A DNA stretch of 49,082 nucleotides, from positions 1-49,082 of the forward strand of contig JAUIKA010000001.1 in the NCBI GenBank assembly GCA_030430995.1, in the 5' to 3' direction. The notes under the pieces are model-generated. The model saw only the letters and a list, made by a program, of their open reading frames with translations, was not told the origin of the DNA and searched no databases. A program made the position numbers and the translations under genes. Of this stretch, positions 1 to 49,082 are shown piece by piece (position 1 is the stretch's first letter; each line of letters begins with the position of its first letter). The stretch is from Alphaproteobacteria bacterium. Its GTDB lineage: Bacteria > Pseudomonadota > Alphaproteobacteria > Rickettsiales > Rickettsiaceae.

Positions 1-195
1 AATAAACCTCAAACAAATGATGCTATAACAGTTGTCTTAGATTCTACAGGATTAAAGATTAGTGGCGAGAAAGAATGGATGCAGACAAAACATGGGGTTA
101 GACCTAGAAAAACCTGGAGGAAGTTGCATTTGGCAGTATCAGAAGATGGTGAGATTCTAGCGTCAGAGCTAACAACGCTTGGCGTTTGTGCATAA
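1..195 (+). pseudogene. IS5-family (IS903-like) DDE transposase, internal fragment
   Basis: Frame 1 reads ...VVLDSTGLKISGEKEWMQTKHGVRPRKTWRKLHLAVSEDGEILASELTTLG, the DSTG...W(R)KLHLAV core typical of IS5/IS903 transposases. There is no start in the window. The frame ends at 193-195, where an IS-end-like 19-mer (181-199) begins. The 63-aa minus ORF in the track is antisense to this. Confidence 0.7.
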
Positions 196-636
196 ATCAA
201 AATGTTTCTAGCAATAGTTAATACTTGCTATCCTTGATAGAGTAATAATATGGCCTCAGGGTAATTAACCCATGATTTTGGCAATGAGGTGCCATTTGAT
301 AGACTAAAAAAATCTTATAGTGACAAAGGTATAAAAAAAATACTAATGGATTATACCAAAAATCCGGTATAAATAGCTCTATTTCTCCCCATAAGATACG
401 ACACTTCCTTTTCACTTGGATAAAAATCAATGTATTGATAATGCGTTATTACAGCCTTCTTCGGGGCATGAGAGTAGGAAGTCGTTAGAAATATATTCAA
501 AACTCTCTATAACAGATGCAAAAAAAGAATACGATAATGTTATAACAAAGTTTCCAATATAATAGTACCGCATTCGTTTATACCAAATGGCACATGATTT
601 CCGTTTTCGCACTTAGTTCTGGTTACCCATATATAC
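181..636 (+). mobile_element. Decayed 5' portion of a second copy of the same IS, starting with its terminal repeat
   Basis: GGCGTTTGTGCATAAATCA (181-199) matches 18/19 the reverse complement of the IS end at 2615-2635. The downstream + strand carries stop-riddled remnants resembling an IS903-type N-terminus (..SG*LTHDF.., PFDRLKKSYSDKGIKKIL). The 13-mer GTTCTGGTTACCC at 616-628 recurs at 2348-2360 in the other copy. Confidence 0.4.
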
Positions 637-730
637 TTGCTTTAGAAAGATTAAACTGTTTCATTAAATCTCTAATTTTTACTCCTGCCCTTCTTTGCTC
701 ATGAAGAGCGTCTAAAGTTATATTGTCTAG
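623..730 (-). pseudogene. Serine-recombinase C-terminal HTH remnant
   Basis: A minus-strand open segment reads LDNITLDALHEQRRAGVKIRDLMKQFNLSKASIYG*, bounded by stops. It resembles the C-terminal HTH of the intact resolvase at 1639-2223 (..INSGKSISSIARQFNTSRQTILR..). Confidence 0.35.
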
Positions 731-775
731 TTATTATATAACAATTATCCTAAATAATAAAAAACCCATATTAAA

Positions 776-1174
776 TTACCTTATAAGAACAATCTCAGCA
801 TTTGGCAGATTCAACTCAGCCCAAATTTTATCAGCGGTGTAAATAGGAGCGCCAAGATGCATACCAAGGGCGATACATGCTCTGTCACCTAGAGATAGTC
901 CGTATGTTTTAGCTTGTAGGGATATACTACCGCTAATTTCAGCTTGAATATGATCGAAAGATATTATATTTGATATCAAGCTGCCTATAGTATCTTTTAT
1001 TTGATCTGTATTAATATTACATCTTTGAGTATAGAAATTGATTATTCCAGCATATGTTACAGAGCTGATTACCCCATAGGGAAGTAGATCATTGATATTT
1101 TTAGAAGTATGCTCCTTATTTAGAAGTGCAATTATTACAGATGCATCTAAGACTACTGATTTATCAGACCTCAT
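776..1174 (-). CDS. vapC: PIN-domain toxin (VapC-like)
   Basis: 132 aa. The N-terminal VVLDASVIIALLNKE is a typical PIN start. It overlaps the upstream small antitoxin ORF by 11 nt. Confidence 0.8.
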   Translation of the reverse strand: MRSDKSVVLDASVIIALLNKEHTSKNINDLLPYGVISSVTYAGIINFYTQRCNINTDQIKDTIGSLISNIISFDHIQAEISGSISLQAKTYGLSLGDRACIALGMHLGAPIYTADKIWAELNLPNAEIVLIR

Positions 1175-1415
1175 TTTTTGCCTCTTTTCTTCTATCTTCT
1201 ATTAGCTCATCAACCAAAGATATATTATTTGTACCAAACTGGGAAAAGAAATTTTGAGCATCTTTTACTGCTTTATCTAAGTTAATAATACGCAATTCAT
1301 CATCTACGGCGCGTATTACAAAAGTGTCTGTAGTTTTATAATTCATAGTTTTTCTTATGGAGGACGGTATTAGCAATCTACCATGTCTATCCATTGAGCT
1401 GTGATAATTATTCAT
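1164..1415 (-). CDS. vapB: AbrB/MazE/SpoVT-fold antitoxin (VapB-like)
   Basis: 83 aa. RHGRLLIPSSIRKTMNYKTTDTFVIRAVDDELRI matches the swapped-hairpin AbrB/SpoVT motif. It lies directly upstream of, and overlaps, the PIN gene. Confidence 0.75.
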   Translation of the reverse strand: MNNYHSSMDRHGRLLIPSSIRKTMNYKTTDTFVIRAVDDELRIINLDKAVKDAQNFFSQFGTNNISLVDELIEDRRKEAKNEV

Positions 1416-1638
1416 ATATTATTTATATTATATATACATAACATAATTGTAACATAATATTATAATACGTACAATATATTATATATATCAATAAAAATTA
1501 ATATGGCATATTTTAACTATAAAAGCTGCCCAAAAACGATCGTTTTAGTACAGCACTGCAAACTATGTCCAAAAATTATATTGAAGGCATTTAGTACATA
1601 GGTTATAATAAGTACAACCTTTTTGATATATTTTTGCT

Positions 1639-2223
1639 ATGTCGCGTAGTTTTATTTATGCCCGCGTTTCCACATTTGAACAAAATTTAGAAAATCAGAT
1701 AAAAGAAATAAAAGATGCAGGATTTACTATAAAACCTAATCGCATTATTACAGAAACCATATCTGGCTCCATGCCAATGCCCAGAAGGGAAGGTTTTATG
1801 CGCCTGCTGGATAAAATGGAATCTGGAGATATATTGATAGTAACCAAGCTGGATAGGTTAGGTAGAGACGCTATAGACGTAGGCACTACAGTCGCTAAAT
1901 TAGGAAAAATGGGTATAAAAGTACATTGCCTAGCTCTTGGAGGAGTAGACCTTACAAGCTCAGCAGGAAAGATGACTATGGGGGTGATAAATGCAGTTGC
2001 ACAATTTGAGAGAGATCTTCTTATAGAGAGAACTCAGATAGGGCTCGCCTCAGCCAAGGCTAAAGGGAAAAAACTTGGCAGACCCAATGCATTATCTAAA
2101 GATGATTGCAGCAATGTCATGGAATTAATAAATTCAGGAAAATCGATATCATCTATAGCTCGGCAGTTTAATACTAGCAGGCAGACCATATTGAGAGTTA
2201 GGAGAAAAACAGAACAAATTTAG
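1639..2223 (+). CDS. Serine recombinase (resolvase/invertase family)
   Basis: 194 aa. The N-terminus FIYARVSTFEQNLENQ (catalytic Ser motif), ..LIVTKLDRLGRD.. and a C-terminal HTH (SISSIARQFNTSRQTILR) are all present. Confidence 0.9.
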   Translation: MSRSFIYARVSTFEQNLENQIKEIKDAGFTIKPNRIITETISGSMPMPRREGFMRLLDKMESGDILIVTKLDRLGRDAIDVGTTVAKLGKMGIKVHCLALGGVDLTSSAGKMTMGVINAVAQFERDLLIERTQIGLASAKAKGKKLGRPNALSKDDCSNVMELINSGKSISSIARQFNTSRQTILRVRRKTEQI

Positions 2224-2231
2224 CTATAAAA

Positions 2232-2635
2232 AGGGCATTGGTGCATAAAATCCATAATTTCATTATCCTCTACTGATTTGATTAAAATCATTGTACCACT
2301 GTTAAATCAAGGAAAACAAAAGTGTAGTTTGCCGAATTCTTTCCTTCGTTCTGGTTACCCCAAGTATATCCGAACTAGGGGGAGATATGCATGGGAGGCC
2401 AAACATTATTATAGAAGAAAGGAGATAGTAGAAGCTACATTTTCTAGATATAAATCTATCTTTTCTGGTAAATTAAGATTCCGTGATTTTGAACGCCAAA
2501 GGACAGAGACAAAAATTGCAGTAAAATTACTTAATAAATTCAAAGAATTAAAGGTTAACAACCATGAGGCTGTTGCATAATTATTTGGGTAAGGGGAAGG
2601 TCTTTTCTATATTCTGATTTATGCACCAACGCCCC
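2232..2635 (+). mobile_element. Internally deleted (MITE-like) derivative of the IS5/IS903-like element
   Basis: Terminal inverted repeats are AGGGCATTGGTGCATAAAATC (2232-2252) and the reverse complement of 2615-2635 (GGGGCGTTGGTGCATAAATCA). Only the transposase C-terminus is retained (2278-2580: ...YRRKEIVEATFSRYKSIFSGKLRFRDFERQRTETKIAVKLLNKF). The ORF-track start is a TTG and not credible. Confidence 0.55.
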
Positions 2636-2727
2636 TATAACATACAAACCCCTCAAAAACTTATGTTCTCAGTATACTCCCATTAAACCTTAAATTCCAT
2701 AAATATTTATTATGTAAAGAACAATAT

Positions 2728-3882
2728 TTATCCCCCCATACCTGCATCGCCTTCAGTAAATTCAGCTGCACCTGCTAAATTAGTACCCCCTAAAAGATCC
2801 AAGTCAAACCCTAGCATTTTTGATGCAGCTAAAGAAATATCCTTATCTTCTTGAAGCAATTGCTCAATTTGCTCTTCTGTGAAGCCTGTTTTTTGAGCAA
2901 GTTTTTCAACCTCTTGAGTAAACTCTAATAAATCAAGAAGCTGCTTGACTTTTCCTTCAGCTCTTCCTTTAGCTTCTCCTTCAGCTCTTCCTTTAGCTTC
3001 TCTCTCAAGTAACAATTCCTCTCCTTCTTCTTCGTTTCTTACCCATTTCCAATGCATAGCTCTCTCATCAGGTTCCCATGTCATTTGGTCCATAGCTATA
3101 TAGCTTTTCTTTATAATATCATCCCTATCTTCTGGAGCATTTTGCTGAACTGAGCATGTTAATAAGAAGTCTAATATCTGTAATTTTAATGGACTATCTT
3201 TTGTAATATTTTCTGAATCTGGATGTTTTTGAAATTTACCTAGTTCAAAAAACTTCCAATGCATTTTATTCCCTGGATATACCTCTTGGGTTTGCTGTAC
3301 AGTAGGGATAACATCTATTTCATACAAAGTTTGGTCTTTTAAAGCTGTATTTCCTATAAATACATTTTCTTTTGACAAAACTATTATATATGTATCTAAA
3401 ACCTTTTCATGATAACGTGAACCTTCACCCTCTCTTACCTGCCCAGAGATAAGTTTAGTCATATATTCTTGCTCTCGTGCAAGGAAATATTTAGTCTTTT
3501 TCCTTTGCATCTCTACTGCTATCTTCTGCCCTGATGTGGTAGTACATAAAACATCTATAGCGCCTCTAATACTAGGACTATCTCCTATAAGCTTGCATCT
3601 CTCTAATGCAGCATCATTGATGCTAACATCTTGTATTTCTTTATTACCTGTGAACCCTAAGAAGCTATTTAGAGCACTAATTAATATCTCTTTATTTGCT
3701 TCTGTGCCAAATAATTTCCTAAATGTATCATCATAAGTAGGGTCTGCAAATCTCCTTTCCGGAATCAAGGTAGTTGTTGCAAAACTTCTAACAAATTGCT
3801 TTTGGGGCATTGTATATTTAGGCGCTAATACATACGACATGCATGGGAGTGTTTGTAATCCTTGACGTAACATTGGCAACAT
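2728..3882 (-). CDS. Rpn/PD-(D/E)xK family nuclease ('transposase-like') with extended Gly-rich C-terminal tail
   Basis: ADPTYDDTFRKLFG near the N-terminus and DVLCTTTSGQKIAVEMQ (D..E.Q nuclease core) are present. There is a tandem EAKGRAEG x2 (24-nt repeat at about 2950-3000). The true start may be the internal Met about 24 codons downstream. Confidence 0.65.
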   Translation of the reverse strand: MLPMLRQGLQTLPCMSYVLAPKYTMPQKQFVRSFATTTLIPERRFADPTYDDTFRKLFGTEANKEILISALNSFLGFTGNKEIQDVSINDAALERCKLIGDSPSIRGAIDVLCTTTSGQKIAVEMQRKKTKYFLAREQEYMTKLISGQVREGEGSRYHEKVLDTYIIVLSKENVFIGNTALKDQTLYEIDVIPTVQQTQEVYPGNKMHWKFFELGKFQKHPDSENITKDSPLKLQILDFLLTCSVQQNAPEDRDDIIKKSYIAMDQMTWEPDERAMHWKWVRNEEEGEELLLEREAKGRAEGEAKGRAEGKVKQLLDLLEFTQEVEKLAQKTGFTEEQIEQLLQEDKDISLAASKMLGFDLDLLGGTNLAGAAEFTEGDAGMGG

Positions 3883-4027
3883 ATGTTTTACCTTATAGAT
3901 TGTTAGTTTTTATAATAACATAAATCTATTACTTATGTTGTTAGTTTTTATTTTTAGTCTTCAAACATATTATTGCTTGCATGATAGTTAATATCTTTTA
4001 TATAATTAGCCTTTAAACACTTAATTT

Positions 4028-4303
4028 ATGAACAAAGAAGAATTCGTTAGCCTTATGGCTAAAAAACATAATATAACAAAACTAGAAGCTCAGAAATCTA
4101 CTGACTATTTCTGCTCTACTGTAACAGAAGCTTTATCTAATGGCGGAGAAGTTGGTTTAATTGGATTTGGAAAATTCTCAGTGAACTCTATCCCAGAAAG
4201 GAAAGGCCGCAACCCAAAAACCGGAGCACCTATGCTAATTAAAGCATACAGACAACCTAAATTCTCTGCTGGGAAAAAATTGAAAGAGTCTTGTAATCGG
4301 TAG
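4028..4303 (+). CDS. HU/IHF-family DNA-binding protein
   Basis: 91 aa. MNKEEFVSLMAKKHNITKLEAQK...GFGKFSV..RKGRNPKTGAPMLIKAYRQPKFSAGKKLK matches the canonical HU arm and body. Confidence 0.9.
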   Translation: MNKEEFVSLMAKKHNITKLEAQKSTDYFCSTVTEALSNGGEVGLIGFGKFSVNSIPERKGRNPKTGAPMLIKAYRQPKFSAGKKLKESCNR

Positions 4304-4319
4304 TAACAATACAAGAAAC

Positions 4320-4796
4320 TTAGCTTATTTGAACATATCCTCTATATTTTCTTCTTTTGCCAATATCAGCTAACTTTTCTTGGAATTCTTTATCTATAAT
4401 GCGTGGCACTACTATAGTAAGTATCCCTTTGTCTAAAAAAGATTCTATCTCTTTAATATTTGCATCTAAAGGTATTTGTATAGACTGAGCAAATTGCCTA
4501 ACTCTACTTTGGGATGTTTCTTTGCTATCATTTCTTGTATGACTATTAATATTTATTCGCCCTGATATCATCAGATAACTATTCTGATATATAATCTTAA
4601 TATCCTTTTTAGCAAAACCAGGAACTTCCATAGTAATGGAATAATGATTATCATCGGTATCTATATTGCATGATACCGATTGCTGATAATTATAAAATGA
4701 CTTAGATTTATAAAGATCTCGATCAACATTCCAGAAATTATCCATCATGTTATTCATCTCTTTTTCCATCCTATTAAAATGAGTAAGTGGATCCAT
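4320..4796 (-). CDS. Small heat-shock protein (Hsp20/alpha-crystallin family)
   Basis: 158 aa. ..YSITMEVPGFAKKDIKIIYQNSYLMISG.. and ..QSIQIPLDANIKEIESFLDKGILTIVVPR match the alpha-crystallin domain pattern. Confidence 0.85.
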   Translation of the reverse strand: MDPLTHFNRMEKEMNNMMDNFWNVDRDLYKSKSFYNYQQSVSCNIDTDDNHYSITMEVPGFAKKDIKIIYQNSYLMISGRININSHTRNDSKETSQSRVRQFAQSIQIPLDANIKEIESFLDKGILTIVVPRIIDKEFQEKLADIGKRRKYRGYVQIS

Positions 4797-5015
4797 TGTA
4801 TAATATGAAATTTTCTTCGGTTGAACTTGAGATTTGTAACAATACTTGTCATAGAGTAGATAAACTACTGAAACTATTAAAAGAGTAACTACGCAGCATC
4901 TGATCTTGCTACATTTCTTTCTGCTACAACAGCTTTCTTATGCCTCTTTACTTATTTCATTATTCTGCACTTCTGACATATCCTTTTCTTTTTATAAATT
5001 ATTATAATTAACTTA

Positions 5016-5690
5016 CTAGTAATTTTTTACTAAAATCAATAATATTAAATGTCCTGTAAATAACAGCAATGAGTTCCTTGATAAAATTCTCATTTTACCA
5101 GGATATATCTGCCTTTGCATATTACGTCCTACAAGTAGTAGATATAATACTACAAACATACAAATGTTAGCAATAATATAATTGATATCCCACCTAAACC
5201 TTAAATAGGCGTATATAGTAGATGCCGCTAAAGCTATAAACAGCTCTAGGTATTCTTGGCTGCCTAGCCTTTGCATTTTTGCTTTATGGCCTATAACCAT
5301 AAAGCAAAAAGGTAAACAAGTATACTCTAGCGGAAAAGGATCTATAAAGATAGAAGGCAACATCAGCCAAAAGCTTATTGATCTTATAAGTAGTTTTAAA
5401 TCTGCCCATAAAAGCAATTGTCCTAGAAAAAGAGAAAACAATATATTTAGCTGCCCAGGCAATAATAATTGTAATATTACTCCGCAAAGTAATATCCATT
5501 TGTTAATGCGCCTGTAGTTATAGCCGCGAAAATAAGCAAATATAGGCATAGCGGGCCTTCCTAAAAGCCTGAATATCATTTGATCAGGAAAGAAGAACAG
5601 CCCTATATGATCAATTGCTGCCAATAGCAGAGCTATCGCTTTTAGTAGGTCCTGGAAGTTCGACTTCTTCCCTACTGATAAATCTATCAT
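5016..5690 (-). CDS. traX: TraX-like polytopic membrane protein (F-pilin acetylase family)
   Basis: 224 aa and very hydrophobic. The N-terminal LLKAIALLLAAIDHIGLFFFP resembles the TraX K.iA...M.iDH motif. It lies immediately downstream of traD and overlaps the traD 3' end by 80 nt. Confidence 0.55.
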   Translation of the reverse strand: MIDLSVGKKSNFQDLLKAIALLLAAIDHIGLFFFPDQMIFRLLGRPAMPIFAYFRGYNYRRINKWILLCGVILQLLLPGQLNILFSLFLGQLLLWADLKLLIRSISFWLMLPSIFIDPFPLEYTCLPFCFMVIGHKAKMQRLGSQEYLELFIALAASTIYAYLRFRWDINYIIANICMFVVLYLLLVGRNMQRQIYPGKMRILSRNSLLLFTGHLILLILVKNY

Positions 5691-7341
5691 TTTTATTTTT
5701 TAGTTTAATGAGTGGCAGCTGCATCTTTATAGCTTTAATTTTAGGATCTATTGTAGATATATAACACTGTCCATCTTTTAAATTGGCTATATCGCTACTT
5801 GTCACTAATGGCTTATCTCTTACTTGATCTGATATTTGAACCCCATCTCTCATCTCATGCGAGCCGTAAGAGATACTCTCATTTCTCTCTTTTTGCTCTA
5901 TGCGGCCAAAACATGAAGAGATAATATTATCTATATTAGGTTCGCTCATTCTGAAAAAAGCTTTAGTGCCAAATTGAGAGAACATTGTCTTAGCTTCCAT
6001 AGAGCCATAGATGCTAAATAATTGCGATATAGATTGCATAGCAGATATAATGCATCCTCCATATTTTCTCAGCTCTGAAAGGGCCGTAGAGAGTGACTTA
6101 AGCTTTTTTAGTGAAGCAAGCTCGTCTATAATGATCCAAGTTCTCTTTTTGTCACTATCCTTATTCATGAGTAGTAAGATTAATATATCTAATAGGCCAG
6201 ATATAATTGGTTGCATCATAGATCTTTGAGTAGGCATAGCAAATAGAAATAACCAATTATTATTTTCTGAATTTAGCCAATCTTTTATTGTAAAAGGCTG
6301 GCCATTATCACTTAAATGTTTTAGAGACTTTGAATAAGCTTGAACATTCATCATCATGCTAACAGAAGTTGCGTTATCTGAGCCTGAAAAATATTTATAC
6401 GAACCTCTGTTTTTATAATCCTCCTTTTTAGCTGTAGTTAGAAATTTGAATACTTCAGATGGCCTTGTCTCGCCTTTTTCTAGAAGTATCTCTATAGTAT
6501 CTGTAAATATCTCACTAGATGCTAAAGACCATATATCATCACTAGTCTTATTTGGTTGATAAAAACAAGATGCAAAACTATCTCTGATAGTTGCATCCTT
6601 CAGTTCACTATATATATCCCATTTATGGGACCTTGTATCAAAAGGGTTAAAAATAATATCACCTTCTCTATAGTAGTGCTGAACCATGTCTCCTGTTTGA
6701 TCTACAATGAGAGCTTTTTCGCTTCTGATCTGAGGAAGAAAATTATGCAGCATATTCGTCTTTCCAGAGCCCGTAGCTCCGCTAATAAGAAGATGCCTTT
6801 TCTCGCTATTTTTTATTAGGTGAAGCTTGCCTAATTTTAAATCTCCCTTATCTTTCCCTATAAGCTTATTAGCACTAACAATATCAAGTATCTTGCTGCC
6901 TTTTTTTAGCTCTTTATTATTGCCCATTTTAGAGAAAAATAAAAATATCATAGCTAAATTTGCTATAAATATCTTTATCCCAAAGATGGCAGTATTTTTT
7001 AGGTAACCAGCACATGTATATGCTTTATAGTGGAGTAAGTTTTTTGCAAGAGAGCAGGAAATTGAGTTATTAAAACCTTGTTTAGTTACAATAAAGATCT
7101 TTATATCAGTAGCTTTTGGGGATAGCATTTTTAATATCTTTGAAAGGCTGCATGCAAGATAAGCAAAACCATATGAAACAGTAGCAAGGTAGTCATACTC
7201 AGCTTTATGTAGATAAAGATGGACCCCTATAATAATTAAAGTAAAGAAAAATGCATATTTACAGGTTTTACTTCCCACCTGATGGATCATCCTAACCTGA
7301 TGAAGAAATACTTGCCCTCCTCTGGTTAGATCTTTTAGCAT
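5611..7341 (-). CDS. traD: F-type coupling protein TraD (T4CP)
   Basis: 576 aa. It has N-terminal TM segments, Walker A LLISGATGSGKTN and Walker B WIIIDELASL. Confidence 0.85.
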   Translation of the reverse strand: MLKDLTRGGQVFLHQVRMIHQVGSKTCKYAFFFTLIIIGVHLYLHKAEYDYLATVSYGFAYLACSLSKILKMLSPKATDIKIFIVTKQGFNNSISCSLAKNLLHYKAYTCAGYLKNTAIFGIKIFIANLAMIFLFFSKMGNNKELKKGSKILDIVSANKLIGKDKGDLKLGKLHLIKNSEKRHLLISGATGSGKTNMLHNFLPQIRSEKALIVDQTGDMVQHYYREGDIIFNPFDTRSHKWDIYSELKDATIRDSFASCFYQPNKTSDDIWSLASSEIFTDTIEILLEKGETRPSEVFKFLTTAKKEDYKNRGSYKYFSGSDNATSVSMMMNVQAYSKSLKHLSDNGQPFTIKDWLNSENNNWLFLFAMPTQRSMMQPIISGLLDILILLLMNKDSDKKRTWIIIDELASLKKLKSLSTALSELRKYGGCIISAMQSISQLFSIYGSMEAKTMFSQFGTKAFFRMSEPNIDNIISSCFGRIEQKERNESISYGSHEMRDGVQISDQVRDKPLVTSSDIANLKDGQCYISTIDPKIKAIKMQLPLIKLKNKNDRFISREEVELPGPTKSDSSAIGSN

Positions 7342-7344
7342 TGG

Positions 7345-7581
7345 TTATGCTTTTAAAATATCTTCAATTTCTGCTAGAGACAGCTTTGTTACTTTAGATA
7401 TTTTTTTAACTGAATCGCCATAACTATAAAGCGAGATTACAAGTTCTTTTATTCCATCTTGATAACCCCGCTCTATCCCTCGAGCATATCCTTGTGCATC
7501 CCCTTGAGCATGGCCTTGTTTAATACCATCTTCAAACCAAACATCAGCGACTGATCTCATAACTTCATGACCTCTTGTCAT
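7345..7581 (-). pseudogene. Duplicated Rpn C-terminal module (tail-only ORF, 78 aa)
   Basis: It reads MTRGHEVMRSVADVWFEDGIKQGHAQGDAQGYARGIE..., near-identical at the nt level (7471-7577 vs 7691-7809) to the 3' part of the upstream Rpn gene but followed by a different HTH-like tail. It is out of frame with the upstream ORF (offset 232 nt). Confidence 0.5.
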
Positions 7582-8512
7582 CTAGTAATAGTTTTTTTAT
7601 CTCTTCTTCGGTTAAATCCGTAGCTTTTGAGATTAGATTTATATCTAACTTTTGCTTTAGAAGATTTTTAGCTATTAATAACTTGCCCTGCTCTATCCCT
7701 CGAGCATATCCTTGTGCATCCCCTTGAGCATGACCTTGAGCATGACCTTGTTTAATACCATCTTCAAACCAAACATCAGCGACTGATCTCATAACTTCAT
7801 GACCTCTTGCATTTTCTATTAATCCTTTTAATTCTACTATATTTTCTTCTTTTATTCTAGGAATCATATAACTTATAGATATCCTGAATATATCTTCATC
7901 TACTTTTCCTATTGTCATCTCTATAGAAGATAAAAACTTCATAAAATCTCTGTCTCTTATATGCTTCATCAAGCATTCTATATAACCTAAATTATCTGAT
8001 TTTAAAATCTCTTTATCATCCATAGATTGCAGATCTATCAATTTATACTCTCCTTCAAATAACTGCCTAGCAAGATCAGGATCTGTAAAATGATCATAAA
8101 AACTCCTTTTGGCTGTATATTTCTTGCTTCCGTTATAAATTAGCATGGGGCAGATAAGTGGCAAGATTTTTTCCTTCTTAGGATCCTGCTCTTTAATATG
8201 CATCTGGCAAATACTCATCATATATTGCCTCATCCTAATTGCTATATTTGGGTCTATTGTTGACTGATGTTCTAGCAAAATATAAACATATCCATTACTA
8301 CTTGAAGATTTGAACAGGCAATCAGAAAGAGTTTCTTTAAGCTGCCCATCTATGAAACTATGCTTTGTCATTTCTAAAGATGAGATATCTATAGCTTTCT
8401 TAATATTTTCAGGCAAGTGCGTTTCAAAAAACTCTTTAGCAACCTTAGGGATAGAGAGAACTTTCTTTAAGAATTGATCGGATTTTAATCTTTGCGGTTT
8501 ACTTTTCTTCAT
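7565..8512 (-). CDS. Rpn/YhgA-like PD-(D/E)xK recombination-promoting nuclease ('transposase_31-like')
   Basis: 315 aa. LKSDQFLKKVLSIPKVAKEFFETHLPE..., ..YVYILLEHQS.. and a C-terminal GHAQGHAQGDAQGYARGIEQG repeat tail are present. Confidence 0.75.
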   Translation of the reverse strand: MKKSKPQRLKSDQFLKKVLSIPKVAKEFFETHLPENIKKAIDISSLEMTKHSFIDGQLKETLSDCLFKSSSSNGYVYILLEHQSTIDPNIAIRMRQYMMSICQMHIKEQDPKKEKILPLICPMLIYNGSKKYTAKRSFYDHFTDPDLARQLFEGEYKLIDLQSMDDKEILKSDNLGYIECLMKHIRDRDFMKFLSSIEMTIGKVDEDIFRISISYMIPRIKEENIVELKGLIENARGHEVMRSVADVWFEDGIKQGHAQGHAQGDAQGYARGIEQGKLLIAKNLLKQKLDINLISKATDLTEEEIKKLLLDDKRS

Positions 8513-8587
8513 AGATAAGAGTTTCTGATAATTTTACCAAATATAGAGGCAAATATGCTATACTAAAATTATAAAGAGGAACATAAT

Positions 8588-9163
8588 ATGGCAAAGAGTT
8601 TAAATAAAAACAAAGAATTATCCAAAAATCAAAAATCTTGCCTCAAGCTTATATTATCTACTTATTTGTCATTTTTTATAGCAAATTGGCTTTGCTCTTT
8701 TGCTTGTACTACTAAAATGACAGAAGTCCTATATTGCTTAGCGCTTGCTATTATGTTTATATCAAGCAAATATAAATCCTACATCATAGAAAAAGCTAGA
8801 ATCAGTGAAGGCTTACAATATGCAAAAGAGCAGCCTTTGCATACAAAAGACAGCAACCTAACTCTTATAGCCGCGGTACTGGCGCTCTTGCCTGCAAGTT
8901 TTATAAGCTTCATAGAAGGAGAAACTACCACTACTGTGATAGCAATATTACTTACTCTCAAAGTAATATCTGCTTTTGTAATTCCTATCTTGCCATGTCT
9001 TGCTTATATAGACGTCTTTAATCAGGATGTCACTATTGCTGTTTTTGATTTGGAGGGGAATGGGCAAATAGATACCTTGACAAAACATTCGACAAAAAAA
9101 TGGGATGAAACAACAAGAACTAGCCCTTTATACAAAAACATTCCTGGCAACATTTGGCGCTAG
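8588..9163 (+). CDS. Hypothetical polytopic membrane protein
   Basis: 191 aa with several hydrophobic segments and no recognisable motif. It is convergent with traG (stops 5 nt apart). Confidence 0.4.
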   Translation: MAKSLNKNKELSKNQKSCLKLILSTYLSFFIANWLCSFACTTKMTEVLYCLALAIMFISSKYKSYIIEKARISEGLQYAKEQPLHTKDSNLTLIAAVLALLPASFISFIEGETTTTVIAILLTLKVISAFVIPILPCLAYIDVFNQDVTIAVFDLEGNGQIDTLTKHSTKKWDETTRTSPLYKNIPGNIWR

Positions 9164-9167
9164 TACT

Positions 9168-12050
9168 CTACTCATCTTTCTTTTTGATTTGTTTAGCTTG
9201 TTCTATAGCCTCTTTGTTACTATCGCCTTTATTATTACTAGGTAGCTCTTCACCGGCATCTTTATCCGAGCTCAATAAGTTCTTTGCCTCTCTATAAATA
9301 CTGGCAATACCTTTACCAAAACCTGTGGGAGCTTTTTCTCTTGTATCTACTGCTTTTTCTTCCATATCTATAGAGCCTTTTGCTATGTCTTCTTTTCTGG
9401 CACCTAATTTACCCTCAGCTTCTTTAGCTTCTTGAGTATGTTGTTTAGCCATCTCCCCTGTGCCCTTAGTGATATCTGCCCTTCTTTGAGCTGCCTGAGA
9501 GTCTACCTCTTTACTTAATTTTGTCTGCTCAAGTTTGCTAAAATCAGTCTCTTCAAACCCTGTAAACTGAGGGGCTTTTTGTAGCATATTCGCACGAGCC
9601 CTTTCATCAAACTTTTCTTTACTCGGTATATCTACGCTAACATTGATAGATTTGCCTAAATATTCTTTTGCAAGGGATCTAGCATTCATATATGCAGCTC
9701 TTTGAGCCTGAACATCATGAGGGTTATATAGCCTTCCTATAGCAACATTTTCAGCAACTTTAAGATCTTTTGCTGTTCTTTTTATCACTTCTGGCGTGAT
9801 ATCATGAGAAGATTGCATACCAGCTGATTCCATCTCCTGCAAATTTTTCTCTAAAGTTTTCATCTTACTATGCTCCATCTGCTCCCTCTTCTCATATTGC
9901 TCCATTTCACTTATATTCTCTCCTAACTTTTTGAACTTTTGCTGAGTCAAGCCCGTATCTTTGGTAAAATGCTCATCTTTTGTAAGATCTCTAGATAGGC
10001 CTAATCCTTCTTTGGTACTATCTGAAGTATTATACCTATCTTTAACATCGCTTGTTAATACAGATCTATCTGCACTTTGAGATTCTATATTTCCCTTTAC
10101 ATCTACCTCAAATCCTGCAAAGCTTTTTATAGCCTTCCCCAAAAGCCCACCTTTACCTGCAGATACGCTTCCTTCTACAGCTCTTCTTAAAGACTCCTCT
10201 CTAGATACGCCTTGAGCTTGCTCTATATCATGAGCCTTGCTATACACATCCTCTAGATCCTTATTTTCATGTATCCTCTGAGCTAGCCCATAGCTATCTC
10301 CTTGCTTGATGGAGTCATCTATAGATGTAAGCATTTCTGTAACTTGATCTACTACCTTGGACTTTGACTTTGTATGCCCCTGCTGCACTGACTCTAAACT
10401 AGAGGATTGGTCTCTTACAGCTTGTTCTCTCATCTCTTGTATTGATGAGTTTATGTCATATTTAAATCCAGTAGCATGTTCTGTGGTTCCAGCTCCTGAA
10501 GTGACTGTGTCTCTTAAAGGCCTCATATTAAGCGCCTCACCAGTTACCATCTCTATAGCATCTGAGTCCCTATAACTACTTCCTCTATCTATTTTGTTGC
10601 TAGATACATTCCGGCTAGAGATATTATCATAGCTTCTATTGCCCGTAGTCAGCTCGCTTGCAGCTGCTGCTGTTGACTGGGACATAGAGTAAGAACTCCC
10701 CATAGCATTTACCATTGCCCCAAATCCACCTGAAACTATCATATAAGATAGCACTGGCACTGACATCTGCATACTTGAGGCTATTGCTACTATCTTGTCT
10801 GACAAGGCTCCTACTTTAGCTAGGGTTGATATACTCACAGCCCCCCTGCTTGCTAACGCCTGCATGCTTCCAGAGGTATACAGCTCTATGAACATGTTCA
10901 GTATTGATGATAATGCTGGCCACAACTGAAATGAGAACACCAATATCATATATCTATTTAGATGATCTAAGCTTCCTGTAAAAATTACTATCGGCACTAC
11001 AAATAAAAAACATGCATATGTAAGGCATTTAAATACTGTAAGCAGCATCGGTACATAATATCCCGCTATTTTCCCAGTAAGGCTCCATGCATTTTCCTGA
11101 TTTTGTATAGCTCTGAGTGCACCATACTCGCCAAACTTAGAAAAACTATGCAGCATCATTACCTGTTTTGCATAATCTTCAGCGCTTGTGCCGCCCGCGC
11201 CCAAATAACCTCCTAGCATTATCCCTAAATTCTTCTCTAGATATTGCCCAGAGATATCTCCTGGATCAGTGCTGCCTGTTATAAATGAGCTTCTGCCAGA
11301 TAAAGCAAAGTTGCTATGCTTTAGATCATTTCTAAACTCTAAATACTCTCCTTTGAGTTTCTTCTGTATTATCTCACAAGCTTGTTTACATTTTACACTC
11401 TTTTTCCCTCCTCCATCATAAATCACTACATGCCTATACCCATCTCCTGAGTTGGTATGAACATAGTCTAAGAAATTTGGAGCTCTAAATAATTCTTTGA
11501 AATTCATCTGCACTCCTATAGTGCATGGCATTATCACGCATCTCTCTAAGAAATTCTCAACAGATGCAGAAAGCTCTGGATCTTGTATCTTCCATCTTTT
11601 TGTCTCTTGAATAAGAGACGATCCAAAACTAGGTCCATAATCATGATATGAAAACTTATCCGCCTTTACTACGCTGAAGGCTTGATCTATACAAGCAGTT
11701 ATAGCTAAACCTAAAGACTCTGCAACTCCTATAAATAAATTAAATCCAAAAGGTAAGTTAGCGACTACTGCTTTTCTCTTGGTAACATGATCTTTTACCA
11801 TCATACTACCTCCTTGCCCGCTGGGCACATACATTATCACCCCAATAACCAATACTACTATACTCAGATGCTGGATAGCTCTTTTTACATTCCCTTCTAA
11901 AGCACCTTTGATGAGCATCACCGCAAAGCCTATAACCGATACAAATTTTAGCGTTTGATAATAAAAATCACCATCTCCTGTTATCATCGCTATTGCTTGA
12001 AGCGTGTGATACATCGCATCAAAATGTCCGTAAGTTCCTATCTCAAACAT
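9168..12050 (-). CDS. traG: F-type TraG (mating-pair stabilisation/assembly)
   Basis: 960 aa. It has a polytopic N-terminal half and a long charged C-terminal half. It follows traH directly, as in F-like operons. Confidence 0.8.
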   Translation of the reverse strand: MFEIGTYGHFDAMYHTLQAIAMITGDGDFYYQTLKFVSVIGFAVMLIKGALEGNVKRAIQHLSIVVLVIGVIMYVPSGQGGSMMVKDHVTKRKAVVANLPFGFNLFIGVAESLGLAITACIDQAFSVVKADKFSYHDYGPSFGSSLIQETKRWKIQDPELSASVENFLERCVIMPCTIGVQMNFKELFRAPNFLDYVHTNSGDGYRHVVIYDGGGKKSVKCKQACEIIQKKLKGEYLEFRNDLKHSNFALSGRSSFITGSTDPGDISGQYLEKNLGIMLGGYLGAGGTSAEDYAKQVMMLHSFSKFGEYGALRAIQNQENAWSLTGKIAGYYVPMLLTVFKCLTYACFLFVVPIVIFTGSLDHLNRYMILVFSFQLWPALSSILNMFIELYTSGSMQALASRGAVSISTLAKVGALSDKIVAIASSMQMSVPVLSYMIVSGGFGAMVNAMGSSYSMSQSTAAAASELTTGNRSYDNISSRNVSSNKIDRGSSYRDSDAIEMVTGEALNMRPLRDTVTSGAGTTEHATGFKYDINSSIQEMREQAVRDQSSSLESVQQGHTKSKSKVVDQVTEMLTSIDDSIKQGDSYGLAQRIHENKDLEDVYSKAHDIEQAQGVSREESLRRAVEGSVSAGKGGLLGKAIKSFAGFEVDVKGNIESQSADRSVLTSDVKDRYNTSDSTKEGLGLSRDLTKDEHFTKDTGLTQQKFKKLGENISEMEQYEKREQMEHSKMKTLEKNLQEMESAGMQSSHDITPEVIKRTAKDLKVAENVAIGRLYNPHDVQAQRAAYMNARSLAKEYLGKSINVSVDIPSKEKFDERARANMLQKAPQFTGFEETDFSKLEQTKLSKEVDSQAAQRRADITKGTGEMAKQHTQEAKEAEGKLGARKEDIAKGSIDMEEKAVDTREKAPTGFGKGIASIYREAKNLLSSDKDAGEELPSNNKGDSNKEAIEQAKQIKKKDE

Positions 12051-12052
12051 AA

Positions 12053-13471
12053 TTATTCCTCTTTATTTGTAAATATTCTTGATACTCTAGAGATTATTTG
12101 CTTTCTCTCTAGAGTTATATGCTCTCTTGATTGCATGCTAATCTGAGCTCTTTGAAAAGCTGTATATTTATGCGACTCTATTATCCTTCTAGTCTCAGAT
12201 AGTGAGTGCATATAATCTTGCAAAATAGCTTTATCATTACTTGATACCTCTAAGGCATACACTTCATTTCTGACCTTATCAAGCAGGGACGTCATATACT
12301 CTACTAAAATATCATAGGCAAGAGATTCTAAGATTTCTGAGTTATATCTTACTAAACCATAACCATCACTTCCGCCTCCTCTGGTCATGATAGCATTCTC
12401 TATCATTGGAATCACTGGTATGGTTGAGAGACTGATAAGCTCTTCTTCTTGAGCTGTAAACTTAGTCTCATTTGCTATCACCTTCGCAGCCAGCCCCTCT
12501 AATGTAGATCTAATTTTATCTACAAAACTTGGGGCTTCTTTTTCATTAAATTGCTTAACCATGACCTCCGGAGATAAACACTCTTTGCTATCGTTGCATT
12601 TATATAGTTTAATAGGCTCTGAGCCTGATATATAGTTATCAAGCTGCTTCATATCTGTAAATAGTGACGATTTCATCTCAAATCTCCACTTAGCATCTGC
12701 GTCTTTACCTTCTTTCTTCCCAATAAGGGTGCCGGATATAGACATCATAAACTCTAAAAGAGATTTATCTCCTTCTATCTTTTTACCTTTTTCACCTCCT
12801 TTCGTCATAGCCTTCCATGCTATATTAAACTCATCTCCTAAAGTTGTATCCTCCCTCTCCTGCTTCCCCTCACTGCCCTTTGTACTATCTGGCGCTTTAC
12901 TACACTTGCTTCTGAGTTGCTGCATATCTTCAAATCCACCATCTGAGATTCTATTTGAGCTCATACAAGACTGTACTGAATTTGCGTTAAGTTTAGCTAA
13001 TGTCCCATCAACCAACTTTTGAGCCATCTCACAATCATTCATAGTCATACTATTGATAGTATTTGATACCTTCTCTAAATCAGATGTAACATTCTCACAT
13101 TGAGGACAATAGGCCTTTATTCCGAGTCTGAGCGCATAAGGAAGCGCTGCTGATGGTATCTTTTTAAAAAAATTTAAATACCCAGCCAACTTAATGAAGG
13201 TAAAACCACCAAAGCGAAAATCTTTACTTCCGCATCCATCCATAGAAAAACTAGGCGGCTCAAAATACACAGGCTGAATTGTCTTTGGCCTTGCTGCCCT
13301 TACCTGGATAGATCCCCCTGATATATAGCCTGAAGATTGATCGTGGATCACCATAGGTTTAGTCACATTACTCATGCCACCAGAAGTCCTGATTAATCTA
13401 TTTAAAATACCATCTGCACGTAATACACTAGGAATACAAATTAATGTATATATAAATATTATCTTTTTCAT
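12053..13471 (-). CDS. traH: F-type TraH
   Basis: 472 aa with a signal peptide. ..SGYISGGSIQVRAARPK..PPSFSMDGCGSKDFRFGGFTFI..AYCPQC..NDCEMAQKLV matches the TraH conserved blocks. There is an ATGA overlap with traF. Confidence 0.85.
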   Translation of the reverse strand: MKKIIFIYTLICIPSVLRADGILNRLIRTSGGMSNVTKPMVIHDQSSGYISGGSIQVRAARPKTIQPVYFEPPSFSMDGCGSKDFRFGGFTFIKLAGYLNFFKKIPSAALPYALRLGIKAYCPQCENVTSDLEKVSNTINSMTMNDCEMAQKLVDGTLAKLNANSVQSCMSSNRISDGGFEDMQQLRSKCSKAPDSTKGSEGKQEREDTTLGDEFNIAWKAMTKGGEKGKKIEGDKSLLEFMMSISGTLIGKKEGKDADAKWRFEMKSSLFTDMKQLDNYISGSEPIKLYKCNDSKECLSPEVMVKQFNEKEAPSFVDKIRSTLEGLAAKVIANETKFTAQEEELISLSTIPVIPMIENAIMTRGGGSDGYGLVRYNSEILESLAYDILVEYMTSLLDKVRNEVYALEVSSNDKAILQDYMHSLSETRRIIESHKYTAFQRAQISMQSREHITLERKQIISRVSRIFTNKEE

Positions 13472-14238
13472 TCTCTCGCCTCTTTTTTAAATATTTCCCT
13501 GGCTACCAATAATCTTTCTTCAAGTTCTGAAAAACTTGTAAAGTTACTAATTAGCTCAAAGGACATATCAAGCGTTTTATGCACTACAAATACAGAAGGA
13601 GCGCCTCTGATATTAAGCGAGGCTCTGAGTTCTGGAGTAATTTTTGTATAACTGGCAAAATAATTAGATTCATTTTCTGTAATAACTTCCATGCTAAACC
13701 CATATTTATTACAAAATCTATCTATTACCGGCTCAAAAGCAGCTGAAGCTTGTAAGCTATTATCGGTATATAAGACTAAGTCAATCTCCCCAGCTAAATT
13801 TCTTATAACCTCTTCCTTCTTCTCTAATTCGTTTTCATCTGCAAGCCTTCTTGCGTGTATGTTACTTGGATTTTCTAAATTGTCATCTAGCTCTGGGTGC
13901 AAAATACCAGCCATCTGCCACGCCTCAGTTGCCTTAGTTGTTTTGTCATACATCTTCTTCTCTGCTAGACGATACTTAGTAGCATTCTCAATTGTAGGAA
14001 ATTCAAGCCATATATTTCTACTATCCTCTATATCCTTCTTTAATTGTTCAACCAATCTTTTTGCATTCTCGGGCGTTTGCTGTAACTGCTCTTTCTGTTT
14101 TTTTAATTGCTCCTGCTTACTTAATTGCTCATGCCAAAACCAACCTCTTTCTCTATCGTTATAAAATCCCCCATAGCATATTTTATATGTCATAATGGCA
14201 TATATTATTACCAAGAAAATCTTTTTTTTATTCTCCAT
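13468..14238 (-). CDS. traF: F-type TraF (thioredoxin-fold, no CxxC)
   Basis: 256 aa with a signal peptide. The RGWFWHE motif is present and the gene sits between traN and traH. A GAGG SD lies upstream. Confidence 0.75.
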   Translation of the reverse strand: MENKKKIFLVIIYAIMTYKICYGGFYNDRERGWFWHEQLSKQEQLKKQKEQLQQTPENAKRLVEQLKKDIEDSRNIWLEFPTIENATKYRLAEKKMYDKTTKATEAWQMAGILHPELDDNLENPSNIHARRLADENELEKKEEVIRNLAGEIDLVLYTDNSLQASAAFEPVIDRFCNKYGFSMEVITENESNYFASYTKITPELRASLNIRGAPSVFVVHKTLDMSFELISNFTSFSELEERLLVAREIFKKEARE

Positions 14239-14246
14239 CTTTTACC

Positions 14247-16088
14247 TCACTCTTGTTTTTTTATTGGATAATTATCATGGTAATTTTCACTCTCGCTGCC
14301 TTTTCCGGTTGTGCCAAATCTTTCATGCATCTGACCTTTCTTACGCAACTGATGAGCACTTGGCCTATTCATCTGTGATGGCTTATTGCCATGAATAGCT
14401 TTTCCATCTTTATTTCCTGAGGGAAGATGTTTTTGTAATCTCTTCTGAGAATAATCAGGATTTTCTTTTGGAAATTTTCTCTTCTTATATTTTATAGCAC
14501 CTCTCTCATCTTCCTTGGCTTTATGGGTAAATTCAGGAAAAGCTTCACTAAAATCTATCTTAGTAAAATCTATCTTCATTAGCTCTTCTATAGTAAGACC
14601 GCCACAATCTGGATTTTTAGGATCTCCCCAACCTTTACCTAATTGCTTCCTACCCTCTACCTGTATTATCTTATGCAGCACTTCAGGAAAGCAGCAAAAT
14701 TTCTTATGTGAGCCTGACTTTATTCCGATCCTTCTTTTTATTACTTTCCCTACATAGTAACAACGCTTTCTCTCTCTTTGGCTAGCCAAATGCTCCTCAT
14801 CTTTTGTGCAGCTATTTCCTACCAGCTTGCCCCATCCTCCTTTGAGTTTTATATTTTCTTTTCTGCAGTCTTTTGACATCCCTTTAATTTGGCAGCAATT
14901 CTTAAATCCCAGAGCTCCCATTCTGCAAGTCTGCACTGTGCCAGGAAACAGCCTAACATTCTCTAAATCTTTTCCTTGAGTATGTTGAGCTATTTTAAGT
15001 TTACTTACTGAATCTGGCATATCTTTATCTTTATCCCAATGCGGATTATGGCAAATCCCCTCCATGCACGGAAAAACACTACATTTAATCGCTCCAGGGA
15101 TAGATAAATCATCATTGGTTGAGATATATTTAGGACGCATAACTTTATATGTATCCTCCCCAGTTTTACATGAATATTCACGCAAAACATTCACGCAGTT
15201 GCCCTCACCATCATATAAAATACATTCCCTGTCTTGAATAAAAAGGCAGTCTTGCCTATATTCAAATCTTCCGCAATCATCTTTAGATGGATAATCACAA
15301 GTTTTGGTATATCCATATTGCCAGCAATCTCTTGTTACCCTCACGCCCTCTATAATCCTTTCTTGTCTGCCTTGAGTGCATGTCTTTCTACTATCGAAGC
15401 AACGATAAACATTTTCCTTTGGCTCATAAGAAAACCTAGAACTTGCTGAATAATCTATCACTAGCTCATACCCTCCAAAATATCCAGCAGCTACTAAAAT
15501 ATCTATTCTTATTTTATTATTCTCCATCAAAGGCTTTAGATTTACCCCCAAAGAAGCACTGCCGATTCTCCCTGTTTGAACAGGGATCATCTCACCATTT
15601 TTCTCAATCGCTCTATAATAATCAAATGGCTCATCTGTCATTACCTCATCACATCTCTCTTGCCCCCATTTAAAATCCTCACTTCCTACAGATGTAAAAA
15701 TTACTCTATCGCTAGCCTTAATAATTGCATGATCCTTATATTTTATCGATCTGAGATTTATGCTACCGACACCATCTACAATCTCTATTGTCACTGAATT
15801 TTTGAACTCCCTGCCCTCTCTTGCATATAAAAAGTTGCAGCTGCTACCAGTTCCCGATCCATCGTCTCTTTCTTCGCACCTGCCGATGATAATCCTTTTA
15901 TTCTCTTTATCATGAGCAATTTTGATATCACTAGAAGCAGAGATCTTTACATAGTCCTGTTTTACCTTCTCCCTGAACCTAGTATTTCCTTGCTCTTTAA
16001 TTGGACGTGAATCATACGCCCCTCCCTTGGCAAAGCTTTGAGAAATCAGCGTCATAGATAATAAGATCAACACTACTCTACCAATCAT
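14247..16088 (-). CDS. traN: F-type TraN (Cys-rich outer-membrane mating-pair stabilisation protein)
   Basis: Signal peptide MIGRVVLILLSMTLISQSFA and a Cys-rich core (..CFDSRKTCTQG..DCWQYGYTKTCDYPSKDDC..DCLFIQDRECI..GNCV..YSC..). The ATG at 16088 is preferred over the GTG at 16094 because of the AGAGGGTGAG SD. Confidence 0.85.
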   Translation of the reverse strand: MIGRVVLILLSMTLISQSFAKGGAYDSRPIKEQGNTRFREKVKQDYVKISASSDIKIAHDKENKRIIIGRCEERDDGSGTGSSCNFLYAREGREFKNSVTIEIVDGVGSINLRSIKYKDHAIIKASDRVIFTSVGSEDFKWGQERCDEVMTDEPFDYYRAIEKNGEMIPVQTGRIGSASLGVNLKPLMENNKIRIDILVAAGYFGGYELVIDYSASSRFSYEPKENVYRCFDSRKTCTQGRQERIIEGVRVTRDCWQYGYTKTCDYPSKDDCGRFEYRQDCLFIQDRECILYDGEGNCVNVLREYSCKTGEDTYKVMRPKYISTNDDLSIPGAIKCSVFPCMEGICHNPHWDKDKDMPDSVSKLKIAQHTQGKDLENVRLFPGTVQTCRMGALGFKNCCQIKGMSKDCRKENIKLKGGWGKLVGNSCTKDEEHLASQRERKRCYYVGKVIKRRIGIKSGSHKKFCCFPEVLHKIIQVEGRKQLGKGWGDPKNPDCGGLTIEELMKIDFTKIDFSEAFPEFTHKAKEDERGAIKYKKRKFPKENPDYSQKRLQKHLPSGNKDGKAIHGNKPSQMNRPSAHQLRKKGQMHERFGTTGKGSESENYHDNYPIKKQE

Positions 16089-17496
16089 GCTCACCCTCTT
16101 TTGCCCACTCTATCTCCTCATCTGGCCTTTGGCTGCCTCCAGATGTTCTCTCTGTAATGTCTCCTGTTTTTTTTAAAGTAGTCCTCTCGTTCCAAACTGG
16201 ATCTGACCACTGCAAACAAATCCTCTCAAATGATTTAATCCCAGCTGATAAATATGCCCCATCAATAGATATACTTCTGATAACTATACTATTTCTACCT
16301 AGTTTTAAATATGGTCTTATATCTATCTTAGCAATTTTATTATAACTCCTAGGCTGCCTATACCCCTCATCTCTTCCATGATATGTAGTATCTTCACCTA
16401 CAAGATATGTACGGCTTCCAGTACTGACCCTAGGTAATACCTCATGTTCGCGGCGACGAACTATTACACCAAAACTTACTTTTACAAAATATTTATACTC
16501 AGACTCGCTGTTTAAATCAGTTAAACTCGAACCTCCATAAGGCCCTACAAAAACATTCTGACCATTAACTGAAACACTGACAAACTGCTTATACTCCAGA
16601 TCATAAATACTGAACTCTGCAAAAACCCTAGGATCTTTCTTGACATCAAGCTCCAAAGTTATATCTTTTGTATATTTTGTATGAGTTCTAAAAAATTCAT
16701 TCCCAAACCAACCTCTTCTATTGGTGGATTCCCTTTTATTATAATTCCCTGATTTATCATCTATGGTAAATGTAAATATACCGTTATTAAGCTTATGAGG
16801 TATATTGCTACTGAGTAATCTGACATCTTCCCGCGTACTACTAAATCTTCTGCAATGGATCTCTAAATCTTCAAATGCATCATAAGTATTGAATAATTTT
16901 TCACAAAAAAACGTCTCGGGAATAGGCTCTTTCACTTCTTTTTCCTCCCATCCCATTACAAATGGGTCATCCCTTAAATGGCTTTTCCCTTCAAAGGTTA
17001 CGCAGTCAAAATCTATCCCCTCATTCTTTAGCTTATCAAGCTCAGCCATAATACCTTTTTGGTATATTTTAGTAGCCTCTTCTAGCGCTTTATCTACTTC
17101 TCTTAGATTATTAGCTACTGCTGGATTATTCTCATCTGTCGAATCCTGCATTACCCTTAGAGCCTGAGCTGCATCACTTTTGCCTGATGCTATTTTTCTT
17201 CCCTGATCAGCCATAACGCTCTCGTCCTCAGGAGGGGAAAAATTTTCGGCATCAGCTTTGGTAATTTTTTGAGCCTCTTTACCTTCTCCTTCCTGCCTGT
17301 ATAACTCTATATCAGGATTATCTACCGGAGCATTTACTTCACCGTTTTTCTCTTGAACAGATAATGGCTTCTGCCAATTCTCAAGACCGTCTGCCTTCTG
17401 ACTGTGATCCCAGATGCGTTTAAACTCCTCCTTGTCATAGCCAGCGAAAACAAAACTGCTACATATTAATCCCAAAATACAGATAATCTTAGCCAA
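16078..17496 (-). CDS. Hypothetical secreted protein (non-canonical member of the tra operon)
   Basis: The track ORF (482 aa) starts at a TTG at 17526. A TTG at 17496, preceded by GGGAGG, gives the clean signal peptide MAKIICILGLICSSFVFAG. I recognise no family. It overlaps the upstream gene stop and the traN start. Confidence 0.55.
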   Translation of the reverse strand: MAKIICILGLICSSFVFAGYDKEEFKRIWDHSQKADGLENWQKPLSVQEKNGEVNAPVDNPDIELYRQEGEGKEAQKITKADAENFSPPEDESVMADQGRKIASGKSDAAQALRVMQDSTDENNPAVANNLREVDKALEEATKIYQKGIMAELDKLKNEGIDFDCVTFEGKSHLRDDPFVMGWEEKEVKEPIPETFFCEKLFNTYDAFEDLEIHCRRFSSTREDVRLLSSNIPHKLNNGIFTFTIDDKSGNYNKRESTNRRGWFGNEFFRTHTKYTKDITLELDVKKDPRVFAEFSIYDLEYKQFVSVSVNGQNVFVGPYGGSSLTDLNSESEYKYFVKVSFGVIVRRREHEVLPRVSTGSRTYLVGEDTTYHGRDEGYRQPRSYNKIAKIDIRPYLKLGRNSIVIRSISIDGAYLSAGIKSFERICLQWSDPVWNERTTLKKTGDITERTSGGSQRPDEEIEWAKEGEHDW

Positions 17497-18652
17497 AATT
17501 GCTACCTCCCTTGCCGAAATCACCAAATCCCCAAGCTGAAAAATCTAACTGATCCATATCTTCTTGATTATGCAAAAATGCTCCCATTAGCTTTGATGGG
17601 TCTTCTCCTAAACCACCCAATCCCATCATTTCACGTGCAAATTCTTGGCCCTGTGTAAATTGCTGCTGAAATTGATCAGTTTGATGCACTCTTTCAAATT
17701 CTTCTACCATCTCAGTCACTGCTTGCGGAGGATGTTTTGCTAAAGCTTCCTTATGCTGAGCAAGCCCAAATCCATATATCTCTTCCGCGCTGGCAGTAAG
17801 CAGTGATGGCATGCTATATTTCTCTGCTAAAAATTCCCTTTTTTCTTTTAAATAGTTATGATCCCAATCATCTAGCATCAACCATTGAGGCAACCTTGTC
17901 TCAGCTCCTAGGTCTAATTTCTCTTCTGGGGTGATAGATGGCCTCAAATGAATAGGTATCTCACTAGTATTTTCAGGCAAAATAATAAAAATATGACGAT
18001 CTATCTCTTTAAAATCCTCTAATAATCCTTCAGGGTCACTGAATACTGGATAGCTCTGCCCCTCTTTTGGTTCACGCAGCTCTAATTTTGTTAGAACTCT
18101 AGATAATGGGACATTTTTTTCTTTAGCAACTTCTGCCTTGCTGGTTAAAGGACGATAAACTAGTTTTGCTTCTTCCTTTGTTACAAAAAATCTAAGAAAA
18201 GTACTTGAAGCAAGTATTGTATTGAGAGAAGAATACTCCTCTTTTGTATATAGCTCAGTAAAATCTCTTTGTCCTCCTGCTATCTTATATACTTCATTAA
18301 CAAAACATACACAATCATTTGAAAATGGGAAATATGAACCAGATGGTCCTCTTTCGATATATTCCCTTATCTTTTCGTACTGTGTTTGGTTTATCTCTAA
18401 AATTTTTGTAGTTAAAACCTTATTTCCACTACTTTTTTGATATTCAACAGCTCTATCATATCTTACTTTCTCATCTCTATAATCAACAGGCCATAACATT
18501 ACTTTTTTGTTTACCCCTCTAAAAATACTCTCACCCTTATTGCCGGCAAGCTCTATGTAGACATGCCCTGGAGACGAAAGATCTTTTTCCCATTTTGCTG
18601 TATCACTGTTATAGGTTACTTTTACATCATGATGAATTTTTAATTGAAACAT
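17489..18652 (-). CDS. Hypothetical protein with N-terminal His..Cys (permuted papain-like?) domain; founder of a 3-copy family in this window
   Basis: 387 aa. It reads MFQLKIHHD...SPGHVYIEL...QTQYEKIREYI...FSNDCVCFVNEVY. It has a GAGGT SD and a Gly-rich C-terminal tail. Paralogues lie at 47661-48449 and 46233-46469. Confidence 0.6.
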   Translation of the reverse strand: MFQLKIHHDVKVTYNSDTAKWEKDLSSPGHVYIELAGNKGESIFRGVNKKVMLWPVDYRDEKVRYDRAVEYQKSSGNKVLTTKILEINQTQYEKIREYIERGPSGSYFPFSNDCVCFVNEVYKIAGGQRDFTELYTKEEYSSLNTILASSTFLRFFVTKEEAKLVYRPLTSKAEVAKEKNVPLSRVLTKLELREPKEGQSYPVFSDPEGLLEDFKEIDRHIFIILPENTSEIPIHLRPSITPEEKLDLGAETRLPQWLMLDDWDHNYLKEKREFLAEKYSMPSLLTASAEEIYGFGLAQHKEALAKHPPQAVTEMVEEFERVHQTDQFQQQFTQGQEFAREMMGLGGLGEDPSKLMGAFLHNQEDMDQLDFSAWGFGDFGKGGSNFG

Positions 18653-18660
18653 AATTACCT

Positions 18661-19260
18661 CTATTTAGTTAAAAAATAAAAAATCAATACTACAAAATCA
18701 GTAATTGGATAAAATAATATGATTTTGTAGAATATTTTTCTGTATCTAGAAAAAATATTTATATGATTAATAATTAATACTAATGTGCAGTGGCAACCAA
18801 AGAAAAAGCTTATAAAATAATACGCTCCATACTCAGAATAAAAAGATTTTGTTAACAATATAAACAATACGTGGTAAAACAACACTATAGTAATGCTCAA
18901 TGCAGCCTTTTTAATAAATTTAGCTAAGCTGGTATAACTAGAGATCTGCTCCTTTAGAGCTCCCAGCGCATTGATAATAGAAATCCCAAAAACATAAATC
19001 ACTACAAAATCACTAACTACACCTAATGTAAATCCCAAAAAATTTGAATTTAACCTTGATATTGTAAAGAAACTTTTGCCTACTATATGCGAGGTCATTG
19101 CAAGATTATAAAAAAGATACCCAAGCAAACCTGCCCCTAAACGCCATATAAGTAAAAACCACAATATTGCAAAACATTTTAAGGTTATTGCCCCTACCCT
19201 AGAGATTTTCTCCTCATTAATTTTTAAAAACCTATATAATTTACCTCCCCCTTTTGCCAT
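18661..19260 (-). CDS. Hypothetical 4-5 TM membrane protein (paralogue B)
   Basis: 199 aa. It shares N-terminal F..INEEKISR with the adjacent 185-aa protein, encoded by an identical 21-nt block. An AGAGGT SD is present. Confidence 0.6.
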   Translation of the reverse strand: MAKGGGKLYRFLKINEEKISRVGAITLKCFAILWFLLIWRLGAGLLGYLFYNLAMTSHIVGKSFFTISRLNSNFLGFTLGVVSDFVVIYVFGISIINALGALKEQISSYTSLAKFIKKAALSITIVLFYHVLFILLTKSFYSEYGAYYFISFFFGCHCTLVLIINHINIFSRYRKIFYKIILFYPITDFVVLIFYFLTK

Positions 19261-19273
19261 AAATTACCTCTTT

Positions 19274-28133: not shown

Positions 28134-28400
28134 TCAGTAAAATATTTTTTCTTTTGAATCAGGCATGCGAGGAAGAAATTTATTCCCTAGATACCAGTAA
28201 TAGTATTTTTGCAGCAAGCCTTTATGCCACCAATTATGGACATAGTTGCCAATCAACAGCCCAGCGCCCATTCCTACTAAGCCTGGGATGAAATCTGTTA
28301 TCATCCATACCAATACTAAAAATATCCCTCCAAATATAACCATACCAGCGTTAAGTCCATATATACGAGCCGGCGCATTTAAACATGTCTGGAGTCTCAT
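28134..28400 (-). CDS. traL: F-type TraL
   Basis: The ATG at 28400 (MRLQTCLNAPARIYGLNAGMVIFGG...) is preceded by a GAGGTAG SD. The track start at 28415 is a TTG. It is a small two-TM protein after the pilin gene. Confidence 0.7.
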   Translation of the reverse strand: MRLQTCLNAPARIYGLNAGMVIFGGIFLVLVWMITDFIPGLVGMGAGLLIGNYVHNWWHKGLLQKYYYWYLGNKFLPRMPDSKEKIFY

Positions 28401-28407
28401 AACTACC

Positions 28408-28761
28408 TCATGCAAAATTCATCAAAGCCTTGAAAATGCCATATACTACAAGAGCTACAGCGAATCCGTGCCCTGCAGCCATAGCCCTGTCTTTAATACT
28501 ACCACTACCTATCGCTGCCCCTAAAAAGGAGCCTATAGCAAGCCATAAGGTTATGTTGTCATTGACTATTGTAAAGAAATTTTTATATAGATCTTTGTTG
28601 ACTTTAGCTACTTCTAATTTATCCATGGCATATACTGATGCTGCTGAAAAATTTAGTAGGGATATATAAATGATTTTTTTAAATGTATTTTTCATATAAA
28701 AATATATTAGGTTGCACAACGCCGCAATCACTACTTCACTTATAGTAGCTGTTGCTTGCAT
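28408..28761 (-). CDS. traA: F-like propilin (TraA-like)
   Basis: 117 aa and first gene of the operon. A long leader ends ..SAASVYA, followed by a 72-aa mature part with two hydrophobic helices. This is the F-pilin architecture and is consistent with the presence of traX. Confidence 0.55.
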   Translation of the reverse strand: MQATATISEVVIAALCNLIYFYMKNTFKKIIYISLLNFSAASVYAMDKLEVAKVNKDLYKNFFTIVNDNITLWLAIGSFLGAAIGSGSIKDRAMAAGHGFAVALVVYGIFKALMNFA

Positions 28762-28938
28762 CTACCACGCTATCACTACTTTGTCATAATGTAAAGTGTT
28801 TTTTATTTTTTTAAAAAAAATATATATTTAAAAATGTATAATAAAAATTAATACAATATATTCCTGGCATTTTAAAAAAATAAATGTTAGACTGCTGAAA
28901 ATATATGTACCTAAACCCTAAAAAATCTTTATAATAAA

Positions 28939-29385
28939 ATGCAAAGAACTATTTTTATAACATTAATGACAACTTTAAAGAAAAAAATTACATCTTTTCT
29001 TAAAGAAAAGAATCTAAATCCCTCTTCCTTTTGTAAAAACACCAATATGTCACATTCAGCTATTCATAATATTTTAAATTCCCCGATACCTAACCCTACG
29101 ATAGAAACTGTTCTGGAAATAGCTAAAGTAATGAATTGCTCTTTGAATGATTTATTCGATCAAGGGTATACAACTACTCCTACACTTCAGATAAAAGATG
29201 TTTCATTATTAAAATCTGTCTGTTTGTCATTATGTAATGAAAAAGCTATAGAAGGAAAAACTTTTGAAGAATTTTTATCTGATATTAAATATATATATAT
29301 ATATTGTATAGATAATAAATTAAAATCCTCTGATAAAAATTTTGTTAATTGGTATTTAAAAAATAAATCTAACATAAACCTTTAA
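28939..29385 (+). CDS. XRE/cI-type HTH regulator, divergent from the tra operon
   Basis: 148 aa. ..KEKNLNPSSFCKNTNMSHSAIHNILNS..PTIETVLEIAKVMNCSLNDLF is an HTH_3-like motif. Confidence 0.7.
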   Translation: MQRTIFITLMTTLKKKITSFLKEKNLNPSSFCKNTNMSHSAIHNILNSPIPNPTIETVLEIAKVMNCSLNDLFDQGYTTTPTLQIKDVSLLKSVCLSLCNEKAIEGKTFEEFLSDIKYIYIYCIDNKLKSSDKNFVNWYLKNKSNINL

Positions 29386-29395
29386 ATACAAAACT

Positions 29396-31915
29396 TTAAT
29401 TCTCTTGAGAAAAAGAGTTACTATTAGCTGGCCTGTTTAATTTTGTAATTAGGATTTCACCATACTTTCCTTTCTTATTTATTTCATACGCAAATTCTTG
29501 CTGATCTAAAAATTTAAAGACCCCCTCCCAATTTAGTAAGTAGGTATTCAAAAATCTCTCTCCTTTAGAAAACTCTAAAATTTCTTTTTTTGAAAAAATA
29601 TACCCCTTATAACGAAGACAGATCTGTATTTCATTATCCTTATTATAAAAATCTATATAAATAACGCTAGAATCGATAGCTAAATTAACTACATTGGTGA
29701 CTATACTGAATAGTATTTGATATGTCAGAGGCTTAGGCAGCGGGAAATCCTCTATGGTTTTTAGAAAATTAATTTTCTGTTTTTTTTGTTTCAATTTTAT
29801 ATCAACAAATGACTTTATCTCTTCCAAGAGAATCTCTAGATCTTGTTTTGAAGTGCTCGCTGAATACCCATGAATAAAGTTGCTTTGAACCATTTTTTGC
29901 ATTACATAATATCTCTCTACTATTGAGAAAAATTTCTCTTCGATATTGGTTTTTTTGGTGATAATATTTAATGGGATATTCCCATTTAAGTCACTCTTTT
30001 GATAATTTCTATACTGGGGAAAAAGTGTATTCCCGCGCCTAAAAAAAAGCAATATAAAAAATCCTAATAGTAAGCACCCTATGTAATAGGGTAAATATTG
30101 GAAATTTATTTTTAAATCTGGAACATATGCAGAATTGAAAGCTGCTACTAATAAAATAACAAGCACTGTTATTCTAATTAATTGAAACAGGTTAATAAAA
30201 AATAAAAAATTCGATAAAAAGATTATTCCAAAAGGAATTATATAAATTCGCGAAAGATTTACCCCCTCTATTATTAAAATTGAAGTGAAAATATTTATAA
30301 AAAGGGTTAGTTTCCAATACAAATCAAGATTCTTTATAAACTTAATCCAATATTCATAAAAAACTAACATTAGGTTTATACTCAATGTGACATAAATTAC
30401 TATTTCTAATACCTTGTCTTCCTTAATAAAAAAAATTAGAACAGGGCTATAGGATAAAAAACTTACCACTAATAAAAGCGGGAATTTCCCTTTCTCCAAG
30501 ACGGAAGGAAAAAAGCTTTGCTTATTTAAATACCCCATTAAAAGGGGTAAGTAATTTTTTTTACTATCAAAACTTAACATTAAGTGCGATACAACAAATG
30601 TAGTGAAACTAGCTATTATTCCTATCAACGCACTAAAAGAAGAAAATTTTCCATCATAAAAAGCTGCAACATTTGTTGCTATCACAGCACCTATTAAAGC
30701 TATATGAAATGTGGCCTTATTAGTTTTTATTCCTAAAAAACCTAAAATTAATGGGACGAGAATTATTGGATGAGAAAAGTTAGATACAAAAAATACTATA
30801 TCATGTATTTTATAATTTTTTAATGCAATTGGTAATACTGTAAACCCAACAAATAACCCCACTCCTCTTAAAATTAATAAATTACCATTAAAATTTGGGA
30901 ACACCTTATATATAAAATCTTTTGCTATGATTACACTTGTAGTGTTTAAATATGAATCTGCTGTTGACATAATAACTGCCAAGATACTACAAATCATTAC
31001 TCCTGTCAGCCCTATTCCTAGATTTTTAGAGGCAAAATCTAAAAGTTCCAAATTTTGATTTGTATCAGTTATTTGTATCCTTGATAAAAATCCTATAATG
31101 ATAATTACAACATAGAATACAACAGATAAAGCACCGGTTATACAAAAAGATTTTAATATATTTTCTTTTTTTTTCTGCATCAGAACTCTTTGGATAAAAG
31201 GAGCTTCACAAGGAATAAAGTATAGTAACATTCCTAGCATAATAAAAATATCATTGCTTGTAATTTTTATATGGCAACAGTCTCTCTTTATTTTATTTAC
31301 AAATATTTGTATGCCACCTACATTTTCTATTCCTTTAAGGCAAACTAATGGAAATACAATGAAGAATATAAAAAACTGTAGTACATCTGTAAGTGCAACC
31401 GATTGGATGCCTCCGACTACAGAGTAGATTGTAAAAATAAAAACACAAATTACTGCCCCATGAACATAATTTATCCCGAAATAATTTGATATATTTGCTA
31501 AAGCCGTAACTTGAACAGAAAGAAACCCTATAGACGTAATTATCACTGAAGTGCTTACTATAACTTTAGCAGTAGTCCCATAAAACTTCTCTATAATATC
31601 TGGCAAAGTTAAACAATCTTTTAAATTTGCTTTTCTAGAATATATATACCCTGAAAGCAACCAACTCAATGGTTTTAATAATGTAGCTAATATATATGCA
31701 ACATTTAAGGCATAAACACTACCCACTCCCCCCATTGTAGTACTAGAGCTAATCCCTGTAGCAAATAATGTACCTACCATCACCGTATTAGAGAAGTTGC
31801 CTTTTCCAAGTGTATATTCTTCTACTGTTTTTACTTTGTTATACTTATAAAATCCTATTATTAGGCATAATAATAAATACCCCAAAACAATAGAAATATC
31901 TAAATATTCATACAT
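29396..31915 (-). CDS. Sodium:solute symporter (SSF) domain fused to extra TM segments and a about 200-aa cytoplasmic domain of uncertain (GHKL-like?) fold
   Basis: 839 aa. The N-terminal about 470 aa are SSF-like (..GNFSNTVMVGTLFATGISSSTTMGG.., ..GGIQSVALTDVLQFFIF..). The C-terminus has a weak N-box-like NVVNLAID but no G1/G2 boxes that I can see. Confidence 0.6.
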   Translation of the reverse strand: MYEYLDISIVLGYLLLCLIIGFYKYNKVKTVEEYTLGKGNFSNTVMVGTLFATGISSSTTMGGVGSVYALNVAYILATLLKPLSWLLSGYIYSRKANLKDCLTLPDIIEKFYGTTAKVIVSTSVIITSIGFLSVQVTALANISNYFGINYVHGAVICVFIFTIYSVVGGIQSVALTDVLQFFIFFIVFPLVCLKGIENVGGIQIFVNKIKRDCCHIKITSNDIFIMLGMLLYFIPCEAPFIQRVLMQKKKENILKSFCITGALSVVFYVVIIIIGFLSRIQITDTNQNLELLDFASKNLGIGLTGVMICSILAVIMSTADSYLNTTSVIIAKDFIYKVFPNFNGNLLILRGVGLFVGFTVLPIALKNYKIHDIVFFVSNFSHPIILVPLILGFLGIKTNKATFHIALIGAVIATNVAAFYDGKFSSFSALIGIIASFTTFVVSHLMLSFDSKKNYLPLLMGYLNKQSFFPSVLEKGKFPLLLVVSFLSYSPVLIFFIKEDKVLEIVIYVTLSINLMLVFYEYWIKFIKNLDLYWKLTLFINIFTSILIIEGVNLSRIYIIPFGIIFLSNFLFFINLFQLIRITVLVILLVAAFNSAYVPDLKINFQYLPYYIGCLLLGFFILLFFRRGNTLFPQYRNYQKSDLNGNIPLNIITKKTNIEEKFFSIVERYYVMQKMVQSNFIHGYSASTSKQDLEILLEEIKSFVDIKLKQKKQKINFLKTIEDFPLPKPLTYQILFSIVTNVVNLAIDSSVIYIDFYNKDNEIQICLRYKGYIFSKKEILEFSKGERFLNTYLLNWEGVFKFLDQQEFAYEINKKGKYGEILITKLNRPANSNSFSQEN

Positions 31916-32405
31916 ATATATCTTTTTTTAAAAAATATCTTTTAACGGGAAGTGGATATTCTCTAACAAATTCTACTTTATATCCGTGTTTTTTATATAA
32001 GTCCAAAGAATCTTCATAAATTGTCTCTAAAGTAATAAATGAACATTTTGCTAAACAAGCTTCTCTGTAAGCAAAATCTAGCAATTTGCCTGCTATTCCT
32101 TTTCTTCGGAAGTATTTTTCAACAAATAAGTATCTTATTTCGATGGTACTAAAAAAATACCTTAATACAATGTGTCCTGCTATATCTTTTCCTTTTTTTG
32201 CATGATAGACCAAATAGTCTGATGCGTGGTTTTCAGAAAAAATTTCAGTGAAATAGTCCCTAAATTTGTTCTTTATCTTCATAAAACAAATGTCAAAAGA
32301 TTGGCTTTTTTCTATAGTGAAACCATGATTATTCATTTGAATACATCGAGATTCTTCCATTTTCATAATACAACTTTTATACATGTTAAGCATAAACCAA
32401 TTCAT
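31908..32405 (-). CDS. GNAT-family N-acetyltransferase
   Basis: ..LFVEKYFRRKGIAGKLLDFAYREA..ITLET..DSLDLYKKHGYK is the R/Q-x-x-G-x-G/A acetyl-CoA motif. The start is uncertain (several in-frame Met). It overlaps the rep stop and the SSF start. Confidence 0.75.
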   Translation of the reverse strand: MNWFMLNMYKSCIMKMEESRCIQMNNHGFTIEKSQSFDICFMKIKNKFRDYFTEIFSENHASDYLVYHAKKGKDIAGHIVLRYFFSTIEIRYLFVEKYFRRKGIAGKLLDFAYREACLAKCSFITLETIYEDSLDLYKKHGYKVEFVREYPLPVKRYFLKKDIYV

Positions 32406-33996
32406 CTAATTTTTCAGGATTATTTTCAAAAATCGGGATGAGATAGTCCCTCAAATCTTGTTCTGATCTCTCAGAGCCTAAATGCTGCAAAAACATCTTT
32501 TTCTGTGTTTTCTGATTTAAATTTCTGTCATAAGCCTGAAACTTTAGCAGACTCAAGCTGTTAGCCATATTTTGAGGGCTGTGTTGCTGCATCATAATAA
32601 GTATTTGCCTATAGGTAAACTCTAACCCTAAAAGATAGTCTATCATATTATTTAACTTTCCCCCCTCCCCTTTTCTACTAGTTCCTAATATTTCTTTGTA
32701 AGATTCAGGAATATCAAGTTCTTTAGCTTGTTTTTGTTGCCACTGCAATTGAACAAATTCTTCTAGGGTTTGCTCTAATCTATGATCTTCAACTAGTATT
32801 TCAGCTTTATCTAACTGCTCAGCAGCTTGTAGTTTATGAGGAGTTTGCCAATTTCCTTGCAAGGCAAGCCCGTAAGCAACAGACAAAGCTATCTCGCTCC
32901 CTTGTTTGTCAGACAAACCTATCATAGATTTAGGCTTCCAGTTAGCAGCTTGATAAACAAACTCACTAGCTAATCTATGAGGATTAATCTCTTTTCTTTT
33001 TTGCCTATCTAGTTTATTCCACACAGAGTAAGCATATTTCTCTGCTTTTGTTTTTAGTTGTTCCCCTAGTTTTTCTTTTGAAATAGAGAGTAACTTAGAA
33101 AAAGATTTTTTAGAATTAAAAATCTTCTTTAAGTTATTCTTTATATTATTATTTTTTATAGTGTTTTTATTATTATATTGACTTATTTGAGCAATAGAAG
33201 GGTCTGCTGCTGCAATGTCACTCTTTGTCTCTTGGTGAGCATTAGCTTTTAGTGATTTAATAGCGCTTTCCTCAAGGATAGAGAAATTCCATAAGACTTT
33301 GTCATATCTATTACTGTCAATATTTTTAGCTAAAACCTTTTCTTTAGATAAATAGCCAGCTGCTATTAGAGTTTTTATAGCCCTACAGATAGAGGAAGAC
33401 GTAGATGAGAACTTTGATATAATTTCTTTGCTAGAGAAGGTAACGTTATTAGATTTATTAATATAAGCTTTTGAGGCTAGCCAGATTAGAATTAGTTTGG
33501 CTAAATCAGGTAGATCTTTACTAGAAAGGATCTTTTTAACAAAAGAGTAATCCAATAAAATAAACATTTTTACTCTATCTAGATAATCAAGATAAGACTC
33601 TTTAGTAGACTCAAAAGGATCGTGATGACCATAACTATCCTTGGCTATTTTATTTAAGTAATTGAAATTACCATCAGGCAGTGTTGGAGTAATAACGTTG
33701 CGGAAAGATTTTCCCCTCTTGTCTTTTTGCCTAAGAATTTTTATATATCCTTTTTCCTCCATAGATTTTTGTAGGGCGAATATTTTAGATTTAGAGTAAA
33801 TAAGTTTTTTAGCCCAAGTTTCAGCAGAGAATGATGCAGATCTCCCCTCCCCTACTCCTTTATTGAAGTGAGACAAAGAACATAGAGAAAAATAGAAGAC
33901 TTTCTCTGAGTTAGTTAGTCCTTTAAATGGTGAGTCCTCATGGACCCATAATATATGATCAAGCAATGCTTGTGGTGTTTTTGTGTAATTATTCAT
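32386..33996 (-). CDS. Candidate plasmid replication initiator (two winged-helix-like modules)
   Basis: 536 aa. ..KIFALQKSMEEKGYIKILRQKDKRG.. and ..SSSICRAIKTLIAAGYLSKEKV.. are wHTH-like. It is adjacent to an AT-rich gap and the repeat array, and divergent from parA. Confidence 0.5.
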   Translation of the reverse strand: MNNYTKTPQALLDHILWVHEDSPFKGLTNSEKVFYFSLCSLSHFNKGVGEGRSASFSAETWAKKLIYSKSKIFALQKSMEEKGYIKILRQKDKRGKSFRNVITPTLPDGNFNYLNKIAKDSYGHHDPFESTKESYLDYLDRVKMFILLDYSFVKKILSSKDLPDLAKLILIWLASKAYINKSNNVTFSSKEIISKFSSTSSSICRAIKTLIAAGYLSKEKVLAKNIDSNRYDKVLWNFSILEESAIKSLKANAHQETKSDIAAADPSIAQISQYNNKNTIKNNNIKNNLKKIFNSKKSFSKLLSISKEKLGEQLKTKAEKYAYSVWNKLDRQKRKEINPHRLASEFVYQAANWKPKSMIGLSDKQGSEIALSVAYGLALQGNWQTPHKLQAAEQLDKAEILVEDHRLEQTLEEFVQLQWQQKQAKELDIPESYKEILGTSRKGEGGKLNNMIDYLLGLEFTYRQILIMMQQHSPQNMANSLSLLKFQAYDRNLNQKTQKKMFLQHLGSERSEQDLRDYLIPIFENNPEKLDELVYA

Positions 33997-34310
33997 TCTG
34001 TACTAATTTCATTCCTTTTAGAAGCTCAACACTTGCTTTATAAGAAAAAAAGTAGTACACTTATGTTGTTTGATGGATGTACTTTGTTTTGATTTCTTGT
34101 AAGGCAAAGTGCGCCTAATTTTATTCATCCCTTTTTATTTTTGCATTTAATACTGCAAACTTTAATCTATATCTATAAAATTTTTATATCGGCTCATATA
34201 TTTCTTATCAAATTTTCTTTTCACTATAATAATACATTATTAACCATTACATACTACGAGATTTTTTCCTCAGGATCAAGTAAAAATTTAAAATTATTTG
34301 ATATATCATA

Positions 34311-34670
34311 ATAATATGTATTGATATGTACTGGTATGTACTGGTATGTACTGGTATGTATTGATATGTACTGGTATGTACTGGTATGTATTGATATGTA
34401 CTGGTATGTACTGGTATGTATTGATATGTACTGGTATGTACTGGTATGTATTGATATGTACTGGTATGTATTGATATGTACTGGTATGTACTGGTATGTA
34501 TTGATATGTATTGATATGTACTGGTATGTACTGGTATGTATTGATATGTACTGGTATGTACTGGTATGTATTGATATGTACTGGTATGTATTGATATGTA
34601 CTGGTATGTATTGATATGTACTGATATGTACTGGTATGTATTGATATGTATTGATATGTACTGGTATGTA
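34311..34670. repeat. Array of 35 (+1 degenerate) contiguous 10-bp repeats; candidate centromere (parC/parS) and/or iterons
   Basis: Counted directly: 14 x TTGATATGTA, 20 x CTGGTATGTA and 1 x CTGATATGTA, with no spacers. The degenerate units ATAATATGTA (34311) and TTATATAATA (34671) flank it. It lies between rep and parA, and its end abuts a TATAAT-like box (34674-34679). Confidence 0.85.
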
Positions 34671-34716
34671 TTATATAATAGAAAAGAGTAGGGTATTATA
34701 TAAAATATAAGAGAAT

Positions 34717-35361
34717 ATGTTTATTCTAATAGGAGGAGAAAAAGGTGGAACAGGTAAGAGTTGCCTTTCTCAGAACATAGCTGTACTTTTACAAAAAATA
34801 AAAGGGCAAATACTAATAATAGATTGTGATCCGCAAAAAACAACATCCGATTGGGTTCAGGAGAGAAATAGTAACAAAGATAATACATACATAGAATGCA
34901 TACAGTTATATGGAAATATACTTCATACTTTAGAAAGTCTAAAAGAAAAATATAGTACTATATTAGTTGATTGTGGTGGTCAAGATACAAAGGCTTTAAG
35001 ATCTTCATTAGTAACATGTACACACGCTTTATTTCCAATAAGACCTAAAAGAAGGGATCTCAGAACAATTAAGCATTTAGAAGAATTAATTACAGAGGTG
35101 AAGGTTACAAACCCTAACATAAATCTATCTGTTATAATAAATCAAGCACCACCATTACCATCTCAGTATAAGAGAATTTTAGATGCAAAAGATACGTGTA
35201 AAACATGGGGGTTGCCATGTTTAGATACCGTAATATTTAATAGAAATATTTATGATGATAGTGAAGAGATGGGATTGAGTGTACATGAAATTGGTACAGA
35301 CAGTAAAGCAGAAGACGAATTAAATTCCTTATTAAAAGAGTTCTTAGATGTCAAAATTTGA
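34717..35361 (+). CDS. parA: Small (type Ib) ParA partition ATPase
   Basis: 214 aa. The deviant Walker A GGEKGGTGKS and ..ILIIDCDPQ.. are present. Confidence 0.9.
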   Translation: MFILIGGEKGGTGKSCLSQNIAVLLQKIKGQILIIDCDPQKTTSDWVQERNSNKDNTYIECIQLYGNILHTLESLKEKYSTILVDCGGQDTKALRSSLVTCTHALFPIRPKRRDLRTIKHLEELITEVKVTNPNINLSVIINQAPPLPSQYKRILDAKDTCKTWGLPCLDTVIFNRNIYDDSEEMGLSVHEIGTDSKAEDELNSLLKEFLDVKI

Positions 35362-35584
35362 TGATTTAAAAAAACAAAGATTTATTAATCAAGTTACAGA
35401 ATATTCTGAAGGTACAAAAAGAAAGAATATCACAATAAGCATTAACGAAGAATGTTTAAATGTATTAGAGGCTGTATCTAAAGAAGAGCGATTACCAAAG
35501 TCGTTTATTATAAGGTCGGCAATAATAGCTTTTTATGAAATGTCCAGAGAAGAAAAAAATAAAATTTATAACAAGGTATCATAA
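35348..35584 (+). CDS. Ribbon-helix-helix centromere-binding protein candidate (ParG/omega-like)
   Basis: 78 aa and overlaps the parA end. ..KRKNITISINEECLNVLEAVSKEERLPKSFIIRSAIIAFYE matches the RHH beta-alpha-alpha pattern. Confidence 0.6.
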   Translation: MSKFDDLKKQRFINQVTEYSEGTKRKNITISINEECLNVLEAVSKEERLPKSFIIRSAIIAFYEMSREEKNKIYNKVS

Positions 35585-35588
35585 AAAT

Positions 35589-36122
35589 ATGTATCAAGGG
35601 AATCAAATAACAACTTTTCAGTTAAAAGGGGCTAGATACGCGTTAGATATAACTACAAAGGAATTGGGGGAATATATTCAATTTAGCTCAACAACTATTT
35701 CAACCCTTGAAAGAAAAGGGTTATCGGAGTTTGTAGATATTGATAGAAAAAAAATTAACCTTTTAGTAAGATTTTTTAATGATAAAGGAATACATTTTCC
35801 AGATCAATATTCTATTTTAAACAACAAGATACAAGATATAGAAAAGGATGTGCTTACTAGGTTTCAAATTCGTTCATCAAGAAAAATTCTTAATATCACA
35901 CAAAAACTATTAGCAGAAAAAATTTCTATTGAAGTCAATATTCTTAATGCTTTAGAGCGACTAAATAATACATCAATTATTGCAAAAAAAAATTTACAAG
36001 AAACTAATAAGTTTATTGATTATAATAATCTTATAGATTTTTTTAAAGGAAAAAATATCTTATTTCTCCATAATAATACAATATGCAATAACCATCAAAC
36101 CCCCTTTCCCAGTCCAAAGTGA
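35589..36122 (+). CDS. Protein with two XRE-type HTH repeats
   Basis: The start is placed at the ATG at 35589 (MYQGNQ..), 4 nt after the RHH gene stop. ..LKGARYALDITTKELGEYIQFSSTTISTLERKG.. and ..IRSSRKILNITQKLLAEKISIEVNILNALER.. are the two HTH repeats. The 3' end overlaps the relaxase 3' end by 28 nt (convergent). Confidence 0.55.
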   Translation: MYQGNQITTFQLKGARYALDITTKELGEYIQFSSTTISTLERKGLSEFVDIDRKKINLLVRFFNDKGIHFPDQYSILNNKIQDIEKDVLTRFQIRSSRKILNITQKLLAEKISIEVNILNALERLNNTSIIAKKNLQETNKFIDYNNLIDFFKGKNILFLHNNTICNNHQTPFPSPK

Positions 36123-39100
36123 TGTCCATGAGATATCTCTTGAGCTTGTTCGTGGTGATGCTGCAGCCCTTTTTCTAAAAGGTGGTGATCATGATGCTGA
36201 GCTAGTTGTGTATATTTACCTATAATGTCTCGTGGATCATGATCATGCAACATATTGTGCCCTACATTCATATGCTCATGATGTTGGTGATGATTATCAC
36301 GATCATGCTCCATCATTCTTCTAGCTTCTAATCTTGCTAGATGCTCTAGATGAGGATCAAATCTTTTATTTATCCCAAATCTATCACATCCATATTTCTT
36401 TAAACTTTCCTGCCTATATTTTTCTACTCTCTCTGGTTTGAATAACTCATAACTATATGCCTTTTCTGATATATCTTTTATAGCCATTTGCCTTTGCTCA
36501 TCTGTAAATATTTTAGCGCTTATTTGAACTGCGTGGACCATACCAAGCTCTTTTGCTGCAGAGGCTATAAATCCGTCTATCATTTCTGATGTTATTGGAG
36601 TCCCTTTTGTTAGATTATGATCTAGGATGTTTTCAGCGAAATAGGTTCTAACTCGCTCATCTGCGTGTATTTGAGTTGGGATCCTTTTAGTTAGGTCGTC
36701 TAGCTTTTCTTTATACTGATCCCTTGATAGGCCATATCTTAAAGATAAATATTTATCATAACTTTTCTCTGGATCTTTGACGTCTATTTCTTTAAAAAGC
36801 TTAGATAATTCTTTTTCATAACCTTGGTTGTCCCAGTCTGGAGTAGGCCCTTTATCTATAGATTTCTGAGCTATATCTAAAGCTATATTTATAGTTTCTT
36901 TCTGAGTTAAATTATCTTTTTTATCCATTAGGGCAGTCAGCAGTTCTGTATCCTCTAGTTTATTAGCTTCTTTTACAAAACAAGATACTTTATAACTCTC
37001 TCTTAATTCAGCTAATGGTATCTCTCTATTTTCTCCTAAAAGCTCATGTTTTTTATTCTCAATGGTAAAAAACTCTTTTAAAACAGTTGAAGTCTCTTGA
37101 GCTTTTTCTAGATCTAGCATAGTTTGCCTCTCAAGCTGAAGAGTTTTTTCATCTAATATCTTTAAGCCATCAACCTTCTCTAAAAACAGCTCCTGAATTT
37201 TCTCAGCCCCTTCTTCTTTTAGCATATCATTAAAGTCAGTATTTGCTTTCTCTGGCATCACTACAGATATTTTAGCTCCTGCTTTTTCTATAGCTTCTAT
37301 GGTCGTCTCTATAATCTTACTAATAGTTTTACTATCTCCATCATTATCTAAGGCCAAAATAATATGCTCATTTTCCTTTGGTTGATAGTTTTTGATATTG
37401 CTTATTCCAAGAGAGCATTTGATATTAGCATCAAGCCCTGCTTCTTTTATAGATAGGGCTGTCTCTAATCCTTCTGCTATAATAGTCTTATTTGAGCTCA
37501 AGGACTCCCCAGCGCTGACAAAAGCCCCCTTTATCTGCCCATAAGAACGTTTAGTTTCTTTCTCAGCAGTGAAAGCATTTAATATAATTCCTTGATGCCC
37601 TGTTATATTATTATTACCGTCTCTGGCAAAACAGACTAGGGCAGGGCATCTTTGCCCTATATGCACTACAGTAGTAGCTTTTATATCATCGCTTAAACCA
37701 CAAGTGATACCTCTATGATTTGCTAAATAAACGCTAGCAGCTTGAGCTACTAAGTTAGGTTTGATATCTTTGGCTTTAAGATTATTATATTTATCCCAAA
37801 CTTCTTTATGATTAGCCTTAAGATAAGCTGATTTATATATTTCTCCGGCATAAGCGGTGGCGTGAGCTTTGTTGTACACATAGCTACTTGCAGATATCAT
37901 CTTAGTCAGCAATTTTCCTCCTCCTGCTATAGAGCATCCCTGCATAATAGCACCTCTTCTATCACCTATCTCTTGCCTGATTTCAAATTTTTTCGTATCC
38001 AGCTGCTTCTGAGGTGATTTTAAAGACTCCTGAAGTTTGTTTATATTATGCAGCTCTTTTCTAAAATTATTAGGCTCTTTTGAGCTAAAATACTCTTTTC
38101 CGGCTTTCATGATTTGCTCTTGGAATAATATTGCACCTTTAGTATTTGTAAATACTCCTTTTGGATCAGGCAAGTGAGATTTAACTCCTCCTGATAATAT
38201 CTCAATCTGGTCTCTTGCTCCTGGCCGAATAGCGGCAGAGAGATTTACTAGATCTTCCATAGATCTAGGTTGCAGCTTTTGGCAATATTTACCGCTGGAG
38301 CCAAGCTGAAACACCCCAGCAACATTTCCAGATGAGATTAATTCAAAAGTCTTTTGATCATGGTGGGGTAGGGCGCTTATGCCCGCCTGCCTCATCATCA
38401 TATCAGTTTTTGCTAAATGATTAGATGAGAGCAAGTCCAATTTATGTTCAGGCTCCTTTATTAGCCCTTTATTTACTACTCCGCCAATGCCAATGCTGCA
38501 AATATGAGGTTCGCCATTTTTATCTAAAACTCTTCCTCCAGAGTATTTGTTTAATATATATTTTTCTACTAAATCTCTATGCCTACTATCTATATCAAAG
38601 TCAAAATCAGGTCTGTTATCAGGAGATAAAAATCTCTCCTGCATAAGTCCTTGTCGCTCTATATCGTTATTATGTAGCCCTAATGCTTTGGCGGCAATAG
38701 AGCTATTAGCAGAGCCCCTGAGCAGATAAGAGATATTGTTAAACTGGCAGAAATTTTTAATATCATGAGCAATTAAAAAATCTCTAGCATATCCATTTTC
38801 TTTAATGATATGCAGTTCTTTTTCTAATTTACTATATGGTATATCTTTAGTATATTGAGGCTTGAAAGCTAAACTTCGCAATGTCTGATATGGACTGCTA
38901 TTATTTAAATTGTAACCGCTGGCTCTAGAGAAATTATGTTCTTCCTTGATTTCAATACTACTGCCTCTATTATATAACTGGCGGCTTCTATTAGTTTTTG
39001 CTTTTTTATTATCTATAGCAGCCACATCAAGCTTAAGTTTATCTTTAAATGCAGAGATATCATGAGAGATATCCGCCCCACTATCTTTAGTCATCTGTTT

Positions 39101-41833
39101 TAGATAAATAGCAGATTCTTTTATCCCTATCTCTTTATGCTCAGATACAAAAGAGAGCATATCACCACCTTTGCCTGTAGAGTGATCATACCATAGACCT
39201 GACTTAGGCCCGGAAGTAGTAACTATAATTTTGCCATTTTCCCCATACCGGAGCATAGACCCATTCGATAAGATCTCATTAGGAGCTCCTAAAATTGATA
39301 AAGCTATCTTTTCAGCAGCAAAAGCAGCATCTCTTTTTATTCTAGCAAAATCTAGGTGGTTAGAGCTTTTTGTTGATTTGTCGCTAAAATGCTCAATATT
39401 ATCTTCCCATCCGCTAAGCTTAGCTACTTTAAATACCTGCCTTCTATCTAGAGTATCCTCTATAAATCTATAGTAATTCTCATCACTATTGATATTATCA
39501 TTCCAGTACATTTTCAGCTTAAACTTAAGATCACTAAACCTTCCTTTTTTTTGAGTTAAATCTTCATGAGTAAAATAAGACAAACTTGCTGCATTATTTT
39601 GTGGAGCGGATAGCTGAGCGGTAAGCGCTTCTATATCAGGAGTTTTAGAAGTATCGGCATAGATTTTTAGGCCTATTACATGGCGAGTCATCTGAACATA
39701 GCTATTATTTATAGTGGAAAACCCACTATGAAGCACAAAAACACAGCCTAAAGAAGCCCCTTGAGATTTATAAACAGTAGAAGCATAACCATGCTTTATA
39801 TGGTGGAAATAATAAGGATTAAATTCAACTTCTCTGCCATCATCTATTTTTACTCTAATAGAGACAAATCTATTAGTATCAGTAGCATCCCCATTGCTTT
39901 TGATTTCTAATATGCGGCCAAATTCACTATTATAAACTCCAATAGATCTATTTGTTTTAGTAAATACAATCCGATCCCCTTCAGCAAAAGGGAGCTTTTG
40001 ATAGCCGATTTGCCAATCATCTTTTCCTAGCTTTCCGGCTTGCTTTAGCCTATGCCGAGCCATTTCATTTAAATGATCAACATCTTTATTAGCAATAGCT
40101 AATATCTGACGCTTTTGTAGGTCAAAAGGACTATTTTCCCAGTGACCTATGAGCTTCATCTTTGAGTCATAATCAGTATTTGAAAAATGTACATCTTCTT
40201 CAAATATCTTCAAAGCTTTCATCACTTGAGATTTAGCCATAAGTTCAGCTGCATGCCTATGCTTCTCTGATTTTTGCCTATGAACTTCAGTTAGCTCAAA
40301 AGATCCAAATTTATCAGCTAAAACCTCAAACATTCCGCCACGAGAGATAGAGGATAGTTGCCTCTCATCTCCAGCTAAGATTAAAGAGCAATCAATTTTA
40401 TCTAGTAGTTTCAATAGCTCCCTATAGGTAGGAGTAGATACCATAGCAGCTTCATCTATGATAATAGTATTAATATTCTCTAGATCGGCTTTGCCGACTC
40501 TAGCCTTCCAAAGGAAGCTATCTATGGTAAAGCTATTTTCAAATCCTTTTTCCTTCAGTTCAATTGAAGCTTTATGCGTAGGAGCTAAAGCTGTTATCTC
40601 TTTAGAGGCAAGTTTAGAAAGTACGGTTGATTTGCCAGTTCCAGCCCTGCCTTTTAAAATCTTTAATGCTCCATCTTTTTTTGAGGTTAAAAACTCTAGA
40701 GCATCTCTTTGGTGATCAGACAAATTTTCTATATCTTTAAAGGCAAACTGTTTTACTTCCACAGTAGAGTTAAGAAGACCTGCTCGATATAAAACTCTTT
40801 GCTCTTCAACTCTAACCTCTTTAGTAGTAAAAAAATCAGTCTTAGTTCCATCCGCTAAATATAAAGGAATCATCCTAGAAGAAGCCATAGCCTCTTTAAC
40901 CAGAGAAAACCTCACGGAAGAGTCAATCATGTGCTTAACAGCTCTTTTAAGCTCATACTCGCTAAATACAGATTTAGTACTAGTGACTCTATCAAGCACG
41001 CTATCGCCATCTTTTAAAATCTCTAGATTAGCTTCATGAATTACCTCGTTTTTAGAGATATTTTTATTTTCAGCAGATCTCATACGCCGAGGCCCTATAT
41101 GAATGGAGCCTAAATCAGCAGTAGGATCTACACGCAAAGCTAGGCCTTTTTCAATGAAATATTCGTTTTGGATATCTCTAGATATCTGCCCAATAATTCT
41201 ATTTTCAGGAATAGCAAAAGCTTTGCCAGAAGACTTATAAAACTCAGGATTAAGATCAGTAGCTTTTTTTGCTTCCAGAGCCTCTCCATCCTCTCTAAAT
41301 CTGCGAGTCGTAACCAAAAGATGAGCATGCCAATTATGGTCTCCATCATGAGGGCTGTGGATGTCTAATTGCACAGCTAGACCCTCCCGGACATATCCCA
41401 TGTGATCAATAATTCTTTTAGTGATCTCTATTCGGTCCTCTAAGATAATCTCTCTGTCATCAGGCAGGGCAATCACGATATCTTTCAGGACCTGAGAGTC
41501 TTTTCTTTTCTCATGAGACTCTACTAAGTTCATCAAAAGCTCAGGATCTTTATAAGCCTTATTAGCATGAGAAGGCAGCAAGACTTCATGATAAGCATTA
41601 TCGCCCCGATTAGAGAAGTCAAAAGTTCGATTAGCTCTACTATCTTTTACTCGCACTCTAGCATTATAAGCGGCCTTCAAACAGCTATTACCTCCGCTGG
41701 ATCTAGATACCATTTCAATACGTGCAAACTGGATAGCCACTAATTTATCTATTTTAAGCTTGTTTATTATAAAAGAGGAGAAAACCATACCTTCTTGAAC
41801 CAGTATAACATTTCTAATGTTGCTAGGCAACAT
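36095..41833 (-). CDS. traA_Ti: Multidomain relaxase: MobA/MobL (MOBQ, TraA_Ti-like) + RecD-like helicase + Cys-less primase helper domain + DnaE-like polymerase core + Toprim + helical region + His-rich tail
   Basis: Relaxase: VAIQFARIEMVSRSSGG..LKAAYNAR.. and HSPHDGDHNWHAHLLVTTR (about 41100-41740). Helicase: GRAGTGKST, IIIDEAAMV, YASTVYKSQGASL (about 39700-40750). Helper domain: about 39100-39305. DnaE-like: 37796-38827. Toprim: YLANHRGI...IIAEGLETALS...LALDNDGD (about 37230-37745). The start codon is uncertain (an internal Met/GTG nearer to MAIqf.. is possible). Confidence 0.85.
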   Translation of the reverse strand: MLPSNIRNVILVQEGMVFSSFIINKLKIDKLVAIQFARIEMVSRSSGGNSCLKAAYNARVRVKDSRANRTFDFSNRGDNAYHEVLLPSHANKAYKDPELLMNLVESHEKRKDSQVLKDIVIALPDDREIILEDRIEITKRIIDHMGYVREGLAVQLDIHSPHDGDHNWHAHLLVTTRRFREDGEALEAKKATDLNPEFYKSSGKAFAIPENRIIGQISRDIQNEYFIEKGLALRVDPTADLGSIHIGPRRMRSAENKNISKNEVIHEANLEILKDGDSVLDRVTSTKSVFSEYELKRAVKHMIDSSVRFSLVKEAMASSRMIPLYLADGTKTDFFTTKEVRVEEQRVLYRAGLLNSTVEVKQFAFKDIENLSDHQRDALEFLTSKKDGALKILKGRAGTGKSTVLSKLASKEITALAPTHKASIELKEKGFENSFTIDSFLWKARVGKADLENINTIIIDEAAMVSTPTYRELLKLLDKIDCSLILAGDERQLSSISRGGMFEVLADKFGSFELTEVHRQKSEKHRHAAELMAKSQVMKALKIFEEDVHFSNTDYDSKMKLIGHWENSPFDLQKRQILAIANKDVDHLNEMARHRLKQAGKLGKDDWQIGYQKLPFAEGDRIVFTKTNRSIGVYNSEFGRILEIKSNGDATDTNRFVSIRVKIDDGREVEFNPYYFHHIKHGYASTVYKSQGASLGCVFVLHSGFSTINNSYVQMTRHVIGLKIYADTSKTPDIEALTAQLSAPQNNAASLSYFTHEDLTQKKGRFSDLKFKLKMYWNDNINSDENYYRFIEDTLDRRQVFKVAKLSGWEDNIEHFSDKSTKSSNHLDFARIKRDAAFAAEKIALSILGAPNEILSNGSMLRYGENGKIIVTTSGPKSGLWYDHSTGKGGDMLSFVSEHKEIGIKESAIYLKQMTKDSGADISHDISAFKDKLKLDVAAIDNKKAKTNRSRQLYNRGSSIEIKEEHNFSRASGYNLNNSSPYQTLRSLAFKPQYTKDIPYSKLEKELHIIKENGYARDFLIAHDIKNFCQFNNISYLLRGSANSSIAAKALGLHNNDIERQGLMQERFLSPDNRPDFDFDIDSRHRDLVEKYILNKYSGGRVLDKNGEPHICSIGIGGVVNKGLIKEPEHKLDLLSSNHLAKTDMMMRQAGISALPHHDQKTFELISSGNVAGVFQLGSSGKYCQKLQPRSMEDLVNLSAAIRPGARDQIEILSGGVKSHLPDPKGVFTNTKGAILFQEQIMKAGKEYFSSKEPNNFRKELHNINKLQESLKSPQKQLDTKKFEIRQEIGDRRGAIMQGCSIAGGGKLLTKMISASSYVYNKAHATAYAGEIYKSAYLKANHKEVWDKYNNLKAKDIKPNLVAQAASVYLANHRGITCGLSDDIKATTVVHIGQRCPALVCFARDGNNNITGHQGIILNAFTAEKETKRSYGQIKGAFVSAGESLSSNKTIIAEGLETALSIKEAGLDANIKCSLGISNIKNYQPKENEHIILALDNDGDSKTISKIIETTIEAIEKAGAKISVVMPEKANTDFNDMLKEEGAEKIQELFLEKVDGLKILDEKTLQLERQTMLDLEKAQETSTVLKEFFTIENKKHELLGENREIPLAELRESYKVSCFVKEANKLEDTELLTALMDKKDNLTQKETINIALDIAQKSIDKGPTPDWDNQGYEKELSKLFKEIDVKDPEKSYDKYLSLRYGLSRDQYKEKLDDLTKRIPTQIHADERVRTYFAENILDHNLTKGTPITSEMIDGFIASAAKELGMVHAVQISAKIFTDEQRQMAIKDISEKAYSYELFKPERVEKYRQESLKKYGCDRFGINKRFDPHLEHLARLEARRMMEHDRDNHHQHHEHMNVGHNMLHDHDPRDIIGKYTQLAQHHDHHLLEKGLQHHHEQAQEISHGHHFGLGKGV

Positions 41834-41952
41834 ATATTGCGTCTAAAAAAATTAAGCTAAGTTTTAGCTGGATATTAGTAACATTATTACCTTCTCAAAA
41901 TACCTGTTATAAAGTCAATTTATCATTACAATAAAACTAGCTTTTCTTGTGC

Positions 41953-41991
41953 TATTATGATATTCTTTAGGGGTAAAAGAATATCATAATA
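41953..41991. promoter_or_regulatory. Perfect 16-bp inverted repeat with 7-nt loop; candidate oriT hairpin and/or operator
   Basis: TATTATGATATTCTTT (41953-41968), AGGGGTA, AAAGAATATCATAATA (41976-41991). It lies in the divergent region between the relaxase gene and the TraD_Ti-containing operon, 17 nt before the ATG at 42009. Confidence 0.45.
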
Positions 41992-42008
41992 TAAGGGCAT
42001 AGCAGGGC

Positions 42009-43265
42009 ATGAATCTAATAGAAAAATCTAAAGCAAATGCAGATAGCATAAATAGAGATATATATTCACCCTTAGCATTAGAATCAAAAGAGCAGCAAAT
42101 GCTAAAATCTCCAGATAATTTCTCTGCTGAAGATAAACAGCCCCTAATAGATAAATTAAAATCCTATAAGGATAAATATTGGATAGAGTGTTCTTGCAAA
42201 GGAGTGCTCATAATATGTCAGCAAAAAGATAATCTATATATCAGATGTAAGGCTAAAGATGAGCATAAAAAAGATTGCTGGTTTTACAAAAGAGCTTCTG
42301 TAAATCTAAATGGCAATGCAAAAGAAGGGACTAGAGCACAAGTAAAATATTTTACTCCGAGTGTTGCTGCAGGTAGCATTTTATCTAGCAGTAAGTCTAC
42401 TGGAGCATTAAAGAGCAAAAGAATCTCTAAATTGGGCCAGCTGCTATTGTCTATTTTAGATAAATCAGGGGTCAATAAAATAAAAGATAAACAGCTGCCA
42501 ATTATCGATCAACTTAGATCTATTACAGGCAGTTTTAATAAGCTTTGGCCCAGCAAGGAGCTTAGAAAAAAAGATATCACTTTATCTAAATTTTATCGAT
42601 ATAGCCTCACTAAAGAATTATTAAAAGAATCATATAGATCTCTAATATATCAAAAGCATTTTTTACCAAAATCAGTAGAGCCTTTTTTGATTTTCTCATT
42701 AGTAGCAACTAAAATTACAGATAATAGCTTTACTGCAAAAAAAAATGGTGAAGAATATTTTGTAGCCAGCCGGCCAGAGACTATCTCAGGCTTTATCGAT
42801 AGAGAAAAGTCAGCTCCTTATTTTACCCTAGCGCTAGCTCAATTAAAAGAAGATTATAAATTTTATATCCATAGCGAGAAGCTAGAGTTTAAAGAAGTTT
42901 TTGCAATCCCTATTTACTCCAGCTCTATTTTAATGCCAGTAGAGAGCGCTTATGAAAGGCAAGCACTCAGAATATTACTTGACCAGCATAGAGCAAATCA
43001 ATATTTTATAGACAAGCCTTTATTCCCGGTAGCATATAAATCTTCTACAGAAGAAGAGATAATGCATAGGCCAGATTTTATACTTACAAGAGGGGATAAA
43101 ACTATCTTTATAGAAGTATTAGGCAGCAAAAATCCAGATTACCAAGCTCATAAAGAAAGCATAGCAGCGAGAGTCTCAGGGTATATCTGTGTAGAGGGAT
43201 ATAATTTAGACAGCCCAGAGACAAGGCATAATTTTATAAATAACATAAAAAAATACTTATCATGA
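42009..43265 (+). CDS. Hypothetical protein: N-terminal Cys/His cluster plus C-terminal PD-(D/E)xK-like motif (DUF1173-like?)
   Basis: 418 aa. ..YWIECSCKGVLIICQQKDNLYIRCKAKDEHKKDCWFYK.. and C-terminal ..HRPDFILTRGDKTIFIEVLGSK.. are present. The family assignment is from memory only. Confidence 0.4.
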   Translation: MNLIEKSKANADSINRDIYSPLALESKEQQMLKSPDNFSAEDKQPLIDKLKSYKDKYWIECSCKGVLIICQQKDNLYIRCKAKDEHKKDCWFYKRASVNLNGNAKEGTRAQVKYFTPSVAAGSILSSSKSTGALKSKRISKLGQLLLSILDKSGVNKIKDKQLPIIDQLRSITGSFNKLWPSKELRKKDITLSKFYRYSLTKELLKESYRSLIYQKHFLPKSVEPFLIFSLVATKITDNSFTAKKNGEEYFVASRPETISGFIDREKSAPYFTLALAQLKEDYKFYIHSEKLEFKEVFAIPIYSSSILMPVESAYERQALRILLDQHRANQYFIDKPLFPVAYKSSTEEEIMHRPDFILTRGDKTIFIEVLGSKNPDYQAHKESIAARVSGYICVEGYNLDSPETRHNFINNIKKYLS

Positions 43266-43723
43266 CAGTTTTAGAGAAAGAGAAGCAGCAGATTAAGCGC
43301 CAATCAGCAGAGCTTAGAAGGCGCCAAGTGCAGCTGAAGCTAAAAGAGCAGAAGCTCAGAGACCGCCATCTATATGAGATGGGCAGGTCAGCCAAAAAAG
43401 CTGGCATTGACGCCCTTGAAGATGAAGAATTTTTAGGGGCGATGCTATATTTAAGAGAACTGATTGATAAAGACAGCTCCCTACTAAAACTTTTCAGAGA
43501 AAAAGCACAGAAGCATATAGAGCAAGAGAATAAAGGAAAAACAGCTATAGTGCTCACCATAGGCTACAAAGATGCACAGTCTAATAAAGCAATCCTGAGA
43601 AAACATAGCCTCAAATGGAATCAACTCAGGAAAGAATGGTATGGTTATGTAGAGGATCTAGAAGGGCTGAAAGTTGATCTAAAGAGCGCAGAGCATAGTA
43701 TAGAAATCATAAAAGAGGATTAA
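43262..43723 (+). CDS. traD_Ti: TraD_Ti-like conjugal transfer protein with extra C-terminal domain
   Basis: 153 aa. ..LRDRHLYEMGRSAKKAGIDALEDEEFLGAMLYL.. resembles Ti-plasmid TraD (..lGglv.kAGl....llGall). The C-terminal ..VLTIGYKDAQSNKAILRKHSLKWNQLRKEWYGYV resembles the 'VPf.eKdeaK.lGA.Wd...K.WY' module seen on some plasmid primases and anti-restriction proteins. There is an ATGA overlap with the upstream gene. Confidence 0.55.
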   Translation: MTVLEKEKQQIKRQSAELRRRQVQLKLKEQKLRDRHLYEMGRSAKKAGIDALEDEEFLGAMLYLRELIDKDSSLLKLFREKAQKHIEQENKGKTAIVLTIGYKDAQSNKAILRKHSLKWNQLRKEWYGYVEDLEGLKVDLKSAEHSIEIIKED

Positions 43724-44760
43724 TGACAATAGAGCCTGAATATAAATCTTTCTTAGAGGAGATTAAGCAAAGAGTAGCAAGTAGTCGCTATAGAGCAGCT
43801 TTATCTGTAAATAAAGAGCTAATATTGTCCTATCACCATATAGGCAGACAGATCCTTCTTGCTCAACATAAGCATAGTTGGGGAAGTAAAGTGATAGATA
43901 ATCTCAGCAAAGACCTGAAATCTGCTTTTCCTGATATGAAAGGGTTTAGCCATCAGAATCTTAAATATATGAGAAAATTTGCAAGCGAATATACGAATGA
44001 AGAAATTAGTCAACAGCTTGTTGACCAATTACCTTGGGGTCATATAACAGTATTACTTTACCGCCTTGATAGTAAAGAAGAGAGAGGTTTTTACATCTGT
44101 CAGATAATCAACAATACTTGGTCCAGAAAAAAACTCCAGGACCAGATAGGAAAATCTTTACATTTAAGGCAAGCCAAAGCGGTGACGAATTTTGATTTAA
44201 AATTACCATCTCCTCAATCTGACTTAGCTAAAAATACTCTAAAGGATCCATATTCATTTGATTTTTTAGGTTTAGGAAAAGATGCTAATGAGAGAGAAAT
44301 AGAAAAAGCATTAGTAGATCATGTAGAAAAGTTTTTGCTAGAGCTTGGAGAAGGTTTTGCATTTATGGGGAGGCAATATCATTTAAAAATATCAGATAAT
44401 AATTATTTTTTGGATTTGCTATTCTATCACGTCAAGCTTAGATGTTATGTTGTAGTAGAATTAAAAAACACAGCATTTAAACCAGAATATGCAGGCAAGC
44501 TCAATTTTTATCTATCTGCAGTAGATGACCTGCTACGCCATCCAGATGATAAGCCATCTATAGGTCTTATTCTATGTAGATCCAAAGATAATGTTTTAGC
44601 TGAATATGCACTTAGAGACATGACAAAGCCAATAGGGCTTGCAGATTATAGTTTAACTAAGATATTGCCAGAGAATCTAAAAACAGCTCTTCCTACAATA
44701 GAGGAAATTGAGGAGGAGATGGATGAAATAGCAAAAAAAGAGGGCAAAGATGATAGATAG
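43723..44760 (+). CDS. YhcG/DUF1016-family PD-(D/E)xK nuclease-fold protein
   Basis: 345 aa. YKSFLEEIKQRVASSRYRAALSVNKELILSYHHIGRQIL...WGSKVIDNLSKDLKSAFPDMKGFSHQNLKYMRKFA.. and ..YFLDLLFYHVKLRCYVVVELK.. are present. Confidence 0.8.
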   Translation: MTIEPEYKSFLEEIKQRVASSRYRAALSVNKELILSYHHIGRQILLAQHKHSWGSKVIDNLSKDLKSAFPDMKGFSHQNLKYMRKFASEYTNEEISQQLVDQLPWGHITVLLYRLDSKEERGFYICQIINNTWSRKKLQDQIGKSLHLRQAKAVTNFDLKLPSPQSDLAKNTLKDPYSFDFLGLGKDANEREIEKALVDHVEKFLLELGEGFAFMGRQYHLKISDNNYFLDLLFYHVKLRCYVVVELKNTAFKPEYAGKLNFYLSAVDDLLRHPDDKPSIGLILCRSKDNVLAEYALRDMTKPIGLADYSLTKILPENLKTALPTIEEIEEEMDEIAKKEGKDDR

Positions 44761-45676
44761 GTTGCCAGATAATATCACGATAAGATTACTCAAATCGCAA
44801 GATAACAAGTTACTTGAAGAATATCTTGAACCTCATAAATCTGAAACCATGTTTATTTACAGTAATTTTCAATCTGCTGGTATTGAATATAAAGGGCAAT
44901 GCTTTGAGGGTGAGTATTTTGGTTATTTCAATAAGAAGCACGATAATAGAGAGAAGTTGCTAGGCGTTATCGTTCATTATAGCAACGGTCATATCATAAT
45001 GCATGCATCAAATAATTTAGTATTAGAAAGACTCACTACCTATTTAAAAAAACATTTAAATAGAGATATTGCTGGCGTATCGGGAATAAGCGCACAAGCA
45101 AGTTATGTAATTAATGAGTTAGGATTGTCTGATTCAATTTTTAGCATCAACCGAGATGCAGGCTTATATGATTTATGTTTATCAAGTTTAAACGCTGTAG
45201 ATTTGCAAATTAATTGTAATATTATACCAGCTAAAGAAGTTCCCATAGATACTTTAATACAATGGATTACCGACTATGAAATTGAAGCTTTAGGAGCAGA
45301 TAAAAATGATGCTTTGTCAGACCGTGTTAACAATAAAGTTGAACGCATTAGAAATGGTGATGGTTTTGCTATGTTGAAAGATAATATACCAGTATCATTA
45401 GTTGGCTTTAACTCTAAATTGAAGGATATGCTGCAAGTAGGTCCTGTTTGGACTCCGACAGAATACCGAAATAAGGGTTTTGCTAGACGACTTTTAGCAA
45501 GCGCTTTGCTTAAGCAAAAATCACATGGAATAAAAAAAGCAATTTTATTTTCAGACAATCCTGCTGCTATAAAAGCCTATGAAGCAATTGGTTTTAAACA
45601 AATTGGTACATATCGTCTTGCATTACTAAAAGATCCTATTACTATGCATGCCCAAAAATTTAAAGTTTATGAATAA
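44750..45676 (+). CDS. GNAT-family acetyltransferase with N-terminal extension
   Basis: 308 aa. ..VWTPTEYRNKGFARRLLASALL..AILFSDNPAAIKAYEAIGFKQIG is present. It overlaps the yhcG-like stop by 11 nt. Confidence 0.7.
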   Translation: MIDRLPDNITIRLLKSQDNKLLEEYLEPHKSETMFIYSNFQSAGIEYKGQCFEGEYFGYFNKKHDNREKLLGVIVHYSNGHIIMHASNNLVLERLTTYLKKHLNRDIAGVSGISAQASYVINELGLSDSIFSINRDAGLYDLCLSSLNAVDLQINCNIIPAKEVPIDTLIQWITDYEIEALGADKNDALSDRVNNKVERIRNGDGFAMLKDNIPVSLVGFNSKLKDMLQVGPVWTPTEYRNKGFARRLLASALLKQKSHGIKKAILFSDNPAAIKAYEAIGFKQIGTYRLALLKDPITMHAQKFKVYE

Positions 45677-45766
45677 TTTAGAGATAGTAGAAGCATAGTA
45701 GTTAAAAGATAGTGATGTAATTATTAGCAATAATATGAAATTGATAGAATCAATATAGAGGTTATA

Positions 45767-45973
45767 ATGAAAACAATAGATATGGACGGCAAATATTTAG
45801 ATAAGCATTATCTAAATATAACAGAAGTTTTAGAGTTTTATAATGATTTAAGAGGAATAGGTATAGTAGAGAAGATAAAACAAGGTCGTTATAGCATGTC
45901 TGTTACCTTTAATGAGCATGCACTGGAAAGATATCTTCATTTTATAGAAGTAATTAACTCTAGCAATAGATAA
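45767..45973 (+). CDS. Hypothetical small protein
   Basis: 68 aa with no recognisable motif. Its stop overlaps the start of the next ORF (ATAATGA). Confidence 0.35.
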   Translation: MKTIDMDGKYLDKHYLNITEVLEFYNDLRGIGIVEKIKQGRYSMSVTFNEHALERYLHFIEVINSSNR

Positions 45974-46215
45974 TGAAAGCTACCATCTCTTGGAGAAAAG
46001 ACAATGGCAGATATTATAAAGTAAGCCAGCAATATAATTTTCTAGGAGGCATAAGCCTTATATGTAGTTGGGGTAGCTTATATAGCGTCGGCAGAGGAAG
46101 CAAGGAATATATCTTCACTTCTAGAGAAGAAATGCAGAAAAAGCTAAGTTATATAAAAACTAGAAGAAAATATAGAGGATATAATGTTGTTGGGCTTTTG
46201 GGTTTTAACTTTTGA
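45973..46215 (+). CDS. Stand-alone WGR-domain-like protein
   Basis: 80 aa. ..NGRYYKVSQQYNFLGGISLICSWGSLYSVGRGSKEYIFTSREEMQKKLSYIKTRRKYRGY matches the WGR pattern (rfY.l...dLfg...l...WGriG..G......f.s...A......K...GY). Confidence 0.55.
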   Translation: MKATISWRKDNGRYYKVSQQYNFLGGISLICSWGSLYSVGRGSKEYIFTSREEMQKKLSYIKTRRKYRGYNVVGLLGFNF

Positions 46216-46232
46216 TATAAAAATAGGTAATT

Positions 46233-46469
46233 ATGTTTCAATGAGAAATTCATCATTATATAAAAGTAGTCTATAACTCTGATACAGAAAAATGGGAAGA
46301 AGATCTTTCGTCTCTAGGGCATGTCTATATAGAGTTTGCCATCAATAAGGGTGAGAGTATTTTTAGAGGAGTAAATAAAAAAGTAATGTTATGGCCTGTT
46401 TATTATAGAGATGAGCAAGTAAGATATAATAGAGCTGTTGAATATCAAGAAAGTATAGGAAATATTTAA
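46233..46469 (+). pseudogene. Truncated, stop-containing copy of the 5' end of the 387-aa gene (17489-18652)
   Basis: It reads MFQ*EIHHYIKVVYNSDTEKWEEDLSSLGHVYIEFAINKGESIFRGVNKKVMLWPVYYRDEQVRYNRAVEYQESIGNI*. The upstream AAATAGGTAATTATG also mirrors the AAATAGAGGTAATTATG of the intact gene. Confidence 0.85.
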
Positions 46470-46480
46470 ATAAATTAAAA

Positions 46481-47032
46481 ATGAATCTACGGAAATTATT
46501 TATATATCTAACTTTATTTATATCTTTAGTGGGTAATCTGTTTTTAGGGTATAAATATAAGATTGAGAAAGACATTATTTCAACAGAAGTGTGCTTCACG
46601 CCAGATCATAAATGTACTTCTCTTATTATAGACGAAATAGCAAAAACAAAAAAAGAAATCTTAGTACAAGCATATAGCTTTACATCAATAGCTATAGCAA
46701 AAGCTTTAGTGAGAGCAAAGCTTGATGGAGTTAGTGTACAAGTTTTGCTAGATAGAAGTAATATAAGTAGCAAATATTCTTGTATGAAGATTTTACAAGA
46801 CAATAATATTCCTGTATATATTGATAGTATTAAAGGCATAGCACATAACAAAGTTATGATTTTTGATAGTAATAGAGTTTTAACAGGGTCTTTTAACTTT
46901 TCTAAAGCTGCTGATTTTAAAAATGTAGAAAATCTTTTAATCATAAACGATAAAGCTTTAGCCAAAAGGTACAAAAAAAATTGGCTTGCTAGACAAAAGA
47001 TAGGCTATTTTCACCCTAAAACAGGGATCTAG
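46481..47032 (+). CDS. nuc: Phospholipase-D-family endonuclease (Nuc-like), secreted
   Basis: 183 aa with a signal peptide. It has the single HKD motif ..GIAHNKVMIFDSNRVLTGSFNFSKAA.. Confidence 0.85.
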   Translation: MNLRKLFIYLTLFISLVGNLFLGYKYKIEKDIISTEVCFTPDHKCTSLIIDEIAKTKKEILVQAYSFTSIAIAKALVRAKLDGVSVQVLLDRSNISSKYSCMKILQDNNIPVYIDSIKGIAHNKVMIFDSNRVLTGSFNFSKAADFKNVENLLIINDKALAKRYKKNWLARQKIGYFHPKTGI

Positions 47033-47164
47033 GGTGTATATTTATAACCTTAGGTTAAAGCGCATAAAAGTAATAAATATTAAATAGATTATATATATAT
47101 TGCAGTAATGATTAAATAGTGATATAAATACTGCTAATAATTAAAACATTAAAGTATTAGTATT

Positions 47165-47590
47165 ATGACTCCTGTTGATTTAGCTAAAGAGAATTTTTTA
47201 AAGATTTTAAAACGTAAAACAATAAAAGTATGTTTAACAAAACTATCAGCAAAAACTTCAATTACTATAATAGATAGACTGCAAATATTACAAAAATTTT
47301 GGCATTTAGATGCTGTAGTGGTATTTAGTAACAAAAAACTTGTATTTCATAATTATCTAAACCAATCATTTTGGAGATATAGAATTGCTTATAGTACCTA
47401 TGAAGAATTTATAGCAGATATAGAAAGTTTCCAAAAAAAAGACAGAATCTTTTTAAAATTTTATTTAGAAAGTTTAGAAATACATTGTCTTCCAAATATT
47501 TATGTTAGACCTTGGAATAGTAATGATAAACATTATATTCAAAAATTATTTCAAAAAGCTATAGCTGGGCCTATGTCCAAATCTGTATAA
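47165..47590 (+). CDS. Hypothetical protein
   Basis: 141 aa with no recognisable motif. It is followed by the 14-nt palindrome AGGCTATATAGCCT. Confidence 0.35.
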   Translation: MTPVDLAKENFLKILKRKTIKVCLTKLSAKTSITIIDRLQILQKFWHLDAVVVFSNKKLVFHNYLNQSFWRYRIAYSTYEEFIADIESFQKKDRIFLKFYLESLEIHCLPNIYVRPWNSNDKHYIQKLFQKAIAGPMSKSV

Positions 47591-47660
47591 AAGGCTATAT
47601 AGCCTGGTGGTCCTTTATGCAATACCCCATGTAAGATGAAGTACTGTCTACTACAATTCA

Positions 47661-48449
47661 TTAACATGGAAATATAATACTGGAAAACCAATCAATCCAA
47701 TTCATTCTTGTATCTTTTTTCTTCACTAGCCTTGGGTTACCTGGAATAATAAATGTAGAAGAATCCTGATCTCCATATTCCACCTCCTTGTGAGGCAAGT
47801 AACATGTTATGTCCTCTAATATAATAAGCTTAGGATCTACGTTGAATTTTAGTGCTATATCATTCAATTTTGTATTTTTAGGCGCTATTATTTGGTAGAT
47901 TCTATCTCCTGGACCCCATATCTCTTTTTCATCTATATCTATAAAGTTGATTGGCATTTTATTTGTTATAACAAAGTAATCATTTAATGTTTCAAACAAG
48001 GGAGTATTTGATTTAGGATATTTAGTAAATTGATTACCTTCGATATAGTTTGTATCACCTATTGCCCATGCAACTTCATGGGTATGATTATGCCAAAAAA
48101 AACTGGTTCCTGGTAGTTTAATAGCCCTATATACATCATTAATTGCTAATAGGCATTCAACATAGGTATTCTTATGCATATCTTTTATATAAGATACAAA
48201 TATATTTATTGCATTTTCATATTGTTGTCTTGTCAGTGTAATTTCTGTTGAAAGTAATGGATATGTAGATTTTGCTTTTAACCGCTCTAGAGCAAGTCTA
48301 CTTAGCTGATCTTCAAAAATAAATCCCCTTTCTTCTTGAATTATACCTATTACAATTCGAGTTGATTTGTTATGGGTAAATTCTAAATACATATTACTTA
48401 ATTTGCCATACCGTCTTTGAAGGTCATGGTGAATTATTATATTAAACAT
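47661..48449 (-). CDS. Paralogue of the 387-aa tra-embedded protein (shared N-terminal about 125-aa domain)
   Basis: 262 aa. MFNIIIHHD...MYLEFTHNK...TRQQYENAINIF...YVECLLAINDVYRAI aligns with MFQLKIHHD...VYIELAGNK...QTQYEKIREYI...NDCVCFVNEVYKI. Confidence 0.6.
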   Translation of the reverse strand: MFNIIIHHDLQRRYGKLSNMYLEFTHNKSTRIVIGIIQEERGFIFEDQLSRLALERLKAKSTYPLLSTEITLTRQQYENAINIFVSYIKDMHKNTYVECLLAINDVYRAIKLPGTSFFWHNHTHEVAWAIGDTNYIEGNQFTKYPKSNTPLFETLNDYFVITNKMPINFIDIDEKEIWGPGDRIYQIIAPKNTKLNDIALKFNVDPKLIILEDITCYLPHKEVEYGDQDSSTFIIPGNPRLVKKKDTRMNWIDWFSSIIFPC

Positions 48450-48738
48450 AATCTACATTTACCCCTCTTGTATATTTATAACTCCTTTTTCTATAACCCT
48501 CATAAGAATTGTAAAAAGAAAAAGGTTGTGCGTATAAATAAATCTCTAGATTTCTGCCAAATAGCAAAGATAACGGTAATATAATATATAATATCCAAAA
48601 TATCCCTTCTAACATCATAAAACACCCGGGGCTTTCAAATGTAAATATATGATCTATATAGAGTTTTATCAGTATTGATAATAATATTAAGCACAAGTTA
48701 TATTTAGTAATAAAAATTTTGCTAAGTATTTTTTGCAT
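48442..48738 (-). CDS. Small 3-TM membrane protein, translationally coupled to the 262-aa gene
   Basis: 98 aa and hydrophobic, with an AGAGGTG SD. There is an 8-nt overlap with the downstream gene. Confidence 0.5.
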   Translation of the reverse strand: MQKILSKIFITKYNLCLILLSILIKLYIDHIFTFESPGCFMMLEGIFWILYIILPLSLLFGRNLEIYLYAQPFSFYNSYEGYRKRSYKYTRGVNVDYV

Positions 48739-48755
48739 TTACACCTCTTTGCCGA

Positions 48756-48950
48756 TTATAATCTATTTCTATCTATTTTTGCTTTATTATAGCATTCGGA
48801 TGCTTCTTTAGTTCTGCCTAACTCATCTAAAATCACTCCTTTATTGTAATATGCACTCGCATCTGAGGGTTTTAATGCTATAGCCTTATTAGAGCATACT
48901 AAAGCCTCATCTGCTTTTTCCATTAAACATAGAATAATAGCTTTATTAGG
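48756..48950 (-). pseudogene. 5'-truncated TPR-repeat gene remnant
   Basis: ..NKAIALKPSDASAYYNKGVILDELGRTKEASECYNKA is a TPR consensus. The track start is a TTG inside the putative IS6 end, and there are stops upstream. Confidence 0.5.
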
Positions 48951-49082
48951 AACCGTCAAGTTAATTTAGAGAGTATAAAATATTTCTAGAATCTGTTAAA
49001 TTAAAGGTACTAATTAAGATGCAAAAATATGCTGTCTGCTCCAAAAGGTTATAGATTCCCAGTAACAATAATTGGTCATGCT
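48949..49082 (+). mobile_element. Left end of an IS6-family element (runs off the window)
   Basis: GGAACCGTCAAGTT (48949-48962) resembles IS6-family ends (GGTTCTGTTGCAAAGTT type). The ATG at 49029 opens MLSAPKGYRFPVTIIGHA.., like the IS26/IS257 transposase N-terminus (..KG.rFp..II..Av..). Confidence 0.4.

Follow-up and report, generated by a model that had tools for sequence, protein, structure and literature searches.

A homogenised array of 35 unspaced decamers upstream of parA in a Rickettsiaceae replicon probably serves a type Ib partition system as operator and centromere

The region between the divergent rep and parA genes of this replicon contains a decamer array that is probably the cis-acting site of a type Ib plasmid partition system, i.e. 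a system consisting of a Walker-type ParA and an RHH protein. In the window, which is the whole stretch of 49,082 nucleotides that was analysed, the array occupies positions 34321-34670 of the forward strand and consists, as assembled, of 35 perfect decamers that follow each other head to tail and unspaced, and it belongs to a motif family with a 10-bp phase that is common to relatives. Judged from the sequence, a combined role as operator, via its overlap with the promoter, and as centromere is most likely. The locus has a small Walker ParA (type Ib range ~200-230 aa) with deviant Walker A motif and without an N-terminal DNA-binding domain, a small protein of predicted RHH fold encoded directly 3' of parA, and an array of short sub-sites (35-36 decamers) that lies upstream of the operon and overlaps its promoter. 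The NTPase beside the array is a Walker ATPase and not an actin-like ParM, as expected for type II (ParMRC) systems, and the repeats do not resemble Rep iterons of ~17-22 bp that co-localise with rep or the origin, as they are 10 bp long, unspaced, and associated with parA.

The array is built from units A (TTGATATGTA, 14 copies) and B (CTGGTATGTA, 20 copies) and a single copy of unit C (CTGATATGTA), which differ at positions 1 and 4 alone and are arranged in the order ABBBABBABBABBABABBAABBABBABABACBAAB. On recount, the number of decamers, their composition and their order exactly matched the original prediction, whereas the span of 34311-34670 that had been given there needs a correction: the perfect array covers 34321-34670, and the first 10 bp (34311-34320, forward strand) are a degenerate 36th unit, ATAATATGTA, which is in phase and forms the rep-proximal edge of the array. 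TRF scores the array at 537 (period 30, 93% matches) and 504 (period 20), with 101 for the next best repeat of the window, and the rest of the 49 kb contains no further copy of decamer A or B. The unit order departs mildly from random, as, compared with shuffled orders, adjacent units are more rarely of the same type (0.29 vs 0.47, P ~0.008), whereas units three apart more commonly are (0.66 vs 0.47, P ~0.02). Together with the longest exact repeat inside the array, which measures 106 bp at an offset of 30 bp, this bias points to recent duplications in the ABB (30-bp) register, and as the units are alike outside two positions, the expansion appears to be very recent. No 127-mer is repeated in the array, which therefore can be assembled from reads of at least 150 nt, and 35 is the copy number of the assembly. 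The array looks like a recently expanded, homogenised descendant of an ancestral array, degenerate but strictly phased, such as relatives still have, and its 35 perfect units would recently have been generated by slippage or by unequal exchange, in registers of 10, 20 and 30 bp. A megablast of the rep-par and T4SS regions against PLSDB found no DNA-level relatives and no near-identical replicons for a comparison of copy numbers, the ParA cluster and the RHH cluster each contain the window's own contig alone, and a scan of GTDB genomes with Rep gave no match.

The gene behind the array, parA (34717-35361, forward strand), encodes a 214-aa Walker-type ATPase with CbiA, AAA_31 and MipZ matches, a deviant Walker A motif (GGEKGGTGKS, residues 6-15) and no N-terminal HTH domain. 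Its best solved relative is ParF of TP228 (4dzz, E 1.2e-6, residues 8-210), and the closest proteins, 73-77% identical, come from Rickettsiaceae MAGs and metagenomes. Directly downstream, overlapping the parA stop, follows the gene of the 78-aa protein (35348-35584, forward strand), which is the candidate centromere-binding protein and repressor. It matches RHH_3 with a modest score of 25.1 bits vs the Pfam cut-off of 21.6 and contains a putative beta-strand, KNITISI, and its N-terminal motif MSKFxDLKK is kept across the aligned relatives, as expected for a ParA-stimulating tail. In an AF2 model (two-sequence input, pLDDT 71.6), residues 7-23 are of low confidence or disordered, residues 24-33 are extended, and helices are formed by residues 34-47, 51-64 and 67-76, resulting in a tail-strand-helix-helix layout. 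A Foldseek search with this model ranked CopG first (TM 0.69, normalised to the target) in a list of mostly RHH proteins such as ParD, Arc, ORF56, ParG and pCXC100 ParB, at E-values that are not significant for a domain of this small size. We refer to the protein as RHH-like on the basis of the modest Pfam score, the AF2 model and these non-significant Foldseek matches. The next gene (35535-36122, forward strand) encodes a 195-aa XRE-like HTH protein, which in relatives is the third member of the par gene cluster. On the other side of the array, divergent from parA, lies the gene of a 536-aa DnaA-like/HTH_36 putative replication initiator (Rep; 32386-33996, reverse strand). On plasmids, relatives of Rep are confined to DnaA N-terminal domain proteins, which are encoded by 21 Rickettsia and two Ca. 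Megaera plasmids and share 28-42% identity with it over the N-terminal third to half.

The array reaches into the putative parA promoter. The best sigma-70-like site (34651-34679, forward strand; TTGATA-17-TATAAT, 11/12) is a consensus match only, in a region whose total of promoter-like matches is no higher than the shuffled expectation. The -35 box of this candidate is formed by the first six bases of unit 34, which is the last A unit, the spacer spans unit 35, and the -10 box follows immediately after the array. A TATAAT-like box at the end of the array, some 40 nt before parA, had been predicted, and it is indeed present at 34674-34679, 37 nt 5' of the parA ATG. A 21-nt direct repeat in two copies, GTATTATATAATAGAAAAGAG and GTATTATATAAAATATAAGAG (34668-34713, forward strand), extends across the -10 box, the parA leader and the Shine-Dalgarno region. 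The 314-bp spacer between rep and the array (33997-34310) is AT-rich, contains several imperfect inverted repeats, presumably houses the rep promoter, and could house the origin. The rep leader (33999-34107) has several imperfect inverted repeats that contain TGTAC and are no denser than background. Additional RHH sites near rep were considered and rejected, as the only candidate, a single inverted unit TACATACTAC with one mismatch at 34245-34254 (reverse strand), 57 bp before the array, is within the background of 0.84 per kb.

Comparison with relatives, i.e. with loci from Rickettsiaceae/Rickettsia MAGs and from freshwater and marine metagenomes whose ParA is 62-77% identical, indicates that phased YTRRTATGTA-like sub-sites upstream of parA are a family trait that is tied to parA and not to rep. 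In most of the sampled contigs, parA is followed by the RHH gene, and the HTH homologue was detected in 11 of 13 relatives. The DnaA-like rep, where detected, is found downstream of the par operon (L002, L090, L098), separated by another gene (L094) or elsewhere, whereas it is divergent in the window; the phased units remain upstream of parA while rep lies at least 1.7 kb off or on the other side. In eight of the nine close relatives that were tested, the motif YTRRTATGTA, with at most one mismatch, reaches ~8-100 times the density in the 260 bp before parA that it has elsewhere. An excess of 10-bp (and 20-bp) autocorrelation occurs in the 150 bp upstream of parA in all 11 relatives, with z of 1.9-5.9 each and a summed z of 39 at 10 bp vs -18 and -21 at 9 and 11 bp, and in terms of 10-bp periodicity this segment ranks first among all 150-bp segments in eight of the 11 loci and among the top three in all of them. 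No 10-bp excess exists at 78 gammaproteobacterial ParA loci of 47-59% identity (mean 0.004, sd 0.043, maximum 0.10).

The long perfect array occurs in the window only and in none of the sampled relatives, which have ~3-8 degenerate units each. The exception is L129 (ParA 75% identical) with 18-19 contiguous degenerate decamers of the consensus YT[AG][AG]TA[TC]NTA, which are in strict 10-bp phase without any indels and end 15 bp before the ATG. The fact that a long array stays in strict phase despite degenerate units argues for selection on both phase and length. Upstream of parA, the Rickettsia sp. locus L098 has the consecutive units TTAGTGTGTA, TTGATATGTA, TTAGTATGGG and GAAGTATGTA, L002 has a series that starts with CTAATATGTA and TTAATGTTTA as well as an inverted TACATACTAG, L090 has two copies of TGCATACTAA plus GTGGTATGTA, and L105 has six phased units, four of which end with (G/A)CATA. 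Perfect palindromes, TACTAGTA or ATACTAGTAT, are found at this position in several relatives. The contig with the closest RHH protein, L104 (55% identity), starts 26 bp before parA with ATATGTA, which would fit an assembly break within such an array. The initial assignment of the array as RHH-type Ib centromere and operator is thus consistent with the ParF-like ParA, the RHH-like 78-aa protein, the promoter overlap and the phased units of relatives.

Some relatives have further peculiarities. In L002/L003/L004, which have the closest ParA (77%), a tandem duplication (3476-3994; 93-96% identity) comprises the entire 260-bp operator region in front of parA, and related 10-bp motifs form another cluster between the RHH and HTH genes (4904-4964). 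Upstream of parA in L102 (76% ParA identity), at ~150-330, a 42-bp repeat (GCGTTATGGCTTGTTGCATAGTATTGTTGTTTGTTACGTA) is present four to five times, and the repeat architecture of the par family is evidently fast-evolving. The RHH gene of L099 (940-1270) is apparently frameshifted, being either a pseudogene or affected by an assembly error, and L104 encodes a second, partial RHH C-terminus (aa 45-77) at 954-1052, just downstream of the intact gene.

How could the array function as operator and centromere? Each decamer would be the sub-site for one dimer of the 78-aa protein, with the beta-ribbon of the dimer inserted into the major groove at the pseudo-palindrome TA-YTGR-TA. The dimers would align side by side, one per helical turn, as in CopG/Arc-type and pSK41 ParR-type complexes, and 35-36 dimers may coat up to ~360 bp. 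Since the putative parA promoter has its -35 box and spacer in the last two units, the coated array would also repress the par operon, and the exposed, conserved N-terminal tails of the bound dimers would recruit and stimulate ParA, thereby enabling the complex to act as a centromere. We know of no RHH partition protein that spreads along DNA, and to add sub-sites in cis would therefore be the way to a larger partition complex.

The symmetry of the units agrees with such a binding mode. Conserved are T5 and A6 as well as T9 and A10, with Y1, T2, R3 and R4 between them, which results in an 8-bp pseudo-palindrome, TA-YTRR-TA, that is separated from its neighbours by the two least conserved bases. 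The variant positions 1 and 4 are symmetric about its centre (TA-T-TG-A-TA vs TA-C-TG-G-TA), and such a pattern would suit recognition by an RHH dimer of two-fold symmetry, although the symmetry is suggestive at best, as it amounts to a single evolutionary event. As there are two founder unit types only, covariation of the two positions was dropped as statistical proof of a dyad. With respect to the helical geometry, the original prediction placed all sites on almost the same face of the DNA over about 33 turns. This is correct locally, but at 10.5 bp per turn each unit shifts by about -17 degrees, which adds up to ~1.7 turns over the array. A same-face geometry throughout the array would require the DNA to be overwound by protein binding, and otherwise the RHH-array complex would be a gentle left-handed spiral. 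To call a 10-bp period unusual for RHH centromeres would also be imprecise, as unspaced periods of 7, 8 and 9 bp are known from type Ib systems and 10 bp from the type II site pSK41 parC (PMC9499535, PMC3130281, PMC3074162, PMC5016525).

One could go further and propose that the 36 units carry a multi-turn superhelical or filament-like RHH-DNA segrosome, that their expansion was selected, and that A and B are loading sites of high and low affinity. We consider this extended proposal to be rather unlikely. If true, the segrosome would resemble the pSK41 ParR complex, and at 12 dimers per turn it would make about three turns here; the expansion would have been a selected route to a larger partition complex or to winning incompatibility contests, and the A and B units would determine the order of loading.

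What alternatives exist for a function of the array in partition? It could be a plain minisatellite on an ancestral operator that needs few sub-sites, and ~25-30 extra units would then have no selected role and be neutral or slightly costly products of slippage, which is common in AT-rich endosymbiont replicons; the RHH protein may bind these extra units incidentally. The indications of a recent expansion, i.e. the uniformity of the units outside two positions and the exact 106-bp repeat, would be expected in this case, and the few degenerate units of most relatives imply that extra copies may add nothing functional. Moreover, near-identical decamer arrays exist in eukaryote-like, giant-virus and lake contigs that have no par genes. 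A scan for a pattern of three tandem units gave no match in GTDB genomes and 79 loci in metagenomes, none of which encodes a ParA, RHH or Rep relative; these loci are unrelated satellites as well as lake contigs that carry 10-bp arrays of other kinds, and IMG/VR yielded three arrays, also unrelated. Since such arrays occur in unrelated contigs, a par site cannot be recognised by the decamer sequence alone. We nevertheless regard the minisatellite as a doubtful explanation of the array, although neutral expansion of an operator is plausible for the extra copies. L129 holds its units in strict phase despite heavy divergence, which means that long arrays of this subclade are kept under constraint, the array itself provides the best promoter with its -35 box, and in TP228 and pSM19035 centromere activity grows with the number of contiguous sub-sites (PMC3130281, PMC9499535).

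The arrays outside par loci have features of their own. Seven lake metagenome contigs (L023, L039, L064, L068, L077, L017 and L062; GC 0.43-0.47) contain several separate arrays of 50-110 bp with differing 10-bp units (CTGGTATGTA, GGTACATGGA, GGTACATCAA and others) and have no homologues of the par or rep genes of the window. In L023, which was read in detail, the 10-bp arrays are set out as long inverted repeats. The single contig L018 (124-631) has a CTGGTATGTA array that is degenerate and longer than 500 bp, and the Ga0126342 loci (e.g. L088, L037, L054), which come from a single sample, contain many TACATACCAA-type arrays that are probably a eukaryotic minisatellite.

An iteron-like origin or copy-control element, which would be read by the DnaA-like Rep and would act by initiator titration or handcuffing and not in partition, would make sense of the distance of only 314 bp between the array and the rep start, of the adjoining AT-rich spacer with its inverted repeats, and of the HTH_36 winged-helix domain of Rep. 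Against this stands the observation that the phased units of relatives track parA and not rep, with no comparable cluster beside rep in L002 or L090, and unspaced 10-bp units are far shorter than the spaced iterons of 17-22 bp. We thus consider such an element to be quite improbable, and the suggestion that the divergent Rep reads the array is not supported, since relatives keep the phased units at parA while rep lies elsewhere.

Similarly improbable is that the array is bound by the 195-aa double-HTH (XRE-like) protein instead of the RHH protein. For the Rickettsia plasmid pRM, a possible role in centromere binding has been suggested for HTH_XRE proteins (PMC9004397). The HTH gene is widespread in the relatives, and in two of them, L009 and L094, the phased region separates it from a divergently oriented parA. 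However, XRE-type dimers typically read palindromes of ~14-20 bp and not unspaced decamers, whereas sub-site palindromes of ~8-12 bp and a spacing of one per turn match RHH binding modes, and it is the RHH gene that is translationally coupled to parA, as in ParF-ParG. An assembly artefact, finally, in which the assembler produced the repeat length or order, is hardly credible: the contigs of several relatives break near this position (L104 at 26 bp before parA, L005-L008 at 190-330 bp upstream), but the unit order is irregular without repeated 127-mers, the flanks are unique, and phased arrays occur at the same position independently in many assemblies.

The type Ib assignment of the array has also to be seen in the context of the replicon. 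An F-type T4SS (TraG_N, TraH, TraN, TraC, TrbI-like) and a TraD-like coupling protein are encoded at 5611-28129 (reverse strand), and in combination with a relaxase this makes the window resemble a conjugative plasmid or a RAGE-like element with plasmid maintenance genes. The relaxase is a TraA-like protein of 1912 aa (36095-41833, reverse strand) with MobA_MobL and AAA_30/RecD-like helicase domains. Its residues 995-1268 are an internal DNA polymerase III alpha fragment (NTPase and finger domains), which is an odd insertion in a relaxase-primase and is followed by DUF7146 and Toprim_3. An 839-aa protein (29396-31915, reverse strand) has a sodium:solute symporter domain in its first ~400 residues only and no Pfam match in its C-terminal half, and its gene is followed by a small GNAT acetyltransferase gene (31908-32405). 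By tblastn with the 78-aa protein and with the protein encoded downstream of parA in L098, no RHH homologues were detected on PLSDB plasmids, including those of Rickettsia. In the case of pRM, neither the centromere nor its binding protein has yet been defined (PMC9004397). The array and the 78-aa protein would provide a candidate centromere and its candidate binding protein for the par module of replicons with Rickettsia-type DnaA-like initiators. If the assignment is true, a geometry of 10 bp and one dimer per turn, so far described for type II ParR, would here occur in a type Ib system, and the native A-only and B-only blocks would be a substrate for analysing how number, phase and affinity of sub-sites shape the segrosome and the activation of ParA. 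In length and regularity, the array would also surpass every other RHH sub-site array that we know of; the type Ib centromeres characterised so far are composed of 7-20 units.

Which known systems come closest? With the direct repeats of theta-plasmid Rep iterons, the array shares the position beside rep and an AT-rich region. Iterons are 17-22 bp long, usually spaced, and follow rep, whereas the units of the window are 10 bp long, unspaced, and found with parA in relatives. CopG/Arc-type dimers bind successive major grooves on one face and thereby bend the DNA, and CopG is the best fold match of the 78-aa model, but CopG/Arc operators take two to four dimers and have no partition role. The parC site of pSK41 has about eight 10-bp units and is thus far shorter than the array of the window, with which it shares the contiguous 10-bp repeats; the motor of this system is the actin-like ParM, and its ParR has an extra C-terminal domain. 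In this type II system, one RHH dimer binds each repeat, and the segrosome forms a superhelix, each turn of which comprises 12 dimers (~120 bp) (PMC5016525).

RHH centromere proteins that have been characterised bind arrays of short repeats, unspaced or at regular spacing, with one dimer per repeat (PMC3130281, PMC3074162, PMC9499535, PMC5016525). Among the type Ib systems, the parS site of pCXC100 consists of nine unspaced direct 9-bp repeats to which RHH dimers bind successively and cooperatively, each ParB dimer sensing also the flanking repeats (PMC3074162). The array of the window likewise consists of unspaced direct repeats, but pCXC100 differs in its 9-bp period and its 9-10 poorly conserved units. 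The delta/omega parS sites of pSM19035 are unspaced repeats that are bound by RHH dimers and overlap promoters, and at least four contiguous repeats are needed for ATPase activation (PMC9499535). The array of the window is also unspaced and overlaps a promoter, whereas pSM19035 has a 7-bp period, with 7-10 heptads of mixed orientation at each of three separate sites; due to this period, its dimers spiral left-handed round straight DNA with about four per turn. In TP228, the parH/OF site has 20 degenerate 4-bp ACTC boxes of mixed orientation with 4-bp AT spacers and hence an 8-bp period, and this upstream sub-site array, which dimers coat cooperatively at one per sub-site, is operator as well as centromere (PMC3130281). 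The par locus of the window resembles TP228 parFG in its small Walker ParA, the RHH partner gene directly 3' of parA, the flexible N-terminal tail of the partner and the upstream sub-site array; in terms of sequence, no similarity of the 78-aa protein to ParG was detected, and by fold ParG ranks 31st. Unlike the spaced and degenerate boxes of TP228, the units of the window are 35 perfect direct decamers. From the characterised type Ib systems as a whole, the locus differs in its 10-bp period, in its ~2-5 times higher number of units, and in the perfection of these units in two states.

Follow-up and report, generated by a model that had tools for sequence, protein, structure and literature searches.

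A predicted thumb-less C-family polymerase core nested in the primase region of a TraA-type relaxase-helicase

A conjugative locus and its traA-like gene

The window (the whole stretch of 49,082 nucleotides analysed here) carries F-type T4SS genes at 5-28 kb and, on the minus strand, a traA-like gene whose 1912-aa open reading frame (ORF) is free of interruption and lies exactly where the preliminary description had placed it. The gene, its predicted domains and its immediate surroundings comprise:

36095..41833, minus strand: traA-like gene (predicted relaxase, helicase, primase helper, nested polymerase core, DUF7146/Toprim primase and His-rich tail)
41267..41680, minus strand: MOBQ relaxase domain MobA_MobL, aa 52-189 (PF03389, 3e-28)
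40193..40723, minus strand: RecD/TraA-type SF1 helicase core AAA_30, aa 371-547, Walker A GRAGTGKS (1e-35)
39146..39253, minus strand: Cys-less beta-rich primase "helper" domain, LRYGENGK...GGDMLSFV, aa 861-896 (alignment and model)
38957..38980, minus strand: first helix of DUF7146, QLYNRGSS, aa 952-959 (alignment with P0059 and P0112)
38414..38881, minus strand: predicted polymerase palm, aa 985-1140 (Pfam, AF2 model, DnaE alignment)
37766..38413, minus strand: predicted polymerase fingers, aa 1141-1356 (Pfam, AF2 model, Foldseek, DnaE alignment)
37517..37744, minus strand: rest of DUF7146, YLANHRGI..., aa 1364-1439 (E 0.0018, profile 20-103/105)
37202..37486, minus strand: Toprim_3 domain, aa 1450-1544 (7e-14; invariant catalytic E1454 and DxD D1496/D1498)
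36098..37153, minus strand: C-terminal tail, aa 1561-1912, weakly conserved, with a His-rich end
43262..43723, plus strand: TraD_Ti-like relaxosome accessory gene, divergent partner of traA (PF06412, 1.4e-6)
41953..41991, no strand assigned: perfect 16-nt inverted repeat in the intergenic region upstream of traA, a candidate oriT hairpin or operator

The genomic context is conjugative throughout. TraD_Ti is the usual divergent partner of traA_Ti, and the same divergent pairing was found in L003, L004, L006 and L012. The window also encodes ParA and an HTH_36 protein and may therefore represent a self-replicating plasmid.

In the relaxase domain, the catalytic Tyr Y56 and the His triad of H162 and the HxH histidines H169/H171 are invariant in an alignment of six homologues, and the helicase core lies C-terminal to it. 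The ORF covers positions 1-743 of 751 of the TIGR02768 (TraA_Ti) profile at 3e-119, with a score of 399 bits that falls under the equivalog cutoff of 590, indicating a divergent Rickettsiales-type member of the family rather than the Agrobacterium-type equivalog. On these profile matches the ORF is a TraA_Ti/MOBQ relaxase-helicase, predicted to nick oriT and to be transferred into the recipient. The helper domain is common to all Rickettsia-type TraA proteins, with G867, G875, W881, Y882, G889, G890 and D891 invariant, and its predicted structure comprises four strands and helices at pLDDT >90; a Pfam search of aa 861-896 returned no match. A Cys4 or Cys3His zinc-binding domain is absent upstream of Toprim, the helper domain containing no Cys or His ligands. 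The predicted fold of the DUF7146/Toprim region resembles the catalytic core of DnaG primase (Pseudomonas DnaG 5vaz, E 1e-3, probability 1.0) and also matches T4 gp61 (8dvf_H, E 0.02). Sequence and model together identify this region as a DnaG-like primase, for which primer synthesis is predicted. The last 92 residues of the ORF contain 21 His.

Fold and active site of the polymerase module

The preliminary description had proposed that a C-family palm/fingers core is embedded in frame between the primase helper and the Toprim domain of the MOBQ relaxase-helicase, and Pfam, NCBIfam, structure prediction, fold search and residue mapping all bore this out. The module spans aa 985-1356 (nt 37766-38881, roughly 370 aa), slightly wider than the 37796-38827 given originally. 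As anticipated, Pfam matched MobA_MobL, AAA_30, DNA_pol3_alpha between the parts of DUF7146, and Toprim_3. The module itself matched PF07733 DNA_pol3_alpha at aa 995-1102 (4e-18, 66 bits against a cutoff of 23.9) and PF17657 DNA_pol3_finger at aa 1150-1268 (9e-18, 65 bits against a cutoff of 22), and a phmmer search of the PDB retrieved Taq Pol III alpha at 7e-25, a resemblance well beyond what chance would give. NCBIfam DnaE models matched down to 1e-40, the best scores being 139-141 bits versus cutoffs of 434-1806. The AlphaFold (AF2) model of the module (pLDDT 93.4, pTM 0.90) was matched by Foldseek to the Pol III alpha structures of Taq, Mtb and E. coli and to PolC with E values of 1.7e-16 to 2.4e-7, and the expected superposition on these structures was obtained at a query-normalised TM of 0.63-0.75. 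Only C-family polymerases matched significantly; CCA-adding enzymes and TUTases followed weakly, at E >0.3.

Alignment with E. coli (Ec) DnaE revealed that the module begins near Ec 315, stops near Ec 780 and lacks the thumb (Ec 433-510), a hairpin of about 12 aa bridging the gap. Pfam detected no PHP, HhH/beta-binding or OB domain in the ORF (no PF02811, PF14579 or PF01336). The losses listed in the preliminary description, including most of the thumb, are confirmed, and a search for clamp-binding motifs found nothing conserved. The companion proposal that the protein docks parts of the host replisome is disfavoured, because the epsilon-, beta- and tau-binding domains are missing along with any conserved clamp-binding motif. 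C-family polymerases have been described in four groups, each with PHP, palm, thumb and fingers (PMC3919608, PMC12926913), and the module lacks the domain set and stays below the family-level HMM cutoffs of these recognised groups (DnaE1, DnaE2, DnaE3 and PolC). Judged from sequence and model, it is a C-family palm and fingers core without PHP, thumb, beta-binding/HhH and OB domains.

The Pol III alpha motifs quoted in the preliminary description all occur at the places assigned to them (e.g. PDFDFDID at nt 38588-38611 and LEKELH... from 38827). For the Pol-beta-like palm, alignment with E. coli DnaE and relatives likewise upheld that the GS motif is retained together with all three catalytic Asp residues (D401, D403 and D555 in E. 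coli). In the numbering of the ORF, the palm contains R1039, G1040 and S1041 (RGS motif), R1067, H1110 and K1131, with D1076/D1078/D1080 equivalent to Ec D401/D403/D405 and K1131/D1133 to Ec K553/D555; the fingers contain the motifs FQL, RPG and ILFQEQIM, R1258/K1259 (Ec R709/R710, the second as Lys), and N1321, K1322 and H1324. In E. coli numbering, the equivalents kept are R362, G363, S364, R390, D401, D403, D405, H511, K553 and D555, joined in the fingers by R639-P-G, R709, R710 (as Lys), N757, K758, H760 and Y764. H1324 corresponds to Ec H760, the dNTP-selecting steric gate (PMC8485763), and its retention points to synthesis of DNA, not RNA.

Insertion site, conservation and relatives

Relative to the TraA proteins of Rickettsia and Megaera, the alignment places the module after the first helix of DUF7146 and before the second, with clean domain boundaries around the insertion; the DUF7146 match of Rickettsia TraA P0059 covers profile positions 7-104, that of the window's protein only 20-103. 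Against the relatives P0046/P0047/P0048, the palm shows identities of 58/46/40% and the fingers of 59/40/42%, compared with 60/42/40% in the helicase, 49/46/41% in Toprim, 32/14/18% in the adjoining linker and 17/12/14% in the tail. By this measure, conservation of the polymerase module matches that of the helicase and Toprim domains in the same proteins. Per-domain identity was used instead of dN/dS because the window-L002 pair is saturated at 57% identity; dN/dS was usable for one close pair only, L002 versus L003, giving 0.43 for the module, on just 33 substitutions, and 0.51 for Toprim. L003 lacks the relaxase domain, and its protein may be decaying. The reading frame of the module is intact in all copies.

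An exhaustive profile search of 1.84 billion representatives returned, among the 150 best matches listed, about 13 thumb-less modules (counted as clusters at 50% identity), and these form one clade separate from other Pol III alpha in 100/100 bootstraps. Nine of them adjoin Toprim within about 100-150 aa, in the order polymerase-Toprim (four) or Toprim-polymerase (five), and the proteins concerned carry relaxase and helicase domains where they are complete. The architecture is not unique to the window: about nine clusters are of the relaxase type, and there is in addition a Rickettsia massiliae relative. The family of thumb-less modules is rare. Every relaxase-linked relative keeps all active-site residues checked; in the Toprim-linked copies the three carboxylates, the basic residues that bind the triphosphate and the His of the steric gate are all retained at 30-60% overall identity. 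The earlier contention that the module is no random dnaE scrap stands, given its insertion in a TraA relative, its conservation at the level of helicase and Toprim, and the active-site residues kept in all relaxase-linked relatives.

The informative searches were those with the full-length protein as query and the exhaustive search of representatives. Homologue searches with a 344-aa segment or a 13-module profile returned only proteins of up to about 800 aa, essentially all DnaE fragments; they missed the window's own protein and are silent on fusions. None of the 1274 PLSDB plasmids that encode a TraA relative carries the module, and when the module served as a tblastn query against PLSDB, the sole matches were ordinary dnaE genes (about 30% identity). 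A pattern scan of contigs from 185,579 species representatives found no relative, a scan of metagenome contigs gave at least four distant matches (25-27% identity), and BFVD held full-size phage DnaE polymerases only, with no compact equivalent. The polymerase surveys and relaxase reviews consulted make no mention of a polymerase-bearing relaxase, and we found such a protein described in no paper.

Two members of the clade depart from this architecture. P0165 (R. massiliae WP_012152867, 2794 aa, UniRef name "DNA polymerase III alpha chain") and P0166 (Ca. Symbiodolus plasmid MEW9824912) carry the thumb-less module and group as sisters of P0047 and P0048 in 96/100 bootstraps; a domain search found no relaxase, helicase or Toprim in either. 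The R. massiliae gene adjoins a divergent TraD_Ti, i.e. it occupies the traA position. Both proteins have lost seven conserved active-site residues (R362, R390, D405, P640/G641, R709, N757 and Y764), which gives a picture of relaxed catalytic constraint, and keep the equivalents of D401, D403 and D555. The fold thus persists here although the active site is damaged, which makes a non-catalytic role possible.

Proposed function and known systems

We propose, with a probability of roughly 0.5, that the module is a catalytically competent minimal C-family polymerase core which, embedded in the DnaG-like primase part of the MOBQ TraA relaxase-helicase, extends the primers of the neighbouring primase on the transferred strand in a distributive manner. 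The relaxase would nick oriT and remain bound to the transferred strand at its 5' end; on this single strand, the Toprim primase within the polypeptide would make a short primer; the adjacent core would add dNTPs to it over a short stretch, non-processively and without proofreading; and the host replicase would take over the resulting primer-template junction. Homology, fold, active-site retention, conservation and the constant linkage to Toprim and relaxase are what the analysis shows; we infer that the core is catalytically active, that it is coupled to the primase and that it acts in the recipient. The "prime and extend" idea of the preliminary description agrees with the constant adjacency to the Toprim primase, polymerase activity and transport into the recipient being its predicted parts. 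A precedent is R1162 MobA, a relaxase-primase fusion needed for establishment in the recipient, as cited in PMC12857230.

The arrangement suggests that this Rickettsia-like mobile element supplies a primer-extending polymerase of its own with the DNA that it transfers. Somewhat more tentatively, a start-up kit of helicase, DnaG-type primase and own minimal C-family polymerase may arrive covalently attached to the incoming strand, so that complementary-strand synthesis would start independently of the recipient's primase and polymerase; the palm and fingers of about 370 aa would then rank as the smallest C-family polymerase in nature and form a fifth branch of the family, borne by mobile elements. 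To our knowledge, no C-family polymerase works without a thumb or PHP domain, and N-terminal truncations of E. coli alpha are reported to abolish activity. Loss of thumb and PHP, the rarity of the family, a module dN/dS no better than that of Toprim and the fold of P0165/P0166 without an intact active site all speak against an active polymerase. Relaxases are known with helicase or primase domains, and a 2025 T4SS/relaxase review names only these and no polymerase (PMC12857230). If the proposal is true, a conserved core fused to a relaxase-primase and lacking thumb and PHP would show how little of the bacterial replicase family suffices as a catalytic unit, a polymerase would join the proteins that conjugative elements may inject, and there would be a directly testable model for duplex conversion of transferred strands where the host's replication machinery is reduced or incompatible, as in intracellular bacteria of the Rickettsiales type.

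Alternatively, the module could be a non-catalytic scaffold that binds DNA or primer-template, positioning the primase on ssDNA or passing a primer to the Pol III of the host, with the active-site residues kept for binding and not for chemistry. The missing thumb and PHP fit such a role, as do P0165 and P0166, in which the fold has outlived a damaged active site and so appears useful without catalysis; we consider it unlikely, however, given the invariance of the carboxylates, basic residues and steric-gate His in all Toprim-linked copies at 30-60% identity, and the absence of every epsilon-, beta- and tau-binding part of Pol III alpha and of a conserved clamp-binding motif.

The same structural and conservation evidence would also suit an active polymerase that serves the donor or vegetative plasmid replication rather than the recipient, extending the 3'-OH at the oriT nick into a replacement strand or acting on plasmid-origin primers. 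ParA and HTH_36 hint at a self-replicating plasmid, TraA translocation is itself predicted, and the MobA-linked primase of RSF1010 also serves oriV. This reading is nevertheless distinctly improbable, as relaxases of this class usually travel with the DNA and it is in the recipient that conjugative primases act (PMC12857230), and the module is linked to relaxase and primase rather than to Rep proteins.

The Pol-beta-like nucleotidyltransferase fold of the palm and the weak Foldseek matches to CCA-adding enzymes and TUTases could indicate a different reaction shared with other Pol-beta-fold enzymes, for example untemplated addition of a tail to the transferred strand or production of a nucleotide signal; this is very improbable, as the whole fingers are kept with DnaE-specific template and dNTP motifs (FQL, RPG, YQEQ.M and NK.H) and no structure outside the C family matches significantly. 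A decaying, functionless fragment of a captured dnaE gene is scarcely credible even though Rickettsiales mobile elements are rich in gene fragments and the close variant L003 has lost its relaxase domain, because the frame is intact in all copies, the domain-level excision is clean, conservation equals that of helicase and Toprim and far exceeds that of the linkers, the active-site residues are invariant, the fold is predicted with high confidence and the module occurs in two architectures.

The proposed primer-extending core can be set against several known systems. The Rickettsia RAGE/plasmid TraA_Ti-I (P0059, "Conjugal transfer relaxase TraA") and Ca. Megaera TraA share the backbone of MobA_MobL, AAA_30, Cys-less helper, DUF7146 and Toprim_3; Rickettsia-type TraA is 36-40% identical overall to the window's protein and likewise accompanies a divergent TraD_Ti partner and an F-type T4SS (PMC10732058). 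These proteins have no polymerase, whereas the window's protein has about 370 extra residues. Pol III alpha (DnaE1/2/3 and PolC; Taq 2HPI/3E0D, E. coli 2HNH) has a palm and fingers homologous to those of the module, the residues for catalysis and dNTP binding being identical, and the module differs in lacking the PHP, thumb, HhH/beta-binding, OB and C-terminal domains, in forming a separate clade and in being embedded in a relaxase. The RSF1010/R1162 primase is of a different fold, and CCPol-MP of SCCmec belongs to a different polymerase family (A-family-like). Like the window's protein, MobA-RepB' of RSF1010/R1162 fuses a MOBQ relaxase to a replication-initiation enzyme and is needed for conjugal establishment (PMC12857230), following a common logic in which the element carries its priming along; unlike it, MobA-RepB' carries a primase only, with no helicase and no polymerase. 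CCPol-MP, a polymerase-like primase outlined in PMC7581432, is a mobile-element protein that is related to a replicative-type polymerase and serves to initiate DNA synthesis, but it is a separate protein not linked to a relaxase. In the Bacillus subtilis hand-off from DnaG to DnaE3 and in eukaryotic Pol alpha-primase, as summarised in PMC5627055, a primase is coupled to a polymerase that extends briefly before hand-off. The analogy is functional: there the partners are separate subunits of cellular replisomes, whereas here they would be coupled within one conjugation protein, and the overall scheme would amount to a bacterial equivalent of Pol alpha-primase, or of the Bacillus DnaG-to-DnaE hand-off, in a single chain.

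Architecture of the TraA-like protein

The traA-like ORF (36095-41833, minus strand) runs for 1912 codons with no interruption. Translation of 37796-38827 gave a peptide identical to that quoted in the preliminary description, whose motifs were each correctly located (e.g. PDFDFDID at nt 38588-38611). TraA_Ti spans aa 32-754 (NCBIfam, 3e-119), and the protein, under the Agrobacterium equivalog cutoff (NCBIfam), is a Rickettsiales-type TraA_Ti relative. A Pfam scan placed PF07733 between the relaxase/helicase and Toprim_3.

Pfam domains of the window protein
aa 52-189, MobA_MobL (3e-28)
aa 371-547, AAA_30 (1e-35)
aa 995-1102, DNA_pol3_alpha PF07733 (4e-18; profile positions 19-129 of 260)
aa 1150-1268, DNA_pol3_finger PF17657 (9e-18)
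aa 1364-1439, DUF7146 (weak match)
aa 1450-1544, Toprim_3 (7e-14)

DnaE models matched the protein in two stretches (NCBIfam, best 1e-40), and a phmmer search of PDB sequences with the polymerase-like module identified Taq, M. tuberculosis, and E. coli Pol III alpha (E 7e-25 to 1e-15). Judged from sequence, the similarity to C-family polymerases is far beyond chance, confirming the initial observation. Aligned to E. coli DnaE (MG1655; numbering Ec), the module starts near Ec 315 and ends near Ec 780, the border of the fingers and beta-binding domain in Taq Pol III alpha, and lacks the thumb (Ec 433-510). It is therefore a palm plus fingers unit, cut cleanly at domain borders. No PHP, HhH, or OB domains were detected by Pfam in the 1912-aa protein, in agreement with the reported lack of PHP, most of the thumb, beta-binding, and OB regions. 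An AlphaFold2 model of aa 983-1356 (mean pLDDT 93.4, pTM 0.90), with four fusion modules and 30 DnaE fragments as input alignment, displayed the predicted fold of Pol III alpha and PolC; its significant Foldseek PDB matches were C-family polymerases only (Taq 2HPI/4IQJ/3E0D, Mtb 7PU7/5LEW, E. coli 2HNH/5FKW, and PolC 3F2B; E 1.7e-16 to 2.4e-7, query-normalised TM 0.63-0.75).

The three catalytic Asp (D1076, D1078, and D1133) and the GS motif (R1039-G1040-S1041) are, as first described, retained at the E. coli positions. In Pol III, R362, R390, and R709 are triphosphate ligands.

Equivalent residues, window protein and E. coli DnaE
R1039, G1040, S1041: R362, G363, S364
R1067: R390
D1076, D1078, D1080: D401, D403, D405
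K1131, D1133: K553, D555
R1258, K1259: R709, R710
N1321, K1322, H1324: N757, K758, H760

The catalytic triad comprises D401, D403, and D555, while H760 acts as the steric gate against ribonucleotides (PMC8485763). Retention of the H760 equivalent argues for the use of dNTPs by the module.

Alignment of six TraA proteins (the window protein, its three fusion relatives, and the module-less P0059 of Rickettsia and P0112 of Ca. Megaera) revealed the same linear order of relaxase, helicase, Cys-less helper domain, DUF7146, and Toprim_3 in every one. The ~370-residue module is confined to the four fusions and lies between an 'LYxRS' helix and a 'YLxxHRGI' helix, so that the proposed in-frame core between helper domain and Toprim is visible as an insertion relative to P0059 and P0112. 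In P0059, both flanking helices fall inside DUF7146 (Pfam profile 7-104), whereas the window protein matches profile positions 20-103 only, all after the insertion; the polymerase is thus nested in the first loop of DUF7146. For an AF2 model of aa 836-1600 (pLDDT 87.1, pTM 0.68), the PDB structures that matched best after Pol III were the catalytic domain of DnaG primase (5VAZ, E 1e-3, probability 1.0) and gp61, the T4 primase (8DVF_H, E 0.02). These predicted-fold matches support a DnaG-type primase flanking the module. The Toprim Glu and DxD are invariant across the six proteins.

Relatives of the module and their constraint

A search of 5.8 billion clusters with the full-length protein listed 120 TraA relatives, among which, query aside, three metagenomic proteins carry PF07733 and PF17657: P0046 (57% identity), P0047 (39%), and P0048.

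Identity (%) of the window protein to P0046 / P0047 / P0048
Palm: 58 / 46 / 40
Fingers: 59 / 40 / 42
Helicase: 60 / 42 / 40
Toprim: 49 / 46 / 41
Linker preceding the module: 32 / 14 / 18
C-terminal tail: 17 / 12 / 14

Since its identity is on par with that of helicase and Toprim, the module is constrained to the same degree as domains with known function. The reading frame is open in close P0046 variants. For the single close pair with DNA available, the module gave a dN/dS of 0.43; little weight was placed on this value, as just 33 substitutions underlie it and one copy of the pair has lost the relaxase domain. A P0046 variant (L003 1397-5854, 95% identical), with an Endonuc-like_C gene and traD upstream, begins at the equivalent of aa 341, without the relaxase domain, and is probably a decaying copy. 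The TraA C-terminus (window 36098-36373) is His-rich, with 21 His among the final 92 residues (e.g. HHQHHEH, HHDHH, QHHHEQ); that of P0046 is His-rich too. It could be a metal-binding tail or secretion signal.

A profile from the four type-1 modules was searched against 1.84 billion representatives. After three self-clusters, the matches listed included P0165-P0172 and P0180, each in one stretch with no thumb gap; ordinary DnaE proteins ranked below, each matched in two stretches. By Pfam, P0167, P0171, and P0172 read MobA_MobL-AAA_30-...-Toprim-pol, P0170 AAA_30-Toprim-pol, P0169 Toprim-pol, and P0168 AAA_30-pol. The survey thus extended the module from P0046, P0047, and P0048 to a second domain order: Toprim lies ~100 aa downstream of the polymerase in type 1 (the window) and ~100-150 aa upstream in type 2 (n=5). 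That both arrangements keep primase and polymerase as neighbours is the strongest contextual argument for their functional coupling. The relaxase-Toprim-polymerase gene of one type-2 locus is followed by a stand-alone gene for a RecD2-like helicase (L006 17898-20051). In a neighbour-joining tree (371 shared columns), the thumb-less modules split from 25 DnaE sequences plus P0173 in 100/100 bootstraps, which suggests that the thumb-less form arose once; type 1, P0165, and P0166 formed a clade in 98/100.

P0165 (Rickettsia massiliae WP_012152867, 2794 aa, faint OTU match, named 'DNA polymerase III alpha chain' in UniRef) and P0166 (Ca. Symbiodolus clandestinus plasmid) carry the module and, by Pfam, no relaxase, helicase, or Toprim. 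Both retain the D401, D403, K553, and D555 equivalents, whereas those of R362 (now I or V), R390 (now V), D405 (now Y or F), P640/G641, R709 (now L), N757 (now S), and Y764 are gone. These residues are kept in the other 11 thumb-less modules, bar S364F (P0180), D405E (P0168), and G641A (P0167). The R. massiliae gene (L012 10001-18385, CP000683) lies beside a divergent TraD_Ti, the traA position, and P0165 looks like a former polymerase-bearing TraA turned into something else. Thus the active site degraded where the relaxase/primase context disappeared and, bar the exceptions above, is invariant where that context persists. The Asp triad and GS motif are not freely substituted, the triad surviving even in P0165/P0166. 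A decaying fragment is effectively excluded, and the early view that this is no random dnaE scrap holds: frames are open, constraint resembles that of helicase/Toprim, and relaxase-linked copies keep the active site.

Genomic context

The window holds a near-complete F-type T4SS set at 5016-28129 (TraB/TrbI-like, TraC, TraU, TrbC, TraN, TraF, TraH, and TraG_N), interspersed with Pfam-less ORFs (e.g. 16078-17526, 17489-18652), together with a TraD coupling protein, TraX, a TraD_Ti-like gene, ParA, an HTH_36 protein, YhcG nuclease, GNATs, and transposase-like genes. No terminal overlap of the window was found. An 839-aa protein (29396-31915) has a sodium:solute symporter domain over aa 34-395 only, with no assignment for its C-terminal half. 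The TraD_Ti pairing recurs at loci of relatives, which also bear genes for HU, a coupling protein, Fic, ankyrin, and LRR proteins, as is usual in intracellular bacteria. There, traD directly adjoins traA; in the window, an ORF of 418 aa that lacks Pfam matches (42009-43265) intervenes between traA and the TraD_Ti-like gene. The 175-bp gap from traA to this divergent ORF contains a perfect 16-nt inverted repeat with a 7-nt loop (41953-41991, TATTATGATATTCTTT / AAAGAATATCATAATA), a candidate oriT hairpin or operator. A YhcG/DUF1016 PD-(D/E)XK nuclease gene lies near traA/traD both in the window (43723-44760) and at the P0047 locus (L004 11460-12563), suggesting a conserved linkage. For the relaxase-helicase part, the best named matches are plasmid-borne, at 41% identity in Ca. 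Megaera polyxenophila and 38% in a Rickettsia endosymbiont. Of the 1274 PLSDB plasmids that encode a TraA relative, none carried the module or reached at least 80% query coverage.

Proposed function and known systems

C-family surveys recognize four groups (PMC3919608, 2013; PMC12926913, 2026) and include neither a relaxase fusion nor a thumb-less form. The module scores far below the NCBIfam cutoffs of DnaE1, DnaE2, DnaE3, and PolC; given also its separate clade and lack of PHP, thumb, HhH, and OB, it is a homolog of Pol III alpha outside those four groups. A 2025 T4SS/relaxase review (PMC12857230) gives helicase and primase as extra relaxase domains, with no occurrence of the word 'polymerase'; the Orientia RAGE paper (PMC10732058) reports TraA_Ti-I with a Toprim region only; a polyvalent-protein survey leaves DnaE unmentioned; and a full-text literature search for PF07733 together with relaxase returned nothing relevant. 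The earlier remark that no relaxase with a C-family core was known agrees with the accessible literature, of incomplete coverage, in which the fusion is undescribed, although databases already tag its domains.

The protein thus carries a conserved, predicted-folded core of palm and fingers whose C-family active site is intact; this core is nested in a DnaG-like primase, itself in a conjugative relaxase-helicase. From strong comparative evidence, we infer that the module is catalytically active, as a distributive DNA polymerase that lacks proofreading. Most likely inside the recipient cell, it would extend primers that the adjacent Toprim primase has made on the single strand being transferred, after which the host replicase would take over. 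The polymerase might instead work in the donor or in vegetative replication, and the module might also bind DNA without catalysis or carry out another kind of nucleotidyl transfer. Docking of host replisome parts, raised in the preliminary description, is disfavoured because the module lacks PHP, beta-binding, and C-terminal regions and a motif search found no conserved clamp-binding motif in the modules.

The module is a real, conserved, and rare feature, and a new form among both multifunctional relaxases and C-family polymerases. A polymerase extending primers of its own primase would carry further the logic of relaxase-primase fusions such as R1162 MobA (as cited in PMC12857230), with parallels in the Bacillus DnaG-DnaE hand-off (PMC5627055) and in the primase-polymerase coupling of Pol alpha-primase.
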